A stretch of 64,000 bases of DNA from IMG/VR virus record IMGVR_UViG_3300043021_000113. One strand, given 5' to 3'. The notes under the pieces are model-generated. The model had not been told where the DNA came from. It made no database searches and was given only the letters and a program-made list of their open reading frames with translations. Each line of letters starts with the position of its first letter. Position 1 is the first letter of the stretch. Shown in pieces: positions 1 through 64,000 of the stretch. This stretch comes from a virus (Duplodnaviria; Caudoviricetes). The position numbers were made by a program, and so were the translations under genes.

Positions 1-52
1 TATATAAAGATAATTGATAGTAAAAATTCTTATTATCGGAATAAAAAAACAT

Positions 53-286
53 TTATCTTGTATAATTAAAAATTTTTAATAAATTAAAAATTGCTTGCTC
101 TCCTGAAAAACAATCTCCATTAAGAACATAAGATATTTGTTTATCTTTAGAAATATAAATTGAAATGTAATTATTATTTAATTTTCCAAAATACGATTCA
201 CTTTCATATATCCATTTTTCATAATCTAAATTGAATTTTTTTATTATATAATGGATTAATAAATAATAAAAATCATTTTTGTTCAT
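53..286 (-). CDS. small hypothetical protein, tandem paralog family
   Basis: ORF; NxxFY N-terminal and I(F/L)(G/N)Y C-terminal pattern shared with neighbours. Confidence 0.7.
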   Translation of the reverse strand: MNKNDFYYLLIHYIIKKFNLDYEKWIYESESYFGKLNNNYISIYISKDKQISYVLNGDCFSGEQAIFNLLKIFNYTR

Positions 287-569
287 AATATCCCAAAAGA
301 TAAAAAATCTTATTTATTGCATCAACATTGAACAAATATTGCACAGAACCATTTTTTCTTTCTTCTCCAAGCCAAATTGAATTATTTTTATATTTTGATT
401 TATGATCATTAAGTATAAATACATAATAAACATCACCAATTGTTCCATTATAAGATAAAAAATAATCATCAGCATTGCTAACTTTGAAATAATCAGAATT
501 TTTGACCATTTCATGAGCCATGTTTAAATAAAAATCAATGTTCTTTTTGTAATCTTGTTCACTTATCAT
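273..569 (-). CDS. small hypothetical protein, tandem paralog family
   Basis: Start moved to MISEQDYKKNIDFY, matching the family motif. Confidence 0.7.
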   Translation of the reverse strand: MISEQDYKKNIDFYLNMAHEMVKNSDYFKVSNADDYFLSYNGTIGDVYYVFILNDHKSKYKNNSIWLGEERKNGSVQYLFNVDAINKIFYLLGYYEQK

Positions 570-831
570 TATATCCAAATATTTTTGCAATTTCTAAAAA
601 TGCTTGATAATTTTTATAAATTATCTCTTCTCCAGGAATATTTAATTTTCTATATCTAAGATAAAAGCCATCATGATCAATTACTATTGAGCTACAAACT
701 CTGCAGTTGCTAAAATGCCAAACATAATATAAATCGTTTTCGTCTAATTCATAATTATTAGCATATAACCAACTAAAAACTAATTTATTATAAAAACAAA
801 TATTTTCGTAATATTCTTTTTTGCTTATCAT
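559..831 (-). CDS. small hypothetical protein, tandem paralog family
   Basis: MISKKEYYENICFY. Confidence 0.75.
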   Translation of the reverse strand: MISKKEYYENICFYNKLVFSWLYANNYELDENDLYYVWHFSNCRVCSSIVIDHDGFYLRYRKLNIPGEEIIYKNYQAFLEIAKIFGYNDK

Positions 832-846
832 ATATTGTTAAAATCC

Positions 847-1128
847 CTAAATTATATCTTTAGAAATCCACCTATGGTTATTGTATCCTGCAATATCTGC
901 TAAATAAAAAACAACTTCTTTTTCTCCATAAAAAATTTCATGGTGATTTTCAAATAAACACCACAAACCACAAGCAATCTTTTTTATTTGATAATTGTTG
1001 TTATTAATTCTTTTTTTAAAAATTAAATCCCAACTTGTATCATCTTTTTTAAAGCCTGCTTTTTCCGCTAAAACTGGAATTAAACTTCTATAAAAAGCTA
1101 ATTGTTTTTTATGTTTTTTTATAATCAT
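847..1128 (-). CDS. small hypothetical protein, tandem paralog family
   Basis: LAFYRSL ... IAGY. Confidence 0.7.
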   Translation of the reverse strand: MIIKKHKKQLAFYRSLIPVLAEKAGFKKDDTSWDLIFKKRINNNNYQIKKIACGLWCLFENHHEIFYGEKEVVFYLADIAGYNNHRWISKDII

Positions 1129-1393
1129 AATCGATTTCCTCTAATAAAATATAAATTATTTGTTCATTAATGGCTGCTAGTTCGTGGTCAGATCTCCACA
1201 TATAACAGATTTTTCCTACTTCATGAAAATTAATGTATACTTTATCGGGATATACATTAATTTTTCCCCTAAAACAAATTGTCCCAAGATCATTTCTTGT
1301 ACATTCAAAATTTAATCTATTACATAAATAAATTCCTAAATCACAATAAAAATCTTTATTTTTTGAAAAATCTTTAATCTCTAGCATATCCAA
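1109..1393 (-). CDS. small hypothetical protein, tandem paralog family
   Basis: DFSKNKDFY...AINE, similar to 1374-1643. Confidence 0.75.
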   Translation of the reverse strand: MDMLEIKDFSKNKDFYCDLGIYLCNRLNFECTRNDLGTICFRGKINVYPDKVYINFHEVGKICYMWRSDHELAAINEQIIYILLEEIDYDYKKT

Positions 1394-1643
1394 TAAACCT
1401 TGTTAAAACATCCAAGACATCTTCATTTATAGCTACACAATAATTATCTTCTGCTTCATAAACTTTGACATCTCCTGTTTCATATTCAATTATAATTTCG
1501 TATACTGTATCATAATTGTTATCTACAAAAACGATTTCTTGTTTTACATTATATTTAATAACATAGTTTACTTTTTTACAAATATAAATTGCTAATTGAG
1601 AATAAAACGATTTATTTTTGTTAAAATCATTCTCTGTTATCAT
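1374..1643 (-). CDS. small hypothetical protein, tandem paralog family
   Basis: MITENDFNKNKSFY. Confidence 0.75.
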   Translation of the reverse strand: MITENDFNKNKSFYSQLAIYICKKVNYVIKYNVKQEIVFVDNNYDTVYEIIIEYETGDVKVYEAEDNYCVAINEDVLDVLTRFIGYARD

Positions 1644-1878
1644 AATTTAAAAACTCAAGAATATTTTTGAAAGCATCATATAAAAAAAACTTTTCTTCGT
1701 TTTTTTGAAAATACAAAAATAATCCGTCTCCGTGACATTCAACAATTGTGTTTTTGTCTATTTCACAATAAAAATCTCTTTCTTCTTCTGTAACTTTATA
1801 ATTTCTTTCTTCTAATAAACTTTTAATCAGCGTTTGGTACATGTCCAAATTAGCTGTATATTCCTTTTCTGTTATCAT
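1627..1878 (-). CDS. small hypothetical protein, tandem paralog family
   Basis: MITEKEYTANLDMY. Confidence 0.75.
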   Translation of the reverse strand: MITEKEYTANLDMYQTLIKSLLEERNYKVTEEERDFYCEIDKNTIVECHGDGLFLYFQKNEEKFFLYDAFKNILEFLNYDNRE

Positions 1879-2147
1879 ATTTCAATTTTTAATAATTTAC
1901 AAAATTTCAAAAATACGTCATAATCACTTAACCATTCTTCTTCTGGATCATAATTACAACGCATAGTCATTATTTCAATACTTTTTAAGTCATTATAAAC
2001 AACTAAACCATAAGGCTTATAAGAAAATAAATAATATTTAGCATATTTTGTATTTTTCCAATATTTAGCGCCTTTCTCTTTTGCTTGTTCTAATAACCAA
2101 ACATTAAAAAATACTTTATTAGAATAATATTCTTTACTTGTTATCAT
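1875..2147 (-). CDS. small hypothetical protein, tandem paralog family
   Basis: MITSKEYYSNKVFF. Confidence 0.75.
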   Translation of the reverse strand: MITSKEYYSNKVFFNVWLLEQAKEKGAKYWKNTKYAKYYLFSYKPYGLVVYNDLKSIEIMTMRCNYDPEEEWLSDYDVFLKFCKLLKIEI

Positions 2148-2392
2148 AATTTTTTATAACCTATAAAACCAGCAAGAAAAATACATTCTATTTTTAGCTC
2201 TTTAAAGCTTAAATATCTTATGTATAAATTGCACCAATCATCAGTATAAGGAAAATATAAATAATTAAAAACGTATTTATCAAAAATTATTTTATATTTT
2301 ATGCAGTAATCGTCACGTTCTATTTTAGGGTTAAAATATTTTTCTAAAATATATTTAAAAAGTTTTGAATAAAATTTCCAATTATTATCCAT
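2144..2392 (-). CDS. small hypothetical protein, tandem paralog family
   Basis: LFKYILEKY(F/Y)NP shared with 2385-2681. Confidence 0.75.
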   Translation of the reverse strand: MDNNWKFYSKLFKYILEKYFNPKIERDDYCIKYKIIFDKYVFNYLYFPYTDDWCNLYIRYLSFKELKIECIFLAGFIGYKKL

Positions 2393-2681
2393 AACCTATT
2401 TTTTTAGAAAATATAAAACATAAGTCTTTTATTGCAACCCAATTTAAATAACTTTTCCATTCTCCGTTATAATACCAATCACCAGTTAAGTTTTCAATAC
2501 CGAAAGAATTTGTACCAGAAATTACAGAATCAGGTTTAATTGTATATATAGTGAGAACTGCACAACCTTTATATACTAAAATTTCTTTTTGTTTAACTTC
2601 TGGGTTGTAATATTTTTCTAAAATATATTTAAAAAGACTTGAAAAAAAGGTATAATTATTTAAAAGATTAAAATTATTCAT
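2385..2681 (-). CDS. small hypothetical protein, tandem paralog family
   Basis: LFKYILEKYYNP. Confidence 0.75.
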   Translation of the reverse strand: MNNFNLLNNYTFFSSLFKYILEKYYNPEVKQKEILVYKGCAVLTIYTIKPDSVISGTNSFGIENLTGDWYYNGEWKSYLNWVAIKDLCFIFSKKIGYG

Positions 2682-2691
2682 AATTAAAATC

Positions 2692-3168
2692 TTATATTAA
2701 AGTTTTACTTTCGCTTGCAAAATACTTTGCTTTGTATTTATCCAAAATTTCTTTTGCTTTTTTACTGTCTTTTTGTGTGTTACAATAACAATTAAACATT
2801 GTGTAATTATTATTAACGTATGTGTAGTTATAAGGTATTTTTGCTTCTTCAAGATCTTTTGACATGTTATCTGTATTTAAACTTTTACAAGTTGCTTGAA
2901 CAAGCCATAATTTGTCTTTTTGTTTTTTTTCTTCAAATAATTTTACAAAATAAACTCCAACAAGGTTTGATAAGCCAATAATTAAAGCTTTTTTCCAATT
3001 GTCCAAACTCTCGTCGCACATGTAAATTACTATGTAAGTATAAAAACCATAAGCTAAAGCATTTGCAATTGAAGCTGTAATTTTTCCACCTTTAATTGTT
3101 GCAATTGATTTTATGGTTTGAATTATTACATTAATAACATTTAATATTATAAATCCAGTTAAATTCAT
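2692..3168 (-). CDS. membrane protein, DUF2179/DUF5698-like
   Basis: Three N-terminal hydrophobic helices plus a soluble C-terminal domain; family call from recalled pattern. Confidence 0.55.
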   Translation of the reverse strand: MNLTGFIILNVINVIIQTIKSIATIKGGKITASIANALAYGFYTYIVIYMCDESLDNWKKALIIGLSNLVGVYFVKLFEEKKQKDKLWLVQATCKSLNTDNMSKDLEEAKIPYNYTYVNNNYTMFNCYCNTQKDSKKAKEILDKYKAKYFASESKTLI

Positions 3169-3338
3169 AAGTCTAAGTAATTATCAACAATTGTAAATTC
3201 TGGATTCACAACCTCAATTACAAAGCCATTATTTCCTGGATCTTCTATAACTTTAAAATCTGCTTCTTGTGTAATTTCTGTTAGTTCATTATTACAAGCT
3301 ATCAAAAAAAACGGTGCAAGAATTAAAAATCTTTTCAT
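3165..3338 (-). CDS. 57-aa putative lipoprotein (not in ORF track)
   Basis: MKRFLILAPFFLIAC-NNE; fills the gap and its TGA overlaps the next ATG. Confidence 0.55.
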   Translation of the reverse strand: MKRFLILAPFFLIACNNELTEITQEADFKVIEDPGNNGFVIEVVNPEFTIVDNYLDL

Positions 3339-3341
3339 TGT

Positions 3342-3704
3342 TTAATATCTATTTATAATTTCTTTTAATAATTGATTTTGTGTTTGATCATACATTGGGT
3401 TTGCATCCTCGATTAACTCCTTAATTTTAGTCAATTTTAAGCCTTTATAAAGCTTCGAATTTTTAATAAGCCACTTCTTCGGTAGTTGATCGTAAACTTC
3501 ATAGCCGTCAAAATAAAGGCCTTTAATAACACATATTACATGGAAAACATCTTGAGGATCATTAGCGAATCCATAATAAACAAAATCTACATCATCATTG
3601 AATCTTTCTTTAATAAATAAAGCCAAAAAACCACAGCCTCCATTATATAAATTTTTAATGTTAGCTTTGATTTCTTGACTCATTTTCTTTAATTTTTCAA
3701 TCAT
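3342..3704 (-). CDS. hypothetical phage protein
   Basis: ORF with GGC..A / HV / YFDG motifs. Confidence 0.7.
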   Translation of the reverse strand: MIEKLKKMSQEIKANIKNLYNGGCGFLALFIKERFNDDVDFVYYGFANDPQDVFHVICVIKGLYFDGYEVYDQLPKKWLIKNSKLYKGLKLTKIKELIEDANPMYDQTQNQLLKEIINRY

Positions 3705-4108
3705 AAATAACCACCAGCCATAACTGCGAAAATATCTGCTATTTCGTTTCCATATAAACCCTTATGGCCTTTTATATGTGTAAGGATTATTTGGTCTTTT
3801 ACTTCTTCATAAAGAGGAATTAAAATATCCCAAAGATCATTATTAGCATTTCTTGACCAATTTTTAGTAAGAGTTCCTATGCAATACATGCTATCGCTAA
3901 AAACTTCGCAGTTAATCTTAAGTTTTTTTATGTATCTAAAGGCAGCAACCAACCCGAACATCTCTGCTCGTTGGTTGGTCGCATTTTCTAAAGGTTGAGC
4001 ATAGAAAGCTTTTAACTTTCCATCCTCTATCAATATAAAGCTATAGCCGCCTTTTTGTTTACTTTGACTGTAAGCTCCGTCAGTGTAAATTTCAACGCGT
4101 TTTAACAC
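3701..4108 (-). CDS. rnhA: ribonuclease HI
   Basis: IYTDGA, TNQRAE, SDSMY, HIKGHKG..GNEIAD; likely GTG start at 4108. Confidence 0.92.
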   Translation of the reverse strand: MLKRVEIYTDGAYSQSKQKGGYSFILIEDGKLKAFYAQPLENATNQRAEMFGLVAAFRYIKKLKINCEVFSDSMYCIGTLTKNWSRNANNDLWDILIPLYEEVKDQIILTHIKGHKGLYGNEIADIFAVMAGGYL

Positions 4109-4205
4109 TGCCTGGTCTTGTGTGAGCTTTCTGATAATCTCCTGGTTGAGTATCAAACCAACGTTGTCTTCCTTCTAATTTTTTAACTTTCTTTGCGTAC
4201 TTCAT
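4092..4205 (-). CDS. 37-aa basic protein (not in ORF track)
   Basis: MKYAKKVKKLEGRQRWFDTQPGDYQKAHTRPGSVKTR; fills the gap between MoxR and RNase H. Confidence 0.5.
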   Translation of the reverse strand: MKYAKKVKKLEGRQRWFDTQPGDYQKAHTRPGSVKTR

Positions 4206-4225
4206 GATTTTTGATTTTTTATAAA

Positions 4226-5443
4226 TTAAAGAATGATTCTCTTTATTACATCTTTATTTGTAATTAACTTTTTAACTCTTGCTGGATATTTAACAGTAAG
4301 TGTTTTTATCATATTAAATATTAAATCTTCACTTAAAAGTTTTTTACTCTTATTCTTGTCATCTATAATCTCAAGAATTCTTGTTACTATAGGATCACTC
4401 TTAGTTCCTTTTTGAGCAAATAAACTTTCAATATGATTTATAAATCTAATTGATAATATGCTTGCAATGTCTGCTCTGTAAATATCTTCAGTTCCTCGTT
4501 TTTCATAAACGCATTCTTCAAGCTTCTTAGAAGCCTTTTCCCATTCAAGATTTAATAATTCTTCAGGAGTAATTAACTTGTGAAGTTTATTATTAATAAA
4601 TGTTGTAAACATATTGCCAACTGTGTTTTTGTCATCATCAAAACAACCATTAGCAATATTTAAAATTAACGCTAAAGATTCAGGAGTTGACCAATCTTTA
4701 ATTCCAGAAATAGTATTAAAGAAAGTTGTCATAGATCTCGCGTTAATAGTTAAATTTTCTTTCTTTGTTATAAGCTCAGGTGCCCATAAAAGAAAATTTA
4801 TTGCCTCATCTCTTAATCCGTATTCACCAGCCCATTTTGACCATATTTTAACGTCAAATTCAACATCAAAAGTAATATATCTTGACTTCATCGCAGCATC
4901 AAGAGATACTCCCAACGTATAATCTGCATTATCTGGATTTTCTGACAAGATAATTGTTGAACCTTTAGGTAGAGACCAAGAAGTAAACGCTTGAAGATTT
5001 ATAATCTCCATTACGGCTTGCATAAGCATTGGGCTGCAACGCGTAAAATCGTCCATTAGAAGGACGACAGGCTCGTTTGCTTGAGGAACCCATGAAGGGA
5101 TAGAATAACCCATCCTATGGTTTCCTGTAACTGTAGCTCCAGCTTTGATATATTCTGGTAAAATATCTTTAGCTATCCACTCACAGTTGCCATTTATACA
5201 CACTTCATATTCTTTTAAGGGAAATCCCAGAAGATCTCCTGTCTCCTCTAATTGACTTAGACGTAAAGTTTGAAATGGCATGTTTAATTCTTGCGCTAAT
5301 TGCTCTATTGCAGACGTTTTCCCTAATCCCGCGTCACCACGCAATGATACAGCAACTGCTTTCTTATTTTGTGCTGCTAATTCTTTATTATTGTTGATTA
5401 TATAAGTTAAAACTTCCTTGATCTCTTGTATATTATATTTCAT
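4226..5443 (-). CDS. MoxR-family AAA+ ATPase
   Basis: Walker A GDAGLGKT, Walker B LLMDDF; adjacent to a VWA gene. Confidence 0.9.
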   Translation of the reverse strand: MKYNIQEIKEVLTYIINNNKELAAQNKKAVAVSLRGDAGLGKTSAIEQLAQELNMPFQTLRLSQLEETGDLLGFPLKEYEVCINGNCEWIAKDILPEYIKAGATVTGNHRMGYSIPSWVPQANEPVVLLMDDFTRCSPMLMQAVMEIINLQAFTSWSLPKGSTIILSENPDNADYTLGVSLDAAMKSRYITFDVEFDVKIWSKWAGEYGLRDEAINFLLWAPELITKKENLTINARSMTTFFNTISGIKDWSTPESLALILNIANGCFDDDKNTVGNMFTTFINNKLHKLITPEELLNLEWEKASKKLEECVYEKRGTEDIYRADIASILSIRFINHIESLFAQKGTKSDPIVTRILEIIDDKNKSKKLLSEDLIFNMIKTLTVKYPARVKKLITNKDVIKRIIL

Positions 5444-5448
5444 CTTTA

Positions 5449-7780
5449 TTACTTTTTATTTTTTGGAATTAAAATTGTTTTACCTGGATATTCTGATTTG
5501 TGATCTCCATCTGAAGATATAAGCCAAATCCAATGTAATTTTTCAGCTGGCTTTTTATCTAAATAACCATCGGTAAAATAAACTGTAGTTGTATAAACAC
5601 CTTTTCTTTCTTCTAAATATTCAACAATAGGTACACAAGAAGTACCGCCACCACCTGTTATTTTACAATCTGGCTTACCTTTATATTCATAAACACGGCC
5701 TATGTGGCAATCGCATTCTAAAATATCAATAGCAACACCTGATTTGTACATATGGTGAACTTCAGTGAAAAAGTCTTTTAAATCTTCATCATTAATTGAT
5801 CCTGACGTATCAATTGCAACTAAGATTTTTTGTTTGAATTTAATTTGAGTTTTTGAAAAATCCTCAAATCTTCTTGACTCTCTCTTTCTGTTTTTCTTCT
5901 GAAACATTTGTGTTGAATTACCAACAACTCGTTTAAAATAATTTTTCCAATTAAAAACCGGAGGTTCAGGTTTTAATAATTTTTCAATTAAACTCCTTAA
6001 TTCTGCCGGAATAGAACCAATACCACTTGCTGAGCTCTTCATCGTTTCCTCTGCTGCACTCTTCAATTGATGTTCAATTTGATTCTTGACTAACTGCTTT
6101 TGAGAATCTGGAAGACTGTCAAAATCTTTCCATAACTTATGAGATCCAACATTTTCTCCTTGTTGTGGTGCATCTTGACCTTCAAGTTCTCTGTAAAGCT
6201 CTTTGTAATAATAATTAGTACCTGCTCTTGGATCTAAAGATTTACCAACAATCTCATTTAACGATTCAAGAGTTACTCCATCACCTGGTAAACACGTATC
6301 TTTATCTTTAAGCTCTGCATTGTTAATTATAATCTGGTTAACTTCACAATCCGCAGCTATGTTAAATAATTCTGCATTATCAAACATTGTACGCATTGTA
6401 AGGTGTCCTAGTGCTATATGAAGCTTTAATACCTCAATTTTCATTGAGGAGTAGACTATCCCTTAACCCGGTCTGGGTTGTCTATTATAGTCGTTGAACG
6501 TCTTTCTTGTAAATAATTATTAAAAATATTATATTTTCTTAATAAATAAATTGTAGCATTTTTATAAATATATTCTGAAAATTTAATAGAATCTTTAACT
6601 GAAAATTAAAGTTGATATAGAATAGAAGGGTCGCCATTTTGAGTTTTTCTATGCCTTTCATAAATTTTAATATTTTTCAAATTTAAATATTTAATTAATT
6701 TCTGCATAAATTTTAATGATCCACAACACATACCACTTCTAATAGTTTTAATGGTTTTAATTTTATTGCTGTTATTATAAACACCAACTGTTCCATCGCC
6801 ATCAAAATATCCTCTAATAAAATGATTTATTAAATTTTTAGGTAATATATTTTCACCTGGAAATTCAATTGTTAATGATTTTCTTTCAGTACATCCACAA
6901 TTTATAAGATCTTGCGCTAGTTTATTGTCTGATATATTCAATTTAAAACATTCTTTATTAAACTTTTTATGATATTCTCTATATATAAGCCCTGTATATT
7001 CAATGTGCTCTTTAAATTTATCGAGCCATTCAATATCTTTAGATATTAGAGTTACACTATAAGAATTTTTATTATTTCTAACGCATCCGTCAGCATATAA
7101 AGCACCAAGCCAATATGCTTTTTCTTCAGTATCAATTTTTTCAAAAAAATTAGAATTACAAGTATACTTTCGATTAGTTCCTTGAGCTCTTGTTATTCCT
7201 AATTTTTTTAAAATTTTCAATACTGTATTTTCACCAAAATTGAATTGTTTTCCAATATTTTTGGCAGAAAACTTTTCGTTTAAATATAAATTTTTAATAA
7301 TTTCTAATTGTTCTTCTGTTACATTATCAACTTTATTATACATAATACATGAATTTTAATGAAAAATATCATGTACAAATATAATAAATTAAAACATAGA
7401 ACACAAGAAATTTCGCTGCGGATTTCCCAATTCTTTAACTTTTTACTGTCTCGTTGTGATTAGCAACGCCCTTATATATATTACTATTATAAGTTAGTAT
7501 TAAAGACTTTAGGGGGTTCCCGCAATTTAAGACTTTCTACTGTATATTCCTATACAGCGGGTCCTTCAATTTGAACCTCATGAAGCAATATATTTACCTG
7601 TTGAATATCTGTGAGTGAATCCCAGAATTCTTGGTTAATATATAAGATCGTATTTATACCTCTAAGTCCCACAGCCAATGTTGGGATGCTCTTTGAAACT
7701 TCTTTTTGAATTCCAGAAAGAAACAACCCATAAAATGGCTCTGAGATTATCAATTTACGGCAAGCCTTTTCTATTGTCAT
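5449..7780 (-). CDS. HExxH metallopeptidase-like plus VWA domain protein (MoxR partner), spliced: exons 7780-7574 and 6423-5449
   Basis: Joining exons restores HEV|LH; MIDAS DTSGS, GGGGT and TDG in exon 2. Confidence 0.9.
6424..7573 (-). mobile_element. group I intron in VWA/peptidase gene
   Basis: 5' exon ends in U, intron ends in G; P1 GGUU/GACC, P10 GAAG/CUUC; core GUUCAACGACUA and GAUAGUCU. Confidence 0.9.
6456..7343 (-). pseudogene. intron-encoded LAGLIDADG homing endonuclease with in-frame TAA at 6606-6608
   Basis: LGALYADG and IRGYFDGDG motifs; frame continues 49 codons past TAA, including IYKNATIYLLRKY. Confidence 0.75.
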
Positions 7781-7980
7781 ATTCTGTTATTTAACTCTGT
7801 AATATAAACTATTTCCAAGCTATCCATTCCCAAACGATACTCCTGGAAATTACCTGAGTGATAATTTACCCTATAAATAAGCCCTGTTTCATCTAACATG
7901 ACAACAGATTTTACGCGCTCTTGTATTTTATTAGCATAATTTCTAATGGCCATTACAGCCAAAAAATATTTTTTGTTCAT
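7777..7980 (-). CDS. hypothetical protein
   Basis: ORF with ATGA overlaps. Confidence 0.65.
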   Translation of the reverse strand: MNKKYFLAVMAIRNYANKIQERVKSVVMLDETGLIYRVNYHSGNFQEYRLGMDSLEIVYITELNNRI

Positions 7981-8264
7981 CTTATCAATAAATAAATAAT
8001 AATTACAGTTGAAATTGTGGCATAAATTGCCAATGAAATTAAGTTTGTTTTAGCTTTGCAAAGTTGTTGGTAGTAATTTATACGCCAAGAACTTTCGGTT
8101 TCCATTCTGTATGATACGTAATTATAATCATACATTAACTTTTCGTAATCTTCAGAAAGTTTTTTATAATCTTTCGATAAAGATTCTGTAGCTTCTTTTT
8201 GAGAATCTAATTCTTCATTAAGCCATTTTATCTCACGTTTTCTTGTCATCTTTTTTTCCTGCAT
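7977..8264 (-). CDS. coiled-coil protein with C-terminal TM helix
   Basis: ORF composition. Confidence 0.65.
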   Translation of the reverse strand: MQEKKMTRKREIKWLNEELDSQKEATESLSKDYKKLSEDYEKLMYDYNYVSYRMETESSWRINYYQQLCKAKTNLISLAIYATISTVIIIYLLIR

Positions 8265-8420
8265 TTCTCACTAATAGACTTGTAAATTTGTATTATCTAA
8301 AAATTTTTGTTTATATAGTTAAATAGATAATCCAAACTCTTTTCTAAATGATCCAATTTTACCAAAGCATTCTTGCAATTTTTTTTAAAACTGCAAGAAT
8401 CTTTAGTTTTAGCATTGAAT

Positions 8421-8942
8421 TCATGTGAGCCCTTCAATTTCTCCATTTACCTTTTCTTTTAACTTTTCCTTACGTACTAAGCCTTTAAGCTTACATGTGT
8501 AACTTTCGTCTTCCGCATAGCCGATTTTATCTAACCATGCGTAGTAATCACCTTTTGTATATCTATATTGAACCGTGTTTTCATATGCTTTTACACTTTC
8601 TGTCCAATGTTCGAACTTAAAATAAGTCTTTTTCTTTGAGTTATAAAGTCCAAAAAGATTGTTGTTTTTTGTACATTGCTCAGATTTAAACCATCCTGTT
8701 TCTAAAATAGCTTGAGCAATCACTATTTCAGGGTATTTGATCTCATAATGTTTTACAACAAAAATTAAATTTTCTAAATTTAATTCTAGGTTTTCAATTG
8801 AATTTACATTTGTAGGAATTACTAATTCTTGTTCGTGCACATTACTTGTTACACCCATTGCTTCTACTACAAGAAGAAAAGCTGAAATACAAATCAATCT
8901 GTTATACTGTCGTTTCTTTGATGTAAGCATTCGTTTCGCCAT
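8421..8942 (-). CDS. glucosaminidase (GH73/FlgJ-like) cell-wall hydrolase
   Basis: AQAILETGW, NNLFG, GYAED; N-terminal TM segment; start moved from 9053. Confidence 0.85.
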   Translation of the reverse strand: MAKRMLTSKKRQYNRLICISAFLLVVEAMGVTSNVHEQELVIPTNVNSIENLELNLENLIFVVKHYEIKYPEIVIAQAILETGWFKSEQCTKNNNLFGLYNSKKKTYFKFEHWTESVKAYENTVQYRYTKGDYYAWLDKIGYAEDESYTCKLKGLVRKEKLKEKVNGEIEGLT

Positions 8943-9069
8943 CCGTAAAATAACCTCCCACGGCCTCGAAACCAACTTCCAATAAAAAATTAAATACCTC
9001 TTGAACTGTCTCATAGCTTGTCTCTGAAATGCGCGTGCCATGCGGCATTTCATAGCGTATCCTAAACAT
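8902..9069 (-). CDS. 55-aa hypothetical protein (not in ORF track)
   Basis: MFRIRYEMPHGTRISETSYETVQEVFNFLLEVGFEAVGGYFTDGETNAYIKETTV. Confidence 0.5.
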   Translation of the reverse strand: MFRIRYEMPHGTRISETSYETVQEVFNFLLEVGFEAVGGYFTDGETNAYIKETTV

Positions 9070-9272
9070 TATCTAAATAAATAAAATCTAAAATTAAAAA
9101 ATAGTTATGTAGTCTCTATCTTTGTTTTTATCCCAAAATGGCGTGTACCATAATATAATATCATAGTGACCATTGCTTCTTTCCAGATAGTCCAAGTTGG
9201 GGTTCAAATAATAAAAAATAACAACCAAAATTGCTGTAATTAATAAAAACCCTATCATACACAAATAATTTT

Positions 9273-9740
9273 TTAATTTAACCCAGTAGAATTAAAACCT
9301 CCTTCTCCTCGTTCAGTTTCCGATAATTCATCAGAAATCACAAACTCGGCGTCTTCGGCTTTAATTATCAATAGTTGTGCAATTCTTGTATGTTTTGGAA
9401 CATAAAAATCGAAAGAATCGTTGTTCCTTTGAATTACAGATACATTGCCCCTAAAGCTTGAATCTATAATACCATCTTTAACGTCACAATCGTACCTATG
9501 TTCAAAATTACATTCAGAATCGCTGCAGCCTGCATATCCCTTTAGTTCAAAACCAGATCTTGGTTTTATAATTCCCACATATCCTTTAGGAATTTCTAAA
9601 GCAATATCCAGAGGCAGTTTATGCCTTCCAGGACTAATTGCATACTCTCGCGGAGTGTATAAATCAAATCCAGCTGCTCCATCATCAGCTCTTGTTGGCA
9701 CCCTTGCACCATCACTTAAAAGTTTAATCTTGATTTGCAT
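9273..9740 (-). CDS. dut: dUTPase (trimeric)
   Basis: AGFDL, PRSG, GIIDSSFRG, RIAQL, RGEGGFNSTG. Confidence 0.95.
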   Translation of the reverse strand: MQIKIKLLSDGARVPTRADDGAAGFDLYTPREYAISPGRHKLPLDIALEIPKGYVGIIKPRSGFELKGYAGCSDSECNFEHRYDCDVKDGIIDSSFRGNVSVIQRNNDSFDFYVPKHTRIAQLLIIKAEDAEFVISDELSETERGEGGFNSTGLN

Positions 9741-9930
9741 TGCTTAAAACATTTATGCGTTTATTTAAAATTTCCACGTATTGTTTCATAATGGATAATT
9801 GATCCATTAATAAATATCCATGGTCACATTTTTCATCCTTGTCTATAAAAGCTTTTAATTTAGAGATTTTGTCTTCTAAATCTGTTTTTTCTATTAACAA
9901 TTTAGCTTTTATTTCTTTACATTTACTCAT
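9724..9930 (-). CDS. small helical hypothetical protein
   Basis: KLKAFI...LLMDQLSIMKQY..IL..RI. Confidence 0.7.
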   Translation of the reverse strand: MSKCKEIKAKLLIEKTDLEDKISKLKAFIDKDEKCDHGYLLMDQLSIMKQYVEILNKRINVLSNANQD

Positions 9931-9933
9931 AAC

Positions 9934-10161
9934 TTAGTTTATTTTATCGTGAAAGTTTAAATAATCTTTAAGAAAGTTTATGCACTCAAGTTCAGCAAAG
10001 CTCAATGAAAGCATTTTAGGGTTTCCATCGCCTCTTTGAATTATTACATCCCAGCCTTCGCCATTTGACCATTCGCAAAGTTCAATGAAATCGTGTTCTT
10101 TGGCACTATAATCAACACCTTTAAGTTTCATTGAAGCTGAATTTCTACTTTCTATTTTCAT
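9934..10161 (-). CDS. hypothetical protein
   Basis: EWSNGEGWDV motif. Confidence 0.7.
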   Translation of the reverse strand: MKIESRNSASMKLKGVDYSAKEHDFIELCEWSNGEGWDVIIQRGDGNPKMLSLSFAELECINFLKDYLNFHDKIN

Positions 10162-10164
10162 AAT

Positions 10165-10965
10165 TTACGCAAAATTAATTTCTGCAATTCTACTTACTGG
10201 AACATATCCAGGACCATTTAGGTTTGTACTTCCAGCAATAGTTACAGCTTTAATTGTTTTTAAGCAAAGTTCATTTTTGTAATGAGTAAATAACGGTTTA
10301 TGTAAATAATAAACATTGTTTTCTGTTGTTTTTACAATGTAACTTTTACCATAAACATAAGGCATCGGACGTTCTATTTTATCGTTAAAGATGAAATCTT
10401 CCAAAGAATAAGCTGCTATTGTGTCATTTTCTGTTAATTCATCTTTTTTGTCTATTTCCTCCAAAAAGCCTTCTATAATATATGCTATCGTTTCCTCGTC
10501 ATAATTTTTGGAAAGCTCTTCTATTGCATCTTTTATCTCATCAATAGCGATATTTAGTTTGTCCAATACCTCTAGTTCTTTCTCATCATTAACATCTACG
10601 AATTCTTCTTCATTCTCGTTAGAATCGTTTTGAATATTATTCAAAACATTTTCTACTTCATTAAGTTTGCATTCTGTTTCATAATCAATCGTGTTTCCAT
10701 CGTCATTTGTAAACTTAATCTTGATGTTTACTTTTTCTTTTTCTTCCTCTTCTTGTATTTTTGGTTCTTCTACTTCATCATCAGTTCCTCTGTTTACTAG
10801 TTCATCACTAACAACTTTTGAAGCTACATTAAGAGTTTTGAAAATTTCAAGTAATTTTGAATCTGTAATGTCACATAACGCATTATCGCTTACAAACTCA
10901 AGCATATTATCAAGGTTTACCATTGCGTCTACAAATTCAGCACACAAACATTTTTTAGAATTCAT
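10165..10965 (-). CDS. acidic hypothetical protein
   Basis: D/E-rich ORF. Confidence 0.75.
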   Translation of the reverse strand: MNSKKCLCAEFVDAMVNLDNMLEFVSDNALCDITDSKLLEIFKTLNVASKVVSDELVNRGTDDEVEEPKIQEEEEKEKVNIKIKFTNDDGNTIDYETECKLNEVENVLNNIQNDSNENEEEFVDVNDEKELEVLDKLNIAIDEIKDAIEELSKNYDEETIAYIIEGFLEEIDKKDELTENDTIAAYSLEDFIFNDKIERPMPYVYGKSYIVKTTENNVYYLHKPLFTHYKNELCLKTIKAVTIAGSTNLNGPGYVPVSRIAEINFA

Positions 10966-11041
10966 AATTTAAAATTAAAAAGTTAAACTGTTAAAATATT
11001 ATTTAATTATATATGTAATTAATAGATTTTATTTGTTCATT

Positions 11042-13662
11042 TTAAATCAATAAAAATTTGTTAATATCGAAAAAATCCTTTGATGTATAATAATTGCTCA
11101 TTGTTTCACAAGCTTTTTCAAACTCTTTTAAAACTTTATTTTCAATTATCATATCATTTGTTAAACTATCATTAGTTATTATTCCACCAATAGTTCTACA
11201 TCTAGACAAAGCAACGTATAATTGCCCAGAAGAAAAAATGTTTTTTATATTAAGCTTTACTGTATCAAAAGTTAAACCTTGGCTCTTGTGTATTGTAACA
11301 GCCCAAGCTAAACGTAAAGGAAATTGTGTTATTTTTCCCAATTCTTCTTGGGTTATTTCTTCTCCTTCTAATTTATACTTTTTGCTTATCCATTGATAAG
11401 GCTTAATATTTACTATTTCTCCATTGTCTAGTTTAACGGTTATTACATCCTCTCCAAAGCCTGTAATTTCCCCTGTAGAACCATTAAAAAATCTTCCGTT
11501 AGAATCATTAATAATGGTCATTACACGCGCTCCTAAGCGTAAAACAAGCTCTTTTTCGCAAGGTATAGAAGCTTCGTTAAACTCACCTTCTATTTTAGCT
11601 TTTGCTCTAATTAATTTTGAGCGTCCTAATTTAGCTAAATTTATTTTATCGGCTAAGTACTTATGCGTACAAAGTTCGACAAAATCAGAAGAATTAGTTT
11701 TATTCGAATTTTCTTTAAAATATTTTATATCTGATTTTGTAAGTTTATACTTTCTTACATTATTAAGAAGTTTTATAAATTCAGGGTCTTTCTGTCTAAA
11801 AATTTTGTTTAATTCTAAAATATGAAAACCTGTATTATTCCAAACTTTAGCATTAAAAAAGTAAAAATCATTATAAAAATTTTTAAGAATGTTTGCTTCT
11901 TCTTCTTTAACAACTGGTGGTAATTGGTAAAGATCACCAAACATGACTAACTGAACACCTCCAAATGGTTTTGAATCTTTATGCGCCCATCTTAAAATCT
12001 TATCTATATAATCCAAAACATCAGCTCTTACCATTGAAATTTCATCAATAAATAAAACGTCAATAGCTCTTAGCATTTTTTGCTTGAATTTTAATTTTGA
12101 ATAAGATATAGTACCATTTGGTGTTATAGGACCAAATGGTATTTGAAAAAGACTATGTAAAGTTGAACCTCCAACGTTAACTGCTGCTACTCCTGTTGGA
12201 GCTGCTACAATAACGTTTTTATTCTCTATAAGATTTAATAGATAATTTAATAAAACCGTTTTCGTTATGTTATCTTATAGGCTTTTTATCCTATAATTCT
12301 ATAAGTTATTAATTCCTTATAGTCCAGCATACATTTTCACCCTTGACTTAACCATTAGGGTGTTGGGCACTCTTGGAGATATTATATTTATTCAATCTCT
12401 ATGCGTTACACTGTTTCAGAACCTATACGAAATTTCTGAAATTAGCACGGTATTAGCATTCCAGCCTTCACCGTTTTTACCCAATAATAATCTTTATGAT
12501 TTCTCATAAAGACGGCAATATTCTAAATATCGTTCATACTTGCGATCTAAGTATATAGTTGCGTTTTTGTATATTTGAGTTAAAAATTTATAACCTTTTA
12601 AATTTGAATAATAAATTTCTTTAGTTATGTTATTATTACTTCTTGGATTAGCATTAGTTTTTGCTTCTTTAAATGGTATATCTTCTATGTAGTCTTGCAT
12701 TTTTTCTAAAAAATTTTTAGTTCCTAATAAAGAACAAGTCATTTTTGTATGTTCCTTGTTTTGATAACTAATACAACCATCCCCGTCAAAATAACCTCTA
12801 ATAAAATGAAGTATAAGATCTTGTGATTTAAAAATTGAAATATCTGGAAATGTTAAAATTAAAGATTTTCTAGGTACAACACCCAAATTATTTAATGCAG
12901 TCCAAATAGTTTTGTTATTACAACCCCATCTGCAACGTTCGCATTCTTTGTCTCCACATTTAACCTTGCTAATCCTAACTCTTTCAGAATCAGTGCATTT
13001 TATAAATTTATTAAATTTTTCTAAATGTCCAGCATCTGAACCCTTTAGTGATATTTCAAAATCATAACAATCTTTTCCAACATAACCGTCAGCATAAATA
13101 AAACCTAACCAATAAGCTTTTTCTTCAGTATCAATTGTATTAAATACATTTTCATTAAAACGTGGTCTATTTTGATAATTAATTATTTTTATACCCATTT
13201 TCTTTAATCTTCTAATTAAAGCGTCACGAGTCAGACCATATTTTACAGCAATTTTAGTAGCGCTTGGCTCTTGATTATTATTTAATGCTTCTATATATTC
13301 ATCTTGTGCATGTTTAAATGCTATAATTTGCTTAAGGTTTATTCCACCTTGTGCAAGATAACCTCTACGCTTTAATTCATCATCAAGCGTGCGGTCTTTT
13401 AATTTTAACTCTTTTTTTACAGCTCTTACAGGACCAAATCCTGATAAGTACAACTCTATTCCTTTTTCTATTATTTCTTGATTCATACATTTGTATTATA
13501 AAATACAAATATATAAAATAAATAATAGAAACGCAAGTTATGGAAACTTTATTATTTACTACCACTTCCAGCTTTGCCTGTCAAGAATAAATGCTCTCCT
13601 TTATCTATCACAATACTTACAGCCTTTTTCATTTCATCTGTAATTATTATTTCTTGTTGCAT
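11042..13662 (-). CDS. PIF1/RecD-like SF1B helicase, spliced: exons 13662-13561 and 12262-11042
   Basis: Joining restores Walker A GKAGSG|KT; APTGVAA, DEISMV, GDLYQLPPV, HKSQGLT, YVALSR. Confidence 0.93.
12263..13560 (-). mobile_element. group I intron in helicase Walker A
   Basis: U at 5' exon end and terminal G; P7 GCAUA/UAUGC; core resembles the TerL intron (GGAAUG(C/U)UAAUACCG). Confidence 0.85.
12494..13486 (-). CDS. intron-encoded LAGLIDADG homing endonuclease
   Basis: LGFIYADG and IRGYFDGDG; own TATATTTG promoter at 13506-13513. Confidence 0.9.
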   Translation of the reverse strand: MNQEIIEKGIELYLSGFGPVRAVKKELKLKDRTLDDELKRRGYLAQGGINLKQIIAFKHAQDEYIEALNNNQEPSATKIAVKYGLTRDALIRRLKKMGIKIINYQNRPRFNENVFNTIDTEEKAYWLGFIYADGYVGKDCYDFEISLKGSDAGHLEKFNKFIKCTDSERVRISKVKCGDKECERCRWGCNNKTIWTALNNLGVVPRKSLILTFPDISIFKSQDLILHFIRGYFDGDGCISYQNKEHTKMTCSLLGTKNFLEKMQDYIEDIPFKEAKTNANPRSNNNITKEIYYSNLKGYKFLTQIYKNATIYLDRKYERYLEYCRLYEKS

Positions 13663-13674
13663 AATTAAAATTTT

Positions 13675-15885
13675 TTAAGAGCATTTAGACCAGCCGCAAT
13701 TTTGACATTGAGAGCAACCACCTTGTGCTACAATACCTTTTGTTTTGCATTCTGGACAAAAACCAAGCTCTAATTCATCTTTAATATAAGTTAAATCAAT
13801 TTGAGGTTTTTTAATTACTATTTCTTCTTTGTTTGCTTGTGCCATAATGTCTTTTATAGCATTAGCAATTGCTGATGGACAACAAGCACCAGGGCTTGTG
13901 TCTTTCTTTGTGGCACGTCTAACTGCATAAGAAGGACACGTACCGCAACTTATCAATTGATCAAGTATTGCTTCAGTAGAAATTCCACCTCTAGCAGCTA
14001 ACGAAACCATACGTGACAGAGACACCATAAAGTTTTGGCAGCCACCAGTTGATCCTTTAGATAAATAAATTTCTTTTAATTGTTTTGTTGCTTTATCTAC
14101 ATATACGTTTACATGTAAAGTTCCACAACCAGTCATAATTGTTCTTTTTAACCCTAAATAATCATCGCTTGGACGTTCAATTTCTCCTCGCTTTAATTCT
14201 TTAATATCAGAAGATTTTTGTTCTTTTTCTTTATTAATCGATAAAATAGGATCTCTTGATCCTTCAACATATATTGTCTGTCCTTTTAAACCTTCAGACC
14301 AACTTTTAATATAAAGTTTCTTTACTTCTTCAAGAGTAATTGTACTTTTTAAATTAATAGTTGTTGAAATTCCAGTGTCTGTTGCATCCTGTAAAGCAGC
14401 TTGCATTGCTATTTTATCTTTCCAGCTTATATCTTGAGCTGTAACAAAATAATTTGGTAATTCTCCTTTTGGATGAACTTTTCTGTATTCTTTAACAATT
14501 CCAGCTTGTACCTTATAAACTTTTTCTTCATTATTTAACGATTTTGTTTTTCTGTTAAATTCTAAAGCAAAGTTAACTTCTACACCCGTAGAAACTCCAA
14601 TCATGGTTCCAATTGACCCAGTTGGCGCAACAGATAACAAACTACAGTTTCTCAATCTATTTGTTTTCTTAAAATAAGTTATCTTTTCTCCATCTACATT
14701 TCTTCTTATAATGTCAGAATCCCAAACTTCTTTAGTATAACCAGGAAAACTTCCACGATCAAGTCCTAAGTTTACACTAGCCATTAAAACTTCATTAAAA
14801 ATGAAATTTTGAAGTCTTTTAGCAAATCTTACTGCATCATTTGAACCATAAGTCATGCCAAGCTTAATTAAAGCATCAGCTAAACCCATAATTCCAATGC
14901 CTATATTTCTAAACTTACGTGAAGCTTCCCTTTGTTCTGGTAAAGGATGTCTTCTCATTCCTTCTTCTAATACATCATCCATTGCTAGAGTCATTACTGG
15001 AATATCAGCTGCTAACTCTTTAAAATTAAACCATGAATTATTAGTAAATGGATTTTTAACATAAGCTGAAACATTAATTGAAGATAAATTGCACGAAGAA
15101 TTTTTGTGAAGAGGTTGTTCCCCGCATGGATTTGTGGTTTCTATGTTATAAGAAGCTACATGCTGCATTATATTATAATTTCGCATTCTTTCTGTAAACA
15201 AAACTCCAGGTTCTGCAGATCTAATCGCTGATTCACAAATCTTGGTAAATATAAATGGAGCATCTATTTCATAAGTTAAACCAAAGTTTTTAACTTTTAA
15301 TTTTTTATTATCAACTACAGCTTGCATGAATTCATCGCTAAGCTCTACTGATAAATTAGCATTAAGAATCTTTGTTTTATCTTCTTTTATTGTTATAAAA
15401 TCTAAAATTTGTGGATGCATAGCATCAAGAGACATTAGCAAAGCTCCTTTTCTTGATCCACCTTGAGATATACTAGCTGTTGTTTGATTAAATAACTCCA
15501 TAAAAGGAATTATTCCGTCTGATTCATAACGTCCATTAATTAAAGCACCTTTAGGTCTAATTTTTGATAAACTCAATCCTTGGCCACCTTGTGCTTTATA
15601 AGTTAAAGCAATATTTTTGTTCACTTGCATTATATCTTCCAAGCTATCTTTTACATAGCCAGAAGAATAACAATTACTTAAACTCGACCCATCGTTTACT
15701 CCTCTATTACTTAAAGTTCTACCACCAAATAGAAACTTTTTATTAATAATTAGGTTTTTAACTTCTGAATTACCTTGACTTACTCTTTCGAGCCATTGTT
15801 CGAAACTTTCGTTATTATAACAATATTTTTTCGTCCAAATATCAATTCCTAATTGATCGTTGTTTAACCATTCATTAATAGTCAT
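13675..15885 (-). CDS. nrdJ: class II (adenosylcobalamin-dependent) ribonucleotide reductase
   Basis: SNCY, TNPCGEQ, CNL, APTG, C-terminal Cys clusters; no beta subunit nearby; start at MTINEWL. Confidence 0.9.
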   Translation of the reverse strand: MTINEWLNNDQLGIDIWTKKYCYNNESFEQWLERVSQGNSEVKNLIINKKFLFGGRTLSNRGVNDGSSLSNCYSSGYVKDSLEDIMQVNKNIALTYKAQGGQGLSLSKIRPKGALINGRYESDGIIPFMELFNQTTASISQGGSRKGALLMSLDAMHPQILDFITIKEDKTKILNANLSVELSDEFMQAVVDNKKLKVKNFGLTYEIDAPFIFTKICESAIRSAEPGVLFTERMRNYNIMQHVASYNIETTNPCGEQPLHKNSSCNLSSINVSAYVKNPFTNNSWFNFKELAADIPVMTLAMDDVLEEGMRRHPLPEQREASRKFRNIGIGIMGLADALIKLGMTYGSNDAVRFAKRLQNFIFNEVLMASVNLGLDRGSFPGYTKEVWDSDIIRRNVDGEKITYFKKTNRLRNCSLLSVAPTGSIGTMIGVSTGVEVNFALEFNRKTKSLNNEEKVYKVQAGIVKEYRKVHPKGELPNYFVTAQDISWKDKIAMQAALQDATDTGISTTINLKSTITLEEVKKLYIKSWSEGLKGQTIYVEGSRDPILSINKEKEQKSSDIKELKRGEIERPSDDYLGLKRTIMTGCGTLHVNVYVDKATKQLKEIYLSKGSTGGCQNFMVSLSRMVSLAARGGISTEAILDQLISCGTCPSYAVRRATKKDTSPGACCPSAIANAIKDIMAQANKEEIVIKKPQIDLTYIKDELELGFCPECKTKGIVAQGGCSQCQNCGWSKCS

Positions 15886-15911
15886 TTTTAAATTAGTTTT
15901 AAATATTAAAG

Positions 15912-15948
15912 AAAAAAAAAGAGGGCCCAGAATCACTTCTGAACCCTC
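15912..15948 (-). terminator. intrinsic terminator
   Basis: GAGGGUUCAGAA...UUCUGGGCCCUC followed by a U-run. Confidence 0.7.
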
Positions 15949-16266
15949 CCGAATTAATAACCACATAAATAAAACACAAAAGCTCTTTCCCTATAATAAG
16001 CGTTTAGACAATAATTAAAACAAGAACTAAGACCACCACACCAACAATGACCAGGACAAAGGAAAATTTGGGGTGCAGTGCGAAAATACATATTTAACTA
16101 TAGAGTGAAAATGACTTATTAAGGGAACAAAGGAAAAGCAAAAATCTTGATCGTTTATTATGTAAACAATAAAAAATAAAAGGAGATATTAATTTTTAAA
16201 CTTTTAAATTAAGAATTAAAAATCATCGATAAAATTTTTAACATTTCCTTTGGCTTTTGTGCTTAT

Positions 16267-17106
16267 TTAAGCCAGAGTAATCAAGAATTGATAAATTAAT
16301 TTTAAATTCTCTGGAATGGTTATTTTCTGTTTTGAAAGATTACTTAGCATGTTTACTTTGTATTCTTCACAAGCTGTATGTAAATTTTCTCTTATATTTG
16401 AAAATTCATCAAAAGCTCGATTATAATCTTCTAAACGTTTCACAGTTTCTACTGTTACTTTATCGTTAATTTTACTTTTTAAATAATTAAGTTTCTTTTG
16501 AGATTCTCTGTATTCTTCGTTTATTTCAAAGAAAAATGCGTTAAAATCTGTTTCCTTAATTACTAAAGATCTTTTATTTACTATTACATCTCTTCCGGTT
16601 CCTTCTATATTACAAGGATTTTGTTTAACAGACGTTATTTGTCCTTTTAAATCGTTAATAAATCCTGAATGTAAAGCTTTTCCCAAATGAGCTGTTCTAG
16701 CTTCTAATCCGTAAAACTCCGCTTTTTCTTCTTCTGACATTTCAGAAATTGCGTCTTCTTCTGTATAAGATACAAATTGAGGACCAACTGGTTTTTCTTT
16801 ACCTGTTATTTCTAAATATTCCTCTAATTTGATATTACTTATTTTTTCCGCTTCTTTAGTAAGCCGCTTTATTTCTTCTCCAATATATGCTGAAAAACTG
16901 TAAAGTTGACATATTCTTTGGAGGTTTTCTTTTAAACTTTTGAATTCTATTTCGCTACCATTTACTGTTTTATAACTTGAATTTGTGTTAAGCAGTGTCA
17001 TTGTGTTTTCATAACATTTTACACTGTTAAGCTCTACTAACAAACGATCTGCAACTTCTTTACAAAGGTTTTTTAAATGGTTAGCTTCTGATTTTGTAAT
17101 TCCCAT
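16267..17106 (-). CDS. coiled-coil hypothetical protein
   Basis: 279-aa helical ORF. Confidence 0.8.
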   Translation of the reverse strand: MGITKSEANHLKNLCKEVADRLLVELNSVKCYENTMTLLNTNSSYKTVNGSEIEFKSLKENLQRICQLYSFSAYIGEEIKRLTKEAEKISNIKLEEYLEITGKEKPVGPQFVSYTEEDAISEMSEEEKAEFYGLEARTAHLGKALHSGFINDLKGQITSVKQNPCNIEGTGRDVIVNKRSLVIKETDFNAFFFEINEEYRESQKKLNYLKSKINDKVTVETVKRLEDYNRAFDEFSNIRENLHTACEEYKVNMLSNLSKQKITIPENLKLIYQFLITLA

Positions 17107-17118
17107 TTTAAATATCTT

Positions 17119-17457
17119 TTATGCTAAGCAAACATAAATCTTTTCTTTATCAATACATTTGCTCATAAGTTCTTTTAATTCTTTAGCATCTTGCAATGTT
17201 TGACTGTATTTTCTATGTTCAGTTGATATTTCTTGCTTAATGCGTTTTATATCAGCACTTATTGCTCTAAGAATTGCTCGTAAGCCATGTGCATCGTCAA
17301 TTAATCTTAAAACTCTTGGTTTGTCATAATCAGAAATAAAATGCAATCTAGGATATAATCCTAATTGCTTTTTGTTTATATCTCTAAGCTTAAGAAAATT
17401 GCGATATTGTTTCTTTAATTGTTCGTATTCTTTATAAAGCTTTTTTACCTTTTTCAT
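17119..17457 (-). CDS. hypothetical protein
   Basis: ORF. Confidence 0.65.
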   Translation of the reverse strand: MKKVKKLYKEYEQLKKQYRNFLKLRDINKKQLGLYPRLHFISDYDKPRVLRLIDDAHGLRAILRAISADIKRIKQEISTEHRKYSQTLQDAKELKELMSKCIDKEKIYVCLA

Positions 17458-17752
17458 TTAAATTTTCAATAAAAATTTTTGTTATTACGTCAATATTATT
17501 TGTTATTTGCCAATAAATATCAATCTTCTTTTCTTTTTCTCCTGTTGGCCAATCTTTAAGTATTATTTCATATTCACATCGAGCCCAAAATTGATATTTT
17601 GACCAATGAAGAATAAAATTTTTGAATTCTTCAAAAGTCTTGGGCTTTTCTTGATTTCTTGAGTAGATATTTAAAAGGTATGGCATAATGTCATACCCTT
17701 TAAATTCTCTACTGTTGAAGTCATAAATTATACAATTAAAACTTCTAATCAT
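17432..17752 (-). CDS. hypothetical phage protein
   Basis: YQFWARCEYEIIL..WP...KIDIY.Q motif. Confidence 0.75.
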   Translation of the reverse strand: MIRSFNCIIYDFNSREFKGYDIMPYLLNIYSRNQEKPKTFEEFKNFILHWSKYQFWARCEYEIILKDWPTGEKEKKIDIYWQITNNIDVITKIFIENLNEKGKKAL

Positions 17753-17765
17753 TATTATTAACTTT

Positions 17766-18877
17766 CTATTTTAAATGTAAAAACTCTGTCTCTATCATTG
17801 ACTTTGACATTAGAATTTCACCTTGTAAATGTAAGAATTCATTTATAATACTACGTGAAGTGCTCATTTTGATTTCTGTTGATTCTAGTTCTAACATTAA
17901 ATCTTCAATCACATTGTACATTTGGTTTAATTCTTCTTTTACGTTATTTTCAAATTCTATTATTGTCATTATATAAACTCCTAACTTCTTTTATTACACA
18001 CTCAACACCCATTGCTATTTCTAGCAACTCATCATCTATTGCTTCATAAGTTTCATCGTCTAGCTCGTCTTCGTCTATTTCATCCAATAACTCGCTAAGC
18101 TCTATTAACTCTTCTTTAATTTCTAGAAGTCTAGCTTCTAACATTTCGTGGTATTCTTTAAATTTCATGGGTAACTTTTTATTTTCTTAACTGTTTTTAT
18201 ACATTTTTTCAAATTGTCTTTTTCTATCGCAAAAACGATTTTTAACATTGAAGTTTCAATGTTTGAATTCTTAACTTCTGTTTTAGAAAATACTTCCATA
18301 TCATCTAAAATCAGTTTTAATTCATTAAGAACTAATATTTTATAGTTAGAAAAAGAAATTCCGTTTTCGTAACATTCAATTTTGAATTCTTCTAATTTGT
18401 AATTAGCATTGTTTATACTGTTAAGTTCATTTTCTATGTCCCATCTTAATTTAACAATAGCACCTTTAATATCAAAAACTCCTTCATAATTATTAGAGTT
18501 TACTTCTATAAAAGCAATAGAATTTAATTTATCTGTAATTTTTTTTAGCTTTTCTATTATAAGCCTTCTGTATCTTCCGTGTGTTAACATTTAAAATCTC
18601 GTTTAGTTCAATAACTGCTGGCATAGGCCAAATCTCAACAATACTTCCTCGCATATATTCAAGCTCTGCTTGAACTAAGCGTCGTTTATTTGACAATAAC
18701 ATTTTACCAATCTTCAAGTTCTCCAAATTGGCTATCTAAGAAATCTTCTGTTTCTTGTTGCCAATCTTCGGAGTCATTAAAATTAGTTTCATTATCGAAA
18801 AATTCTGCTAATTCTTCGTAATTTTCGAAAATTTCATTATCTAATGTTTCGAAAACTTTTGTTTTCTTCTGTTTCAT
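17766..18877 (-). CDS. cluster of five small helical/acidic ORFs (17766-17969, 17950-18168, 18165-18590, 18529-18726, 18704-18877)
   Basis: Overlapping co-oriented ORFs; 18704-18877 read manually. Confidence 0.6.
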
Positions 18878-19203
18878 AATTTATTTTTCTTTTTATATTT
18901 GCAATTGTCGCATTTGTGATTATGTGGGTGTCCTAAATACCAATCATGACCTAAGCAAGCAAGAGTTAACATTCCAATTGCTACTACGGATCCAATGACA
19001 ATGAATAATTCCATATAAGATGTTTTTTTGATCTTTCCCAGTCATTGTTCATTTGGTAAATTAACGCTAAAAGTGCAATCACTATTGCAATAACTGAAAA
19101 AATATTTAATAAGTTACTTTTTATTTTTTGTTTCACATTTACTTTTTTATAATTCACGAAGTTTAAGCTCTGAAAAAGCAATTAAACCTTTAAAATCTAA
19201 AAA

Positions 19204-19467
19204 TTAAGTCCATATATTATCAAAAACTTTTTCTTTGCATTTCTCGATTTTCTTTAATAAAAGCTCATCAATTGATCCATTCCATAGTTCCACTTGTTCA
19301 TTTGAAAGCATAGTAGATGGATAAATACAAATCATTTCTTCATTTTCGAAATCATAAACTATTACATAAGCAGAAATAAAATCATAGTTATTTATTAATT
19401 TATTAATATAATAAAAAACTTCATGATCTACTACTTTATAAATTGAACCTAATTTTAATTCTTCCAT
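19204..19467 (-). CDS. hypothetical protein
   Basis: ORF. Confidence 0.65.
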   Translation of the reverse strand: MEELKLGSIYKVVDHEVFYYINKLINNYDFISAYVIVYDFENEEMICIYPSTMLSNEQVELWNGSIDELLLKKIEKCKEKVFDNIWT

Positions 19468-19469
19468 AA

Positions 19470-19868
19470 TTAAACAGCTTTAAATACTAAATAACCATTA
19501 GATTTTAAAAGTTTAATCGCTTTTTCAATTTCAACCTTTCTCTGAGCGTTCCAATCAGCCGTTTCATCATCTATAACGATAACTTCTGGCTTCTCTTCTT
19601 TAGGTCTATTTCTAGCGTAAATCTCTTTCGATATATTATACGCTGTTTTATACATGAATTCAACCTTACCCATATAAAGAGGTTCTGTTTGAGTAACAAA
19701 ATAACTTCTGTCCTCACTGTCTTCTTTTACAAAGCCAGATTCTTTAATGGCTCTATAAAAATAAGTATTCGAATAAATTTTCGAAATCTCAGTCTTAAAC
19801 TCACTTTTAAGAAATTTCTTCCCTCGTAGCTTATTAAGCTGAGTTGTCATTTTTTCTATGTTTACCAT
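19470..19868 (-). CDS. hypothetical protein
   Basis: C-terminal AIKLLKSNGYLVFK motif. Confidence 0.75.
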   Translation of the reverse strand: MVNIEKMTTQLNKLRGKKFLKSEFKTEISKIYSNTYFYRAIKESGFVKEDSEDRSYFVTQTEPLYMGKVEFMYKTAYNISKEIYARNRPKEEKPEVIVIDDETADWNAQRKVEIEKAIKLLKSNGYLVFKAV

Positions 19869-19914
19869 AATAAAAATGGCAGTTCACCTATACACTGCCA
19901 GGTTTTAAAAATGT

Positions 19915-21513
19915 TTATGATTCTATATTTATAATTTCATCATTAAGTTTACAATTGATAATTTTTATGTCTTTTGAACTAGAAGCACCAGGTATAAATG
20001 TATAATATACATTTTCTCCAACAACTGTAAAACATTTTATCATTTCACAATTTACAAATTCACTTCCAGGATTTGCTGTATGAACAAAACCTCCTATATC
20101 ATTACTACTACTCATGCTACTTTTAAGTCCCATGCTTTTATCAAATGATATATTATAACATTTTGTATTAGCACCTAAATATCCAGCAAAAAATCCCACA
20201 TATCGCTGAGCTGTTATTTTAGAAGAACTACTCTTTGGACTTATTGTTATATTAGAATAACTACAATTATTACCTCCATATCCAATTACACTACCAAAAT
20301 AATGACCATAAGTAGAATATAACTTAAGATCTCCATTAATATTTATATTATTAATTGTAGTATTATTATCTACATATCCAGCAACTATTCCAACATAATA
20401 ATCAACTTCACCTTTTGTAAGATCCAAACTAACATTAGAAAATGTAATATTACTAATTACTCCATTATTAACATTTCCAAAAAAACCCATATAGTTTTTT
20501 ATTCCCATATAGTTTGTTGCTTTAAGATTGTTAATAGTATATTTTTGACCATCAAAAGTTCCTTCAAATGGATTATCTACATTACCAATTGGTGTCCAAA
20601 TTCCTAATTCAATATCAGCTATTAATTTAATAACTTTTCCTTTATAACTATTCCCATTATTTACTTCATCACGAAAAGCTTTTAATTCTTCTAAATTTGA
20701 AATTTCAAGATCAGCTTTTGCTTCAATATCACTGGTAAGCTTGTTCCATTCTTTAGAAAGAATAATATTAAATGTTGGATTTGTTCCGCTAAAATCATCA
20801 ACCCATATTTCAGTAGTTGTGTTTGGAAGAACTTTTACAGTTTTAACAAATACTTTATTATTAGCAGTAACTTTTACTGTTGCACTTGTTATTGATGAAT
20901 CAATAAAACCAAATGCTTCAGCAACTATACTTGATCCTGGAGTATATGTTTTTTTAATATATAATGGATTTTCTTTATCAATAACAACTTTTCCAGTTGA
21001 AACATCAAATTTTGTTCCTAAACCTTCAATTTCAATTTCTGCTGATTCTGCAACTTTATCAACACCTTGTGATAAAACTTGAATTTTAGCATAAGGTCTT
21101 GTTAAAGGAACATCAACAGGAGCCATTATTTCTGAAACACTAATTGGTGTTGATGCATAAAAAGAATCTTCATTGTCTAAATCTGTAGTATATGTTCCAT
21201 CAAATTTTGATTTATCACCACCACCAGATAACCAAAAATTAAAAGTGTAATCTTGACCAATTACTACTGTTTCATTTATTGTAGCACTATTACCTGAAAC
21301 TGTAGCATCTTTTACTTCTTTTGTTTCTTGATTAAAACAATAAAACAACTTGCTTGTATCATTTGCTTTAGTTCCTAAATGGCTAGCATCAAAAGATACA
21401 TTAAAACTGACTGTTCTTGTTTCTCCAGTTTCTATTACCTCTTCACTATCTTTAGCACATGAAAACATGGCTAAAGAAGCCATGCTCATTGCTATTAAAT
21501 TTTTAAGTTTCAT
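19915..21513 (-). CDS. Bacteroidota-type surface lipoprotein (fimbrillin-like N domain plus beta-helix-like C domain), paralog 3
   Basis: Lipobox MFSC then AKDSEE; L.RPYAKI; W.PIGN...FDGQ.YTI.NL. Confidence 0.75.
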   Translation of the reverse strand: MKLKNLIAMSMASLAMFSCAKDSEEVIETGETRTVSFNVSFDASHLGTKANDTSKLFYCFNQETKEVKDATVSGNSATINETVVIGQDYTFNFWLSGGGDKSKFDGTYTTDLDNEDSFYASTPISVSEIMAPVDVPLTRPYAKIQVLSQGVDKVAESAEIEIEGLGTKFDVSTGKVVIDKENPLYIKKTYTPGSSIVAEAFGFIDSSITSATVKVTANNKVFVKTVKVLPNTTTEIWVDDFSGTNPTFNIILSKEWNKLTSDIEAKADLEISNLEELKAFRDEVNNGNSYKGKVIKLIADIELGIWTPIGNVDNPFEGTFDGQKYTINNLKATNYMGIKNYMGFFGNVNNGVISNITFSNVSLDLTKGEVDYYVGIVAGYVDNNTTINNININGDLKLYSTYGHYFGSVIGYGGNNCSYSNITISPKSSSSKITAQRYVGFFAGYLGANTKCYNISFDKSMGLKSSMSSSNDIGGFVHTANPGSEFVNCEMIKCFTVVGENVYYTFIPGASSSKDIKIINCKLNDEIINIES

Positions 21514-21529
21514 AATTTAAAAGATTAAT

Positions 21530-23122
21530 TTATTCAATAATAACATTTCCACTACCATTATAAAATGTCCCAATATCATTAATTGTTACCGGATTATTAT
21601 TAATTTTACAATTAGTAATAGTTGTAGTTGTATTTCCCCATTTTTCTATTCTACCAGAAAAAGAACCAACTTCTCTTGTATTATTATTTGAATTTATTTT
21701 AATATTGTTTAATTCACAATTAGAAAATACACCATTAGCTATACCACATGTTAAACCACCAATACGTCCATTTATACTTTCTAATTGAATATTATTAATA
21801 CTTACACTATTACAAATTATATCAGTATTTAAATATCCAGCAAAACCGCCAACAGCATCATCGGTAACTTTTATTAAAGAGTTATCATTGGCTTCTAATT
21901 TTATATTCATATATTCAGAATTTCCAGTTTCACTTCCAATAATTCCACCAGCATATCTATTAGCAGTAATATTAATTAAACCTTTAACAGTTATATTTTG
22001 ATATTTATTTTCTCTAGATTCAGCAGAAACAACAGAAACAATTTGATTTCCTATTATAGTTGCATTTTCAAATGTAACATTTTTAATTTCTCCTGAAGAA
22101 ACATAACCAAAAAATCCAACACAACTTTCATTTTCTTTATTAATATTTAAATTTTTAATAGTGTAATTTTGACCATCAAATATTCCAGAAAATGGATTAT
22201 GATTAGAATAATTACCAATTGGCTCCCAATTTTCATCTGTTAAATCGATATTAGATGTTAATTTGATAGTTTTTCCAGAATAACTTTCACCAGAATTTAC
22301 GGCATCTCTAAAAGCTTTTAATTCACTTAAATTTGAAATTTCAAGATCTGTTGATTCATAATAAATAGTGTCCCATTCTTTAGAATAACTAATAGTAATT
22401 ATTGGACTTATAGAATCAAAATTATTAACAGTTAAAACAGTATTTGTATTTTCAATAACATCAACTATTTTTGTAATAGTTTTATTATTAATAGTTACTC
22501 TTACAACTGCATTTTTTACTGTCTCATCAACAAAACCAAAAGCTTCAGCAATGAAATTTTCTTTAGGTGTACAATCTTTTGTTATTGTTCCAGTTGCTTT
22601 AACTTTTCCTGTTGTAATATCAAAAGCAACACCCAATCTTTCAATCTCAATTTTTGCTGATTCTGCAACAGTGAGACCATCTTTTGATAAGACTTGAATT
22701 TTAGCATAAGGTCTTTTTAAAATAATTTTTTTATCAGTTGATTTAGTAACAGTGAATGTTTCTGATGCATAAAATGAATCTTCATGATTTAAATCAGTAA
22801 CAAAAGTTTCATGAAATGCATCTTTATTTCCATTACCTGATAACCAAAAATTAAAAGTATAATCTTGACCTATCGTTACGCTTTCACTTATTAAAATATT
22901 ATCTCCTGAAACATCTTTTGATTTTACACCACTACCAAATGAATAAAACAATTTAGCTGTTCCATCTGTTTTAGTTTTTATTTGGTTTGAATCAAAAGAC
23001 AAATTAAAACTAACTACTGCTTCTTCTCCATTTTCAACTTCATTTACTACTTCCTCATTTTTACTACATGAAGTTATAGTCAAAGCTGCTAATCCAGTGA
23101 TTATTAAATTTTTAAAATTCAT
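21530..23122 (-). CDS. surface lipoprotein, paralog 2
   Basis: Lipobox ITSC then SKNEE; same motifs. Confidence 0.75.
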   Translation of the reverse strand: MNFKNLIITGLAALTITSCSKNEEVVNEVENGEEAVVSFNLSFDSNQIKTKTDGTAKLFYSFGSGVKSKDVSGDNILISESVTIGQDYTFNFWLSGNGNKDAFHETFVTDLNHEDSFYASETFTVTKSTDKKIILKRPYAKIQVLSKDGLTVAESAKIEIERLGVAFDITTGKVKATGTITKDCTPKENFIAEAFGFVDETVKNAVVRVTINNKTITKIVDVIENTNTVLTVNNFDSISPIITISYSKEWDTIYYESTDLEISNLSELKAFRDAVNSGESYSGKTIKLTSNIDLTDENWEPIGNYSNHNPFSGIFDGQNYTIKNLNINKENESCVGFFGYVSSGEIKNVTFENATIIGNQIVSVVSAESRENKYQNITVKGLINITANRYAGGIIGSETGNSEYMNIKLEANDNSLIKVTDDAVGGFAGYLNTDIICNSVSINNIQLESINGRIGGLTCGIANGVFSNCELNNIKINSNNNTREVGSFSGRIEKWGNTTTTITNCKINNNPVTINDIGTFYNGSGNVIIE

Positions 23123-23138
23123 AATAGAAAATAAAATT

Positions 23139-23167
23139 AAACCTGGCAGTGTTTAGCTGCCAGGTTT
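23139..23167. terminator. perfect hairpin between lipoprotein genes
   Basis: AAACCTGGCAG-N7-CTGCCAGGTTT. Confidence 0.55.
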
Positions 23168-23178
23168 GGGTTAATTTA

Positions 23179-24891
23179 TTAGTTGTTATTAATGATAAGT
23201 TGACCAAGACCTATGTTTTTGTCTTCATTTACTGTTTCATAAGCAGCACCAAGATCATTTATTTCTACTGGTTTACCATCAATTGTACATCTAGTAAGAG
23301 TTACTTTGTAACCTGTTGCATTATGCCATGTACCAGAAAATGCTGCTACATCTGAATCTCCATCATAAGTACCATTTGTTTTTACTCTTTTAGCAGTTAC
23401 ATCAACAGTTTTACAGTCTACATAATTAGTGCCATAATGAGCAATACCAACAAATCCACCAATATTACGAGTTGAACCAACAACGTCCAAACCTTGAATT
23501 AAAATATTAGTCATTGTTAAACTATTACTTGAACTTTCACCCATGAATCCAGCGAAACCTCCTACATAAGTTCTATAATCTGTCGTACCATCAAAAGAAT
23601 TTGCATATACTTTAGAACCTGTTTCAGCGATTAGTTCAATATTTTCGCAATTTGCATAAACATTCTTACCAAATACACCTCCAACATAAGCGAAACCTTC
23701 TACGTTAATTGTACCTTTTACAGTTATATTTTCATATGTAGAAGTATAAGGACAACCAGCAACAACACCAACATTCAAACGACCTTTAACAGTTGCGTTA
23801 TTAAAGTTTAGGTTTTTAACTGATCCATTCTGAGTATAACCAAAGAAACCAGCATTACTTCTATCTGCAATTTCTACTTTATTTGTTAAATTAATATTTA
23901 AATTGCTAATAGTGAAACCTTGACCATCAAAGTTGCCTTCAAATTTGTTTGTAGCATTACCAATTGGTTCCCATACTTTATTTTCAAGATCAATATTAGT
24001 CATCAATCTTACAGTTCTACCTTTGTAGCTATCTACACCAGTATTTACTGCATTACGGAAAGCTTCAAGTTCAGCACGATCACGAATGCTCAATTCACCT
24101 TTTACTTCATCAGTTTTTGAACCTGCCCAATCTGCATAACTTACACTAATAGTTGGAGTTCCACCCATTCCATCGAAACTATCAACAGTTAAAGTGGTAA
24201 TCATGTTTTGCTGAACTGCAACTGTTTTCTTTAAAGTTGCACCTTTAAATGTAACTTCAACTTTTACTGAATCTTCATCTTTATTTGCAAAACCAATAAT
24301 AGAACCTAAACTTGTAGATTCTTTAAGGGTAGAATTTGCACTAAGTGGAGTTTCAGATTTTGTCATTTCTCCTGTTGTAACATTGAATTTATCACCTAAA
24401 CCATCAACTGTAATTGTTGAATTTCCCGTAAGCTTACTTGTTGATACAACAACAATTTTAGCATATGGTCTTACAAGTGTAGTTGATATAGTTTGACCCT
24501 GAGCTTTGAATTCTTCTGATCCATAGAATGAATCTTCATTTTTAAGATCAGAAATTATTTCACCATTTGTAAATGGATTTTCAATTCCAGCTCCTGAATG
24601 CCAAAAATTAAACTTATATGTATTGCCATTTGTTAATTCTTCAGAAATAAGAGTACTTGAAGCTGGTTTTTGTTCGTCATATGTAAAACCATTATTTTCA
24701 TTTTGTTCACCTATAACATACCAAAGCTTAGTTCCTCCAGCTTTTGTCATCATTTGGCTGTCATCAAGAGTTACATTAAAGTTAACCATTGATCTTCCAT
24801 CAGTAGTTCCGCAGAACTCTTCATTGTCATTTACACATGCGGTTAGTGCAAGGGCACCTAAGCCCATAATCGCAAAATTCTTTAGTTTCAT
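23179..24891 (-). CDS. surface lipoprotein, paralog 1
   Basis: Lipobox LTAC then VNDNEE; same motifs. Confidence 0.75.
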   Translation of the reverse strand: MKLKNFAIMGLGALALTACVNDNEEFCGTTDGRSMVNFNVTLDDSQMMTKAGGTKLWYVIGEQNENNGFTYDEQKPASSTLISEELTNGNTYKFNFWHSGAGIENPFTNGEIISDLKNEDSFYGSEEFKAQGQTISTTLVRPYAKIVVVSTSKLTGNSTITVDGLGDKFNVTTGEMTKSETPLSANSTLKESTSLGSIIGFANKDEDSVKVEVTFKGATLKKTVAVQQNMITTLTVDSFDGMGGTPTISVSYADWAGSKTDEVKGELSIRDRAELEAFRNAVNTGVDSYKGRTVRLMTNIDLENKVWEPIGNATNKFEGNFDGQGFTISNLNINLTNKVEIADRSNAGFFGYTQNGSVKNLNFNNATVKGRLNVGVVAGCPYTSTYENITVKGTINVEGFAYVGGVFGKNVYANCENIELIAETGSKVYANSFDGTTDYRTYVGGFAGFMGESSSNSLTMTNILIQGLDVVGSTRNIGGFVGIAHYGTNYVDCKTVDVTAKRVKTNGTYDGDSDVAAFSGTWHNATGYKVTLTRCTIDGKPVEINDLGAAYETVNEDKNIGLGQLIINNN

Positions 24892-24963
24892 AAAAAATTT
24901 AAAAATTTAAAAAAAATTAAAAAGTTAATAATTAAGTTAATTTAACCGTTATCCTATACACGG

Positions 24964-25326
24964 TCAAGGTTTAATATTTTTTAAAACATCTTGAATTATA
25001 GATGCTTTCTTTTTTGCTTTTTCAAACTCTAAAATCCAACTGTTAAGTTCGATTTCATCGCTTATTACTTCTCCAAATAAATTATGAACACAAACTCCGT
25101 CATCCTCAACTGTTATTGAAAAATCACCGTTTGGTTCTTCTATTTCACAATAAGAATTATTTTTATATTCAGAAAAGCTAGTTTTAAGTGCTAAAATAAA
25201 ACTATCAATTGATCGTCCTTTTACTACAACCCCATTTAAAAACCCACAAATAAGATATCTTATTTCCCAGTCATCTTTGGTTACGTATAATTCAGCACCA
25301 GCATTTAATTTGCCTATATAATGCAT
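24964..25326 (-). CDS. hypothetical protein
   Basis: ORF. Confidence 0.65.
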   Translation of the reverse strand: MHYIGKLNAGAELYVTKDDWEIRYLICGFLNGVVVKGRSIDSFILALKTSFSEYKNNSYCEIEEPNGDFSITVEDDGVCVHNLFGEVISDEIELNSWILEFEKAKKKASIIQDVLKNIKP

Positions 25327-25332
25327 TTTAAT

Positions 25333-25713
25333 TTATCTTTTCTTTATCTTAAGAATTTTTACATTCTTAGGGTTAAAAACTATTGTTATATTTTGCATTA
25401 ACTCTTGGTTATCATCAATCCCAACAAATCTTATACTATCGTAACCTTCTAGATATGCTCTGTTTATTTCTCCTGTAAAACTCAAGCCTTGCTTGTGCAA
25501 ATCTTCTTTGGTTCCTTTAATGATTTTTATTGTTTTATAAGATAATTCACAAGTTAATTGAAACTCCCTGTCAAGGATAGTGCCTTTTTTGGGTTTTTCG
25601 TTATCAGTAAAGAAAATTGCATTTTTAATGCCTTTCTTAAATTCTGAAAAATAATTATTAAAAGAGCCATTGAATTTCTCCAATGGCTCGTTTGAATAAT
25701 GAAAAACAACCAT
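25333..25713 (-). CDS. ADP-ribosyltransferase-like (ART-PolyVal-type) protein
   Basis: VFH.S, IFFT, GYDSI, IVFNP.NVKI pattern recalled for this family. Confidence 0.5.
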   Translation of the reverse strand: MVVFHYSNEPLEKFNGSFNNYFSEFKKGIKNAIFFTDNEKPKKGTILDREFQLTCELSYKTIKIIKGTKEDLHKQGLSFTGEINRAYLEGYDSIRFVGIDDNQELMQNITIVFNPKNVKILKIKKR

Positions 25714-25724
25714 TTTTTAATAGT

Positions 25725-25937
25725 CTATAAGCTGAAAACCTCTTCTCTAATTTTAACGATTTTATCTGTTGTTACTTCTAAAATCTTTTTAAAGACATTT
25801 GGTTTTATTTGTTGCACAATGTCTAATTTGTCATTATCTCTCATGTTCTCCTTACAAAATCTTATTGCTTCTGATTTATTAAGAAAAGAACCTAAGTGTG
25901 CATCCTCTGAATATATATTGTAAATTGATACTTGCAT
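25725..25937 (-). CDS. hypothetical protein
   Basis: ORF. Confidence 0.6.
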   Translation of the reverse strand: MQVSIYNIYSEDAHLGSFLNKSEAIRFCKENMRDNDKLDIVQQIKPNVFKKILEVTTDKIVKIREEVFSL

Positions 25938-26924
25938 ATTTAAAATTTGGTTTTGATTTTATGAATAATTATTGATATAATAAAAGCCGCTATGCTTATT
26001 CCTAGAACAAACATCGCAGCTAAAAGTATAATTGCCACTATTCTTTATTTTTATATTTAAAAATAATTAATATTATAGAGCTAATTATAAAAGCACAGAT
26101 AAAAGATCCTTCAGCACATAAAGCAATAAGTAGCCATATAATAAAGCCAAGGATAATTACAAAGACAAGAATTGTATTTATAATGTCCAGCATGTTTTAT
26201 AAAAGTATTTCAAAAATCAAAAAGAAAAATGAAACTATAATTAGCCAGCCAAAAATTACAAATCCAACTGATTTAAGAATAGGTTTTATCCAATCATCTT
26301 TACTCATAACTTATTATTTGCTAGTTTTACTACACCATGCCATAAATCCGGAAATCAACAATGCTGGAATTCCAATTATAGGACAAGCAAAAATAATCAT
26401 TATTAAAAGAATAATTCCTAAAATTTTCATTTTTAATGATCTTTAAAGTGTATTATAATATTATATAAAACTAATCCCAAAAATAAAACTCCACTTATGA
26501 TATATAAAATCGGGTTGACTATGTCGATATAAGCTATTATGCCAATTATTATTAATATAGACCAACCAAGAACAGAGAAAAATTCTTTCATTATTTACTC
26601 TTTAATTGATCCATAACATAACAAACAAGCAAAACTAAAACTCCTATACTTATAATTCCCCAGATCCAGGCACCTATAATGTAACCTAAATCACAATCCG
26701 CAAAATAAATTGCTAAGTAACTTGTACCAGCTAATAGTGCAATAATCTTTATTAAATTATCCATTACTATTTACACTTACTTTCAAGTGTGAAGTTTTAT
26801 ATGTTAATAAATTAAGTTATATTATTTTTTAAATAAAATTATTCCATCAGCAGTTAGTTTTAAAAACTAACTACTGACTTCCTCTTACTAATTAACAATA
26901 AGAAAAATTAGGAATAATTAAAGT

Positions 26925-27320
26925 TTAAAGGTTAATAGAACGTAATTGTTTGAGAATATAATTCGCGGTTTCTTTTGTTACTGAAGCATTAATAACAATT
27001 GCGCCATCTTTTATGCCATCAATTGATACTTTATTTTCTCCTTCAGTAACGTTAATTTCTGCTTTCATGCCATTTGATGCTTTAACTATTGCATTAGCAG
27101 AATTGCTCGTAGTTTTGAAATCTACAAGTTCAAAAGTTATTAATGTTTTATCGCCAACGTTAGCGTAAACTTTGGTTAAATTATCATTAGCTGTTAGTTC
27201 TATTGCATTAAAAGAACCTAAAGTTATTGTGTTATCTACTGGTTTATCAGCTGCAAATGCTTTAATACCAACAGTTATAACAACAAACGTAATAATAAGC
27301 CAAAATACAAACTTTCTCAT
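26925..27320 (-). CDS. secreted hypothetical protein
   Basis: Signal peptide ending KAFA. Confidence 0.7.
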   Translation of the reverse strand: MRKFVFWLIITFVVITVGIKAFAADKPVDNTITLGSFNAIELTANDNLTKVYANVGDKTLITFELVDFKTTSNSANAIVKASNGMKAEINVTEGENKVSIDGIKDGAIVINASVTKETANYILKQLRSINL

Positions 27321-27462
27321 AATTTTTTACACTTACTCTCAAGTGTGAAGTTTTAAATAATTAATATTTTATATTATTTTATTAAATAATAAATTATAGC
27401 GTAAAGTGATATTAGCAAATAAACTGTAAATAATGCTAATGTAACACTTTTTAAAAATCTTT

Positions 27463-27819
27463 TCATTGTTTTTTGTTTTGATAGACTATGCGTTTATTAT
27501 CTGGTGAGACAAAAATTACGCTTGAACTATCTTTGGCTATCTTAATATGTGATAAATTCTTATCTTTGATCACGTAATTTTTAAATTTTCCGTGATCATG
27601 CGTTGAGGTGTATTTATATTTCAAACATTCTCTTTTCTCGTTAAAATATAAAATTACTTTTTCTTTTTCATCAACCCAAAATTCGCTTGGTTCTGTATCA
27701 TAATAAATCGCATTGTTATTCTCATAAAAATTTATAAGATCAAAACGATTTACAAACTTAGTCTCTTGGGCATTAGCGCCCAAGAAAACTAAGCATAACA
27801 AATAAAAAATATGTTTCAT
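27463..27819 (-). CDS. secreted hypothetical protein
   Basis: Signal peptide ANA-Q (Bacteroidota Q-rule). Confidence 0.7.
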   Translation of the reverse strand: MKHIFYLLCLVFLGANAQETKFVNRFDLINFYENNNAIYYDTEPSEFWVDEKEKVILYFNEKRECLKYKYTSTHDHGKFKNYVIKDKNLSHIKIAKDSSSVIFVSPDNKRIVYQNKKQ

Positions 27820-28158
27820 TTACTGAAGCCTTATAAAATTAGAGCCGTTTTCTTGATGGATCTCCCAACCTTTATTTATCTTTTCAAAATAACATTTATT
27901 ATCTGAACATTTAAGTTGGACATAATATCTATTTTTATTTTTATTTATTATTTCAAACTCCATCGTTTTTGAAAGCCCTTTCTCTTTATCTCGCATTTCT
28001 AAAAAAATTGATTGATCTTTAATAATTATTGTTCCGTTAACTTTAAATATATTCTCTGTTTCGGATTCATAATATGTAGAAAAATCAAACTTTTTTTGAC
28101 TGCAACTTGAAAGTATAAATGAAAAACTAATTATAATTAAATAAATAAAATTTTTCAT
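27820..28158 (-). CDS. small lipoprotein
   Basis: MKNFIYLIIISFSFILSSC. Confidence 0.7.
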   Translation of the reverse strand: MKNFIYLIIISFSFILSSCSQKKFDFSTYYESETENIFKVNGTIIIKDQSIFLEMRDKEKGLSKTMEFEIINKNKNRYYVQLKCSDNKCYFEKINKGWEIHQENGSNFIRLQ

Positions 28159-28496
28159 TGTAGTTTTATATGATCATAACCATTTTCTTTATAAAGTTCC
28201 CAACCATTATTGGTTTTTTCAATATAACCTTTAAATATTATAGGTGCACTTTTAGAATGAATATAATATTTATCACCAGTTTTATTTATTATTCTAAATT
28301 CTTCACTAGAAAATTCATTGTTTTCATCTATTATTTCCATAAAAATTGAATAATCATCAATAATTAATTTTCCTTTAATATTACTTGATTTGTTATCACT
28401 AAAATCATATACTGAAGAAAATTTAATTTCTTTTTGATGATAGCTTGAAAGTATAAATACAAAACTAGCTATAATTAAATAAATAAAATTTTTCAT
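28155..28496 (-). CDS. paralog of 27820-28158 lacking the lipobox Cys
   Basis: MKNFIYLIIASFVFILSSY; start moved to 28496. Confidence 0.7.
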   Translation of the reverse strand: MKNFIYLIIASFVFILSSYHQKEIKFSSVYDFSDNKSSNIKGKLIIDDYSIFMEIIDENNEFSSEEFRIINKTGDKYYIHSKSAPIIFKGYIEKTNNGWELYKENGYDHIKLQ

Positions 28497-28498
28497 TG

Positions 28499-28846
28499 TT
28501 AAAGCCAAATTAATTTCTTTTTTATGTTCTTTTTGTATTTTTCCCATTCTTCGTTTAATTTTTCAGGACTTAAAAGATAATCGCTCATAATAACTGGTAA
28601 ATCTTTACAACCACCAAAAACTTTTTCGTTATTTTGATAAGCATCATATTTAGTATAAATATATAAACCGTAATCATAAACTTTATTATATATAAAAAAA
28701 CCACCTCCAAAAGCTACAAATTCTTTTTTATTTAAAAAATAACCTTTAGTTCCTGTTCTTAAATCATAAACATTTAATGGTATAGCATTAGCATAATGAT
28801 CAAAACCGTCTCTAAGTCTAAAATCTTCTCCTATTTTTATCATCAT
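28499..28846 (-). CDS. hypothetical protein, paralog of 29366-29671
   Basis: N(V/I)YD..T..KG..LNK..F ... FG..D(L/I)PV..SD. Confidence 0.7.
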   Translation of the reverse strand: MMIKIGEDFRLRDGFDHYANAIPLNVYDLRTGTKGYFLNKKEFVAFGGGFFIYNKVYDYGLYIYTKYDAYQNNEKVFGGCKDLPVIMSDYLLSPEKLNEEWEKYKKNIKKKLIWL

Positions 28847-28899
28847 TAATTACGCTTAACCTATACAGCATTAGGTTTTAAATTATTTTTATTTTATTT

Positions 28900-29331
28900 T
28901 TATAAACATTGAAACCTTATTGTTTTATCTCCGAATTCTTCTGGAATATATAACATCCATTTTTTATCAGAAAAAATCTTTCTAATGTAATATTTAAAAC
29001 CAGAATCTTTATTTTCTACAAAATATTTATATTCTTTGAATTCTTCATTTTCAATTGTTGTTTCAATATCTAATATTTTAAATTCTATGTAAAACTTAAC
29101 ATCAGTATTTTTATTAATAAAATTTAAAATTATTTCTTCTTTTGTTTCAATAACATTTCCGTTTAAATAGTTAAAGTCAGGAATTTTCCCACTATTTATT
29201 ACTTCTTGGCAATAATCAAGAGTTAATTTTGGTGTTGTTATTTCTCTATCTTTAAAATCCTTTGTTTTATTATTACAGCTTGAAAATATAACAATAAAAC
29301 TAGCTATAATTAAATATAGAATATTTCTCAT
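28900..29331 (-). CDS. small lipoprotein
   Basis: MRNILYLIIASFIVIFSSC. Confidence 0.7.
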   Translation of the reverse strand: MRNILYLIIASFIVIFSSCNNKTKDFKDREITTPKLTLDYCQEVINSGKIPDFNYLNGNVIETKEEIILNFINKNTDVKFYIEFKILDIETTIENEEFKEYKYFVENKDSGFKYYIRKIFSDKKWMLYIPEEFGDKTIRFQCL

Positions 29332-29365
29332 TTTTAATTGCATTTAACCTTTATAATGCTAGGTT

Positions 29366-29671
29366 TTAATTATTATTATTTATCCATTCTTTCTCCATTT
29401 CTTCAAGCTCTAAAACTTTATCGCTAACAAGAACTGGTATATCATTATTTCCAAAGAATTTCTTTGAATGTTCCCAATCATCAACTTTACAATATATGTG
29501 TTTATTGTAAAAATAACCGTCAGGATGTATGTTTGCTGTATTTTCACCATAAAACATCCATCTATGATCAATCATTATAAAATTATTTTTATTTAAATTT
29601 ATTCCTTTATCTTTTGTTTTAATGTCATAAATATTTACAGGATCAAATTTACTTATAATTTCATTTATCAC
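29366..29671 (-). CDS. hypothetical protein
   Basis: Paralog of 28499-28846. Confidence 0.7.
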   Translation of the reverse strand: MINEIISKFDPVNIYDIKTKDKGINLNKNNFIMIDHRWMFYGENTANIHPDGYFYNKHIYCKVDDWEHSKKFFGNNDIPVLVSDKVLELEEMEKEWINNNN

Positions 29672-29715
29672 TTTAAAATACGCTTAGCCTTTACAACGTT
29701 AGGTTTATATATTAT

Positions 29716-30357
29716 TTAATCAATATTCCAATAATCTATTTCTTCATTTAATATTGCTTCATCCCAAGATAATTCATATCCTGTAGAAGTATAATCATTT
29801 TCTCTTAAATATTTAAATTTACATTTAAGCGTAAATTCTTTAGATTTACTAACTAATTTTTTATATTCTTTTTCATCAAAAATAATATTATATATTTTAT
29901 TATCAGTTAAACACTGTACACAATAAAGATTATTTTCAATAGATTTATAATAAATTTGACGAGATTTTATTTTTATTTCTTCATTAGTTAAAGCATTAAA
30001 TATTTTTAAATAAGAAATATTAAAAGGAGACCAAGAAGAATATTTAAATATATTTGAAAATTTAAATTTTACTTCTGCTTCAAAATCTTTATAAGTTTCA
30101 TTCCATTTTTTTTCAATTTCTTTTATATTTAATTTATATTTAGAATATAAAATTGGAATTTCATTATATTTATTTTTATTATAATTATTTAAATATTCAA
30201 TTTTACAATAAAAAAAACCATTCCAACCAATATTTCCCCATTTTACTTCTTCATTATAAATTGTCCATTCATCATTTATTTTTTTAAAAGAATTTTTATT
30301 TAAAGAATCAAAATTTAATGAATGATAATAACAATTTACAAATTCATTATTATTCAT
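29716..30357 (-). CDS. hypothetical protein
   Basis: N-terminal half resembles the same family (LNKNSF..I...W..Y, YCK, IPIL.S). Confidence 0.65.
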   Translation of the reverse strand: MNNNEFVNCYYHSLNFDSLNKNSFKKINDEWTIYNEEVKWGNIGWNGFFYCKIEYLNNYNKNKYNEIPILYSKYKLNIKEIEKKWNETYKDFEAEVKFKFSNIFKYSSWSPFNISYLKIFNALTNEEIKIKSRQIYYKSIENNLYCVQCLTDNKIYNIIFDEKEYKKLVSKSKEFTLKCKFKYLRENDYTSTGYELSWDEAILNEEIDYWNID

Positions 30358-30411
30358 AACAACTCTGCGCTTAATCTACACAACGCCTAGACTTTAAATA
30401 AATTAATTAGT

Positions 30412-32320
30412 TCGGTTGAGGGAATTGAACCCTTCAATGGCAAACCTGCGCAACCGATAAATTGCTGACTTTCACAAGCAAGCAATCCCGCAATTACAAA
30501 TCATATTAATTCAAAATTATGAAAACCTTTGTAGCTCTCTAGGAATCGAACCTAGAACTACCCACCAGGAAGCTTGAAACCTAATTTCACAATTAAGTTT
30601 GCACTAAAACCAATAAAAATACTTAACTTCATGAAAACAAACAATACGTGTGACTTTCCGGGAATTGAACCCGGAATTACCCAAACCAGGAAGTCGCAGC
30701 TCTAACTTCACAGCCAAAACTGATAAAATCTAACTATTTAACTATTTACCATTTTAAAAAATTATCAAAATGAAAAAAATCACAGAAAATGTGCGGCTCT
30801 CTGAGAATTGAACTCAGAATTACCCAAAAAACCAGGAAGCCACAAACCCAGTTTCACAACTGAATTTGTAAATAAAAAATCACACAAAAAATATATAAAA
30901 AATATTATGTGAGGCTTGCTGGGAATCGAACCCAGGATCAATCTAACCGTAGACAAGCCGAGAATAAACCTAACTTCACAGTCCAGCTATTCTAAGTGAA
31001 AAAAACAAAAATTATGATATACAAATGTTGAGGCTTTCCAAGAATTGAACTTGGAATTATCCATACCAGGAAGCCAAATTTTAAAGACGCCGAATTTCAC
31101 AACCCAGCGTCTTTGTGTAGTGTGTCTAATTTTTAATGAACTATTGTTTTGTTATTATTAAAGTAAATGTACAAAGATGAAGTGGACTTCTAGGAATTGA
31201 ACCTAAAATTACCTAAACCAAGAGTCCATATTTAAAAGAGCCTAATTTCACAATCAAGCTCTTTTTCTTAGCATGTTTTACTAATTCTCTATATTATGAA
31301 CAAAGTACAATTCTATTCGTGGCCCGCTGGGAATTGAACCCAGCATTACCTAAACCAAGAGGCCTCAAGCCTAGCTTCACAGTCAAGCTTGTTGTAACAA
31401 CTTAAATTTTCAAAAAAACATGATTATATTATGAGTATGGCGGCCTTTTAGGAATCGAACCTAATTTTAATCCAATAAGGCCAATAAATCTCCAAATTTC
31501 ACAACTTAGAGATTCAAAAATTATTATCAACTAATTCAAAACTATTATTTATAAAAAGCGTGACTACAAATGTAGTGGTCTTTTAGGAATCGAACCTAAA
31601 TTACGCTAACCTGCAAGACCAACCCTTAATTTCACAATTAAAGGGTAACAATAAACTAAAAATAAATATATATGGAAAATCAAACTCTGTGGCTTTTAAG
31701 GACTCGAACCTTTATGCACGCCAAAACACATGTAAAGCCAGTTGTGTTTTTCATGGTTATCAAGTACGATATTATGTGAATATATGTGAATAATACTGCG
31801 ATATTATAAAAAGAACTGCCGAACTTCACAGCCCAGCAGTTCGCGCTTTAATCATATTAATTTAATATAAAAATACATTTCAAAAAGAAACTTTATGCGT
31901 GCGGCTTTCGAGGACTTGAACCTCAATGTATGCCTTTATACATAGAAAGCCAAATAATCTAATTTCACAATTAAATTATTTTTTACCCAACACTAAAAAA
32001 TTAACATGATATGAAAAACGTTGAGGCTTCTAAGGATTCGAACCTTAATAGCGCCTAACCGCGAAGCCCAAAATTCCTAATCTCACGATCGAGAATTTAA
32101 ATTTCAAATAACAAATCTTCAGGTTATGAAAAAATCATAAGTGCCTGCCTGGGAGTCGAACCCAGGAGTGGGATTTTGTAGACTTTAGTTGTGTATAATC
32201 AATTACTATTACCTGTTGAAACAAGTGATTTTAACTACATTTAATTTTAATTTTATTGTTAAAAGAAATTTATTGTTTATTTTAAAAAAATAAACAAACC
32301 CACTGTCTTCCTTGCCAGGC
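30412..32320 (-). ncRNA. array of 14 mini tRNA-like elements, 13 GUGA-tetraloop hairpins and 13 unique spacers
   Basis: tRNA-like units at 30412-30457, 30533-30574, 30652-30695, 30795-30841, 30913-30959, 31032-31075, 31183-31228, 31321-31364, 31442-31482, 31577-31620, 31690-31740, 31903-31951, 32025-32068 and 32143-32320. Each has a GUUCRAnUC T-loop and covarying stems. No ORF >=60 aa in the region. Confidence 0.9.
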
Positions 32321-32466
32321 TCTGAACCTTAACGCTTTAAGAGTTCAGTTGTTCAAAAGAACTGTAACGCTTTACATGAACCTTGAACTAATAAAAAAAA
32401 TTCGCCAAATTTTCCGTGATTACTCGAAGCACGGACTAAGTGATCATGAAAAAAAGGATCTGACCA

Positions 32467-35198
32467 TTAGTTGAGCCAGTATGGCTTATTACTAACAGCT
32501 AATATATCATGGTTTGCGAGTTTTAACTTTTCAGGATCTGTGTTAAATCTATAGCCAAGTATTTTACGATTCAACCTAAAATAACTTTCGGGACTTTCCT
32601 TAGTTATAACAGTGATCACATGTTGAAAAGTATTTTTATTGTCTACTTCTTCAAACTTGAATCCCTTATAAGCTCTAACTCTAACCGCTGGCTTTGTGAT
32701 ATATAAGCGTATTTTATAAATAAAACCTAGGTACACGCCGTTTACATCATATTTCCCGCGATTTGGGTCCTTGATATCTGAATACTTCATCTCACCCATT
32801 TTAAGGTTTCTGAACCTAAAAATCGGGTATACTCTAAGAGCTTTCCATTGTTAAGTTCAATTGAGATGATAAGCTTTTTTGTCTCATAATTTCTTATGCT
32901 TATATAATTAACATCGCATAAAATGCAAGATATTTCTTGATTTAATAATTCTTGTTTAAGACAAACTCGACCATCAGAAAGTATCTTAAAATAACAATTG
33001 TTAATTTCAAGTGTTTTGCTTTTTTTGGAAAGTTTACTAACGTTTATTGATTCCAAGTCTGGACATTTAGCCAGACTTGAAATTACACGTTCTTTCACTT
33101 CATCATTGCAAAACAAAATTTCTTCTCCTGATGTTGTTTTTATTATAAGTTTATATTGTTTCATTTATGAAAAATCACTATGAATAACAACTCCTTTGTT
33201 TTTTATTAGATGCAAACCATCTTTTATGACTATATGGTCAGCTGTACAGGATTTCCAGTATTCACCATACATTCCAGAAAGTTTGTATCTTATAAAACCA
33301 TTACTTACTACTTCTTGAAAATCGTCTTCATAAATAATTTCGTTAAAATCCAAATCTTCGTCTGAATGAACATTAACGGTTATTCCTTTAGGTGCTTTTT
33401 CAAGAAATTTTAAAAATTCTTCTTGATTGAATAAATAAAATCTATCTTTTAATCTAACTTCGTATCTCATTTTTTAAAAAGGCATATCGTCTAATTCTGG
33501 TTTCGTTGAGGTATCAAGCATTTTTTGTGCTTTTTTAATTTCAGTGAAAACTGATGATGCACCAGTCATAGTTGAAGAGTTATAATTAAAACTTAATAAT
33601 CCAGCTGGAAAACTAGCTTCTGCATAATATCCGCGGTCATGATAAGTTATCGTAAAAGTTGATAACGTGAACATCGGATAGCCTAAATAGCCAGTTATTA
33701 AGTTTTTATTATTATATGGGCCCCTATCTGTTTTTAGATGTAAACGACCATCTCCTGTTACTATGTAATGAGTACTGGTTATTAATACTTCGTTTTTATC
33801 TTTATAATTAACAGCACGGAGTTTGACATTTTTGTCGAACGCATCAAGTTCAGTGAAAAGATCCAGAGCATCTGCTAAGCTCTGAATCAATTCTATTTTA
33901 TCTTCATATTCTAATCTGTACATATATAACTATAAGTTGAGGTTCCAGAATTCTTGTTATGAGTTATTGTATGCTTTGTTTTATCTTTTAAAGTAAAATT
34001 AATGGTTACTTTGTCGTCTTCTTTTGTAAATATAAGATAAGTTGGAAAAACTCTAAGATCGCTTTTTATGCCGTCTTTATCTATATAATTATTTTTAAAA
34101 ACTACATGACCATTATTAAAAACACGGAATTTATCATCAGAAAATATTTTTGTTTGATCATTCGTCGAATCTACTTCTTGAACTCTAAAATCCCTTATGT
34201 CTTTATTATTAATTACTGCTGAATTAATAAATTTGTTTAATCCTTCGTTATTTACAAATATTGTTGTTTTATCAAATGTTATTCTATACATAGTTAAATA
34301 ATCATGGTTAACCTATACACCATAAGGTTTAGATGAATAATTTAATATAATTTAACAATTAATATGTCTTCAAAGCTATTTATAATCATTGCTTCGCCAT
34401 TTTTCTTTTTGAACATTGCTGCTCCTGATTCTGTAAATTTTACAAAATAAGCTAAAATGTCAAGATTATTTATTTTTATATAATAAAAAACGTTTGTATC
34501 TAGCTTTGTAAATTTGCAGTTTTTATCTATATAAAGAGAATTATTAGATAATGCGTTATGCATAAATCCTGGAGCTATTGGTTCAGCTTGACGAATGAAT
34601 TCTTGAATTTTAAAGTGTCGATACTCGCCAATAGATAAAGCAATTGTTACTGTATCATTAGCTATCTCTTTAATAACTCCAAACCAACCTTTAATTCGAA
34701 CGTAATTTCCGGTTTTTACTTCTAATTTCTCAAGAGCAAATGATCTGTGTTGATTAAATCCAGATTCATCAAATATCATTCCTAAGCATTTACAAGTTAA
34801 ATCTTGGTTTATTTGAACATCTAATGGATCGATTATTACTCTTGAATTATCAAGAGTTCTTCTAAGAATATATACTATCATAAATTAATTGATTTTTAAA
34901 ACTTGAGAGTATTTAGGATTTGAGCATTAAATGTTGGTGAGATTTTATTTATTCTTACATCACCAGATAATCTATCAACTTGGCCGTTTATAAGATGAAT
35001 GGAAATTAAAGTTATGCCGTCATTGAGCATTACTTCTACTTCATCTCCTCTGGAAATTACTTTAGTTTCTATATTAGTAACTCCTAAAGCAGCTTTAGTT
35101 AAATAGTCAATAGTGAAATTTTCACTTTTAACAATGCTTAATTGTTCCATGAAGCTTTCTTTTATACTTTGAAAGCTTGAAAATACTTTCTGTTTCAT
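32467..35198 (-). CDS. run of seven early hypothetical ORFs (32467-32799, 32787-33164, 33165-33470, 33474-33923, 33911-34291, 34342-34881, 34896-35198)
   Basis: Contiguous co-oriented ORFs; several start M(K/R)xY(K/E/R)(L/V/I) and may be remote paralogs. Confidence 0.7.
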
Positions 35199-35378
35199 AA
35201 TTTTTGTGTTTTATTCTTGGTTTTTCTTTTCAGCACATAAAATGGCAATTATAGCAACATAAACAATGGTTATAAATATAGCTAAAAATACTGGTGCATT
35301 TGTAACCATTAAAAGAATAAATACTGCTATAAAAGCAATTAAACTTGCGATTAATTTTAAAATAAAATTTACCATGAT

Positions 35379-35942
35379 TTAATAATTGTTACTGTAACAT
35401 TCACCCATTATCTCTTTTTTGCCAGATAAGACATCTGCTGTGTATATATTGGTATATTTACCAACATAATGGAAATCATGTAATGTGTGTACTGTGCCTT
35501 GAAGATTTAATGGATTAATTACTGTTTCATAAGCTCTCCTATCCCAAGGATTACTTGAAGAATTGTTTTTTAAAATAATTGTTATGTTCATAATTTTTAA
35601 TGCATTTTACCTTTACAATGCTAGGTTTGAATTAATAATCGCTGTTTCGTCTTAATTTTCAAAGACTCGTCAGAAGCTTTCTAAGCTTGACAGCGAGATT
35701 ATTTAATCATAATCTCGTGTATACATTTCACCATGGATTATGGCGTTTTGTTTGATATCTTCTGTTTGAACATCAACCCAAGCACCTTTCCATGGGAAAT
35801 CCCAAATAGTAGTTGTTTTTGAATTATTTTCTGGAGTAATTTTTATTTTGTATTTTCTGGTTCTTTTAAATGGTTCATAATGTCCAAAAATTCCTAAGAC
35901 TTCATAACCAGAAAGTAAAATTATAACGTCAAAATTTTTCAT
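35379..35942 (-). CDS. two related small ORFs (35379-35591, 35703-35942)
   Basis: Shared I.P.N...T..T..DF ... GE.Y...Y pattern. Confidence 0.65.
35639..35696 (-). ncRNA. type III hammerhead ribozyme
   Basis: UCGCUGUC^AAGCU-UAGAA-AGCUU CUGACGA GUCUU-loop-AAGAC GAAA CAGCGA: complete core, three stems, GUC site. Confidence 0.9.
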
Positions 35943-36248
35943 AAGTTGTTGATTTTCAATAAGTTACGTATAAAAAAGTCGGCACAGCGCCGCTGGCGCG
36001 AATTTTGGCCAAAATGCGTAAAACGTCAGAAACTGCAGATAGAACGCGTAGAAGTGGGTTGAGAGTAAAATTTTACTTTAATTGTTATTTAGAATCATTC
36101 TAAATAATTTTAACCAATCATGCGCCTTTCTATGTCCAATTCTTTTATCAATTCATCCAAAGTTTCGTTAAACTCGCAATTAAGCTCATATAAAACATTT
36201 GTTAAACTGCTTTGTACTTTAGCGTTACGCTTAAGCTTTTTTAACAAT

Positions 36249-38336
36249 TCATCTACACGTGTATTCTTCTTCATAGAGTGCTTCTAACTGTTCGTCGATA
36301 TTCTTACACTTGCTTTCGGAGCGTAGCCATTCTTCGTTAAGAATGGCATTTTCTCCTAATTGCTTATATAAATTGAACTGAAATTCTCTTTCTTTTTCCA
36401 GTTCTTGATATAGTTCGTCAATTTTTACATTTGTTCTCATTGGTTATTACTTTTTAAAACTGAGATCACGCGTTCCATTTCTTTTATATACTGCTTATAG
36501 CTCGCGATTTCTTTTTGATAATTTTTAACATCTTTTTTGTACTTTTCTTCTAAGTTTGAATAGTTTTCTTTTAAAGATGTATAATAATTATTCCAGTTTT
36601 CGTTTAGTTCTTTTTTCTCTTTATCGAAATTTTCTTTTAGTTCTTGATATTCTTTAGCTAATGTTAAATATCTAAAACTCCAATATTCGGTATCTTCTTC
36701 TAATTCTTTTCTTTCTTTATCGAAACTTTCTTTTAATGCGTCTATTTCCATTTCATATTCAATTTCTCTATTATGATAAAAATTCCGCAATTCTTCTTCT
36801 TTTTCTTTAAGAGTTTCTTTATATTTAATTTCTAAAGCTATATAATCAACACCCCAACTTTCGTTTAATTCTTCTTCTTTTTCTTTAAGAGCTCTTTTTA
36901 TTCTTTCTTCTATTTCTTGCTCTTGTTGTTTTCTTATTTCTCTTTTTAAACGACTAATGTTGTTTTGTATTTCTATAGACTCGTCAAACCATTTTTCATA
37001 TTCTGAACTACTAAAAGATATTGTTTCAAGCTTTGCGTATGTTTTAATTAAAAAATATTCTTGATCTTTTAGTTGTTGTTCTAAATTATAATTTATGCTC
37101 ATTTTTAATTGTTTTTTTATTGGTTAATAATTAGTTTTCAAATTATGCATAACTAATGCATAACTTGAAACTAATTAAAAATTTTTTGTTATAATACGCG
37201 CACGCGCGTACATTATATTATTGGTTACTTTTAATTTCTTAAAATTAATCCCAATAATCAAAAGAATTATTCAAAGAAAAACACATATGTTTTTTACTTA
37301 CTTTTTTATTTAATTCTTCGATTCCTTCTTCTTTATATTTTGTTTTCATTTTTGTTACACGACAACCTAGCTCATTTCTACGTTCAAAATTGTTTTTGAA
37401 AATATCTAATACTTCTTTTTGATTGTTTACAATATCGCTATATTCTCTTAAAATCTGCTTTGTTTGTTTGCATCTTTCTCTTAATTCTTCTTCGTATTTA
37501 TGGCCAAGTTCGAAAAGTTCTATTTTATGTTTAAGTTCTCTTTCTTCGTGTGAATACTCTTTTACTACGTCTGCATAACGTTTGCCGTTATATTCTTTGT
37601 CTTCTTGGTTTTGGTAAAAATCGTATATTTTACGAATATATCTTAAACGTTCTTTGAACCCTTCTAATTCTTTTTTGCTTTCTTCGAATTCCCAATCTGT
37701 CATCATATCTTTTTAATTTTTAAGTTGTTTTATTGATTTTTAAATAGTTACGCAAATAATGCATAACTTGAAATTAATTTAATTTTTTTTATTATAATTC
37801 GCGCGCGTACATTATATTATTGCACGAATTAAAGTAAAAAGAGTGTAAGCCGCACATAATATCAGCACGGCTTTAGTGAACTTGTCAAGCTTCATGATTA
37901 ATACTGTTTAACTCGTCATATAAAACTTTTAACTTTCTATCTATTTTGTCAAGTTCTATCTCAACTGGCCAACAGTAAAACTCAAGTTCTTCAGAGTCTT
38001 TGTAAGACTCTTGGAGATCTTGAATTTCTTCGATAAGCTCTTTGCGGACTTTATATAAAACATCCATTTCATCTTTTATCTTTTTTGCGTTCATGATTAA
38101 ATGTTATTATTATTGAACCATTCTGGACGTTCTCTTAATATATCATACAGCTCATCGTAATTCTCCGAATACCAAGCTTTAGATATATTCGCATTCTCTT
38201 CTTCTCTCTTCTTATAAGAAGAAGAATCTTTGGCTTTATCTCCTAAAGCTGTTTTTAAATCAGCCATTACAGCTAAATTATTATTTATTACCATTTGAGC
38301 TGCAAAACCCAAAAGCTTTTCGTACTTTGTCTTCAT
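36249..38336 (-). CDS. five charged coiled-coil early ORFs (36249-36440, 36437-37102, 37245-37706, 37885-38094, 38097-38336)
   Basis: E/K-rich ORFs; 36437-37102 has internal repeats. Confidence 0.7.
37154..37822 (-). promoter_or_regulatory. two copies (37154-37223, 37757-37822) of a ~70-bp intergenic repeat, candidate phage early promoter
   Basis: Identical blocks TAATGCATAACTTGAAA and CGCGCGTACATTATATTATTG, each ~50 nt upstream of a start codon. Confidence 0.6.
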
Positions 38337-38358
38337 TATTTATTTTTTTTTAATTCGC

Positions 38359-38401
38359 GCCCTAAGAAAGAATCGAACTTTCTTTAACTCCAAAGTAAGG
38401 C
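38359..38401 (-). ncRNA. solo mini tRNA-like element
   Basis: GCCUUA-CUUUGGAGUUA-AAGAAAG UUCGAUU CUUUCU-UAGGGC; same architecture as the array units. Confidence 0.7.
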
Positions 38402-38479
38402 TCACTACATAAATATTCGTGAATGAATAACCACTACATAAAAAAAGAGATGAGAGCGCAATTGCGCTCCCATTTTTAT

Positions 38480-38971
38480 TTATGCGTTTACCCACTCGTT
38501 GAATACCGCAGCTTCTTTTCTCTTATAACCAGTCTCTCTCCAGATAAAGTCAGCTTCTGACATGTCAATTCTTGAACCCCAACCTGTGCATGGCTTAATA
38601 GAAGTAATCTTAATCTTACCTCCAGAAAGAATCTGCAACATCGCTGCATCTGGTTTTTGAATGCTTACTGGTACAACGTCAAACTTAGTCTTAACATCAA
38701 GACCTACTGGTGCGAATCTCTCTACCATATAGTTCTCAAATTCAACAACGTCGCCGTTCTGGTATGTATATACAAGAGTACCAAGAACTCTTCCTTCATC
38801 AGAAAGCATCATAGTTCCAGGCTTAATCTCAATGCAAACTCCGTTCTCTACTCTTGGACCCGAACCATGAGCACGGTCTTTCGCAGTTTGAACCATTTTC
38901 TGTATTGCACTTTCTAATTCTACGTTATTTGCTCCTTGAGCAAATAAAGCGTTATTAACAATTGTAGACAT
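38480..38971 (-). CDS. hypothetical protein, first gene of the minus-strand block
   Basis: ORF followed by a terminator-like hairpin at ~38447-38475. Confidence 0.8.
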   Translation of the reverse strand: MSTIVNNALFAQGANNVELESAIQKMVQTAKDRAHGSGPRVENGVCIEIKPGTMMLSDEGRVLGTLVYTYQNGDVVEFENYMVERFAPVGLDVKTKFDVVPVSIQKPDAAMLQILSGGKIKITSIKPCTGWGSRIDMSEADFIWRETGYKRKEAAVFNEWVNA

Positions 38972-39153
38972 ATTAAAATATTTTTATTTTTTATTATCAA
39001 AAACCGGAGGGGGAATATTATTGAGAATCAAATTTTATTCAACAAATTTTGAATAAAATTTTTTAGAACTTTATTTTTTTTCTATTATTTTTGAATAAAA
39101 TTTTTTTGTTATTTAAATTTTTTTTATTACTTTTGTATAAAATCTTTTAAGTC

Positions 39154-39993
39154 ATGAAATATTCAACATTATTATTAATGTACATTAGTTACAGAACAAA
39201 AAACAATTTAGCAGTCATTAAAAAAGAAGAAGTAAAAAATTTCCTAGGCATGGGAGATGACTGTTTCAGATCAGTTATGAAATATCTTGAAGAAACTGGA
39301 GATGTTATACAAATAAGCCAAAATGGTTTTTATAAAACATTAAAAGTTAATAAAACAATTCCTGTGTATGATTTTATATTTGATAATAAATTATCTAAAA
39401 ATGATAAAGAACTAGCAGCTGTTGTTATATTAAATCATGGAACAGAATTTATTTCTAATAAAAAAATTTCAAAATTATTGAATACATCACCTGCTAGTTT
39501 TGCTCAAAATAAATATAGATTTGAACAAAATTCAGAAATAGATTTTTTCGAATTTCTTCAAAAATCTAAAATAGTTGAACCTAAATTTATAGAAGGGTTA
39601 GTAATAAATCAAGGAGGGGCGCAATTAGCACAAAGAAAAAATAAAAAGAAAATATCTACAGAAGAACGTTTAAAAAGAAAATTAGCCAATATTCCTCATT
39701 CTTTATTTATGGCGTCTAAGTATAATTGTAGATACAGAAAAGGAGAAAAAGCTGAACATACAATAACTGAACAAGACATTAAAGATCAGTTAATAAAACA
39801 AGATTATAAATGTTATTATACAGGTCAAAAATTTTCAGAAGAAGTTGTGCCATCAATTGATCGTATAGATTCAAGCAAAGGTTATATTTCAGGAAATATT
39901 GTTATTGTAGATAAAGTTATTAATATTATGAAGCAAGATCTTTCAGAAAAACAATTTTTAAAATACATAAAACTTATAGCCGCTAATTTTTAG
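39154..39993 (+). CDS. HTH plus HNH-like endonuclease
   Basis: Q..KCYYTG, SIDRIDSSKGY..GNI...IN.MK; TACTTTTG promoter at 39128. Confidence 0.75.
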   Translation: MKYSTLLLMYISYRTKNNLAVIKKEEVKNFLGMGDDCFRSVMKYLEETGDVIQISQNGFYKTLKVNKTIPVYDFIFDNKLSKNDKELAAVVILNHGTEFISNKKISKLLNTSPASFAQNKYRFEQNSEIDFFEFLQKSKIVEPKFIEGLVINQGGAQLAQRKNKKKISTEERLKRKLANIPHSLFMASKYNCRYRKGEKAEHTITEQDIKDQLIKQDYKCYYTGQKFSEEVVPSIDRIDSSKGYISGNIVIVDKVINIMKQDLSEKQFLKYIKLIAANF

Positions 39994-40153
39994 CGGCTTT
40001 TTTGTTTTATAGAGGGGGCGTTTTTTCGTTTTTGAGTTTTCGGGTTTTCGTTCGACCATTCCTTCAGGGATAAATAAGTCTAACCTTATGTCTAATTTTT
40101 TTTCTAATAAGTCTAAGCAACCCCTTAACTTATTGATTTTCAGGTACATTCAG

Positions 40154-40260
40154 AAAAAAAATGTACCAAACCCCCTTAAAAAATGCACAAAACCTATATA
40201 AAAAATGCACCACTACCTATATAAAAAATGCACCAACCCCCCCAAAAAATGCACCACTAA
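40154..40260 (+). repeat. five iteron-like direct repeats AAAAAATG(C/T)AC(C/A)A at ~21-24-bp spacing
   Basis: Directly visible; IHF-consensus match (WATCAANNNNTTR, minus strand) at ~40127-40139. Confidence 0.8.
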
Positions 40261-40330
40261 AGACCTATAAAAATATTTTGTAGGTTCAAATATTTTTTAT
40301 TATATTTATAACAAATTAAATACATATAAA

Positions 40331-41140
40331 ATGACAAAAAAGAAAAACAAACAATTTTTCAAAGTACCGGGGGATAAACAAAAAAACGATATACTCGGTC
40401 CAAATGAAGCTGACGTTTACCAAGCTTTAATAAGAAATAATAATGCGTCTGGAATGTGTGCACCACCAATCTCAAAGATTCAAAAAATGACTAATTTATC
40501 AGCACCAACAATTAAAAAAAATATAGATATTTTAGCAAATAAGGGCTACATAAATATTATTCCTCAACAAGGAAAATCTAATAGATATGTATTTTTAAAA
40601 CAAAACATGAGCTTTGAGAAATTTTCTCCAGAATTTTTAGATAATAAAGAAATTAGTGATGATGTAAGGCGTTATTGGTTAGTGGCTCAGCAATTCACCA
40701 AGCAATCAGACGATAACAGCTCAAGAGTTATGAGTTATTCAACACATGAATTATCAAATAAAACAGGAATAGATAGAAGAAGAATTAGCAAGTGTGAAAA
40801 ATCAATGCTTGATCTTGGCTTTATGAGTATTAATGATAACGGAGATAAAGTTTTTGATGTTATAAAATATGGACAAGCCGTGGCTTTAATATTAACAAAG
40901 CACGAACGCGAGATTAAAGAATTGCAACAGAAAATGGAGAAAATGGAAGGAATGGAGGATGAGCTCGTTAAAAAAGTTGTAGAAAAAATAACCAAACATC
41001 AAAACGAAAGAATTAAAGAGCTTGAGGCAGAGAATAAAATGCTTAAGAATAAAGCAAAGAAACAAGCAGCAGAAGATAAGAAGAGAAAAGAACAAGAATC
41101 AATAGAGGACTTCAATAAGAATGGAGGTCTTCAATTATAA
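40331..41140 (+). CDS. winged-HTH protein with coiled-coil tail, replication-initiator-like
   Basis: C.P.ISKI...TNLS.PTIKK.I..L..KGYI HTH, a second HTH, and adjacent iteron-like repeats. Confidence 0.65.
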   Translation: MTKKKNKQFFKVPGDKQKNDILGPNEADVYQALIRNNNASGMCAPPISKIQKMTNLSAPTIKKNIDILANKGYINIIPQQGKSNRYVFLKQNMSFEKFSPEFLDNKEISDDVRRYWLVAQQFTKQSDDNSSRVMSYSTHELSNKTGIDRRRISKCEKSMLDLGFMSINDNGDKVFDVIKYGQAVALILTKHEREIKELQQKMEKMEGMEDELVKKVVEKITKHQNERIKELEAENKMLKNKAKKQAAEDKKRKEQESIEDFNKNGGLQL

Positions 41141-41142
41141 AC

Positions 41143-41177
41143 AAAAAAAGGAGTAAGCATTCACTGCTTACTCCTTA
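41143..41177. terminator. bidirectional terminator
   Basis: AAGGAGTAAGCA-TTCAC-TGCTTACTCCTT between convergent ORFs. Confidence 0.7.
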
Positions 41178-41358
41178 ACCTATCGCTGCGTTTTATTAAC
41201 TCTGGATCGCAATTGCCTTTTGGACAAACAGGCACAACTAATTTTCCAGGAAAGAAAGTTGGGACACCGTCTTTTTCCAACATTTCAATTCTTCTTCTTG
41301 CTTCATCTTCTGTTATATCATAACATCCTAAGCAAGTACAATAGAACCAATTTTTCAT
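41161..41358 (-). CDS. small Cys-containing protein
   Basis: CxCxxC...CxxxxC; promoter at 41383-41390. Confidence 0.6.
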   Translation of the reverse strand: MKNWFYCTCLGCYDITEDEARRRIEMLEKDGVPTFFPGKLVVPVCPKGNCDPELIKRSDRLRSKQ

Positions 41359-41432
41359 CTTTTAAAAATAAAAATTTACTTGCAAATATAATAAAAAATT
41401 TTTATCTTTGAAAAATTAAAAAAAATTTTAAT

Positions 41433-42959
41433 ATGATAAAGTTTAATGACGATGCGAAAGCCGAATTACAAGCCGGCATTAATGTTTTAGCTGATGCAGT
41501 ACAAGTGACACTAGGACCTGGGGGTCGAAATGTGCTTATTTTAGATGGAAACAAACAACATATAACCAAAGACGGTATAACTGTTGCTAAAAATATAAGT
41601 TTAAATAATAAATTTCAAAATTTAGGAGTTAATATTCTTAAAGAAACAAGCAAAAAAACTTGTGACATAGCGGGTGATGGTTCAAGTTCAGTAATAATTC
41701 TTACACGTGAAATTATAAATCTAGGACTTAGTATTATAAACAACAACCATAATGTAATAGAAATTAAAAATGGCATGAATAAAGCTCTTCGTGCTATGAT
41801 TAAATATATAGATAAAATTTCTGAGAAAATAATTAATAAACAGCAATTAATAGACGTTGCGACAATCTCTGCCAATAATGATGTTGAAATTGGCCAATTA
41901 ATAGCTAATGCATTTGAGCTAGTAAACAATAATGGCATTATAACAGTTGACTTAAGCAAAAATACAGAAACAACAGTTGAACGTGTGGAAGGAGTAAAGT
42001 TCAGTAATGGCTATTTATCAAGATTTTTTATAAATGATAAAGTTAAAAAAACAGCTGATCTTCAAAACCCAGTAATTATTATCTGCAAAGAAAAACTAAG
42101 GGATATTAAAGACATAATAGAACCCCTCAACAATATTGTTAAAAACAACGATAATTTGCTTTTAATAGTTCCGGATATAGAACCAGACTGTTTAGATCAA
42201 TTCATAAATAATAACATAGCTTCTAGGCTTAAATGTTGTGTAGTTAAAGCTCCTGGTTTTGGTGATTATCAGTTTGACAATATCCAAGACTTGGCAATTT
42301 TAACTTCTTATAAATCACAACATAACTTATATTATTTGGGTTCAGCTGATAGAGTAATAGTTAATAACACAGAAACAACGATTATTAATGGCCATGGAAA
42401 CAAACAAGCAATAACTAATAAACTAGCTTTACTCCAAGAACAATTATTACATGAACAAGAACCGCACGCGATAACTAAACTTCAAGAACGCATAACTAGA
42501 TTAAGCAACAACGCCGCAGTAATACATGTTGGAGCTTTAACGGAACTTGAAGTATTAGAAATTAAAGATCGCATAGACGATGCTTTAAATGCAACTAGAG
42601 CTGCAATTTCTGAAGGAGTAGTTATTGGTGGTGGTTATGCTTATATACAATGCTTGGAAGCTTTAAAAGATCTTGAACTAAAAGACAATGAACAACTAGG
42701 ATTAAATATAATTGCACATAGCTTAACAGCAATTAATAACCAAGTATTAACTAATGCTGGCTTAGAAATTTACAATTACGAGTTTAATAATCAAGGCATA
42801 AACGCTAAAACTGGTGAACTTTGTGATTTAAAACAAGCTGGCATTATAGATCCTGCAAAAGTTATTAAAACAGTTCTTGAAAACTCCATATCAACTGCTG
42901 GTATATTTTTAACTACTGAATGTGCAATTATAACTGAAGATCTAACTTTTAACCAATAA
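41433..42959 (+). CDS. groEL: chaperonin GroEL (divergent)
   Basis: TLGPGGRNV, ITKDGITVAK, ATISANND, KAPGFGD, EGVV.GGG, GIIDPAKV. Confidence 0.95.
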   Translation: MIKFNDDAKAELQAGINVLADAVQVTLGPGGRNVLILDGNKQHITKDGITVAKNISLNNKFQNLGVNILKETSKKTCDIAGDGSSSVIILTREIINLGLSIINNNHNVIEIKNGMNKALRAMIKYIDKISEKIINKQQLIDVATISANNDVEIGQLIANAFELVNNNGIITVDLSKNTETTVERVEGVKFSNGYLSRFFINDKVKKTADLQNPVIIICKEKLRDIKDIIEPLNNIVKNNDNLLLIVPDIEPDCLDQFINNNIASRLKCCVVKAPGFGDYQFDNIQDLAILTSYKSQHNLYYLGSADRVIVNNTETTIINGHGNKQAITNKLALLQEQLLHEQEPHAITKLQERITRLSNNAAVIHVGALTELEVLEIKDRIDDALNATRAAISEGVVIGGGYAYIQCLEALKDLELKDNEQLGLNIIAHSLTAINNQVLTNAGLEIYNYEFNNQGINAKTGELCDLKQAGIIDPAKVIKTVLENSISTAGIFLTTECAIITEDLTFNQ

Positions 42960-43247
42960 TTTTTTATTTTATGATCTCTTTTTTAATTAATTTTTTAATA
43001 ATAATTTATATATTCATGGTTGGAATGTATTTCTCAGTAATAAACACTGGTAATTTTTTTGATAAATTCATAAGTGCCAATAAAAAATTAATTGATAAAA
43101 TAAAACAAAAGTTATAGAATGATACCAACAACAAAAGCTTTTATGCAGTATTGGACAATCTTTATGAACATAATTTGTTTTTTAGTTTTATTTTATGATG
43201 CAAAAAAAAGGCGGACTAAGAAATAATCTTAGTTCGCCTTTACTTAT

Positions 43248-43808
43248 TTAAACACCACCGTTCCAATCTTCGTTATTCTCAATTCTTCTGTATTGCTCCG
43301 CTGTCCTTCCTGTTGATGCTTTATTCATTGCTTTATTGTGCATTATCTCGTCACCATATTTAATATGATACTTTTTGCCGTTCCATTCTTGAATTGTATT
43401 ATAATTTCCAGCTTTAACTTGTGCTCTGAACCAATCATTAAAATTATTTCTTCCAGTTTTATTTACTGGTTTTTCTGTTTCCTGAGCTTGAACTTGTGGT
43501 TTATTTACTGGTTGTTGATTATTTACTGGTTGTTGATTAGCTGTTGGAAACTGAATAATAATTGGTGGAACTTGAGCTGTTGATTCTTGAACTATTGGCT
43601 TAGTAACATTTGGTGTTTGTTCACTTATTATTGGTTTATTACTGCCTTTTTTATATTTAAATCTATCAAAAGGCAAAGGCAATATATACCCGTAATTTTG
43701 TTTATTTTGAAGCTTCTGCCTTTGAGCTTCAATTTCAGCTGGAGTTCTTCTTGGTTGTTCATTTCCAGTTGAAACAAGAAAATTGTTTATTTTATCAAAT
43801 AATCCCAT
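43248..43808 (-). CDS. Q/P/N-rich hypothetical protein
   Basis: ORF with upstream promoter and downstream terminator (43205-43240). Confidence 0.7.
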   Translation of the reverse strand: MGLFDKINNFLVSTGNEQPRRTPAEIEAQRQKLQNKQNYGYILPLPFDRFKYKKGSNKPIISEQTPNVTKPIVQESTAQVPPIIIQFPTANQQPVNNQQPVNKPQVQAQETEKPVNKTGRNNFNDWFRAQVKAGNYNTIQEWNGKKYHIKYGDEIMHNKAMNKASTGRTAEQYRRIENNEDWNGGV

Positions 43809-43871
43809 ATTATAAATGTTAAAAATTATTTTGCAAAAATAACCAATATTCTTTATCTTTGCAAATAATTT

Positions 43872-44105
43872 TTACTTTTTACCTCCTAGCTGATCAGCGA
43901 TAACATCTAAGCCTAACAAGCTAGTTGCAAGAGTAAGCAATAATGCGGAACCATCTGGCATGTCTATTTCTTTATGTAAAGAAAGAAACATGCATAAAAT
44001 ATAACTACCCCAACCAACAAAACCAGTTAGTCTTTTGGCTGAAGTTTGGGCGTCCTTTTTGAAAGAGTCCAAAATGATAAATTGTAATTCTTTAAAAAAT
44101 GACAT
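43872..44105 (-). CDS. holin-like two-TM protein
   Basis: SAKRL.G..GW followed by two TM helices; start moved to 44105. Confidence 0.55.
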   Translation of the reverse strand: MSFFKELQFIILDSFKKDAQTSAKRLTGFVGWGSYILCMFLSLHKEIDMPDGSALLLTLATSLLGLDVIADQLGGKK

Positions 44106-44106
44106 A

Positions 44107-44262
44107 ATGGCAATTGAATTTTTAGCTAAAATTAGATCTGATCTGCGAATGTATGAAGCATACATTGAACGCACATTGGAGCAATGCAGAGAACTTTTAA
44201 GTGAAAATGTAAGATTACGTGAACGTATTCAAGAATTAGAAAAACAAAAAAGGGAGGCCTAA
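44107..44262 (+). CDS. 51-aa coiled-coil protein
   Basis: MAIEFLAKIRSDLR...; bidirectional terminator at 44249-44281. Confidence 0.5.
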   Translation: MAIEFLAKIRSDLRMYEAYIERTLEQCRELLSENVRLRERIQELEKQKREA

Positions 44263-44279
44263 ATTAGGACCTCCCTTTT

Positions 44280-44915
44280 TTAATTATTTTTACTTAAGAT
44301 GGATTTGCAAATAAAAAGCACATCGTTCATTTCAAAATCGCTTTTAAGTTGATTAACAGCCATACACACAAGTTGCACATTGTCTTTCGTATATCCGCCT
44401 TTTGAATTTATCTGGTCTATTGATATATTATAAGGACTACGCCCTTTATCTAAATTAAGGGTCATATCAATTCCAGATACTGCACACTTTCCATTTTGCT
44501 TTTTATATAATTCTTTAATATATTCTGCGGTTATATCACAAGGAATATTTTTCTTTTTAGCTCTATCTTTAGCTCCATTATATCTATGAATTGATAGATA
44601 ATGTAATTTTTGCTCTTCTGAATATAACTTCCTTGTTTCTTTCATTTGAGATTGCTTGCATTTTTTACAACGAGAATCTCTGTTGCCTCTATGCTTGTTG
44701 TCAGAATGCGATTGGAATTCTTCAGGATCTAAATATTCGCCGCATATATGGCATAATAATTTCCCGTTTTTCCAATCTCTTTTATCTTCACATTCTCTAC
44801 ATGTTAAATGAAAGCTTTGGCCTTTTACATTTTGTGTTCTGAAAAATTCTATACTTTTTCTTTTTTCTATTCCGCAACAATCGCAAACTTGTGTTTTAAA
44901 TTGACCTTTTCTCAT
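44280..44915 (-). CDS. Zn-finger HNH-like endonuclease
   Basis: Four CxxC pairs; QNGKCAVSG, SIDQINSKGGY.KDNVQLVC..VN..K. Confidence 0.8.
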   Translation of the reverse strand: MRKGQFKTQVCDCCGIEKRKSIEFFRTQNVKGQSFHLTCRECEDKRDWKNGKLLCHICGEYLDPEEFQSHSDNKHRGNRDSRCKKCKQSQMKETRKLYSEEQKLHYLSIHRYNGAKDRAKKKNIPCDITAEYIKELYKKQNGKCAVSGIDMTLNLDKGRSPYNISIDQINSKGGYTKDNVQLVCMAVNQLKSDFEMNDVLFICKSILSKNN

Positions 44916-44990
44916 AATATGTATTTTTAAATTTTATACAAATATAAAAAATAAAAATTACATAAGCAAGCGTTTTTATAAATAATGCTT

Positions 44991-45299
44991 TTATTTGTGA
45001 CCACCAAAGTTCCTGGCAAACACAGCCTGTTTTACTGTGCTACTTGGGTATTTATCTTTATTTGCTAACACATGACTTGCGTACTGTTGTACACCTTGCC
45101 CAGCAGCTTTGGCTTTCTTAGTGAATAAACCTTCATGAGATTTCTTAATATGTATTCCATGTTCTCCTTTTTCACAAGTACAATTAGCTTTTCCGCAATC
45201 AGGACATTTACCCATCTTACCACCTTTTTTGAATTTTTCTATCATTTCTCTTAGATTTTCAACACCAGAGAAATCCAGGGATTGGTCTTTAATTTTCAT
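44991..45299 (-). CDS. crAss-type small basic (putative virion cargo) protein
   Basis: KKGGK and GIHIKK...G.FT...A.FA.N motifs recalled from crAss-like phages. Confidence 0.55.
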   Translation of the reverse strand: MKIKDQSLDFSGVENLREMIEKFKKGGKMGKCPDCGKANCTCEKGEHGIHIKKSHEGLFTKKAKAAGQGVQQYASHVLANKDKYPSSTVKQAVFARNFGGHK

Positions 45300-45460
45300 T
45301 TTTAAAATTTTTTGTAATAAATTTGGTTATTACAAAATTAATGTTATATCTTTGTATCTCCAAAACTTATGCATTATTTTTTATAAGCTAATAACTAAAT
45401 TTCTTCTTGATAATTTATAAAACTTTTAGTAAATTTGCGTTATTAAAAAATAATGTAAAA

Positions 45461-46363
45461 ATGGAAATAACAAAAGAAAACAACGGTGTTTGCTTTAATG
45501 AACAGGCCCACGTTTATTTCGAGAAATCAAACCCTAGTGATAAATATACAAGCGTTACAACACTTATTCATAAATTCACGCCAGAATTTGACGTTGATTT
45601 TTGGAGTAGTTATAAAGCTTTTGTTGATTTATTGGGGCCTAATCTTCCAATAGATATTAAAAAACGTTTATTATCAACAAAAAAATTTGATAATAAACTT
45701 TTAGAAATTTTAGATATTGAAACTGAAAAATTCCAAGAAGTAAAAAACAGATATATTACAACATGGGAAGAAAACAAAAATAAAGCGTGCGAACGTGGAA
45801 CTAAAATTCACCTTGAAAAAGAACTAGGTTTTTATAACGACCCGAAACACGAGAAATATAATTTTTTAAAGTTGAGTGGTGAGTATAAATGTGAGCCGGG
45901 TTTTATGAAACTAGACGTTGAAAGAGGAATTTATCCAGAATTTTTGATTTCTTATAGATTTGATGATATTTTAAAAATAGCAGGACAAATAGACATTTTG
46001 GTTAAAGATGGAGAAGATATAATAATAGGTGATTACAAAACTGGAAGAGAGCTTAAATTTAAATCTGGTTACGATCCAACAACTAAGAAAACCCAAAAAA
46101 TGCTTCCACCATTAAACCATCTTGACGATTGTAACATGAACCATTATGCCTTGCAGTTATCAACTTATGCTTATTTATTAAAAAAAATAAGACCTGAATT
46201 TAACATTAAGCGTTTAGTGATCTATCATATAGACCACGAAGGAAACGAAACAACGCATGAGTTAAATTATCTTGAAAAAGAAGTAAAAGATATGTTAAAA
46301 TATTATCGTAAACAATTAATAAAAGATAAAAGGGACAAAGAACGTCAGCCTATAAAATATTAA
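45461..46363 (+). CDS. PD-(D/E)XK exonuclease
   Basis: SVTT, RGT.IH, AGQID, GDYKT, Y.LQLS.Y. Confidence 0.85.
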   Translation: MEITKENNGVCFNEQAHVYFEKSNPSDKYTSVTTLIHKFTPEFDVDFWSSYKAFVDLLGPNLPIDIKKRLLSTKKFDNKLLEILDIETEKFQEVKNRYITTWEENKNKACERGTKIHLEKELGFYNDPKHEKYNFLKLSGEYKCEPGFMKLDVERGIYPEFLISYRFDDILKIAGQIDILVKDGEDIIIGDYKTGRELKFKSGYDPTTKKTQKMLPPLNHLDDCNMNHYALQLSTYAYLLKKIRPEFNIKRLVIYHIDHEGNETTHELNYLEKEVKDMLKYYRKQLIKDKRDKERQPIKY

Positions 46364-46648
46364 ATGATAAACGTTAAAGATATAGTCGAAGGACATTATA
46401 AGGAATTTAACAATAAAATTCAAAATATAAAAGATGAACTAGCCGATAAGAGGCTAGATATATGCAGAGCGTGTCCCCTTGGAATACAAACTTCTCTTGG
46501 ATTAAAATGCAATAAAAATTTGTGGATTAATCCTGAGACTGAAGAAATTTCTACGTATTCACGCAGTGGATATGTTAGAGGCTGCGGTTGTAGACTGTCA
46601 GCTAAAGCAACATTAAAAGATAGTCACTGTATAATTAATAAATGGTAA
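46364..46648 (+). CDS. Cys-rich Zn-binding protein
   Basis: R..IC..CP, GCGCRL.AK, C...KW. Confidence 0.75.
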   Translation: MINVKDIVEGHYKEFNNKIQNIKDELADKRLDICRACPLGIQTSLGLKCNKNLWINPETEEISTYSRSGYVRGCGCRLSAKATLKDSHCIINKW

Positions 46649-46649
46649 T

Positions 46650-47132
46650 ATGTCAATAAGAGAAGAGCAAACAGGAAAGTTTTTTATAGGAACAGAGGAT
46701 AATAATTACAATCCAACAATTGATCAAGAAACAAACAACTTTGAAGAGTTATTAGAAGAAGAACAAATAAAAAAAGAAATGTGGGCAAATAAAGAAATAA
46801 TGCCACTTGGCTTTAAAATAATGATTCTTCCTTACGAACGTAACCCTTATATTTCACACATAAACAAAGCTGGTTTGTTAACTGATGGTGGTTCTTATAT
46901 AAACCCAGAAACTGGAGAAAGAGAAGAGGTACGAGAGATTATCGGATGCGCTCAGGTACTAGAAGTTGGTCCAGATGTAAAAAATATTAAACCAGGGGAT
47001 GAGGTGATTTATTTTAAAGAAAGATCAAAACCTCTCCCTTTTATGGACAAGGGCTTTTACTTAATCGACGAGGTATCAGCTCTTGCTGTTATTAACAACT
47101 CAGAAATATTAAAAGAAAGATGGAAAATGTAA
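46650..47132 (+). CDS. GroES/Cpn10-like co-chaperonin
   Basis: I.PLG.KI.I, VLEVGP.V..IKPGD.VI, LIDE...LAVI. Confidence 0.7.
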   Translation: MSIREEQTGKFFIGTEDNNYNPTIDQETNNFEELLEEEQIKKEMWANKEIMPLGFKIMILPYERNPYISHINKAGLLTDGGSYINPETGEREEVREIIGCAQVLEVGPDVKNIKPGDEVIYFKERSKPLPFMDKGFYLIDEVSALAVINNSEILKERWKM

Positions 47133-47326
47133 ATGATGAAAAAGTATACTTTATCCCAGGCAACATTGTTACTTTGAAGCATTCCCTTCCTAATGCTCCA
47201 ACAATGCTTGTTCAAGAAGTAGTAAACAGTAAAAACGCTTTTAAGGGCATTAAATGCATTTGGTTTACTACTGGGCAATGTATACAAGAAGCTATTTTTA
47301 GCACTAAAGATTTAGTAAAAATATAA
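47120..47326 (+). CDS. small DUF2158-like protein
   Basis: G.IV.LK...P.M.V...CIWF...F....L. Confidence 0.6.
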   Translation: MENVNDEKVYFIPGNIVTLKHSLPNAPTMLVQEVVNSKNAFKGIKCIWFTTGQCIQEAIFSTKDLVKI

Positions 47327-47367
47327 TTCAAGGGGAGGTATTTTGTAATACTTCCCTTTTTTATTTT

Positions 47368-47958
47368 ATGGATTTTTTCGTTTATAATTCAGGTGATGGT
47401 TCATTAGATATTAACGAGCCACAAATATTTTTAATAAAAGAATTTGAAGCTTTATTAGACACAGAGCGTAACAAATGCAAAGAAGATAAAACCGGAAAAC
47501 TAAAACTTAGAGCTAGAAAAGAACTTGCTTATATATGGTTAAAGATGGATCCAAAAAGTCCATATTCTCAGTTTACAGAGTTAGAAGCTCATAACACAGC
47601 TCTTGACGATTCGGGTTTAACTAAAAAACAATTTGACGACGAAGTATTCAGGGCTGCTTGTAGAAAATATCAAGAAATTTTAGATTCTGACAGAATCCTT
47701 AGAATGATTAAAGCTGCACGTGGTGTTATTGATAAACTAGAATATTATTTAACGGAAGAAGTCGATTTTTCTGAGAAAAATTTACAAACAGGAGCGCCAA
47801 TATATAAAGCCAAGGATGTTATAGCAGAAATTAAAAATCTTGGTGACGTTATAACAGGTTTGAAAGACCTTGAATTAATGTACAAGAAAGGACAAGAAGT
47901 ATTAAATAATGGTTCAAGAGGTGATGCAACCCCAGGACGAAGAGATTTAATGAAATAA
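47368..47958 (+). CDS. hypothetical protein upstream of TerL (terminase small subunit candidate)
   Basis: Position and helical content only. Confidence 0.5.
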   Translation: MDFFVYNSGDGSLDINEPQIFLIKEFEALLDTERNKCKEDKTGKLKLRARKELAYIWLKMDPKSPYSQFTELEAHNTALDDSGLTKKQFDDEVFRAACRKYQEILDSDRILRMIKAARGVIDKLEYYLTEEVDFSEKNLQTGAPIYKAKDVIAEIKNLGDVITGLKDLELMYKKGQEVLNNGSRGDATPGRRDLMK

Positions 47959-50292
47959 TGGAAGTTATAGATGGCATAACTTGGGATTATGGGCCTAATG
48001 ATGAAATAAATTTCTTTGATAGGACCAAGTCATATTACTTGACTAAATATAGACCAATAGATGAAGAAAACGGTTTAGATTTCGTTTTAGAACCGTTCAT
48101 AGAGGATGCGATAAGATATAATAAAACCAAAAAATATTGTGAGTTTTCCGAAGGTTCTAAAGCTTATGCTGATTTCTGGAAAGAAAGAGACAAGCGAAAC
48201 ACTAATGGCTATGAAGTAAACGGCTATAGGATAACTGGTGATAATTATTTTTTTATTAATTTTTACAGGCTTATTGATCCTAAAACTCTTGTAGAAAACT
48301 TCCCAACATTTACTAATGTTCATTATGAATGGTTCCATTATGTAGAGATGTGCGAAAAACTGGGTAAAGACTGCGTAGCATTGAAACCTCGTGGGGTGGG
48401 TTGGTCAGAAATAGCAGCTAGTCTTTGTGTTTGTCCTTATTCAACTTTAAGAGATAAAACAATGTTAGCAGTTGCCGCTACAGATAAACAAATACAGCCA
48501 TTATGGGAAAAAATCTCTACACAATTAAACTGGTTAAATTTAAATACTCAAGGTGGTTATAAGCAATTACGACAAGTTAAAAATTCAGAAGCTGACATGT
48601 GGAAACGTGCAAGCATGAAAACAAAGGATGGAGAAGAACACGGTTCAATGTCTCAAATAAAAGGCTTGGTAGCAAATAATCCTAGAAATGTTCGTGGTTA
48701 TCGTTGCCATAGGTTATTTTATGAAGAAAGCGGATCAAATCCAGTTCTTAAAACTTCATGGGTTCAAGGAGAGGCTCTAGTAGTCAGAGTTGGACGTAAG
48801 ACAGGGACACGATATGCATGGGGCACGGGTAAAGAATATTTCTTATTTATTAAAAGGAATTCTGCTCCTTCGAAGAGGGATCTTCGAGAGTAAAATCGAG
48901 CAAAATCGGTAGAGACTGGAATGTTAATACCGAGGTAAGCGCTTAGATAGCGAATAGGCTAAGCGCCACCGTAGAGCGTAGCTAGTGAACAAATATAATC
49001 TAGCCAAGAGTGTTCGACACCTAGAACAGGTGAAAATGTACGCCGAGCTACAGAGAATGGATAATCTGTAGAAGTTGAGGATAAAAAGCCTCAACGATAA
49101 CATATTGGGTGATAGTGGCCTTGCCCTTCAAGGTTTAGCTGAAATGTTCAATAACCCTGACATTTTCGGTTGTCTGCCATGTTTACATAATTTCACAAAT
49201 ACCAATGAGTTTATTTATTCTGGATTTTTTATTCCTGCTTATAGAATGCATTTTGAATATCTAGACGATAGAGGAGTAACAAATACAGAAAAAGCCCGCG
49301 AATGGTTCGATAAAAACCGAAACAGTAAGCTTGACAACCCACAAGCTTTTTTAGAGTATTGTTCCGAATATTGCTATACACCAGATGAAGCATTAGTAAG
49401 ACAAGGAGAAAATCAATTTAACCAAATATTACTTGCTGAACAGTTGGCAAATATAACTATACACAAGATCATTAAAGAACCAGAACGTGGTTTCTTAATG
49501 GGAGGAAATGATGATGGCAAAGGTGGTAAGAATGCCATTATATGGAAGCCAAATGCTCACGAGGGAGATATTTTACTTTTAGAGGAACCAGAACGTGACG
49601 AAAACGGAAATATTATTAAAAACTTATATTGTGCGGGTATAGACTCAATCGATATAGGAACGAACGATTCAACAGGTCAATTGGACGTTTCCGATTTTTG
49701 CATAGTAATTTTAAGAAGACAACGTGGAATTCAAGAACCACGAATTGTTGCAATATATAAAAATAGACCAAGAGATATACGCATTGCTTATGACAACGCT
49801 TTTAGATTGTTAGATTGGTACAATGCAAAATGTGTTCTTGAAAATTCAAGAACTAATATAATAACTTACGCTAGAGAGAAAAAGAAACTTCATCATTTTT
49901 TAACTAGACCAAAAGCAACAATTACAAATTTAAAAACAAATACAACAATGATTGGTGCTCCTCCAACAGAAGGAGTGGTTAGACATTATTTGGAGCTTAT
50001 AGAGCAGTTTATAAATGATTATTACCAAGGTATAGCGTTTGTAGATGTAATCAATGAGCTTATGAAGTACACATACGAGAATAAACGTAAATTTGACATT
50101 GTGGCCAGCTTTGGGATGTGTCTCTTAGCCGATGAGGAGCTATTTGCTGCACCCATTGAATCTGTGGCACGTTTAGATAAAGAATGGCGAGATATAGGTT
50201 ATTATACAGGACCAGATGGAAGAAAACATTTTGGAGCAATACCAATAAGACAAAAAATAATTAAACAAGAATTAGGCGAAGGATGGATGTAA
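47958..50292 (+). CDS. terL: terminase large subunit, spliced: exons 47958-48830 and 49108-50292
   Basis: LKPRGVGWS, FYEESG, WGTG|GD junction, nuclease motif AGIDSID. Confidence 0.92.
48831..49107 (+). mobile_element. ORF-less group I intron (277 nt) in terL
   Basis: U|...G boundaries keep frame; P7 GCGUA/UACGC. Confidence 0.87.
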
Positions 50293-50555
50293 ATGAAATT
50301 GAAGATGAAATAAAACGCATGTTTGTTGAAGAACGATGCGTAGTTTTTAAAAAAGAACTTTCTGTAAAATATGATCCTAAAACTAGCACTTATGAGTTAA
50401 ATTTACACTTTAGAGGAAGAGAAAGACCTTGGAGTTTTATTTATCAAGGAACAAAAGAAGATTTCTTAAAATGTGTTAGAGATCAAATAAGAACAAGTCA
50501 ATTTGACAAAGTCGAGTATTGGGACGGATACAGAATAGAAAAACGAAACTTATGA
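50283..50555 (+). CDS. hypothetical protein
   Basis: ORF between terL and portal. Confidence 0.7.
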   Translation: MDVNEIEDEIKRMFVEERCVVFKKELSVKYDPKTSTYELNLHFRGRERPWSFIYQGTKEDFLKCVRDQIRTSQFDKVEYWDGYRIEKRNL

Positions 50556-52990
50556 ACAAAGAAGAAATAATAAGGCAAATTGATTCAGCAATTAGTCAGT
50601 TAGTTTATTCTAAACGTTCAATTATAAAAGCGTATAATTATTACAATTGTAAGAGAGATCCAGAACAGTTCAGACATCTTGAAGAGAATTACGGCTTAGG
50701 AACTCCAACACAAATTGAATTTATACCTTTAGTTAGAAAGCACATTGACGCATTAGTTGGCGAGTATACGAGTATACCTACAAAACCCAAGATTTCATGT
50801 AAGGACGAATCGACGTTATCTTGCATGATGCGTGATAAACAACTAGCAATAAATGCTGGGATATTTAAAAACTTAAAAAGCAAATTGAATAATTCAATTT
50901 TGCAGATATTCCAACAACAAGAACAACAACAGCAATCAGCAGCAGATCCGTTAATTGAAAAAGAGCTTTCAACTTTAGCCAGTGATATTGAAAAAGATTT
51001 CATAAGTGAATATGAAATAGCAGCGCAGAATATAATTAAAAATATTATGCAATCAAGAGCAATTGACTTTGAAACTAAAAAACAAATTTTAGCAAAGGAT
51101 TTGTTTATTACTGGCACGGCTTATTATAAAACACATAAAACAGTTAATAATAAAGCTTTTGATTTTGAAGTATTAAATCCTATTCATACGTTCATAGATA
51201 GAAACCCAAATAGTGTTTATTTAAAAAATTCTTACAGATCAGTTATAAGACGTTATATGAATAAACATGAAGTGTTAAATAAATATGGACACTTAATGTC
51301 TGACGAAAACATAGCTGAAGTTAAAAAACTTGATATTGGAACATCAAGAAATAATAATATTTATTATGTACGTAGTAACGAACTATTTGGTGATCCATTA
51401 GATTTCGCAGGAGTTCTTGGTGGAATGGAAACATTGCCAGGAATGCCAATGGATCGTGACGGTGTAAATAGGCTTAACAATTTACTTGAAGTTTTCGAAG
51501 TTGAGTGGCTCGATCAAGAAAGAGTAAAAGGAGAATTTATAACTTACAGATACGAAGGTATAAGAATAAACGGTAATATATATGTACCTATAGGCAAGGT
51601 TGAAAGTGTTCGTAGTATATCAAATCCAAATGAAACGTGTTTATCTGTTAATGGAATTTTCTTTTCTGACAGAAATTCAGAGCCATTTAGTCTTGTATTA
51701 GCTACAGCATCTTTGCAGGATTGATTGTATTTGTCCTGGGTAAACCCTGAGAATTGCTGGGACGTCCTTTTGGGATTATCAGCAGCCGAGCCCTTAATGG
51801 GAAGGTTCAACGACTATCGAAAGAATAATTAATCAAGTAGAGTAGGGATCAAGCGATCTCGAAGCACAGGGGCCATATAAATTATGGTATGATATAGTCT
51901 GAACTTCGCGGGAAACCGCGAGAGAGGAAGTAGCGAATCCTCGTAACACGAATTGAAATACGATATTTTACACTGGTACAGAGATAACGTCATATCTTCA
52001 AGTGGCGTAAAAGGTGATTGGTTGGATGTTTCAATGCTTCCTGATTTTTTAGGAGCAGACATTGTAGATAGAATCAAAAAATTTTATGCTTATAAAAAGC
52101 AATTAGGCATTGGCATTATTAATACTTCTCAAGAAGGAAGAGTTTTTAATAATAACACAACATTTGCTGGTTATGATGATAGTTTAAGAGCTGATGTTAT
52201 ACAAGCATTTGACATAGCGATTCAATCAATAGAAAACACTTGTTCTGGAATAACAGGAGTTGGTCGTGAAAGATTAGGTGGTATTGAACAACACGACGCC
52301 GTAAGTAATGTTGAGGTTGGAGTTAGAATGTCAGCAATTATTACTAGGCAATATTTCCAAGTTTTGGATACATTAATAAAAGAAATTCTCACTGACTGTT
52401 TAAATATTGCTAAAGTAGTTTATAAAAACGGTTATATAGGTTCTAATATTCTTGGAGATAAAATGCAGCAGATATTTACAGCTCTTCCTGAATATTACAC
52501 ATTAACTGACTTTGACATTCACGTTAACGATTCAACAGAAATAACAAAAGATGTTGAGACAATAAAGGCCTTTACTCAAGAATTAATAAAAGCTGGCATT
52601 ATAGATGCTCAAACAGCGGTTGATTCAATAGACACAAAAAGTCTTACTGAATTAAAAACAGTTGTTCGTTTAGGCTTAAAAGCTCAAGAAGAAAAGAACG
52701 GAGAAGCAGCACAATTTAAGCAACAAGTAATGCAACTTGAGCAACAATTAAAACAAGTTCAACAAGCATTACAACAAGCACAACAGCAATTGCAACAAGC
52801 ACAAAGTCAAGGCGAACAAAGCAAAATGCAGATTGAAAAAGAAAAGAACGAAATTGAATGGTACAAGGCTAAAAACGAAAAGAGTTATAAAGACCAAGAC
52901 ATAGAAGCTAAAAAACAACAGATACAAGCTGAAGTTTTGCAGCTTTACGATGGTAATAATAAAAACGATGAAATAAAAAATATTGTATGA
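50552..52990 (+). CDS. portal protein, spliced: exons 50552-51721 and 51956-52990
   Basis: Follows terL; LVGEY, ITGV.RERLG.IEQ; SLQD|KYD junction; Q-rich C-terminal coil. Confidence 0.88.
51722..51955 (+). mobile_element. ORF-less group I intron (234 nt) in portal
   Basis: P1 CAGGAU/GUCCUG, P10 GUAUUU/AAAUAC; AAUUGCUGG, UCAGCAG, GUUCAACGACUA, GAUAUAGUCU. Confidence 0.92.
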
Positions 52991-55900
52991 TTTCAAAGTT
53001 TCAAATAAGCAAGCATGGTCAGTGTGGTTTAACCATTACTGGCCTTGAACTTGACGATCAATACATTTCTGAGGAGTTTTTACTCTTAAGCAAGTATAAT
53101 TATAAGTTTAGTGAAACTGTGACATTAAATTTGCTTTTAAAGCTGGATCAATTAGGCAATATTGACAGCAAAAATTCTCAATATGAGATTATAGATCATG
53201 AAGATTTATGTGTTGATGTTTCAATTTTTAATATGCCATTAGATGGTGTTTATAAAATTATTCATTGCATAATTCCAACTACTAAATGGTTAGAAACCAC
53301 AAGTGCTGATCCTTCAGCTGTGCCTAGTAATATAATATATTTTGACGGAAAAAATTTTATATTTGAAAAAAAAATTGTATCTTTGGATAACTTTGCAGAT
53401 CTTGTGGATCTTGAGGACTCAACCATTATTTCGAGTTCTAAGTTAACTTTTAATATGTGCAACATGATTGAATGTTACAATAAAACAAATCAATTTATAT
53501 TTGATGGTTTATTGGGTGGTTGTAGAACTAACGAAATAAAAGGTAAAGAATACAATCGAGACTTAATTTTTATGGGTCTTAATGTAATAAAATATAATTT
53601 AGAACGTGGAGATTATTTCGCAGCGCAAAGGACACTTGATAGATTGATAACTTGTAATTCATTATGTGATCCTAAAATATTAAAATATAATGATTGCGAC
53701 TGTCACTAAAGATTTAATAATAAGCGAGTTTGAGGAATTTTTGGATAGATCAGAAATTGGTTATATGGACGATTATTCAAATATTATTAGAAAGATTCAC
53801 TTTTTGGAAAGCTTAAAAGATCTTAAAAATGCACAACCAATTTTTGAATATTTGAAAAATGAATAAACACAGGCTTGCATGTATTCAGGATCTAGACAAT
53901 TACATCAATAAAAAAGACTTGATAACTAAGCCAGGATATCTTAGCGATCAAGAAATAAGATTGATTAAAGAAATTTTCAACACTGGTTCTGGTGCTGAAA
54001 ATCAAGATCCAAAAGTAATTTCTGAAATTACATATAATGAGCTTTGCAATTTAATTGCATTTAAAATGCTTGTTCCAGCTAAAAGATACAAAATTTGTGA
54101 TTTCCAAACAATTTATAACTCAGGATTAAAACATGATGGAAAAATTGATGTTTGGGGTCTTGATGGATCAAAAAATCCAAGTGAAAAAATGCCACTTATA
54201 ATTACAGCCTCAACATATGAAACTATACTTAGAGATGTAATAATTGTTGGACATGAAGATTGGGAAGTTAGATATGATCCAACAAAGGAAGTTTTTTATA
54301 CAACAACCGAAATTGACGAAAACACAGGCGAGAAGAAAGAAGTTCAAATACATTCCAAAGGGAAGATTACTTATTTAAAAGACAATTTCAATAATTCTGC
54401 ATTTTACGATTTTAAAAACATAAAGTTTAGAAGATACAAAGACGAAATAAGCATTAATAGTGATTATCAAGATTTTTACACTTTTTCTGCTATTACTAAT
54501 GGAAAAATACTTGATGCGTCTTTAAATGATTACACAAGAAATAATACTTTAAAAGAAAGTTGTTATAATAACGTTTTTCTTGTTACAGCTAAAAACAATG
54601 TTTTTAATAACACTTTTGGTGCAGGTTGTGAAAATAACACTTTTGCCAAAGGCATTAAAAATTCTGACATTAAATGCGAAAGTGACAACAACACTTTTAA
54701 TTCCCCAATTAACAACTTAAATGGTTACATGCGAAATGTAATAGTTAATAGTGACAATGACATTTTAAAAAGTGATTACTTAAAACAAATTACTTATATA
54801 CAAAAAGACGAAAGCGCGAATTTATCTTCTGAGATTTGTGTTGTTAGTTATTTAGACCCATACTCTTTCGCATGGCAACCAGAAGCATTAGAAACTAAAA
54901 ATTATCTTTGTAGCGTATGATTGACTTTTACAGTAATTCGCTACCAGAACTTGAAGTGGTAAAAGAAAAGCAAGTTAAAAATGAAACGAAGCTTTATATA
55001 TTGAACCATTGTAAAAATAATTTAAAAGTTGATGATGGCAGCGGGAATTTTAAAGTTGAAAATTTGTTTTCTGAATTAAAAACAGAATGTCAAAAAGAAA
55101 TTGCCAGGCAAAATTTAGGAGTAGAATTTCAAGAAGATTTAAAAATAAACTGGGAAAATATAATAGGAGATCCTTTAAACTCTAATTTATGGGAAATTAT
55201 ACATGAAGCTTTAAAATTAAAAGCTGATCTTCAAAGTCCAATTTTAGAAGGATACCCTATGACTCCAGATCCTGACGATTACTGCAATAAAAGTCAGATA
55301 GCAAATGTTAGATGGACAGAAAAAACCGCTGAAAGCATAGCAACAAAAATTACAAAAGAACTTACACCTAAAATTGCTCGTGAAGTAGCAATTGAATTAA
55401 TAAATAATGCTTTTGATAATTACATACCGCCAAGTTCTGGAGGCGGAGAAACTGTACCATCAACACCTGTTGTTAATAATTATGTTTACTTTGGCATTGA
55501 AGACGACATTTCCAAAATGTCAAAAACTACTAATAGCAGTTTTACAATAACTTTAAATAAAGACGAATATTTATTTATTCTTATATATAACAACGACATT
55601 GCCAGTTTTTCAGTTAATGGATTTGTTGGTGGTTTTGAGTTAATAGGCAATGTCATTGTTGATAATAAGCAATATTTCAAATATAAAAGTTTTTATTCAG
55701 GATTAGGTAAAATAACTGTTAGTATTTCATGAATTTTAACAACGGACAAGTTAACTTATGGCGTGGAACATCTACGCCAAACACTCCCTATCATATTTGG
55801 CTTGACACATCAGATAACACTTTAAAAATTTTTAACGGTGATGATGACAGGTGCAAAAAAGAATGGGAAGACAAAACAAAATGGGTTTCCATTTCTTCAA

Positions 55901-56091
55901 GTGGTGAAATTTCAGGAGATGTTGCCGAAGCAATAGAAACACTCCATAAAGTAACCATTAATGGAAAAAACTTATTAGATAATCCGGAGATTCTAGCATC
56001 AGATATTAAAATAGGAGCAAATAATAATGTAACGGTTGCTTCTGCAATTAAGGCATTAGACGCTTCTCTTGAAACGCTTATTTATGATTAA
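52987..56091 (+). CDS. late/structural hypothetical ORFs (52987-53709, 53690-53866, 53859-54920, 54917-55732, 55729-56091)
   Basis: Overlapping co-oriented ORFs; NNTF repeats in 53859-54920; AR.NLG motif in 54917-55732. Confidence 0.7.
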
Positions 56092-56094
56092 GAA

Positions 56095-57207
56095 ATGATA
56101 ACAAACAAGATTATTTATCTAAAGGATGCAAAGAATTTAGATAAACTGCTTGAAGAAATAAAACCAGGATTAAATCCTGTTATATTTATAGAGTCAACCA
56201 AGCAGATTTACACTTGTGGCACATTTTTTAACAGCGGAGATTCAAATGTAAGTATTAATGAAAAGGACGGGAAAGTTTCTTTGACTATTGGGTCAGAGAC
56301 GATCAATTTTTCTACTCAAGGTTCGGGAATTTCAATTTCTAAGTCTGGAAATTCAATTGTTTTCTCATCTTCTGCTTTAACATCTGGTGAAATAAAAACT
56401 GATGATATTTTAGTATGGGATAGAGCAACAAAAAAAATGTCTCATGCTTCTTCTGGAGTAATTGTTGGAAATTATGGCCAGAGTTCAAAAACTGAAAAAG
56501 CACAAACATTCGTTGTTCCTAGAATAACGGTAAATTCAACTGGTCATGTAACCAATGCTGAAAATATAACAGTAAGCATTAGAGATCAAGTAGAACAGAA
56601 AACAAGTAATGAAAACTTAGATAGACCAATTCTTGCTGCTATTAGTGGAAGTCTTGATTCTGAAACTGGAGAAGTTATAAAATCAAGTGGCGTAACTATA
56701 AATACTGCTACTCATGATTTAAAAGTTAAAGGTGGGATATCCGCTGTTAATGGAGGTGTCCGCATTGATTCTGACGGGAACCTTCATATTAAAGGAAATA
56801 TTATTGTTGACGGAGTCCTCCAAGGGAATTCTAGTGGTACAGCAATTCCTAAAGTTCACTTATCAGATAAACCGCAATATGGCGGAGCCTCAACTGAACT
56901 TTACGGACACGTAAGGCTTCAGGATAATTTCGAAAGGAAGAATGGTGTTATTATTGCTCCTAATTCTTCAAGTGATAATAAAGACAATGGAAATGAAGAT
57001 GTAGTGGCAATTGCAGCTTCACCTTTAATGGTGTATAATGCCCTACAAGAAGCCAAAAAATATGTTACAACAAGCAGCGGCGGTGTGATAATTTCTGGTT
57101 ATGACTCACAAGGTGAGAAAAGAGAAAATATAAATAATTTAAACTTAACTCATGACTTCGCAATAGATGAAAGCGGGAACGTTTCTCTTGCGTGGTTTAA
57201 TTTATAA
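56095..57207 (+). CDS. tail fibre/appendage protein
   Basis: G/S/T-rich; YGHVRL.D, AASP..V fibre repeat. Confidence 0.7.
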   Translation: MITNKIIYLKDAKNLDKLLEEIKPGLNPVIFIESTKQIYTCGTFFNSGDSNVSINEKDGKVSLTIGSETINFSTQGSGISISKSGNSIVFSSSALTSGEIKTDDILVWDRATKKMSHASSGVIVGNYGQSSKTEKAQTFVVPRITVNSTGHVTNAENITVSIRDQVEQKTSNENLDRPILAAISGSLDSETGEVIKSSGVTINTATHDLKVKGGISAVNGGVRIDSDGNLHIKGNIIVDGVLQGNSSGTAIPKVHLSDKPQYGGASTELYGHVRLQDNFERKNGVIIAPNSSSDNKDNGNEDVVAIAASPLMVYNALQEAKKYVTTSSGGVIISGYDSQGEKRENINNLNLTHDFAIDESGNVSLAWFNL

Positions 57208-57231
57208 TTTTAAATTTTAATTTTTTTTAAA

Positions 57232-59430
57232 ATGGCATATAATAACCAAAAATTAGTGTACGCTTCATCTTTTGAAAGATTGAAACAAGTACACTCTGAC
57301 TGGAACGCTTCTGGTTCTGGGATTTACAAAGCAGTTGTTTTTACGGCTGATGGTTACATTGTAACACATGGTAAAGCTATAAAAGGTGTTGTAGACTCTG
57401 GTTCTGAACAAGGATTACTTAAAGTCGAAATTACAAATGGCTTGTTAAAAGTAATTCATGGTTCAGATGAAGCAGAAATAATGCTTCCTGTACATGAAGT
57501 GGAAGGAGCAGAAGGGCTAATTGATACAACAATAGATAATGGTGTAGTAACTGTTAGTCTTGCTAAAGTTAACGTTCAAAAAAGCAATGAAACTCCATCA
57601 ACTGGTATTGTTGAGGTTTCTTGTGTAGAAGTAGATTCTCACGGAAGAACAACAAAGGTTATTAATAAATCATTTGAATTTGACAAAGTAAAAATTCAAG
57701 ATACATCAAAAACTGGAAAACTATTAACTGGAAACTCAGGTACTGGTTATGTTGGAACTTCTGATATTTCAATATCTGGTGGTGATTTAACAACTGGTGG
57801 TAAAATTACAGCGTCTACAGCAGTAATTGATGGTATAAATGTTGGTGATACTTTAACTTCTCATTCTACAAGAATAACTGATCTTGAAAGTGCAGATAAG
57901 GAGATAAGAAATAGTATATCTTCAAATACTACACACATAAATTCAGTTGAGAAGAAAATTGATGATCACGCGAAATTAGCTGCTACAGCATCAGTTCTTG
58001 GTAATGTTAAATTATCAGATGCTATCACATCATCGAGTGATTCTGACGCTGGCGTTGCTGCAACTCCTTTTGCTATATCTGCAGCAATAGTAGATGCTAA
58101 GAATTACGCGAAAAGTTTAATGTCTACTAACGATGCTTTAGTATTTGCGGGTACTGTTAGCACGGGATTAACTATTCTTTCTGTTGCTAAAGGAATAGAA
58201 ATTGAAGTTGGCGGATCTCTTGAAAATGTAACAGGTTTAAAAGTTGGTTATACTTTTAAAGTTGCGTCTAATTCTAAACGTAGAAACACGATTAATGGTG
58301 TAGCTGTTGAGCCAGGCGATATGTTGATATGCATTAGTGACACTGGAACACTAAGTCAAAAATTCGCTGTAATTCAAGGAAACTTAGATGGTGCCGTTAT
58401 TTCTTCTGATACGTTCTCAGATGGAACATTAGTTATTACTAGAGGTGGAAAAGAAATTGGAACATTGTCTAATGGAAATTCTGGACAAGTTTTAATGATC
58501 GTTAATGGTAAACCTGGATGGGTAAACCAAGTTGAAGTAGTAGCTGGTGAAAATATCACAGTAACTGACACTAACGGCATATATACAATTTCAACTCCTA
58601 AATATACAGGAGGTGAAGGTATCACAATAAACGATAAACACCAAGTATCAATAAATCAAGCATCAAGTACAGAACACGGAGGAATCAAGCTTGGAGCTAA
58701 AACAGGAACTCCAGTTGAACTTGACAGTTCAGGCCGTGCTTTTGTAAATGTTGATTTATCGAGCGTGTCATTTACTGGTGTTGCTGGTGAAATTGAGATT
58801 AACGGAACTCAAATTGGTCTTGCTGGAAAATCTGTAACTGGAGCTTCTGGTGTTAATGTAAACGAAAACGGAACATTTACTGTTGTTGAATCTATAGAAG
58901 CTGATTCAAAAGGACGTATTAATAAAGTAACTTCAAAATCGGTTACAATTAAAGATACAACTTATGAAATCGCAACAGCAAGTAAAGCTGGTTTAATTAA
59001 AGCTGATGTTAAACAAACAAGGAATAATAATAATAGAGATTATGCGATTTATGTTGACGCTCAAGGCAAAGCTTGGGTTAATGTTCCTTGGACTGATGAG
59101 GACACAACATATACTAGCGGAGAAGGTATCTCTGTTGTTGGTAAAACAATAAATATTACAAGAGCTTTAACTAATGAGTTAGGAGGTATTCTTGTTGCTG
59201 ATGCAAGCGCTGATAAAACAACTCCTGGAACTAATGTAAATTATAATGGCGGAAGTTATGAAATTAAAACAGATTCTAGCGGTTTAGCTTTTGTTGATGT
59301 TCCTTGGATTAACTCTTGGCGTGGTGTAACAGTTGCAGGAACAAGCGTTGGTGATAAAGCATTAAAATTTAGTGGTGCTTTTTCTGGAACAGATGGTAAC
59401 GTAGATTTAGCTTGGTACGAAATATCTTAA
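57232..59430 (+). CDS. tail fibre protein
   Basis: LGNVKLSD..AATP, YT.GEGI, V.VPW repeats. Confidence 0.75.
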   Translation: MAYNNQKLVYASSFERLKQVHSDWNASGSGIYKAVVFTADGYIVTHGKAIKGVVDSGSEQGLLKVEITNGLLKVIHGSDEAEIMLPVHEVEGAEGLIDTTIDNGVVTVSLAKVNVQKSNETPSTGIVEVSCVEVDSHGRTTKVINKSFEFDKVKIQDTSKTGKLLTGNSGTGYVGTSDISISGGDLTTGGKITASTAVIDGINVGDTLTSHSTRITDLESADKEIRNSISSNTTHINSVEKKIDDHAKLAATASVLGNVKLSDAITSSSDSDAGVAATPFAISAAIVDAKNYAKSLMSTNDALVFAGTVSTGLTILSVAKGIEIEVGGSLENVTGLKVGYTFKVASNSKRRNTINGVAVEPGDMLICISDTGTLSQKFAVIQGNLDGAVISSDTFSDGTLVITRGGKEIGTLSNGNSGQVLMIVNGKPGWVNQVEVVAGENITVTDTNGIYTISTPKYTGGEGITINDKHQVSINQASSTEHGGIKLGAKTGTPVELDSSGRAFVNVDLSSVSFTGVAGEIEINGTQIGLAGKSVTGASGVNVNENGTFTVVESIEADSKGRINKVTSKSVTIKDTTYEIATASKAGLIKADVKQTRNNNNRDYAIYVDAQGKAWVNVPWTDEDTTYTSGEGISVVGKTINITRALTNELGGILVADASADKTTPGTNVNYNGGSYEIKTDSSGLAFVDVPWINSWRGVTVAGTSVGDKALKFSGAFSGTDGNVDLAWYEIS

Positions 59431-59543
59431 AAATATTTTCAAGGTTAACAACAACGGTTGTTAGCCTTTTTTTGTTTTTAAAGTTTGAAATTATCAAAAA
59501 ATTTCATTAAATTTGCGAAAGCAAATTTTTTAATAACTATGAG

Positions 59544-62500
59544 ATGGATAGCAAAATAAAATTTATTACAGCAAAAACTAAAGCTGCTTTTGAAAAGAAC
59601 AAAGAAAGTATACCTAAAAAGTCAATTACTTTTATTGAAGACGCTTTAGAAATTTACGCTGACGGAAAATTATACAACACCGTTGAATTACCAAATAATA
59701 CTCCAACGGTGACTTCATCTTCAACTTGGCTTGGATCTATTAATGGCAAAGGCCTTTATGCCAAGATAGGTGAATATTTAAGTAAAACTGGAACAGCTAC
59801 GGCTGCAAATAAATTAGAAATTGCAGATACAGGAAATGCATTAACTCCTGTTTATTTTAAAGATGGAGTACCAGTTGCTGGTAATATGATATCTGATACG
59901 CATTATGTAAGCGATCTTATAGTTGCAGATTCTGCAACTGCACAAACAACACCAACAACTGCAATTGCTAATGAACAAGTAAGATTAAACTTAATTGAAA
60001 ATTCAACTGTTAGAAGTTCAATTAATATTAGAGGTGCTGGTTATACTGGAGTAACTAAAGATAAAGAAGGAAGAATTATTATTACTTCTTCTTCTCCAGT
60101 AACTAGTGTTGCTGGAAAAACTGGAGCTGTAACATTAGATAAAACAAATGTTGGATTATCTAACGTTGACAATTTAAGTGCTGAAGAAATTTTATTAAAA
60201 GATGTTACAACTCAAACGTATTCTGATTCTAACAAAAAGAAAATTGCTAATCTTGAATACGTAAAATCCACTATAAATTCTGCTATTGCTGGAATTTCTG
60301 GTTCAATGTCTTTTAAAGGAACAGTTGGTGCAGGTGGTGATGTTTCAAGTCTTCCATTAAGTAACGTTTCAACAGGTGATGTTTACGTAGTAAAAACTGC
60401 TGGAATATATGCTAACCAAAACTGCGAAGTTGGAGATATTATAATAGCAACAGCAAGTACTCCAACTTGGACAGTTGTTCAAGCTAACATAGATGGAGCA
60501 GTAACTGGACCAACAAGTGCTATAAATGGGAATATTCCTATATTTAATGGAACAACTGGAAAAATAATTAAAGATTCTGGTTTTTCAATCGCTAAATCTG
60601 TTCCTAGTGATGCAATATTTAAATATACAGCAGGAGCTGGATTAAAAATTAGCGATTCAACAATTAGTGCTAATTTAAAAGATGAAACACAAGCAACAGT
60701 TGTTGCTAGTTATATAAAAGGAACAGATGCTAACAGACTTTATGCTGTACAAAGAGACAGTAACGGAAATTTAGCAGTTAATGTTCCTTGGTTAAGTACA
60801 AGCGTTGATCTCTCCAATTATCTTCCATTGTCAGGTGGAACAATGACAGGTGCGATAACTACATTCGCAGGTGCAACTGATAAACCGAATATTATTTCTA
60901 ACAATGGTAATTTTTACCTCAAATCTTCGGCTGCTGTTGGGTTAATTCCTAATAATGATTTATCAAAAGCTGTAGTAGTAGAAGGTGGCACAGTTAGAGC
61001 GTTAACTAGCGGAGCAAGTAAAATAGACATTGGAACAAGTAGTACTAAATTCAAGGATGCTTATTTCAGCGGAATAGTTTATGCTAACTCCTTCAGCGAA
61101 AACGGCACTGCTCTAAGTTCTAAATACTTGCAATTAATAGGGGGAACATTAAGCGGAGATATACGTTCCAGTAATGACATATTCCGTATTATAGCCAATA
61201 ACAAAACCTCAAATACAAATGCCATCTTAGCTCTTTACACATACGCAAATAATACAGGTGTAGGGCAAGGAATATTCCTTAGAGAATCCAACAAGTGCAT
61301 ACTACCTAATGGAGGATGGGTTAGCAACGCTTGTATTGGCGATGAGAACAACAAATTCAAAGACGCTTATTTCAGCGGAACAGTTAATGCTACGACGTTT
61401 TCAGGTAACGCTATTAGTGCTAGTTTATTAAAAGGACAAGCTGGTTACGATATGGTTGATAATGACAGGCTTGCAACTCAACTCACTGGAGGGCAGTTTA
61501 AATATTATTACGCTGTTCCACAAGCGACAACTGGAATATTTCCTGTAATAAACAATGCAAACGGATTGCTTACGTTAAATACTCACAGTGGAGCTTATCA
61601 TCATCAACTTGGATTCTCTGCTGATGGCAATATATATCAAAGAGCATTCAATGGGGTTACTCTTAATAATACAAGAGCTTGGAAGCAGATAGCATTCACT
61701 GATTCAACCCTTACTGGTAATTTAACTGGAACGTTTAACGGATTGCAATCTTGGAATTTCGAGCGTACTTGGTATCTTGGCGGTTCAACTGATAGTAAAC
61801 CATTTGCTGTAATACTAGCTAAAGCCGTTGATGGAACAACTGCTGCAACTGGTTCTTTCTTTGCTGGAAGAGTTATAGTAAGGCGTGGCTCTTCTGGAGC
61901 TTGGCACGGACAAGGAGTAACTCATGTTAATTGTGGCGGTAATTATACGAGCAACATTGGCTCTTTCTATCAAGAAGAAGTAGGCGCTGGAGCTTGTACT
62001 GGAACTAAATTGTGTCTTATAACATACAATAGCGTTCAATATATATGCTTATACTTTGCTTCAACTAGCCAGAGATTTGTTACCGTAATTGGGAATAGTA
62101 CAACTAACCAAGGCAACATATCCTCAACGTTTGAACCTATACTTGTAAAAGATGTTAGCAGTTACACTTTAACTGATTTAACAACTTCTACGATATTAAA
62201 AACCAATGTTACTGGCAACGCTGGTACAGCAACCAAACTGCAAAACTCACGTACAATCTGGGGGCAGAGTTTCGACGGTAGCGGTAATGTGGATGGAGTT
62301 TTAAGTATTAATTCTACAAATTTTCCACAAATTATAGTTAAAAATACTAATTCTAGCGGAAACGCTACGGCTAGATTTTTATCTAATAATGGAACTGGCA
62401 AACAATGGATAGCTGGAGCTGATACAGCTGACAATTTCATTATATACAAGGGAACAGGAGCTTATGATATCACAGTAACTAATAGCGGCAATGTTGGCAT

Positions 62501-64000
62501 CGGCACAGCAAGCCCAGCTTATAAACTGGATGTTAAAGGTACTGGAAATTTTAGCGATTTATTATATACCACCAGGCAAGTTATAAATGGAACAGGAGAA
62601 ACCCCTGCACTTCAGATAGGAACGCCAACTGGAAAGTGGAGTTATATTAGAATGAGCAATGGTTCTAATTTTTGGGATATCGGAACTAAATCAGATTTTA
62701 ATTCTGGAGCATTACATTTCAGATATAATGGAACTGAAACTGGAATGCGAATTTTAACTTCTGGAGACGTAGGTATCGGAACAACAGCTCCATCTTATAA
62801 ACTTGATGTTGCAGGAACTGGAAGGTTTACTGGGAAATTAAACGCTGATTCAGGAATAACAACAACTGGGATTTCACAATTTGAATCTGATTTAGCAATT
62901 ACTAGCATTTCGTCATGGTATAACAACCAACACAATTCGCCATTTCAAGTTGGAAGAAAGGATAATACATGGAAAATTGCAATGGCAGTTTCTCAACCAT
63001 TCGATAGTACAGCCAAAAACAGCATGGGTATTATTCAAGTAAAAGGTAATAGTATTTCAAGCAGTGGATGGTTAGCTATAAATCCAACTGGAGATTATGC
63101 AAATAAAGATGCAAACGGAGTTTCACGAACTGGTTCTGTTATTATTGGTGGCTCTTTTGATGTTCCAAATTATACTTTAGATGTAAGAGGAACTGGAAGG
63201 TTTACAGGTGAAATGACTTTAGGTTCAACTCTAAATGTTGCAGGAAGAACTCATCTTTCGGGATCTCTTGGTTATGCTAGCAATTATTTAGTATATCCAC
63301 AAGGTGGCGGTTTTAGAACAACTAGCAGTAGCGCAACAGGTGCAATCACAATAAAATTGCCATCAGGCCAAGGAAACGCTATGGTGTCTTTCTGGGTTGA
63401 TGTGTTTAATTATGTTACTAATTCTTCATTTTCTGTTCATGTATGCGGTTATACTTATACATCAGGGAATACTTGGGCTCATCAGCCAACGTTTACGGTT
63501 TATGGAGCTAATCATACAGTAAGGGGTGGTTATGTTGATTCTAGATTCTGCATATACATCGGAGAAACAACTTCTACTTGGGCATATCCACAAGTTCAAG
63601 TTAGAAATGTGATGATTGGCCACAATGGAACATATAGCAATTTATCTGGAACTTGGGATGTTAACTTCTCAACTTCATTTAGCAATGTAACTGCAACTCA
63701 GACAAATTATGTCTGGACAACAAGAAATTTCACTCCTGGAAGTTATTTGCCGTTAAGTGGTGGAACGATTACGGGAGCAATAAAAGGAAATGCAACTTTA
63801 GAACTTCAATCTGTAAATGGTGATATATATTTAAAAAGAAATAACACTGACACAACTTCTGTTGTGTTAAATCCAACAACATTTAAACCTTTTGATGCAG
63901 CGAATAAGCTTCTTGATTTAGGTTCAACTTCTGCTTATTGGAAGAATGGTTATTTCTCAGGTACGGTTTATGCTGGAACTTTCAGCGGAACAGCAACTAA
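59544..64000 (+). CDS. large tail fibre / receptor-binding protein, 3' truncated (not in ORF track)
   Basis: Starts MDSKIKFITAK; frame consistent at the start, sampled internal motifs and the window end; YLPLSGGT, RTIWGQSFDG, GNVGIGT.SP.YKLDV.G. Confidence 0.85.
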   Translation, partial: MDSKIKFITAKTKAAFEKNKESIPKKSITFIEDALEIYADGKLYNTVELPNNTPTVTSSSTWLGSINGKGLYAKIGEYLSKTGTATAANKLEIADTGNALTPVYFKDGVPVAGNMISDTHYVSDLIVADSATAQTTPTTAIANEQVRLNLIENSTVRSSINIRGAGYTGVTKDKEGRIIITSSSPVTSVAGKTGAVTLDKTNVGLSNVDNLSAEEILLKDVTTQTYSDSNKKKIANLEYVKSTINSAIAGISGSMSFKGTVGAGGDVSSLPLSNVSTGDVYVVKTAGIYANQNCEVGDIIIATASTPTWTVVQANIDGAVTGPTSAINGNIPIFNGTTGKIIKDSGFSIAKSVPSDAIFKYTAGAGLKISDSTISANLKDETQATVVASYIKGTDANRLYAVQRDSNGNLAVNVPWLSTSVDLSNYLPLSGGTMTGAITTFAGATDKPNIISNNGNFYLKSSAAVGLIPNNDLSKAVVVEGGTVRALTSGASKIDIGTSSTKFKDAYFSGIVYANSFSENGTALSSKYLQLIGGTLSGDIRSSNDIFRIIANNKTSNTNAILALYTYANNTGVGQGIFLRESNKCILPNGGWVSNACIGDENNKFKDAYFSGTVNATTFSGNAISASLLKGQAGYDMVDNDRLATQLTGGQFKYYYAVPQATTGIFPVINNANGLLTLNTHSGAYHHQLGFSADGNIYQRAFNGVTLNNTRAWKQIAFTDSTLTGNLTGTFNGLQSWNFERTWYLGGSTDSKPFAVILAKAVDGTTAATGSFFAGRVIVRRGSSGAWHGQGVTHVNCGGNYTSNIGSFYQEEVGAGACTGTKLCLITYNSVQYICLYFASTSQRFVTVIGNSTTNQGNISSTFEPILVKDVSSYTLTDLTTSTILKTNVTGNAGTATKLQNSRTIWGQSFDGSGNVDGVLSINSTNFPQIIVKNTNSSGNATARFLSNNGTGKQWIAGADTADNFIIYKGTGAYDITVTNSGNVGIGTASPAYKLDVKGTGNFSDLLYTTRQVINGTGETPALQIGTPTGKWSYIRMSNGSNFWDIGTKSDFNSGALHFRYNGTETGMRILTSGDVGIGTTAPSYKLDVAGTGRFTGKLNADSGITTTGISQFESDLAITSISSWYNNQHNSPFQVGRKDNTWKIAMAVSQPFDSTAKNSMGIIQVKGNSISSSGWLAINPTGDYANKDANGVSRTGSVIIGGSFDVPNYTLDVRGTGRFTGEMTLGSTLNVAGRTHLSGSLGYASNYLVYPQGGGFRTTSSSATGAITIKLPSGQGNAMVSFWVDVFNYVTNSSFSVHVCGYTYTSGNTWAHQPTFTVYGANHTVRGGYVDSRFCIYIGETTSTWAYPQVQVRNVMIGHNGTYSNLSGTWDVNFSTSFSNVTATQTNYVWTTRNFTPGSYLPLSGGTITGAIKGNATLELQSVNGDIYLKRNNTDTTSVVLNPTTFKPFDAANKLLDLGSTSAYWKNGYFSGTVYAGTFSGTAT

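Follow-up and report, generated by a model that had tools for sequence, protein, structure and literature searches.

RNA structures placed at or just upstream of a start codon and read by a protein are well known as translational operators, examples being the T4 RegA sites, the T4 gp43 and gp32 operators, the thrS operator and the MS2 coat-protein hairpin. A specific loop carried on a stem of variable sequence is usual among them. Those with a defined structure occur as single copies and act in autoregulation, and RegA governs a regulon of early genes through sites that are unstructured. Compact pseudoknots of 36–45 nt which block or bind a nuclease are found in xrRNAs, where the loop pairs with 3′ sequence and the 5′ end is ringed, and in the ToxI repeats of type III toxin–antitoxin systems, where the fold is flanked by an A-rich cleavage site and the units stand in tandem before one toxin gene. 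In the preQ1-I riboswitches the Shine-Dalgarno site is masked by base pairing between the hairpin loop and the 3′ tail. At the DNA level, phage N4 injects its own RNA polymerase, the promoters of which are template-strand hairpins with 3-nt loops, present in a few copies at the first-entering genome end. Finally, the PeSL elements of the T4-type phages RB49 and phi1 are approximately 100 bp long and combine a strong sigma-70 promoter with a G/C-rich terminator stem at variable position (PMC2839356).

The motif described here was recognized in a 64,000-nt stretch of viral DNA (hereafter the window; IMG/VR record IMGVR_UViG_3300043021_000113). The phage is crAss-related, its terminase being approximately 25% identical to Crassvirales terminases. 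The minus strand of the window carries ten copies of UUAAAACCU-N-[stem]-GUAU-AGGU-(N)A-[stem′], eight of the main form and two of a loop variant, all on the same strand and all at the places reported in the initial annotation. The strict core pattern was observed four times against an expected 0.06. The covariance model R1 gave 27–51 bits (E 4e-9 to 9e-4) for seven main-type copies, with ACCU starts at 35626, 34328, 29704, 29364, 28876, 24970 and 19903. We tentatively propose that the motif is a cis-acting RNA leader element of approximately 30 nt in crAss-related Bacteroidota phages, and that it could well serve as the translation-initiation module of their gene cassettes. In the following, S2 denotes the hairpin stem and S1 the pairing of the loop AGG with the CCU of the 5′ flank.

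Copy 1 (35602..35626; ACCU-A-GCAUU-GUAA-AGGU-AA-AAUGC; 43.5 bits) precedes the AUG at 35591, and a type III hammerhead (47.8 bits) is found 12 nt upstream of it. Copy 2 (34303..34328; ACCU-UAUGGU-GUAU-AGGU-UA-ACCAUG; 47.8 bits) precedes the AUG at 34291, the start of the foremost of five closely packed genes. Copy 3 (30367..30392; GUCU-A-GGCGUU-GUGU-AGAU-UA-AGCGC; AUG 30357) is divergent and received no R1 score; it keeps the main-form layout (GUCU...AGAU), its S1 change is compensated, U-A replacing C-G, and it comes directly after a tRNA-like array, about 25 nt past the last tRNA-like unit. Copies 4 (29680..29704; ACCU-A-ACGUU-GUAA-AGGC-UA-AGCGU; 42.3 bits) and 5 (29340..29364; ACCU-A-GCAUU-AUAA-AGGU-UA-AAUGC; 40.4 bits) are followed by a GUG at 29671 and an AUG at 29331, respectively. 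In the latter case the program-made start of the open reading frame (ORF) is an in-frame AUG within S2b. The best R1 score of the window, 51.1 bits, belongs to copy 6 (28852..28876; ACCU-A-AUGCU-GUAU-AGGU-UA-AGCGU, with one U.G pair; AUG 28846). The two loop variants, copy 7 (27329..27351; ACUU-C-ACACU-UGA-GAGU-A-AGUGU; AUG 27320; 15.4 bits) and copy 8 (26773..26795; ACUU-C-ACACU-UGA-AAGU-A-AGUGU; AUG 26764; 13.9 bits), have the same S2 as canonical copies of other phages (L010, L029), and both could instead fold as a nested 6-bp hairpin. Copy 9 (24943..24970; ACCU-UGACCGU-GUAU-AGGA-UA-ACGGUUA; 26.7 bits) contains the stop codon of the upstream ORF, and copy 10 (19878..19903; ACCU-GGCAGU-GUAU-AGGU-GA-ACUGCC; 47 bits), with a fold of −10.8 kcal/mol, lies before the AUG at 19868.

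Pattern scans and the covariance model together extended the family to 64 distinct copies at 42 loci, with 31 different S2 stem pairings. The motif is present in dozens of phage contigs from gut, rumen and freshwater, in clusters of 3–6 copies per genome (up to ten, as in the window) which are confined to one gene block. In phi14:2 and crAss001 the best model scores were at or below noise. Five Bacteroidales genomes carry at most one copy each and 121 further ones gave no match, so that the motif is rare in host chromosomes and is not a host signal. The initial annotation had not recognized the element as a known family and had called for an Rfam search. None of the Rfam 15 covariance models, including those of the hammerhead, pistol, twister, hatchet, preQ1 and RAGATH motifs, matched the motif in the window at gathering thresholds; no copy was matched when positions 19800–36000 were searched with E up to 5, nor were the copies in 20 related loci. 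A description of the motif was not found in the literature searched.

The hairpin stem is supported by extensive covariation. In alignment A3, comprising the 64 distinct rows, five of the five S2 pairs vary on both sides and 97% of the cells are paired; none of 500 shuffles matched the observed values and controls slid along the sequence fell to 12–44% paired. The compensation in S2 noticed at first in the window alone is thus greatly widened (31 stem types among the 64 copies). Taken one by one, the hairpins have a low stability (−3 to −11 kcal/mol), no better than that of shuffled sequence. Among 330 pairs on the sense strand there are 22 G.U against three A.C (binomial p 1.6e-4); the strand on which S2 folds is therefore the sense strand, and RNA is the simplest form of it. 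Together with the double changes in S1 and the placement before start codons treated below, this bears out the earlier view of a structured element. Two known classes of element were rejected on these features. The motif resembles the N4 hairpin promoters in having a conserved sequence and a 5–7 bp stem of variable sequence; an N4-type hairpin is ruled out by the 22 to 3 sense-strand wobble, the loop of 10–11 nt and the adjoining start codons. An intrinsic terminator is rejected by the stem energies and by a T content of approximately 35–40% after the stem, with no run; a terminator scan flagged no copy, its loop limit of 3–8 nt excluding them by construction.

The second pairing, S1, behaves differently from S2. 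The CCU and AGG strands hardly vary, and where the G is changed to A the partner C is always changed to U, which was seen in four copies from at least three lineages. In complete anchored IMG/VR scans AUCU accompanied AGAU in every real member with AGAU (L323, L521 and L542), and the single-change forms ACCU/AGAU and AUCU/AGGU were absent from the real members. Within the window the S1 variants are GUCU/AGAU in copy 3, ACUU/GAGU in copy 7 and ACUU/AAGU in copy 8. The U-A pair of S1 is invariant throughout. The outermost A-U is not supported as an S1 pair, since its U is replaced by C, G or A in 6 of the 64 A3 rows and never with compensation. Of the covariation originally claimed for S1, two of the four pairs thus hold (C-G to U-A, and the neighbouring pair in copies 7 and 8) and the outer A-U is without support. 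The near-invariance of the S1 strands points to their being read sequence-specifically, with the qualification that covariation events in S1 are few. With compensatory changes in S2 and in the loop-to-5′-flank S1, the motif has, as judged from sequence comparison, the features of an H-type pseudoknot. The stems would be 3–4 and 5–7 bp long, joined by linkers of 1–2 nt, 4 nt and 2–3 nt, and a conserved single-stranded A/U tract lies 5′ of the fold. Of 66 copies, 59 have ACCU and GUAU spaced by 6 nt, irrespective of stem length. The short linkers (1–2 nt and 2–3 nt) make simultaneous formation of both stems sterically tight, without its being forbidden by published rules, and S1 and S2 could be alternatives to each other rather than coexist.

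One might also think of a ligand sensor, a riboswitch as small as preQ1-I, which would tie early-gene translation to a metabolite or signal of the infected cell. Like preQ1-I, the motif would have two interleaved short stems within 30–35 nt or so and conserved linkers at the start region, and its linkers (GUAU and NA) are almost invariant beyond the needs of pairing. There are also differences: the motif loop pairs with the 5′ flank and leaves the start region open, many copies per genome precede unrelated, uncharacterized genes, unlike in known riboswitch regulons, no Rfam riboswitch sequence or model matches, and a candidate ligand is not in sight. We regard a riboswitch as very improbable indeed.

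With respect to genes, the placement is precise. Counted from copy 1 to copy 8 and then copy 10, the spacers to the start codon are 10, 11, 9, 8 (GUG), 8, 5 (8 to a second AUG), 8, 8 and 9 nt, in agreement with the initial annotation, as is its one outlier, copy 9, which is about 50 nt away from the next AUG (24891). In the family, the distance from the stem to the start codon is 8, 9 or 10 nt in 41 of 59 copies, and the stem-to-AUG distances have a sharp lower limit at 8 nt, plus a tail; such a distribution also fits a fold that merely keeps clear of the ribosome site. The downstream ORFs (34–316 aa) fall into 50 unrelated families and are, from gene size and position, probably early genes; no copy in the family precedes a tRNA or other RNA gene. 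The exceptions are L061, which has no nearby AUG, and L032, in which a two-codon ORF follows. Thirteen gaps between genes of the window block measure 40 nt or more and ten of them hold a copy, whereas the tightly packed genes downstream have none. The position just after the upstream stop codon noted at first is true of the window; family-wide that distance extends from 4 to approximately 150 nt.

Copies that head gene cassettes and cluster near contig ends (four of five genomes) could also be start signals in DNA, recognized by an injected crAss-type virion RNA polymerase, an enzyme that in vitro requires a single-stranded template, either as a folded sense strand that would keep the duplex open or as boxes with an embedded stem. 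The crAss-related terminase of the window phage agrees with that, and PeSL elements illustrate that a stem and promoter boxes may overlap (PMC2839356). The early transcripts of phi14:2 were found to have no upstream motif in common, and its gp66 was able to transcribe DNA that had been denatured (bioRxiv 10.1101/2020.03.07.982082); both phi14:2 and crAss001 carry the virion polymerase and yet give noise-level scores. The strand bias speaks against a DNA signal as well, since a template-strand hairpin would carry A.C mismatches wherever the sense strand has G.U, and it would be very costly for a DNA duplex to extrude a stem of 5 bp that carries a loop of 10 nt. Furthermore, copies 1 and 3 stand directly behind RNA elements that are necessarily co-transcribed with them, and tRNA or RNA genes have no copy before them. 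A single-subunit polymerase (PF00940) was not found in the five genomes G001–G005, a weak point given that the control genomes were unable to register it. Sigma-70-like sites were not enriched (124 against 109 ± 10 in shuffles) and none coincided with copies, in a scan that does not model Bacteroidota promoters; by eye, no TTTG or TAnnTTTG pattern of the Bacteroidota type was seen upstream of the copies. A promoter function appears improbable to us.

The PeSL cassettes are similar in being short repeated stem-loop motifs between the upstream stop and the start of small orphan early genes, in having G.U-type pairs in their stems, and in flanking indels between related phages. In contigs of four freshwater runs, a joint 29706/30405 deletes copy 3 with its gene and puts copy 4 behind the tRNA-like array, so that the ends of the 29706–30405 deletion adjoin motif copies, a single case. 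Unlike PeSL, the motif is only about 30 nt long and lacks host-type promoter boxes; its stem is weak, its conserved 10-nt loop pairs with the flank, and it stands at a fixed distance from the start codon. Identity with PeSL was rejected because there is no strong host-type −35/−10 promoter within the repeat.

The neighbouring RNA elements suggest another role, that of a 5′-end module. Cleavage of the long early transcript would take place immediately before the motif, either at the A/U-rich UUAAAA or through the adjacent ribozyme or tRNA-like element, and the pseudoknot would then block 5′-to-3′ or 5′-end-dependent decay and stabilize each processed message. The hammerhead before copy 1 and the tRNA-like unit before copy 3 fit this role, as do copies in other phages that follow tRNA genes or a RAGATH-1 hammerhead at a distance of 100–210 nt. 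The unpaired A/U tract 5′ of the fold and the 8-nt lower limit, suitable for a structure that must spare initiation, point the same way. The motif shares with xrRNAs and ToxI a compact, precise pseudoknot fold, and has an A/U tract beside it; neither of those, unlike the motif, is linked to the start codons of many different genes. A mechanical block would leave S1 as free to covary as S2, the hairpins are weak, no copy protects an RNA gene, and the hammerhead remains on the downstream product, the 5′ end of which is therefore already structured. Altogether, stabilization of 5′ ends seems rather unlikely.

About equally unlikely is an RNA operator at which a phage repressor, RegA-like or coat-protein-like, would bind loop and flank and shut off the gene set late. 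Here the variable stem with invariant loop and flank is what would be expected, and the position at −9 to −38 from the AUG is one where a bound protein blocks the 30S subunit. The 3–10 copies per genome in a single gene block would define a regulon, and the rarity in host chromosomes fits a reader supplied by the phage. The likeness to known translational operators thus covers start-codon placement, specific loop and variable stem; unlike the structured ones, the motif is multi-copy before unrelated genes and has no known binding protein here. By blastp at E 1e-6, no protein family was common to the window and the four IMG/VR genomes with the motif that were compared with it, a comparison which is insensitive and in which two of the five sequences are incomplete. 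The window and G004 share only the terminase, a tail protein, a PD-(D/E)XK nuclease and HNH nucleases.

The fold, strand, placement and spread of the motif are borne out by the sequences; that it affects translation, and what reads it, are inferred. According to our preferred translation-initiation reading, the transcript would form the hairpin S2 of 5–7 bp, the AGG of whose loop (GUAU-AGGU-NA) would pair with the CCU of the 5′ flank, and S1 and S2 together would make up a compact H-type pseudoknot. As the start codon comes 8–10 nt after the end of the fold, the AUG and the short A/U-rich stretch between would stay unpaired and be shielded by the pseudoknot from sequence upstream. A factor acting in trans, either the 30S subunit or a protein, would recognize the pseudoknot sequence-specifically and permit or tune de novo initiation on whichever gene leads a cassette or operon, with no Shine-Dalgarno pairing. 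The initial annotation had offered a translation enhancer or repressor, a nuclease block and a regulon operator as functions, and had seen the motif as a stand-in for the Shine-Dalgarno sequence. Its placement before starts is confirmed, and the idea is weakened by contig L081, where approximately 40% of genes have Shine-Dalgarno sites and the two copies lie 13–15 nt upstream of a normal one.

A bolder variant, which we consider improbable, is that the pseudoknot works in bacteria in the manner of an internal ribosome entry element, recruiting ribosomes by shape and not by pairing to 16S rRNA. The preformed CCU:AGG helix, 8–10 nt from the AUG, would then mimic a short Shine-Dalgarno/anti-Shine-Dalgarno duplex and dock on the 30S platform, the anti-Shine-Dalgarno tail of Bacteroidota ribosomes itself being tucked away.

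How Bacteroidota and their abundant crAss-type phages choose start codons without Shine-Dalgarno sequences is poorly understood, and early-gene expression in the latter is open as well. The motif offers a compact, sequence-defined and multi-copy handle on both, in which mutation and restoration are easy at approximately 30 nt. If it drives or gates translation, it would serve as a portable signal for expression in Bacteroidota and would mark a co-regulated phage gene set; should it mark transcription starts or processed ends, a different open point would be solved. Whichever reading holds, it is ready for RNA family libraries and aids annotation of start codons and cassette boundaries in such phages. 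In addition, a CRISPR spacer at a locus with cas1 and cas10 in a Porphyromonadaceae MAG covers the entire motif, and its orientation, judged from the 3′-end motif of the repeat, would yield a crRNA complementary to the sense RNA, which is weak support for the preferred reading.

Ten copies of a predicted H-type pseudoknot of approximately 30 nt lie on the minus strand of the window, starting at 35626, 34328, 30392, 29704, 29364, 28876, 27351, 26795, 24970 and 19903 (copies 1-10). Eight of them have one layout: UUAAAACCU, one free base, a stem strand of 5-7 nt ending in U, GUAU, AGGU, (N)A and the complementary stem strand. This count rests on looser structural searches and a covariance model that go beyond the strict core pattern ACCT-N4-8-GTAWAGGT; the core itself is found four times on the minus strand, compared to 0.06 expected by chance in the A/T-rich window (G+C approximately 29%). 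In copies 27351 and 26795 the linker is the shorter UGA, and ACUU pairs with GAGU or AAGU. Since their stem, ACACU/AGUGU, is that of canonical copies in other phages, we consider them to be variants of this element. Both could alternatively fold into a nested hairpin of 6 bp; their description as plain hairpins was dropped after alignment to two database loci (L010 and L029). Outside the window, neither AAGU variants with the GUAU loop nor UGA-loop variants were found convincingly. The start codon lies 5-11 nt from the stem in nine of the ten copies. As the initial annotation had described, all ten are on the same strand and a single one, at 24970 (there placed at 24944), is far from a start: it overlaps the stop codon of the preceding gene, and the next AUG is approximately 50 nt away. 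Minus-strand genes fill the window from approximately 39 kb down to 0 kb, and in the block between 35.7 and 19.9 kb, 10 of the 13 gaps of at least 40 nt contain a copy; none precedes a gene that overlaps or abuts its predecessor there.

The element is not confined to this virus. An exact-pattern scan of IMG/VR gave at least 116 stretches, and about one third of the matches listed combined a complementary stem with a correctly spaced ATG. The covariance model, built from 17 gap-free copies, yielded 68 matches in 100 sources. With the conserved letters as the sole criterion for a copy, counts of paired stem positions were bimodal, one to three in chance matches and five in real copies; after two chance matches were taken out, 64 distinct copies from 42 loci, with 31 different stem pairings, were left. 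Whole records carry three to six copies each, clustered within a few kilobases, and in four of the five the cluster is near a contig end. The motif-bearing records range from 62 to 327 kb in size. Structural or replication genes are common to the window and the whole IMG/VR records G001, G003 and G005, with fewer shared by G004. The terminase of the window is approximately 25% identical to those of Crassvirales, and the model found noise-level matches only (E > 0.1) in phi14:2, crAss001, MT835470 and MT835539, the last two being the nearest GenBank relatives by terminase. No phage record near-identical to the window was found. The Rfam search that the initial annotation had proposed agreed with its failure to recognise the family: no Rfam 15 model matches the motif, and literature searches turned up no description. 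Structured leaders at start sites are known as a kind of element; what seems new is this family, with its loop-to-5'-flank pseudoknot and its multi-copy use in Bacteroidota phages to head gene cassettes.

The compensated variation reported earlier for the hairpin stem (S2) was fully borne out. Each of the five pairs varies in both strands, and 97% of the cells are paired, in an alignment that was fitted to the S2 structure of the model, so that these counts lean towards S2. None of 500 shuffles reached the observed covariation, and sliding the partner strand by 1-3 columns lowered pairing to 12-44%. Among candidates chosen symmetrically, G.U pairs outnumber A.C pairs on the sense strand (22 vs 3; p 1.6e-4), which indicates that the stem is selected on that strand, i.e., as RNA or, less plausibly, as the non-template DNA strand. 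The strand of the wobble pairs counts against a start signal for a virion polymerase. Such a signal would fit the biology of crAss-type phages, the early promoters of which are unknown (bioRxiv 10.1101/2020.03.07.982082), but hairpin extrusion from duplex DNA is energetically poor and some copies lie directly behind co-transcribed RNA elements; we regard this explanation as decidedly unlikely.

The pairing of the loop with the 5' flank (S1) is more conserved. None of the 64 distinct rows departs from ACCU or AGG, and the near invariance of S1 indicates that some factor reads its sequence as such. Six times the last base of AGGU is C, G or A with no compensating change, and therefore the outer A-U pair is not supported. 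The inner pairs were tested by long anchored patterns over IMG/VR, in scans run to completion. With AGAU fixed and its partner free, three of the 38 matches were real members, all three reading AUCU; with AUCU fixed together with AGGU, none of the six matches was. Together with GUCU/AGAU in window copy 3 (30392), the double change has occurred in at least three lineages and neither single change was found. The neighbouring pair is compensated in the two ACUU copies (27351 and 26795). Covariation in S1, as initially proposed, thus holds for two of the four pairs (the one with C-G to U-A double changes and the pair next to it) and is not supported for the outer one. A predicted loop-to-flank helix of 3 bp, or at most 4 bp, is supported by these comparisons. 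In 59 of 66 copies, ACCU and GUAU are 6 nt apart, independently of stem length, and the linkers between the two helices are short. Nested folding of single copies gives -3 to -11 kcal/mol, not better than shuffled sequence. A hairpin resembling an intrinsic terminator (23139-23167, minus strand; ACCUGGCAG-N7-CUGCCAGGU and then a U-rich tail) uses the ACCU and GGCAG strands of copy 10 nested instead of interleaved.

Across the family, the start codon follows a 5-bp stem at 8 nt in 23, at 9 nt in 10 and at 10 nt in 8 of 59 copies. The downstream ORFs, 34-316 aa long, belong to 50 unrelated families. Seven copies have no called ORF, including two chance matches, one copy cut by a contig end, one before a 28-codon ORF and one before a two-codon ORF; no RNA gene was found downstream of these seven. 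The upstream stop codon is from 4 to approximately 150 nt away, and coupling to it by readthrough, frameshifting or reinitiation geometry was rejected because of this variable distance. Pairing on the sense strand, the strict association with the starts of protein genes, never with RNA genes, and the presence only where initiation must occur afresh point to mRNA and translation as the level of action. We tentatively favour a translation-initiation module, a reading that falls a little short of even confidence: the fold would insulate and present the AUG together with a short open spacer, and would be read by either the ribosome or a protein. A repressor operator would act through a mechanism of this class but in the opposite direction, and seems rather unlikely. 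A riboswitch is highly improbable. Shine-Dalgarno-like sequences precede 3-13% of genes in motif-bearing genomes and approximately 40% on contigs L081 and L061. The initial idea of a Shine-Dalgarno substitute is weakened by L081, in which the motif precedes a normal Shine-Dalgarno site by 13-15 nt, and may still apply to Bacteroidota hosts.

Some copies lie near other RNA elements. At 35639-35696 on the minus strand, ending 12 nt before copy 1, is a full-length type III hammerhead (Rfam RF00008; 47.8 bits, gathering score 48.5, E 5e-8) with a GUC cleavage site at its 5' edge. Copy 3 directly follows the last unit of an ORF-free, minus-strand array of 1.9 kb (30412-32320), in which a dozen or more units each consist of a 9-11 bp hairpin with a GUGA tetraloop and a tRNA-like acceptor/T-arm minihelix with no anticodon arm. 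ARAGORN detected no tRNA in the array, Rfam gave only weak partial matches to tmRNA 3' ends, and complementarity of the array spacers to start regions within the window was at noise level. In other phages, copies follow tRNA genes or a RAGATH-1 hammerhead by 100-210 nt, or are close to tmRNA genes. Such neighbours, as well as the lower bound of 8 nt to the start codon, fit a protector of the 5' ends of processed messages, which leaves the invariant S1 unexplained and to which we assign a small probability. Strong inverted repeats were also seen in long ORF-free stretches (L085:7960-8150 and 8390-8500, minus strand; L029:900-1090, plus strand) of other phages that have tRNA genes or ribozymes on one side and motif copies on the other; with no Rfam match at the gathering threshold, these stretches may be further undescribed RNAs.

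No RNA sequencing run was listed as covering 26000-35999, and four freshwater metagenome DNA runs gave only contigs of relatives. These contigs join 29706 to 30405, dropping 700 bp with copy 3 and a 213-aa gene, so that copy 4 is directly behind the array. Both breakpoints are 5' edges of motif copies, and the copies therefore delimit a gene cassette, like the promoter-early stem-loop (PeSL) elements of T4-type phages (PMC2839356). A search of metagenome contigs for related loci with the 213-aa protein gave no relative.

All true copies in bacterial assemblies are on contigs of Bacteroidales metagenome-assembled genomes. No more than one copy is present in any of five such genomes, and another 121 Bacteroidales genomes gave no match, so the signal belongs to the phages and not to the host. 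In a Porphyromonadaceae contig (L456:414-452), a CRISPR spacer in an array beside cas1 and cas10 is a complete motif copy. Over a core of 26-28 nt the spacer matches the four copies of IMG/VR contig G004 exactly, and this identity links the G004 phage group to a putative Bacteroidales host. One spacer of this type could target several phage sites at once.

All-against-all blastp revealed no reader protein common to the five motif-bearing sequences, and Pfam and PHROGs were uninformative on the candidates. Phage-encoded bS21 is absent from the five genomes, sigma factors were found only in G002, and single-subunit RNA polymerase gave no match in a search whose control could not register either. 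A trans RNA able to pair with the loop was not found: apart from the complement of the copies themselves, ACCUAUAC is present at two chance sites only. A different shared sequence, TTTCAAGTTATGCATTA, is found at approximately 37780 and 37180 (minus strand) in long gaps upstream of the genes 37706-37245 and 37102-36437, and may be a promoter of another gene class. On the plus strand of the window, the large terminase subunit (47925-50289) and the portal (50507-52987) are each present as two ORFs, with gaps of approximately 180 and 225 nt; the terminase pieces are in different frames. These split ORFs suggest introns or inserted elements. In the relative G003, single in-frame stops break these genes, which suggests stop-codon recoding in that phage.

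Follow-up and report, generated by a model that had tools for sequence, protein, structure and literature searches.

A gene-free array of anticodon-less mini-tRNAs and GUGA-hairpin modules in a crAss-related phage of Bacteroidota, with a possible role as a precursor of start-region-directed small RNAs

The window analysed here, the whole stretch of 64,000 nucleotides (64 kb), comes from a crAss-related phage of Bacteroidota; the host phylum is fixed because full Bacteroidota −33/−7 promoters precede other genes of the window. At 32320..30410, on the minus strand, it carries a gene-free array of 1.9 kb in which 14 anticodon-less mini-tRNAs (e1 to e14) alternate with 13 modules (S1 to S13), each module being a U-rich segment, or spacer, followed by a GUGA hairpin. 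The array as observed is confirmed to be real and all of its counts hold: the 14 tRNA-like elements, 13 hairpins and 13 spacers given in a preliminary description were recovered, the minis flank all 13 modules in the layout it had proposed, and its units of mostly 110–150 nt correspond to a T-loop to T-loop spacing of 114–152 nt, with a single unit of 212 nt. Most hairpins run directly up to the 5′ side of the following mini (gaps of 0–6 nt). The array contains no ORF of at least 60 aa, as had been claimed, and small proteins encoded in the spacers were rejected on both strands because the frames are inconsistent and the peptides, of 10–35 aa, are unrelated. Its orientation also stands, since the G·U pairs would become C·A mismatches on the opposite strand, and the array is embedded in a long stretch of minus-strand genes. 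The ORFs flanking it received no family assignment and have no homologues outside their own clusters.

Between the upstream gene, whose terminator-like hairpin lies at 32479..32460, and the first mini is a leader (32321..32466; minus strand, as are all features below) that is 93.8% identical, near the flank rate, in L196, a relative with 93% identity. Contigs of an RNA library lie at 32193..32496, with scraps elsewhere and none over the array, and such contigs cannot show ends or strand. Mini e1 (32141..32320) is split, according to its predicted fold: its acceptor and D-like part (32320..32304) is separated from its T-arm, acceptor 3′ strand, N73 and C74 (32170..32141) by an AU-rich insert of 135 nt (32303..32171) that is closed by a stem of 6–7 bp and evolves fast in L196. 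A contig joining 32168 to 32304 was found in each of two DNA runs, and the insert is possibly absent there; contig joints with short sides were also seen from 30685 to 32009 and from 30456 to 31327. The 13 remaining minis are compact: e2 (32023..32069, counted from −1 to C74), e3 (31901..31952, with a 6-bp middle hairpin), e4 (31689..31740), e5 (31575..31621), e6 (31440..31483), e7 (31319..31365), e8 (31182..31228), e9 (31030..31076), e10 (30911..30960), e11 (30793..30842), e12 (30650..30696), e13 (30531..30575) and the final element, e14 (30410..30458), which ends 52 nt upstream of the start codon of ORF 30357..29716. A fifteenth, solitary mini (38357..38402), with a 7-position acceptor, N73 and C74, is found between two minus-strand genes.

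In the minis, an acceptor stem of 6 bp and a canonical T-arm are combined with a small, D-like hairpin that contains GG, and their middle part measures only 12–20 nt. The acceptor stem has 6 bp rather than 7; the additional pair ("1:72") is formed in only 7 of 13 elements, and the relative does not preserve it. The T-stem of 5 bp is paired in 98% of cells and the letters of the T-loop are invariant; GG is present within the D-like part of every compact array mini (13/13), a count matched by 72 of 5000 shuffles. Among the 12 minis used for model building, 91% of cells are paired and double changes occur at 10 of 12 pairs, which none of 500 shuffles equalled. The resulting model, R1, scored 53 bits for e2, 62 bits for e12 and 17.8 bits for the solitary mini, and found only the T-arm of e14. 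As in canonical tRNAs, a T-arm with a consensus T-loop is stacked on the acceptor stem; the cloverleaf with an anticodon arm was not found (best Rfam score for RF00005 16.6 bits, threshold 29), and ARAGORN reported 0 tRNA genes in the 64-kb window. A tmRNA was rejected as well, because the Rfam matches are T-arm pieces of 11–18 nt only and ARAGORN found no tmRNA. The stacked acceptor/T helix has 11 layers rather than 12, and several minis have a C·A mismatch at the junction.

The borders of the minis resemble those of host tRNA genes. The discriminator is followed by C in 14/14 array minis, and the compact minis have G at +1 in 11 of 13, U at −1 in 7 of 13, and no CCA. For comparison, 21 Bacteroidales tRNA genes have the full CCA in only 2 cases, G+1 in 18 and T−1 in 14, and C74 in each of the 19 whose acceptor stem pairs well. 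In the minis, the flanks of Bacteroidales tRNA genes are copied (U−1, G+1, N73, C74, no CCA), so that, judging from these letters, host tRNA enzymes are likely to cut at the mini borders. Given the 11-layer helix and the junction mismatches in several minis, it is nevertheless not assured that RNase P or RNase Z would cut there.

The modules comprise S1 (32070..32140, loop at 32086), S2 (31953..32022, loop at 31968), S3 (31803..31900), S4 (31622..31688, loop at 31635), S5 (31484..31574, loop at 31502), S6 (31366..31439, loop at 31380), S7 (31229..31318, loop at 31251), S8 (31077..31181, loop at 31100), S9 (30961..31029, loop at 30979), S10 (30843..30910, loop at 30857), S11 (30697..30792, loop at 30711), S12 (30576..30649, loop at 30590) and S13 (30459..30530, loop at 30475). 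Their hairpins are paired in 93% of cells, with double changes at 10 of 12 pairs (0/500 shuffles equal), and 9 of the window's 10 minus-strand GUGA hairpins with a perfect 8-bp stem are inside the array. The view that the scaffolds keep structure over sequence was borne out, mean column identity being 66–68% with covarying stems. Some hairpin letters are invariant and two wobble pairs are conserved (U·G in 11/13, G·U in 8/13), which hints at a specific candidate binder. The mean unpaired probability is 0.57 over the first 30 nt of the modules as compared to 0.23 in the hairpin region. In a terminator scan, 1 of 13 hairpins qualified, the third: S3, the only module without a mini directly after it, ends in a true intrinsic terminator (stem 31842..31813 plus a U run), behind which lies a variable tail (31741..31802) that has no hairpin before e4 and is replaced or carries indels in relatives. 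It is possible that a second transcription unit starts within this tail. U runs also follow the hairpins of S7 and S8. There are only 3 copies of the −7 box TAnnTTTG on the array strand, which argues against host promoters for each unit, and the number of matches in a sigma-70 promoter scan was not above that in shuffles.

Both folds covary in L196, as they do among the paralogues. Of the 160 base pairs compared with this relative, 2 have changed on both sides in a compensatory manner and 2 in a wobble-keeping one, 1 has been gained and none has been lost. Individual changes are seen in the D-like stem of e2 (C-G to U-A in relatives), the hairpin of S3 (C-G to U-A in L196), a T-stem mismatch of e4 (A·A to U-A in L196), and the hairpin of S5 (U-A to C-G and C-G to U·G in relatives). 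In L196 the minis are 96.6% conserved (3.4% substitutions), and the spacers, with 2.8%, change less than the flanking ORFs (7.5%; p=0.001) and approximately five times more slowly than third-codon positions of neighbouring genes (14.5%; p=1e-7); S1 and S6 have 0 substitutions in 41 and 46 nt, respectively. The sequence of the U-rich segments therefore matters, and these rates support purifying selection acting on it. In relatives with 93–97% flank identity, the letters of the spacers rank with the best conserved ones of the whole locus. The CRISPR-like spacer turnover suggested earlier is at variance with these rates and with the unit order, which is identical from e1 to S8 in L196, other cassettes being present in a few short contigs. 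As in a CRISPR array, a conserved unit alternates with differing segments in a gene-free stretch. Unlike in CRISPR, however, the repeats keep structure rather than sequence, no cas genes occur among the annotated ORFs, and the segments share a core motif. We rejected a CRISPR array on the grounds that near-identical direct repeats are lacking and that the spacers are conserved between relatives.

Although the spacers had been described as wholly unique, they have a common core, UUYCAU, which is complementary to start codons, is enriched in the U-rich segments and is seen, for example, in S1. TTCAT, TCAT and CAT are enriched to counts reached by 0 of 1000 dinucleotide shuffles, and the sense motif ATGAA is not enriched. 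A similar arrangement is known from FopS (RF04319) and GibS (RF04182) of Bacteroides, in which a 5′ single-stranded seed lies across the start codon and is followed by a 3′ hairpin; the family has ∼14 paralogues of ∼70–140 nt that are AU-rich with a common seed core, and one phage of Bacteroides is reported to carry a copy of FopS (PMC11697453, PMC7366714). The phage modules are likewise AU-rich, with a start-codon-type core in a single-stranded 5′ part that is complementary to start regions and precedes a 3′ hairpin. FopS and GibS genes are, in contrast, dispersed in the genome, each with its own promoter (of the sigma-ABfr type) and terminator, whereas the phage modules are chained between tRNA-like elements, with the 3 boxes and single terminator noted above, and have a distinct conserved GUGA hairpin with wobble pairs. 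Membership in the FopS/GibS family was rejected because the modules fail both Rfam models: there is no RF04319 match at E up to 10, although true FopS in Bacteroides loci scores 77–82 bits, and the GibS match, in S13, is weak (24 bits, threshold 115). S7 has a similarly weak Rfam match to BTnc231 (25 bits, threshold 80).

When CAU was anchored on AUG, the 8 main anchors had z values of +1.1 to +3.3 against 678 Bacteroidales start regions, relative to a background of flank-shuffled versions of the anchors; the genuine FopS control had z +2.6. The U-rich segments thus complement Bacteroidales translation-start regions as well as FopS does, in agreement with the antisense character first attributed to them. 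Anchored TIR complementarity reached z=+2.6 for S2 and z=+3.3 for S13. S11 has a perfect 24-nt complement to a start region in Bacteroides faecis, and 13 of its 15 top matches among 401 Bacteroidales genomes fall on start codons of real ORFs, many of which open with MKK and a hydrophobic stretch resembling a signal peptide; for S4, 3 of the 4 top genomic matches fall on start codons of real ORFs. Within the window, duplex energies against 99 start regions were no more favourable than those for gene interiors or shuffled guides, with the exception of S6, whose best self-target candidate is the start region of ORF 37706..37245 (1/250 shuffles, borderline after 13 tests). With the array as BLAST query, 5 and subsequently 401 Bacteroidales genomes gave mainly A/T-rich low-complexity matches, and no genome was prominent. 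The core, common to many modules, could alternatively have been passed on by duplication as a motif for scaffolding or processing, and not as a guide.

The use of tRNA-like folds to free other RNAs has parallels elsewhere. The 3′ETS-leuZ of E. coli is a trans-acting RNA from a spacer in a tRNA transcript, made by RNase E as a by-product of a real tRNA operon. In the phage, a trans-acting RNA would likewise derive from a spacer in a tRNA-type transcript, but the tRNA parts do not decode, and the transcript seems to exist for its spacers. In synthetic polycistronic tRNA-gRNA arrays, guides placed between tRNAs are released from a single transcript by RNase P and RNase Z, and in the TMERs of MHV68 a tRNA-like fold brings in tRNA-processing enzymes and frees an adjacent functional non-coding RNA. 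TMERs are the subject of PMC4337559, and in MALAT1/mascRNA a tRNA-like fold also recruits tRNA-processing enzymes to release a neighbouring non-coding RNA (PMC8457004). The TMER and mascRNA systems are eukaryotic, polymerase III-derived or nuclear, and have 1–2 cargo RNAs per unit; the mascRNA model scores 17 bits in the phage array (threshold 42.5). In Haloferax, the man-made icrRNA is a t-element-flanked guide cut free by RNase P and RNase Z (PMC4326828). Such synthetic tRNA and t-element guide arrays follow the same logic but are man-made and feed a Cas effector, whereas the phage array is natural and no effector protein is evident. A further parallel is tRNA punctuation by the t-elements of plant mitochondria, acceptor/T-arm folds at which RNase P and RNase Z set the 5′ and 3′ ends of mRNAs (Forner et al. 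2007, PMC1920247). The minis share with them a non-decoding acceptor/T-arm fold bordering other RNAs; t-elements flank organelle mRNAs, however, whereas in the phage 13 short non-coding modules lie between 14 elements that have an acceptor of 6 bp and host-type C74 and whose cleavage is predicted from sequence.

Searches elsewhere were negative. No match to the array was found by blastn among GenBank phages, and minis are absent both from the two GenBank phages with the nearest terminases (41%) and from an IMG/VR fragment (93%). Four motif patterns retrieved true tRNA blocks or chance matches only from IMG/VR, one pattern gave a single coding chance match in JGI metagenome contigs, and model R1 gave one chance match, inside a gene, in 151 Bacteroidales genomes. 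Such an array, as a natural layout for producing many regulatory RNAs from one transcript, appears to be undescribed.

Our preferred reading, which we place slightly short of an even chance, is that a precursor punctuated by mini-tRNAs yields 13 sRNAs that block start regions, with targets in Bacteroidota-type mRNAs. We infer that the array would be transcribed into one or two long precursor RNAs, with a possible break after the terminator of S3, in which the 14 minis would act as punctuation. Host RNase P would cut at the 5′ side of each mini, at the foot of the preceding GUGA hairpin, and the host tRNA 3′-end pathway would cut behind N73/C74, releasing 13 RNAs of ∼65–105 nt. Each would consist of a largely unpaired U-rich 5′ part with the anti-start-codon core and a protective 3′ hairpin, the build of Bacteroides FopS and GibS, and would pair with translation-start regions of host or phage mRNAs to block initiation. 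The mini-tRNAs would be freed as well and may have a use of their own.

Alternatively, one could envision the minis as the payload: 14 acceptor/T-arm mimics, perhaps completed with CCA, would soak up a host factor that works on the top or the 3′ end of tRNAs (for instance a defence toxin, a modification enzyme, or the CCA-adding or processing enzymes) while spacers and hairpins insulate and stabilise. This would account for the preservation of the tRNA elbow, in both the T-loop and the GG of the compact minis, for their conserved host-like ends, and for the solitary mini, which has no module. We nonetheless consider it unlikely, as the spacers are no less conserved than the minis (substitutions of 2.8% and 3.4%, respectively), their non-random anti-start signal would be needless in a mere insulator, and the acceptor stems are near-copies of each other that do not mimic different host tRNAs.

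It also seems improbable that the array is a sponge whose U-rich segments and GUGA hairpins titrate a host RRM protein such as RbpB, or the initiating ribosome. RbpB counteracts FopS and GibS and binds both in their single-stranded 5′ part (PMC11697453), and the module core is common with that seed; thirteen copies would suit titration, and the invariant letters and wobble pairs of the hairpins suggest a protein site. The modules are, however, without any match to the FopS model, and, because the segments are mutually different outside the core but individually conserved, distinct targets fit better than one binder.

There is a slim chance that the array consists of thirteen separate sRNA genes, each with its own promoter and hairpin terminator and with the tRNA-like part as a 5′ domain or stabiliser. 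A phage polymerase with unrecognised promoters might serve such genes, and the three U runs behind hairpins would be in keeping with them. Nevertheless, most hairpins touch the next mini, so that there is no room for per-unit promoters; a single hairpin passed the terminator scan, host-type −7 boxes are nearly absent, and the last mini has no module behind it, nor the first a module before it. Equally small is the chance of a cis-acting leader of the downstream early genes, controlling read-through, stability or the 5′ end of the mRNA from 30357 with no trans products. The position of the array within a minus-strand gene run, so close to a start codon, would fit, and in one relative that lacks ORF 30357..29716 the array adjoins the next gene instead; but 1.9 kb with 13 individually conserved, differing segments exceeds the needs of a leader, and the anti-start signal would be left unexplained. 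Finally, a block of tRNA genes that has decayed and no longer has a function, which is suggested by the frequency of tRNA blocks in crAss-related phages of this size (PMC12386605) and by the lack of ARAGORN tRNAs in the window, is scarcely credible because it is contradicted by compensatory changes, the absence of lost pairs and conservation well above that of flanking third-codon positions.

Little is known of how crAss-related phages take over Bacteroidota, and the charting of RNA regulation in this phylum, with GibS, FopS and RbpB, has just begun. If the preferred reading of a punctuated precursor of start-region-blocking sRNAs is true, phages would use multiplexed antisense control, anticodon-less phage mini-tRNAs would have a concrete job, and the copying of Bacteroidales tRNA-gene borders (C74 without CCA) by a phage would indicate the processing pathway; a compact tool, driven by host enzymes, for expressing many RNAs in Bacteroides would also be at hand. 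One can take this further, to a phage-borne, protein-independent multiplex silencer, in which host tRNA enzymes would dice an early transcript into 13 antisense RNAs that each shut down the translation of a chosen host mRNA (perhaps for secreted, lipoprotein or SusC-type surface proteins) and entire cassettes would be exchanged between strains. We regard this extension as possible but doubtful; if true, engineered tRNA-guide arrays would have a counterpart in nature, and the phage lineage that is most abundant in the human gut would have a new mode of taking over its host.

The window comes from a large phage, contigs with proteins of which extend to 152,878 bp. Its terminase shares 25% identity with crAss-like phages and 41% with two uncultured human-gut phages, and the other phage genes include a ribonucleotide reductase, a portal protein, many small ORFan genes and a GroEL-type, phage-encoded chaperonin (41433-42959, +; phrog_5725, E=1e-123). 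Three paralogues of 530-570 aa stand in tandem at 19915-24891 (−), and all match one unknown phage family, phrog_30905. Complete Bacteroidota-type promoters (−33 TTTG, −7 TAnnTTTG) precede several genes, some back to back, at 39105 (+), 43830/43865 (+/−), 45322/45364 (+/−) and 59484 (+); these sequence signals provide good evidence that the host is a member of the Bacteroidota, which would fix its phylum, and that its RNA polymerase is used at the genes behind them. A 2.1-kb gap between two minus-strand ORFs contains no ORF of at least 60 aa. The minus strand of this gap carries 14 elements with a canonical T-arm and 13 hairpins with a GUGA loop (array at 32320..30410), the same counts and strand that the preliminary description had given.

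ARAGORN found neither a tRNA nor a tmRNA in the window, and no Rfam family reached threshold, the best tRNA, mascRNA and tmRNA scores falling far under their cut-offs. The T-arm elements are anticodon-less mini-tRNAs (minis, e1 to e14), 13 of them compact (44-52 nt), in which a 6-bp acceptor stem is followed by a middle part of 12-20 nt (in most cases a tiny hairpin) and a 5-bp T-stem that carries the consensus loop; a single unpaired base and then a C shared by all of them close the element. All 13 compact minis have GG in the middle part, a count equaled in 72 of 5000 shuffles. Among the 12 minis used to build a covariance model (R1), 91% of cells are paired and 10 of 12 pairs show double-sided changes; none of 500 shuffles matched this, and slid structures collapse. 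We set the acceptor stem at 6 bp and ruled out a 7-bp reading because its outermost pair is seen in no more than 7 of 13 elements and is lost in relatives. The fold of the first mini is split by a 135-nt AU-rich insert with its own closing stem (32171-32303, −), which evolves fast in the relative contig L196; in two DNA runs (one contig each) the e1 halves are joined, possibly without the insert, which may be either a mobile element or an extra arm. R1 scores the array minis at 45-62 bits and, across the 64 kb, finds a single extra mini (38402..38357, −), which lies between two minus-strand genes and has N73 and C74 without a GUGA hairpin or U-rich module.

The borders of the minis match those of Bacteroidales tRNA genes, for which we used 21 genes within 120 loci chosen by seed pattern. 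All 19 of these genes with a well-paired acceptor stem have N73 followed by C74; the letter after the C is usually A, a full CCA is encoded in 2 of 21, T stands at −1 in 14 and G at +1 in 18. In the array, C follows N73 in 14 of 14 minis, the next letter being mostly A, and the compact minis have G at +1 (11/13) and U at −1 (7/13). We infer from this match that the minis resemble substrates of host tRNA end-processing.

The 13 hairpins, each of 12 bp, have 93% of their cells paired and covary at 10 pairs (matched in 0 of 500 shuffles). They are more than structural: six columns (all four of the loop and two in the stem) are invariant, two further columns reach at least 90% identity, and wobbles that would be mismatches if read on the plus strand are kept (U.G at the sixth position in 11/13, G.U at the fourth in 8/13). 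The window has ten perfect 8-bp GUGA hairpins on its minus strand, nine of them inside the array, where most hairpins are separated from the next mini by only 0-6 nt. In a terminator scan only the third hairpin, with the U run that follows it, passes; the tail behind it, which has no hairpin, is the sole part of the array to show replacement or indels in relatives. The array may therefore consist of two transcription units with a break after the third hairpin. Elsewhere, short hairpin motifs that resemble one another are repeated immediately before the start codons of several early genes (26600-27350 and 30358-30400, −).

The U-rich spacers of the 13 modules (S1 to S13) are 47% U and 8% C; TTCAT, TCAT and CAT exceed all of 1000 dinucleotide shuffles, while the same test gave no enrichment of sense ATGAA. 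This anti-start core lies 1-21 nt behind the mini, and predicted folds leave the guides mostly open, with an unpaired probability that averages 0.57 vs 0.23 in the hairpin region. Weak Rfam matches of the modules are to the Bacteroides sRNAs GibS, BTnc231 and BTnc060, aligned over the 5′ seed and the GUGA hairpin. In GibS and the 14-member FopS family, a single-stranded 5′ seed pairs over the start codon of the target, susC mRNAs being one example, and a terminator hairpin comes after the seed; the RRM protein RbpB binds these sRNAs, and a Bacteroides phage is reported to carry a copy of FopS (PMC11697453, PMC7366714). The phage modules are alike in design on paper, yet they are not family members, since the FopS model, which scores genuine genes in the sampled Bacteroidales loci at 77-82 bits, does not match them at all. 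Outside the Bacteroidales, the FopS-type seed pattern occurred only in MAGs labelled Clostridium and Staphylococcus (L069, L099), which may reflect binning contamination or chance.

When the CAU of each guide was set on the AUG of 678 Bacteroidales start regions, with shuffled flanks as control, 8 of 8 main anchors fit better than their shuffled versions (z +1.1 to +3.3), compared with +2.6 for genuine FopS, and secondary CAU sites scattered about zero. Most BLAST matches of guides to Bacteroidales genomes reflect A/T richness. Of the top places fetched, 13 of 15 for S11 and 3 of 4 for S4 coincide exactly with a real ORF's start codon, the register being as expected; many S11-matched ORFs start with MKK and a hydrophobic stretch, resembling signal peptides, and a B. 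faecis site matches S11 perfectly over 24 nt. Across the 99 start regions of the phage itself within the window there was no general complementarity signal; the sole self-target candidate is S6 (31393-31438, −), which would pair over ∼30 nt (11 exact, −24.6 kcal/mol) with the start of ORF 37706..37245 (37700-37735, −), a fit reached by 1 of 250 shuffles and borderline after 13 tests. From the anchored fit and the start-codon matches, the spacers have the form of antisense RNAs against Bacteroidota start regions, the S6 and S11 sites being candidates only.

Searches of IMG/VR and JGI contigs by motif and by protein, blastn against GenBank phages and a model search of 151 Bacteroidales genomes turned up no second array. 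Through cluster mates of the ORF upstream of the array we reached two contigs, one of which (L194) spans the whole array at 99.9% identity and has the 213-aa ORFan directly behind it (29716-30357, −); in two metagenome runs, related phages lack this ORFan, with 29706 joined to 30405 through 9 other letters. The other, L196, has flanking ORFs 92.5% identical and covers e1 to S8. Of its 160 stem pairs, 153 are unchanged, two changed on both sides with pairing kept, two changed to or within wobble, one went from mismatch to pair, two are altered where already unpaired, and none is lost. Public metagenome-run contigs show the same changes plus C-G to U-A in the D-like stem of e2. The unpaired U-rich segments of L196 have a substitution rate of 2.8%, compared to 7.5% in neighboring ORFs (p=0.001) and 14.5% at their third-codon positions (p=1e-7); the few spacer changes sit mostly in the 3-4 letters that directly follow the mini, and S1 and S6 have none over 87 nt. 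By this comparison, the spacer sequence itself is under selection, which speaks against mere insulators and, with unit order unchanged, against the CRISPR-like spacer turnover that had been proposed. In a few short metagenome contigs with loose ends, a familiar mini is preceded by a different GUGA hairpin, pointing to cassette-level differences in more distant strains.

Spacer conservation also weighs against the minis being decoys, which we consider unlikely. Slightly less probable is that the array is a sponge for RbpB or ribosomes. A cis-acting leader is improbable, and equally so are separate genes with their own promoters: our scan of the window found no Bacteroidota-type −33/−7 promoter before the array units, which argues for a polycistronic precursor, and terminators are few. 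A dead tRNA block, given the conserved spacers, hardly merits consideration.

Related arrangements are already known, including tRNA punctuation and t-elements, tRNA-linked viral or nuclear non-coding RNAs, sRNAs from tRNA spacers and synthetic tRNA-guide arrays. A full-text literature search found no natural phage array of tRNA-punctuated sRNA-like modules. Every module lies between two minis, and minis are the first and last elements of the array, a layout that supports a tRNA-punctuated precursor. We favor, tentatively and at somewhat less than even confidence, a precursor transcript that host RNase P and the 3′-end pathway would cut at the minis, freeing 13 FopS/GibS-like antisense RNAs, each with a blunt protective hairpin, except that the third module would use its terminator instead. 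The last mini would also set the 5′ end of the downstream mRNA, and the solitary mini between two genes suggests that minis punctuate mRNAs as well.

Follow-up and report, generated by a model that had tools for sequence, protein, structure and literature searches.

Introduction

Minimal substrates that consist of an acceptor stem and a T arm are cleaved by both RNase P and RNase Z. Such elements need not decode. In mascRNA and menRNA, at the 3′ ends of MALAT1 and NEAT1, and in the TMERs of murid herpesvirus 68, a non-decoding tRNA-like element directs RNase P and RNase Z to free an adjacent non-coding RNA. Small RNAs are also freed by tRNA processing in the case of species C and D of phage T4, RNA1 and RNA2 of phage T5, and the sRNA sponge that E. 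coli makes from the 3′ external transcribed spacer of leuZ.

Translation initiation in Bacteroidota and their crAss-like phages does without Shine-Dalgarno pairing, and very few RNA regulators have been described in them. The sRNA GibS of B. thetaiotaomicron has an unstructured 5′ seed of 30-50 nt and pairs across the start codons of mRNAs that have no Shine-Dalgarno sequence, and homologues of RNase P and RNase Z are present in the same species (PMC7366714).

The locus described here is a minus-strand array at about 30410-32346 of a 64-kb window (the whole stretch of DNA that was analysed) from a crAss-like phage. It comprises 14 tandem units with 13 spacers (S1 to S13) between them, and is embedded in a block of minus-strand early genes. 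The phage is present in the sequencing run SRR11794475. From the fold of the units, the strand, the likeness of the spacers to start regions and the position of the start-like part at the RNA 5′ end, all of which were observed, we tentatively propose, as a real possibility that falls short of an even chance, that the array is a bank of antisense RNAs which would cover start codons and be released by tRNA-type processing.

Layout of the array and fold of its units

In the RNA sense, a unit runs from a hairpin with a GUGA tetraloop into a tRNA-like element without anticodon arm, and ends with an invariant C past the acceptor stem. In Unit 1 (30410-30488) the hairpin occupies 30488-30459 and the tRNA-like element 30457-30410, ending in this C (54.8 bits with the covariance model R1; alignment A1). 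Hairpin and tRNA-like element likewise make up Unit 2 (30531-30600, 77.7 bits), Unit 3 (30650-30722, 84 bits), Unit 4 (30793-30868, 80.4 bits), Unit 5 (30911-30988, 64.4 bits), Unit 6 (31030-31114, 82.4 bits), Unit 7 (31182-31265, 82.7 bits), Unit 8 (31319-31391, 83.6 bits), Unit 9 (31440-31516, 67.5 bits), Unit 10 (31575-31646, 71.9 bits), Unit 12 (31901-31981, 66.6 bits) and Unit 13 (32023-32098, 73.2 bits), all on the minus strand. Unit 11 (31689-31842) carries a 72-nt insert with a hairpin of its own between hairpin and tRNA-like element, and was recognised by split R1 matches and by its fold. In the divergent Unit 14 (32141-32346), the hairpin loop is AGCG and the tRNA-like frame is interrupted by about 130 nt that separate the acceptor from the T arm; the fold of the unit has a z of -3.3 and its match to R1 is weak. 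The array leader (32347-32466), which lies 3′ of the stop of ORF 32467-32799, contains a terminator-like hairpin, then the anti-start-like UUUUUUUCAUGAUCAC, then another hairpin.

The repeats are diverged, with about 62% column identity and many double changes, and 16 of the 20 consensus pairs in alignment A1 show compensatory changes, many pairs being G.U. With R1, 12 units were found with E <= 1e-8, and all matches were confined to the array. The tRNA-like element is built of an acceptor stem of 7 positions, a small D-like hairpin whose loop contains GG, and a T arm with a UUCRAUU loop, the distance from acceptor to T arm being 13-21 nt; the acceptor of about 7 pairs on a 5-bp T stem, the UUCRANY T loop and the GG partner in the D loop give the fold of a tRNA-like substrate of RNase P and RNase Z. 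All 14 units have C as the discriminator, and the hairpin has the conserved apex UUGRYUGUGAARUUAG. The functional RNA strand of the array is the minus strand, because the T-loop UUCRAUU and the GUGA tetraloop are correct on the minus strand only and because 31 G.U pair cells would turn into C.A mismatches on the plus strand. Since the functional strand is minus, the spacer RNAs are antisense to the start-like sequences described below.

Several known classes were tried and rejected. ARAGORN found no canonical tRNA gene in the window, and the best match to Rfam RF00005 (16.6 bits, gathering score 29) was a forced alignment. Membership in the mascRNA-menRNA family (RF01684) was rejected at 14.7-17.4 bits against a gathering score of 42.5, as was membership in GibS (RF04182; 21.8 against 115) and in BTnc231 (RF04180; 25.2 against 80.4). 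A CRISPR array was rejected from the column identity of the repeats, the spacer lengths of 41-70 nt and the neighbouring ORFs, which have no Pfam or PHROG family. The idea that the CAU in the spacers is a displaced Met anticodon loop (YUCAUAA) was also discarded, a conserved flanking stem being absent.

The genes adjoining the array are all on the same strand as the array, in a 39-kb minus-strand block. One neighbour is a 570-aa ORF. The 213-aa ORF flanking the array downstream is a singleton, and the one further contig read that has it breaks off at the array; its ESM Atlas look-alikes were uninformative as to a possible protein partner.

Anti-start signature of the spacers

A PWM derived from 76 start regions (-20 to +14) of the phage itself was used to score the spacers, whose composition in the RNA sense is 48% U and 32% A (n = 13). 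The best plus-strand score was 4.2-13.1 in 11 of the 13 spacers and the mean of all 13 was 6.6, to be compared with a mean of 7.0 for true starts (leave-one-out) and of -1.5 for random plus-strand windows (95th percentile 5.0). A caveat is that the PWM stems from the same AT-rich genome as the spacers, which are AU-rich and low in complexity. Ten of the 13 spacers lie above the 95th percentile of the random windows (binomial 2e-11), and against composition-matched shuffles the Fisher-combined P is 3e-7. The RNA-sense strand scores lower than the plus strand (mean 0.6; Wilcoxon P = 0.002). The spacers resemble the start regions of this phage as well as its real genes do, and their scores span the same range as those of real starts and are not super-consensus, which is expected if each spacer mirrors one individual start.

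The trinucleotide CAT occurs 21 times in the RNA-sense spacers versus 11.4 in dinucleotide-preserving shuffles (P = 6e-4), and it is found within the first 25 nt, at the RNA 5′ end, in 13/13 spacers versus 4.9 expected (0/5000 shuffles). TTTTCAT has 5 occurrences versus 0.6 expected. The CATs are of two kinds, an inner UUUUCAU(AA) and a boundary C-ACAU that follows immediately upon the 3′ end of the tRNA-like element, and the anti-start part is the 5′ end of the spacers. The predicted mean unpaired probability is 0.51 for spacers versus 0.21 for hairpins. From the PWM, the CAT statistics, the strand asymmetry and this accessibility, the spacers present an exposed segment that is complementary to the start-region consensus, including the start codon.

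Individually, the spacers differ in how closely they follow this pattern. In S1 (30489-30530), with UUUUCAUAAUUUUG at RNA nt 6-19, the plus-strand ATG is at 30519 (PWM 7.7, shuffle P = 0.007). It is at 30631 in S2 (30601-30649; PWM 5.5), at 30770 in S3 (30723-30792; 8.1), at 31014 in S5 (30989-31029; 7.1), at 31167 in S6 (31115-31181; 6.4), at 31296 in S7 (31266-31318; 7.7, P < 0.004) and at 31672 in S10 (31647-31688; 8.3), while S8 (31392-31439; 8.1) has two, at 31431 and 31420. The highest start-likeness among the spacers is that of S12 (31982-32022; ATG 32011; PWM 13.1, P < 0.004), followed in the array by S13 (32099-32140; ATG 32126; PWM 7.9, P = 0.01). Three spacers are without a good anti-start segment. 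S4 (30869-30910) has a boundary CAU only (ATG 30907) and is weakly start-like (PWM 4.2, P = 0.36); the others are S9 (31517-31574; PWM 1.0) and S11 (31843-31900), whose ATG at 31895 is poorly start-like (PWM 0.2).

The sequence-only reading had described the spacers as reverse complements of translation-initiation regions, and the PWM means bear this out apart from S9, S11 and the weak S4. Every ATG that it listed, from 30519 through 32126, was found in place, and the one spacer that it singled out (31515-31575) does have GTG or late ATG candidates only. Its description of the starts as A-rich and free of Shine-Dalgarno sequences agrees with an SD-like core in 3 of the 102 predicted starts of the window and with A-rich leaders. 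CAT counts, CAT position and PWM score were all higher than in shuffles.

The Bacteroidota -7 box TAnnTTTG is present in two spacers only (S1 and S9; about 1.1 expected). A promoter for each unit was rejected, this box being near chance and a sigma-70 scan giving 28 hits versus 22 +/- 5.5, which is no enrichment. Because TAnnTTTG is near chance, the CAU probably lies inside the RNA and not upstream of per-unit transcription starts. The TTTG-N22-TAGTTTTG contained in S9 is, judged by its letters, possibly an internal promoter of Bacteroidota type and near-canonical form.

Searches for targets and for related arrays

The absence of an exact target in the window, noted earlier by eye, was confirmed, the longest exact spacer matches being <=14 nt. 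With RNAduplex, the strongest duplex in the 64-kb window was not at a gene start for 12 of the 13 spacers, and the same number had no outstanding partner among the 102 window starts and 27 further starts. The sole candidate target in the window is the start region (37680-37735, minus strand) of the gene 37706-37245, which encodes 153 aa of no family. S8 is a candidate guide against this start, with a predicted duplex of 26 bp from -23 to +5, containing one internal loop, at -27.8 kcal/mol. No other site in the window gives S8 a stronger duplex, and 0/350 shuffles reach the same energy, but after correction for 13 spacers the putative self-target is marginal. S5 has 13 nt in common with the start of the mini-paralogue gene 2147. 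No target was found in the approximately 4 kb past the left window edge, which together with the window make up about 45% of the 152,878-bp genome.

Outside the phage, the 20-mer of S12 gave two Lachnospiraceae matches in GTDB genomes, neither of them extending, and the 20-mers of S7 and S1 gave nothing meaningful in IMG/VR. A blastn-short comparison of the spacers with all 102 fetched loci returned chance matches only. Neither protospacer matches nor signs of spacer acquisition were seen. The earlier proposal that the RNAs pair across start codons is partly supported by the antisense strand, the start-likeness, the 5′ position and the precedent of GibS, but a convincing partner was not found in the window.

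No related array was found in INPHARED phages, in IMG/VR or JGI metagenome contigs (searched with three structure-based patterns and then with R1), in the early region of phi14:2, or in the neighbourhood of the terminase genes in relatives with 53-57% identity. Single mini-tRNA-like elements of the same build were found in unrelated viral contigs, without such spacers, and the anti-start motif is absent from their trailers.

Discussion

If the array is a bank of antisense RNAs, it would be part of a single precursor that also spans the surrounding early genes of the minus strand. The tRNA-like element would be the processing signal, cleaved by RNase P at the 5′ side and, after the discriminator C, by RNase Z or an enzyme equivalent to it. 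Some 13 small RNAs would result, roughly 70-100 nt in length and composed of a variable, mostly unpaired 5′ spacer and, at the 3′ side, the constant GUGA hairpin, which may shield the 3′ end or serve as a protein-binding site. The 5′ CAU in its U-rich context would mirror the A-rich Bacteroidota start region that lacks a Shine-Dalgarno sequence, and each RNA may pair across the start codon of particular mRNAs (of the host, of a rival phage or of the phage itself) so that initiation is blocked. We infer the transcription and processing of the array RNAs, their pairing, the repression that they would exert and their targets. That these targets are mRNAs for host receptors or defence, or mRNAs of competing phages, as suggested in the sequence-only reading, is pure conjecture. 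A bolder version, which we hold to be doubtful, is that the array is a natural phage multiplex guide-RNA array, in which about 13 anti-start seeds on a GUGA handle would be excised by host tRNA enzymes at the mini-tRNAs and would silence chosen host or rival genes at initiation, either without any Cas-like protein or with a partner that reads the hairpin.

It is rather unlikely, in our estimation, that the structured modules are what matters, as stable RNAs or as decoys or sponges that occupy nucleases or tRNA-directed enzymes of the host, with the spacers as AU-rich linkers whose U-rich CAU would serve some other purpose, for example in 3′-trailer processing, as a site for S1 or a different single-strand RNA-binding protein, or here and there as part of an internal promoter. 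The modules are indeed the conserved, covarying part, with the C in every unit and a conserved apex in which UUGUGAA could be taken for a His-type anticodon loop. C73 is the discriminator of tRNA-His and would fit this, but G-1, an identity mark of tRNA-His, is present in 3 of the 14 units only. The singleton mini-tRNA-like elements without such spacers, the near-canonical promoter candidate in S9 and the searches made for targets, which did not find one, point the same way; yet a start-like CAU context that is kept in 10-11 diverged spacers, on the 5′ side and on one strand, is left unexplained, and the trailers of the singletons do not have the motif. Another reading is that the antisense RNAs regulate mRNAs of the phage itself, timing the expression of early or middle genes, and not those of the host or a rival phage. 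It is favoured by the matching PWM, which was built from the phage's own starts, by the S8 duplex and by the shared stretch of S5; against it, 12 of the 13 spacers have no outstanding partner among the starts searched, and we consider it improbable.

The start-like look could also be inherited or compositional, a functionless outcome of tandem duplication of one unit and AU-rich drift. Similarity among the spacers is slightly above that among shuffles (mean local score 11.4 versus 9.9 +/- 0.3), S1 and S11 have a 13-mer in common and S3 and S12 align, so part of the anti-start signal may be inherited. As a full explanation it is quite improbable: the most similar pair scores 17 versus 16.7 +/- 1.6 for the best shuffled pair, the signal is absent from composition-matched shuffles, and, because the units have diverged to about 62% identity, most copies would be expected to have lost a 3-nt core and its context if these were not under selection. 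Lastly, plus-strand transcription, with the start-like sites as real ribosome-loading sites (of micro-ORFs, or of a ribosome sponge antisense to the array), would agree with PWM scores that equal those of real starts. Plus-strand coding was rejected, however, since the mini-ORFs are of 1-35 aa, have no common peptide and occupy each of the three frames with respect to the tRNA-like element; being short and in varying frames, they indicate that the start-like sequences are not coding. The whole 39-kb block is transcribed from the opposite strand and no plus-strand promoter is evident, and we regard this explanation as highly improbable.

Even if the spacers are inert, the 14 covarying modules of hairpin and mini-tRNA constitute an uncatalogued RNA family. 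If the antisense bank is real, tRNA-type processing would yield a dozen different anti-start RNAs, a novel means by which a phage could reprogram translation.

Among described systems, the proposed RNAs resemble GibS-type sRNAs in having a long unstructured AU-rich 5′ seed over the start codon and then a 3′ hairpin, and spacer plus hairpin show a sub-threshold Rfam resemblance of the same layout to GibS and BTnc231. The array is not a member of the GibS family, and each GibS-type sRNA comes from a lone chromosomal gene that has its own promoter and terminator, with no array, tRNA-like element or phage origin. With the TMERs it shares a viral cluster of several units of tRNA-like element and hairpin; mascRNA and the TMERs are, in contrast, eukaryotic, and their products are 3′ ends of lncRNAs or miRNAs, whereas the present locus has 14 tandem phage units with variable anti-start spacers. 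The stable RNAs of T4 and T5 and the leuZ spacer are small RNAs co-transcribed with tRNA or tRNA-like genes, as is proposed here, but they lie among real decoding tRNAs, of which the window has none, the array having a dedicated module of hairpin and mini-tRNA instead. CRISPR arrays and synthetic polycistronic tRNA-gRNA arrays also alternate a repeated structured element with variable guide-like spacers and are processed at the repeats, which for the present array is a proposal. Unlike in CRISPR arrays, its repeats are 70-85 nt long, diverged and covarying, its spacers vary between 41 and 70 nt, and no cas genes are found in the 64 kb. If our reading is right, the engineered tRNA-gRNA arrays would have a counterpart in nature, and the array could provide a ready scaffold for multiplex knock-down in Bacteroidota.

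Structure and surroundings of the array

The source phage is crAss-like and AT-rich, with a GC content of about 28%, and its genes in the window include ribonucleotide reductase, a GroEL-like chaperonin and the large terminase. The array is held in an ORF-free stretch between ORF 32467-32799 and ORF 29716-30357 and is read on the minus strand, which carries every gene from about 50 to 39,000; a protein flanking the array is also present on a 152,878-bp contig. In this reading there are 14 tandem units, each with a hairpin of 10-14 bp, which has a conserved apex and a GUGA tetraloop, followed after 0-8 nt by a tRNA-like element without an anticodon arm. The parts of this element are a seven-position acceptor stem, in which the junction is often C.A, a 2-6-bp hairpin with GG in the loop, 0-6 linker nt, and a T arm with a 5-bp stem and the loop UUCRAUU, and the C directly after the acceptor stem is invariant across the units. 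Unit 11 has a 72-nt insert with its own hairpin (31741-31812, minus strand), and unit 14, with a different hairpin loop, has an insert of about 130 nt (about 32165-32300, minus strand), which also forms its own hairpin, is located within the tRNA-like frame and is closed by a CAGUGGG/CCCACU stem.

With 12 units aligned, compensatory changes are seen in 16 of 20 consensus pairs, together with 31 G.U cells, and the minus strand is therefore the RNA strand. The covariance model built from this alignment (R1) scores the units at 55-84 bits and has no other match in the window. ARAGORN calls no gene in the ORF-free stretch, and membership of a known family was ruled out, since all Rfam matches of the array are below the gathering score.

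Start-likeness of the spacers

Taken from the first nucleotide past the discriminator C to the base of the hairpin that follows, the 13 spacers (S1-S13, by rising window coordinate) are 41-70 nt long. S1 and S11 have an exact 13-mer in common (RNA AAUUAAUAUGAUU; 30499-30511 and 31850-31862), just 5' of the hairpins.

The sequence-only reading had described the spacers as reverse complements of translation-initiation regions, and all the plus-strand ATGs on which it relied were found in their places. CAT occurs 21 times in the RNA-sense spacers against 11.4 in dinucleotide-preserving shuffles (P=6e-4) and lies within the first 25 nt in 13 of 13 (4.9 expected; 0 of 5000 shuffles), and TTTTCAT occurs 5 times against 0.6 expected. 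A Shine-Dalgarno-like core is present at just 3 of the 102 gene starts predicted for the window, and the leaders are rich in A at positions -3 to -5 and -11 to -15, which is the pattern of Bacteroidota starts (PMC7366714). With a weight matrix derived from 76 of the 102 starts (positions -20 to +14), the plus strand of the spacers has a mean of 6.6 (n=13), compared with 7.0 +/- 4.0 for left-out real starts, an average of -1.5 for equally long random windows on the plus strand (95th percentile 5.0) and an average of 0.6 for the RNA-sense strand of the spacers (strand comparison P=0.002). Ten of the 13 exceed the 95th percentile of random windows (binomial 2e-11), and combining the shuffle P-values of the single spacers by Fisher's method gives 3e-7; S9 and S11 fail the scoring and S4 is weak. 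In their scores the spacers resemble a set of individual real start regions and not a consensus. The CAT statistics and the matrix comparisons, which beat shuffles, random windows and the opposite strand, together establish the start-likeness, and with it the enrichment of ATG and start context over shuffles that the sequence-only reading had implied; the signal is stronger than a reading by eye could show.

Targets and alternative readings

Exact spacer matches in the window are at most 14 nt. When all spacers were compared with the 102 window starts by RNAduplex, one outlier was obtained: S8 with the start region (37680-37735, minus strand) of gene 37706-37245, which encodes 153 aa of no family. 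The predicted duplex of 26 bp spans -23 to +5, AUG included, at -27.8 kcal/mol; no better S8 duplex occurs in about 8,500 windows taken from both strands, and an energy this low was reached in 0 of 350 shuffles. Other spacers have similar energies at non-start sites, so this candidate is marginal after correction for 13 spacers. Four further kilobases of genome added no target, and the start-codon-centred 20-mers of S12, S7 and S1 matched nothing meaningful in 185,579 species genomes or IMG/VR. The interpretation of the spacers as antisense to start codons is supported in part: the fold, strand and start-likeness stand, while no target is established in the window or the searched genomes.

In the main rival reading, the product is the modules themselves, which would act as decoys or sponges. 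Mimicry of tRNA-His is hinted at by the invariant C and by an apex readable as a His anticodon loop (UUGUGAA), but just 3 of 14 units have G-1, and this rival leaves the strand-specific, 5'-placed start-likeness unexplained; we consider it unlikely. That the array RNAs regulate the phage's own genes, for which the S8 duplex is the one candidate, appears quite unlikely. An inherited or compositional signal as the source of the start-likeness is improbable; recent duplication was rejected as its origin, no spacer pair being closer than the best shuffled pair, although there is a slight excess of common motifs, with pieces shared by S1/S11 and by S3/S12. It is very improbable that the plus-strand start sites are real, as the ATGs open frames of just 1-35 codons with no common peptide, which enter the tRNA-like element in all three frames; plus-strand coding was rejected accordingly. 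A promoter in each unit was also rejected: the -7 box TAnnTTTG, which is present at likely real promoters of this phage, occurs in S1 and S9 only, about chance level, and S9 is the sole spacer with TTTG 22 nt upstream of this box.

Other features of the window

Boxes of the type TTTG(A/T)ATAAAAT are found at 39048, 39090 and 39132 (plus strand), spaced 42 nt, and at 44931 (minus strand), in the divergent region separating the minus and plus gene blocks. At 39132, the sole box with upstream sequence read, a TAnnTTTG-type -7 motif runs into it. These boxes are likely host-type middle/late promoters. The C-terminal half of ORF 39154-39993 (plus strand) is HNH/endonuclease VII-like, and its PHROG matches include families labelled Srd anti-sigma factor and sigma-70 decoy. 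Many early genes near the array (19868-35591, minus strand) have a leader hairpin 5-12 nt upstream of the AUG, with loops such as GUAUAGGUUAA or GUAAAGGUAAA, in place of the plain A-rich leader, and such genes might escape generic anti-start RNAs.

Relatives

Searches of INPHARED, of IMG/VR and JGI metagenome contigs and of the terminase regions of relatives gave no second array. In the model crAss-like phage phi14:2, early non-coding regions are highly transcribed, with a function to be determined (bioRxiv 10.1101/2020.03.07.982082). One of its two highly transcribed early long non-coding regions (NC_021806, 4031-4500) is a tmRNA gene with the tag GSSVQKLAMVA according to ARAGORN, and R1 has no match in these regions. 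Three degenerate T-arm-like repeats are seen at 3390-3480 in its early non-coding region.

Single mini-tRNA-like elements without anticodon arm are present in IMG/VR contigs that are unrelated and differ widely in GC content, at 6948-7011 (plus strand) in L002, 4965-4901 (minus) in L009 and 8676-8605 (minus) in L007. All have the connector CCUGGU..GGGUAAU and a T arm, those of L002 and L009 also the C after the acceptor, and ARAGORN calls none of them. Since they occur in unrelated contigs, the processing module would belong to a wider, uncatalogued family, and the single elements have the look of a phage RNA family of this kind; so far the array with its spacers stands alone.

Proposed mode of action

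RNase P and RNase Z recognise their substrates by the acceptor/T-stem stack and the T-loop/D-loop elbow, and the tRNA-like element appears to retain exactly these parts. If every element were cut on both sides, a single early transcript would yield about 13 RNAs that vary in the 5' part and have a constant hairpin at the 3' end, with the anti-start segment at most 25 nt from the newly made 5' end. Within the transcript, pairing is predicted to be lowest in the spacers, and the released RNAs could pair across start codons and so repress translation. We tentatively propose, as a possibility somewhat short of an even chance, that the array is a source of antisense RNAs which are released by tRNA processing and act at start codons.

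The Bacteroides sRNA GibS pairs through an unstructured 5' seed of 30-50 nt across the start codons of mRNAs without Shine-Dalgarno sequence (PMC7366714). The predicted array RNAs have the same layout of unstructured 5' seed and hairpin, and because this layout is shared, the spacer-plus-hairpin gives weak Rfam alignments to GibS and BTnc231. The array would join tRNA-linked small-RNA production to antisense control at start codons, and such a combination would be new.

Follow-up and report, generated by a model that had tools for sequence, protein, structure and literature searches.

Hairpins with a GUGA loop, common to Bacteroides and crAss-like phages, alternate with mini-tRNAs in a phage array and probably form the 3' ends of small RNAs

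A crAss-like phage carries an array in which 13 hairpins with an invariant GUGA loop alternate with 14 mini-tRNAs that have no anticodon arm. The hairpin is a terminator-type element common to the host (Bacteroides) and crAss-like phages and, since it sits directly before the tRNA look-alikes, it probably forms the protective 3' end of small RNAs that tRNA-processing enzymes excise. The structure of the hairpins, their strand specificity and covariation, their presence both in the host and in phages, and a conserved junction of hairpin and tRNA were all observed.

Organisation of the array

The window is the whole stretch of DNA analysed (64,000 nucleotides, 64 kb). The array occupies positions 30407..32330 (minus strand), where the mini-tRNAs (TLS0-TLS13) alternate with 13 modules, each consisting of an AU-rich spacer and a GUGA hairpin. 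It has no open reading frame of at least 60 amino acids on either strand, ARAGORN reports no tRNAs, and an Rfam scan at gathering thresholds returns no families. The elements were scored with two models: R1, a covariance model of the GUGA hairpin built from the phage copies, and R2, a mini-tRNA model. At 12 of the 13 junctions the hairpin lies 0-7 nt upstream of a mini-tRNA; the exception is HP3, which is separated from TLS3 by a hypervariable 70-nt gap. The original prediction, which dealt with the hairpins, was silent on this abutting tRNA-like element. The elements are listed below in the order of transcription, with the position of the first G of each GTGA.

TLS0, 32138..32320, minus strand: acceptor-like stem and T-arm around an AU-rich insert of ~130 nt, from the fold and an R2 T-arm match
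HP1, 32069..32100, minus strand: hairpin (32-nt model window, CGUGAG loop region), G at 32086, 1 nt before TLS1, R1 36.6 bits
TLS1, 32020..32068, minus strand: acceptor stem, 3-bp D-like hairpin and T-arm, from the fold and R2 (53 bits)
HP2, 31951..31982, minus strand: hairpin, G at 31968, 0 nt before TLS2, R1 36.6 bits
TLS2, 31898..31951, minus strand: mini-tRNA, R2 41.5 bits
HP3, 31812..31843, minus strand: hairpin, G at 31829, terminator-like, the sole copy to combine a GC-rich 13-bp stem with a U5 tail, R1 36.6 bits
TLS3, 31686..31739, minus strand: mini-tRNA, R2 44.5 bits
HP4, 31618..31649, minus strand: hairpin, G at 31635, 2 nt before TLS4, R1 31.0 bits
TLS4, 31572..31620, minus strand: mini-tRNA, R2 52.9 bits
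HP5, 31485..31516, minus strand: hairpin, G at 31502, 4 nt before TLS5, R1 38.6 bits
TLS5, 31437..31482, minus strand: mini-tRNA, R2 45.5 bits
HP6, 31363..31394, minus strand: hairpin, G at 31380, 1 nt before TLS6, R1 34.5 bits
TLS6, 31316..31364, minus strand: mini-tRNA, R2 58 bits
HP7, 31234..31265, minus strand: hairpin, G at 31251, 7 nt before TLS7, R1 41.9 bits
TLS7, 31179..31227, minus strand: mini-tRNA, R2 59 bits
HP8, 31083..31114, minus strand: hairpin, G at 31100, 7 nt before TLS8, R1 40.1 bits
TLS8, 31027..31075, minus strand: mini-tRNA, R2 60.8 bits
HP9, 30962..30993, minus strand: hairpin, G at 30979, G x A mismatch at pair 5, 2 nt before TLS9, R1 29.9 bits
TLS9, 30908..30959, minus strand: mini-tRNA, R2 48.4 bits
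HP10, 30840..30871, minus strand: hairpin, G at 30857, 1 nt before TLS10, R1 36.0 bits
TLS10, 30790..30841, minus strand: mini-tRNA, R2 58.5 bits
HP11, 30694..30725, minus strand: hairpin, G at 30711, 1 nt before TLS11, R1 32.4 bits
TLS11, 30647..30695, minus strand: mini-tRNA, R2 62.6 bits
HP12, 30573..30604, minus strand: hairpin, G at 30590, 2 nt before TLS12, R1 33.6 bits
TLS12, 30528..30574, minus strand: mini-tRNA, R2 55.4 bits
HP13, 30458..30489, minus strand: hairpin, the GCUUGUGAAAGUC copy, G at 30475, 4 nt before TLS13, R1 32.7 bits, weak GibS alignment
TLS13, 30407..30455, minus strand: mini-tRNA, the last element before ORF 29716-30357, R2 39.5 bits

A blastn search of INPHARED with the array as query gave no match. 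Scans for the hairpin-plus-T-arm pattern returned, among the metagenome matches listed, only single chance or tRNA-like ones and, from IMG/VR, one unrelated phage only.

Structure of the hairpins and mini-tRNAs

All 13 hairpins are GUGA-looped and lie on the minus strand between 30458 and 32100, with stems of 8-15 pairs containing at most one mismatch each. When the copies are aligned without gaps, the 12-bp stem is 92.9% paired and 10 of the 12 pairs have changed on both sides, values that were reached in none of 500 shuffles, and sliding the partner strand lowers pairing to 55-57%. The invariant loop and covarying stem of the 13 predicted hairpins are thereby upheld, but the regular internal loop described with them is really a conserved triple of a G.U pair, a weak pair and a U.G pair. 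Counting from the loop, the fourth pair is G.U in eight copies and A-U in five, the fifth is variable (mismatched in 3/13), the sixth is U.G in 11/13 and the seventh C-G in 9/13. These pairs, together with the GUGA tetraloop and its U-A closing (Y-R closing pairs in the class definition), make up the signature of the hairpin type. The 13 copies satisfy the definition of this GUGA-wobble hairpin, on one strand only, by construction, R1 having been built on them; they score 30-42 bits and the next best site in the window 19.9 bits. GUGA hairpins of at least 7 bp occur 18 times on the minus strand of the window, 13 of them within the 1.7 kb of the hairpin array. Folding is far more stable for the minus-sense RNA than for its complement (means of -11.8 and -4.9 kcal/mol) because of the G.U pairs. 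A reading of UUGUGAA as a His anticodon loop was ruled out, as the tetraloop is symmetric and a 7-nt loop cannot form.

The mini-tRNAs fold into an acceptor stem, a mini D-like hairpin and a T-arm only. Acceptor stem and T-arm covary (90% paired, 9/11 pairs), the T-loop has the canonical UUCRAnU sequence and the acceptor stem stacks on the T-arm. As cloverleaf tRNAs they fail, with no genes found by ARAGORN and a best Rfam tRNA match of 16.6 bits against a cut-off of 29. In five Bacteroides genomes R2 found nothing convincing (best 23 bits). TLS0 has no preceding hairpin. Each mini-tRNA begins with a purine, a few nucleotides downstream of the hairpin.

The same hairpin in Bacteroides and other phages

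The expectation that similar hairpins occur in Bacteroides was confirmed, R1 matching 22 of 61 Bacteroides genomes (E<=0.1) with up to 37 bits, although these matches were chosen with a model trained on the phage copies and the shared signature is therefore partly circular. None of five non-Bacteroides outgroups matched (maximum 19.5 bits), and an order-wide sample gave chance level (9/121 genomes). Most host copies are terminators with a U-tail, placed after genes for sRNAs, tmRNA, tRNA or proteins; one is the terminator of a genuine FopS sRNA (RF04319, 74 bits) and further ones lie 3' of FopS-like UUUUUUCAU seeds. Large Bacteroides genomes contain few copies of the strict motif (5 matches over 30 Mb, 0-3 per genome). 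A reading as a general Bacteroides terminator was ruled out on this sparseness and on FopS terminators having mostly GGGA loops.

In other phage records R1 matches 7/13 (6 of 10 Crassvirales and MT835539.1), with the same pair pattern and mostly as U-tailed copies at gene ends. The real tRNA clusters of two crAss-like phages have the hairpin 3-8 nt upstream of genuine tRNAs: in MT835539.1 tRNA-Glu and tRNA-Ser each begin 3 nt after a copy, with 77 nt of spacer between them, and cr273_1 has tmRNA, hairpin, tRNA-Met, hairpin, 8 nt and tRNA-Leu in this order. This conserved junction gives an indication of how an ordinary phage tRNA cluster turned into the array. MT835470.1 (TerL 41% identical) has no hairpin or mini-tRNA matches. 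Bacteroides phage BS-TP1, also set aside, shares the RNR gene alone, is not crAss-like and has no R1 match.

The Bacteroides and Crassvirales terminators resemble the hairpins of the array in loop, closing pairs, wobble positions and strand-specific fold, but they mostly have a U-tract and stand at a gene end, whereas 12 of the 13 array copies have no U-tract and abut a mini-tRNA. No description of this recurrent GUGA / G.U / U.G hairpin at Bacteroides transcript ends was found in the literature searched. The motif points to Bacteroides as the likely host genus, and R1 is a handle for finding it in Bacteroides and Crassvirales genomes.

Relation to the FopS and GibS small RNAs

FopS and GibS have a single-stranded U-rich 5' seed with UUUUUCAU that pairs with start-codon regions, and a 3' hairpin (PMC11697453, PMC7366714). 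The GCUUGuGAuAAGU hairpin named in the original prediction is indeed present in the Rfam GibS consensus, but the phage units are neither FopS nor GibS by the Rfam models. Within 30300-32500, RF04319 (FopS) gives no match at E<=10 (family cut-off 56 bits; 62-82 bits on genuine host copies), and scores of 24.0 bits (E = 1.7) for GibS RF04182 and 25.2 bits (E = 0.02) for BTnc231 RF04180 stand against cut-offs of 115 and 80.4. Conversely, the terminators of 30 FopS loci, which comprise 16 distinct sequences, score at most 12 bits with R1 at the terminator position, and only 2 of the 16 have a GUGA loop. The conserved FopS 5' R1 seed (~21 nt, starting GUGUUUUUCAU) is absent from the array beyond a UUUUCAU core, and of the FopS-type U-tailed 3' terminator the hairpin is found in 13/13 units and the U-tail in HP3 only.

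The likeness is one of architecture. Both have a U-rich unpaired 5' part followed by a 3' GNRA-type hairpin (GUGA or GGGA), they are similar in size (FopS is about 71 nt), both are multicopy (13 here, 2-16 per host genome), and one FopS terminator fits R1. They differ in that FopS copies stand at individual loci that have their own promoter and U7 terminator, and typically have stems of 7-8 bp that do not match R1, whereas the phage copies stand in one array punctuated by mini-tRNAs, with U-tails missing in 12/13.

Folding predictions leave most of the 5' part of the putative RNAs single-stranded. The motif UUUUCAU, which is complementary to AUGAAAA, occurs in five spacers and in the leader upstream of TLS0; these 2.1 kb hold 6 of the 17 sense-strand TTTTCAT copies in the window, a more than tenfold enrichment. 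Against the start regions of ORFs in the window, the spacers did no better than shuffled spacers in duplex energy or longest exact complementarity.

Comparison between strains

Strain L210 differs from this phage by 7.3% in the neighbouring ORFs. In HP1-HP7 its loops and core are unchanged, and the stems show two compensatory pair changes, two changes to wobble and none that is disruptive: C-G>U-A in HP3, U-A>C-G plus C-G>U.G in HP5 and A-U>G.U in HP7. TLS1 has a compensatory D-stem change (C-G>U-A). Judged from sequence, the stem changes would be a sign of selection on the hairpins within the species. Spacers 1, 5 and 6 are nearly invariant, in contrast to the hypervariable gap between HP3 and TLS3. 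In strain L129 the array is nearly identical, but the near-identity continues into the adjacent ORF and could be the result of a recent exchange instead of selection.

Proposed processing and alternative explanations

Processing, stabilisation and a regulatory function of the array RNAs are what we infer from this arrangement. Transcription would traverse the whole array, RNase P would cleave at the 5' end of each mini-tRNA so that the upstream RNA ends in the hairpin, and this terminal hairpin would shield it from 3' exonucleases, while a tRNA 3'-end nuclease would cut after the preceding mini-tRNA. Thirteen RNAs, each 68-106 nt long, are the predicted products; a U-rich stretch with little pairing would make up their 5' part and a GUGA hairpin their 3' end, which would be the architecture of the host FopS/GibS sRNAs that block translation initiation. 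We rate it an even chance that the hairpins derive from terminators and cap the 3' ends of such RNAs, with RNase P cutting each one free at the mini-tRNA that follows; a point against it is that RNase P may be impeded by a hairpin lying only 0-2 nt from where it cuts. The fuller reading, to which we give somewhat less than an even chance, is that the phage encodes 13 FopS-like antisense RNAs matured by host tRNA-processing enzymes through degenerate mini-tRNA punctuation, each capped with a host-type hairpin for stability in Bacteroides and possibly recognition, and silencing host or phage translation initiation.

The array might instead be what is left of a decayed tRNA cluster, with the hairpins as leaky terminators, attenuators or folding insulators, functionless spacers and no sRNAs. 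The motif is mostly a U-tailed terminator in the host and other crAss-like phages, a relative bears a genuine tRNA cluster with the same hairpins, several hairpins of the window retain U3-U4 and no specific spacer targets were found in the window, all of which would fit such decay. However, a scan for intrinsic terminators (a stable hairpin with 5 or more U among the next 8 nt) passes HP3 only, the other 12 having no U-tract; 14 non-decoding mini-tRNAs are still kept, with compensatory changes; spacers 1, 5 and 6 are almost unchanged in the 7%-divergent strain; and UUUUCAU is enriched. We regard this explanation as unlikely, though not negligible.

The original prediction saw in the hairpin a protein handle, and a sequence-specific, CRISPR-repeat-like site where a dedicated phage or host protein (e.g. 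RbpA/RbpB) loads the guide upstream of it would account for an invariant loop and fixed-position wobbles kept in this phage, other phages and the host, which is typical of protein-recognised hairpins. However, published CLIP peaks place the RbpB footprint in the single-stranded 5' part of FopS and not in its hairpin (PMC11697453), which leaves RbpB binding of the hairpin unsupported. The flanking ORFs 32467-32799 and 29716-30357 give no RNA-binding lead in Pfam, PHROGs or the ESM Atlas, and homologues of them were found only in near-identical strains. Moreover, the motif is an ordinary terminator behind unrelated genes; a terminator-type hairpin common to host and phages makes a dedicated handle superfluous as an explanation of the conservation, and we consider it distinctly improbable.

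Between the early genes of phage T7, RNase III sites likewise leave protective 3' hairpins, and the weak or mismatched position between the wobble pairs within the conserved hairpin could be taken as a cleavage bubble at pair 5; the stems, at 10-14 bp, are shorter than usual RNase III substrates, however, a real mismatch occurs in only 3/13 copies and the host copies resemble plain terminators, so that RNase III-type processing is very improbable. A DNA-level element, such as a recombination site or a hairpin promoter of the kind used by some phage virion RNA polymerases (phage N4), would suit the purine starts of the mini-tRNAs but is barely credible, as each hairpin has 2-4 G.U pairs that turn into A x C mismatches in the template strand (-4.9 vs -11.8 kcal/mol), GNRA loops stabilise RNA and the motif is found behind host genes.

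Comparison with known systems

If small RNAs are released at the mini-tRNAs as proposed, phages of dominant human-gut bacteria would carry multiplexed regulatory RNAs, cut at tRNA look-alikes and stabilised at the end by a terminator hairpin borrowed from the host. Such a maturation route through tRNA look-alikes was not found described for bacteriophages in the literature searched.

Like this array, CRISPR arrays and synthetic polycistronic tRNA-gRNA arrays intersperse a structured repeat with variable segments on a single RNA, and in the synthetic ones tRNAs supply the cut sites. The phage array fails as a CRISPR, however: its repeats are not near-identical (~68% mean column identity) and covary, spacer acquisition is not evident, and none of 20 ORFs scanned against PHROGs matches Cas. 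Cleavage of tRNA precursors by the enzymes RNase P and RNase E also yields stable small RNAs, as with E. coli 3'ETS-leuZ and RNAs C and D of the phage T4 tRNA cluster; these are single RNAs among functional tRNAs, whereas the tRNAs here have no anticodon arm and are seemingly punctuation only. In the TMERs of murine gammaherpesvirus 68 and in MALAT1-mascRNA, a non-decoding tRNA-like element signals tRNA-processing enzymes to release the neighbouring RNA. The likeness lies in a viral or cellular non-decoding tRNA-like element joined to hairpin RNAs. Those systems are eukaryotic, being either Pol III units processed first by tRNase Z and afterwards by Dicer, or the 3' end of one lncRNA, whereas here a 13-unit bacteriophage array places the hairpin 5' of the tRNA-like element and processing is putative; if the proposal is true, the array would be to bacteriophages what the tRNA-miRNA units are to herpesviruses.

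Structure of the array

30407-32330, minus strand: array of 14 T-arm elements and 13 GTGA-loop hairpins

All 13 GUGA-loop hairpins of the original prediction (HP1-HP13) are present on the minus strand between 30458 and 32100, and this 1.7 kb holds 13 of the 18 minus-strand GUGA hairpins in the 64-kb window. The covarying stem that had been claimed also stands: in a gapless alignment of the copies (A1) the 12-bp stem is 92.9% paired and 10 of its 12 pairs are changed on both sides, values attained in none of 500 shuffles, and shifting the 3' strand by one column lowers pairing to 55-57%. An internal loop had been proposed as well, but no regular one is found. Counted from the loop, pair 4 is G.U in eight copies and A-U in five, pair 5 varies and is mismatched in three, 11 of the 13 copies have U.G as pair 6, and pair 7 is C-G in nine. 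Because of the wobble pairs the hairpin folds on one strand only, with a mean fold energy of -11.8 kcal/mol for the minus-sense RNA against -4.9 for its complement, which argues for the 13 hairpins acting as RNA rather than DNA structure. HP3 is the exception among the copies: its stem is GC-rich and 13 bp long, a U5 tail follows, and it alone passes a terminator scan.

With R1, a covariance model built from the hairpin, the 13 copies reach 30-42 bits. The runner-up in the window, at 19.9 bits, is a classical U9-tailed terminator before a ribonucleotide reductase gene (15919-15950, minus strand), with a 14-bp GC-rich stem and a GUGA loop. It lies immediately 5' of the probable true start of that gene; an open reading frame from the annotated ATG at 15966 would traverse the hairpin.

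The canonical T-arm GGTTCRAnTCC recurs in 14 elements of the array (minus strand, 5' to 3'), the mini-tRNAs TLS0-TLS13. Each consists of an acceptor stem of 6-7 bp, a D-like hairpin of 2-6 bp with GG in the loop, a short linker, and a T-arm with a UUCRAnU loop followed by a discriminator base and then C; in the folds the anticodon arm is absent from every one. The acceptor stem and T-stem are 90% paired with 9 of 11 pairs altered on both sides, and a covariance model of the element (R2) scores 13 of them at 39-63 bits, with no homologue found in five Bacteroides genomes. Across 30407-32330 there is no ORF of at least 60 aa on either strand, ARAGORN calls no tRNA, and no Rfam family attains its gathering score. 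Twelve hairpins have their 3' edge 0-7 nt from the next mini-tRNA, itself 43-54 nt in size; between HP3 and TLS3 lies a 70-nt stretch. Since the array opens with TLS0, which carries a 130-nt insert, and closes with TLS13, each unit of spacer and hairpin is flanked by two mini-tRNAs. The spacers are 37-70 nt long, AU-rich and mostly unpaired by prediction. UUUUCAU is present in five of them and in the leader, these 2.1 kb holding 6 of the 17 sense-strand copies in the window.

A lone tRNA-like element lies elsewhere on the minus strand, at 38354-38401 (wider region 38340-38470), where an acceptor-like stem of 7 bp and a T-arm enclose about 70 nt. It scores 19 bits with R2, receives no ARAGORN call, and is found in L130 as well.

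The hairpin in Bacteroides

The suggestion that similar hairpins occur in the host is borne out for the motif. R1 matches all of the first five Bacteroides genomes (20-32 bits) and, in a genus sample, 22 of 61 at E<=0.1, including six at E<=0.001 with a top score of 37 bits; five genomes of other lineages reach a maximum of 19.5 bits. A Bacteroidales order sample gave 9 of 121, about the chance expectation from the E-value cut-off, in a search that scored fewer candidates per genome. The pair pattern of the host copies is that of the phage copies, an agreement that is partly circular because the host copies were picked by a phage-trained model. Most host copies have a U-tract and stand at transcript ends: 3' of a genuine FopS sRNA (RF04319, 74 bits), of short RNAs starting with the FopS-like UUUUUUCAU, and of tmRNA, a tRNA and protein genes. 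The motif is sparse in Bacteroides rather than general: a strict pattern with a GTGA loop matches five times in 30 Mb, and versions with a GAAA or GGGA loop do not match at all. The identity of the phage element as a host-type, terminator-derived RNA hairpin is well supported.

Candidate sRNAs roughly 60 nt long that begin with UUUUUUCAU and end in a GUGA-wobble terminator occur in three Bacteroides genomes (G040, G068 and G027); Rfam gives no family at cut-off for them. In some Bacteroides genomes (among them G054, G060 and G024) a near-identical 32-nt GUGA hairpin and a second hairpin following it lie close to contig ends (5-12 per genome, at a distance of up to about 170 nt), and probably mark where a multicopy mobile or repeat element ends.

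Kinship with known sRNA families was not upheld. The hairpin that had been proposed for host sRNAs does occur in GibS, but GibS and BTnc231 score just 24-25 bits, and the FopS model has no match on the array at E<=10. Conversely, R1 matches no FopS terminator at 30 loci in 13 genomes (16 distinct sequences); these have stems of 7-8 bp and mainly GGGA loops, with GUGA in 2 of the 16 sequences.

Other phages and related strains

TerL and portal matches place the phage within Crassvirales. The closest classified relatives are Suoliviridae (TerL identity 25-28%), and two unclassified human-gut records are nearer (about 40%). The two genes (47958-50292 and 50519-52990, plus strand) are each in two ORFs about 180-230 nt apart, according to PHROG matches to N- and C-terminal halves, likely reflecting introns or a similar insertion.

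At E<=0.05, R1 matches 6 of 10 Crassvirales genomes. In cr52_1, cr10_1 and Dulem virus 42 the matches are at gene 3' ends. In MT835539.1, a related crAss-like phage, five hairpins lie within a genuine tRNA cluster. Two of them stop 3 nt 5' of tRNA-Glu and tRNA-Ser, and 77 nt of spacer separate tRNA-Glu from the next hairpin; cr273_1 has the order tmRNA, hairpin, tRNA-Met, hairpin, 8 nt, tRNA-Leu. Both phages thus repeat the junction of the window, with real tRNAs in place of the mini-tRNAs. As a gap of 3-8 nt has no space for a promoter, hairpin and tRNA must be co-transcribed and then parted by tRNA 5' processing. The junctions suggest that the window array descends from such a tRNA cluster, its tRNAs cut down to the parts read by tRNA-processing enzymes.

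The MT835539.1 cluster (3500-7600) also contains a suppressor tRNA with anticodon UUA, which hints at stop-codon reassignment, and, flanked by two GUGA hairpins, a tRNA-like sequence without a tRNA call. In cr273_1, 2 kb without annotated CDS (NC_055904.1, 29368-31364) may be a large non-coding RNA: about 1.1 kb that is richer in GC is surrounded by three GUGA-wobble hairpins, of which two have U-tails. A chance pattern-scan match in an unrelated phage (IMGVR_UViG_3300045988_183325, 8300-9300) showed a long stretch seemingly without ORFs, with a partial tRNA-like hairpin at its end and a five-tRNA cluster adjoining.

Among contigs of the same species, L129 has the complete array, in which 2.1 kb show two substitutions and a single indel; the genes upstream have 63 differences over 2.9 kb. 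Near-identity also extends into the ORF downstream, so the array may lie in a recently exchanged segment. The more informative L210, which covers HP1 to HP7, diverges by 7.3% in the adjoining ORFs. Its loops and wobble core are unaltered, two stem pairs show compensatory changes (HP3, C-G to U-A; HP5, U-A to C-G), two further changes give wobble pairs, and none is disruptive. TLS1 has a compensatory change in the D-stem, a former mismatch in TLS3 is now paired, and spacers 1, 5 and 6 are nearly unchanged. The stretch between HP3 and TLS3 (31740-31811, minus strand) is hypervariable in L210, with about 20 substitutions or indels between conserved flanking elements, and may represent a promoter region inside the array or the join between two sub-arrays.

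Proposed processing and function

As 12 of the 13 copies have no U-tract, transcription is expected to run through them. We infer the role of the hairpin from its place in the array: RNase P would cut at the next mini-tRNA, leaving the upstream RNA to end in a hairpin that would shield it from 3' exonucleases, and the cut after the preceding mini-tRNA would fix its 5' end. This predicts products of 68-106 nt, except for unit 3, which would give 161 nt unless terminated at HP3. FopS and GibS have a single-stranded 5' seed, which pairs with start-codon regions, followed by a 3' hairpin (PMC11697453, PMC7366714), and the predicted products would share this plan. Maturation of the array by RNase P and mini-tRNA cleavage into hairpin-capped, sRNA-like RNAs has, in our judgement, an even chance of being correct. 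No spacer target above chance was found inside the window, so any targets would be in the host or the remaining phage genome.

The main alternative, that the hairpins are merely leaky terminators or insulators of a decayed tRNA cluster, appears rather unlikely. It explains less readily the loss of the U-tract, the conservation of the spacers, the enrichment of UUUUCAU and the retention of 14 non-decoding mini-tRNAs by compensatory change. A dedicated handle protein is conceivable but not required and seems improbable, as the flanking ORFs give no lead to one, and RbpB, the proposed reader, reportedly binds its sRNAs in their single-stranded 5' part and is therefore unlikely to read the hairpin.

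The literature searched yielded no description of arrays of tRNA-like elements or sRNAs in crAss-like phages, nor of a Bacteroides terminator motif of the GUGA-wobble type. Herpesvirus tRNA-miRNA units, MALAT1-mascRNA and sRNAs within tRNA operons are the closest analogues.
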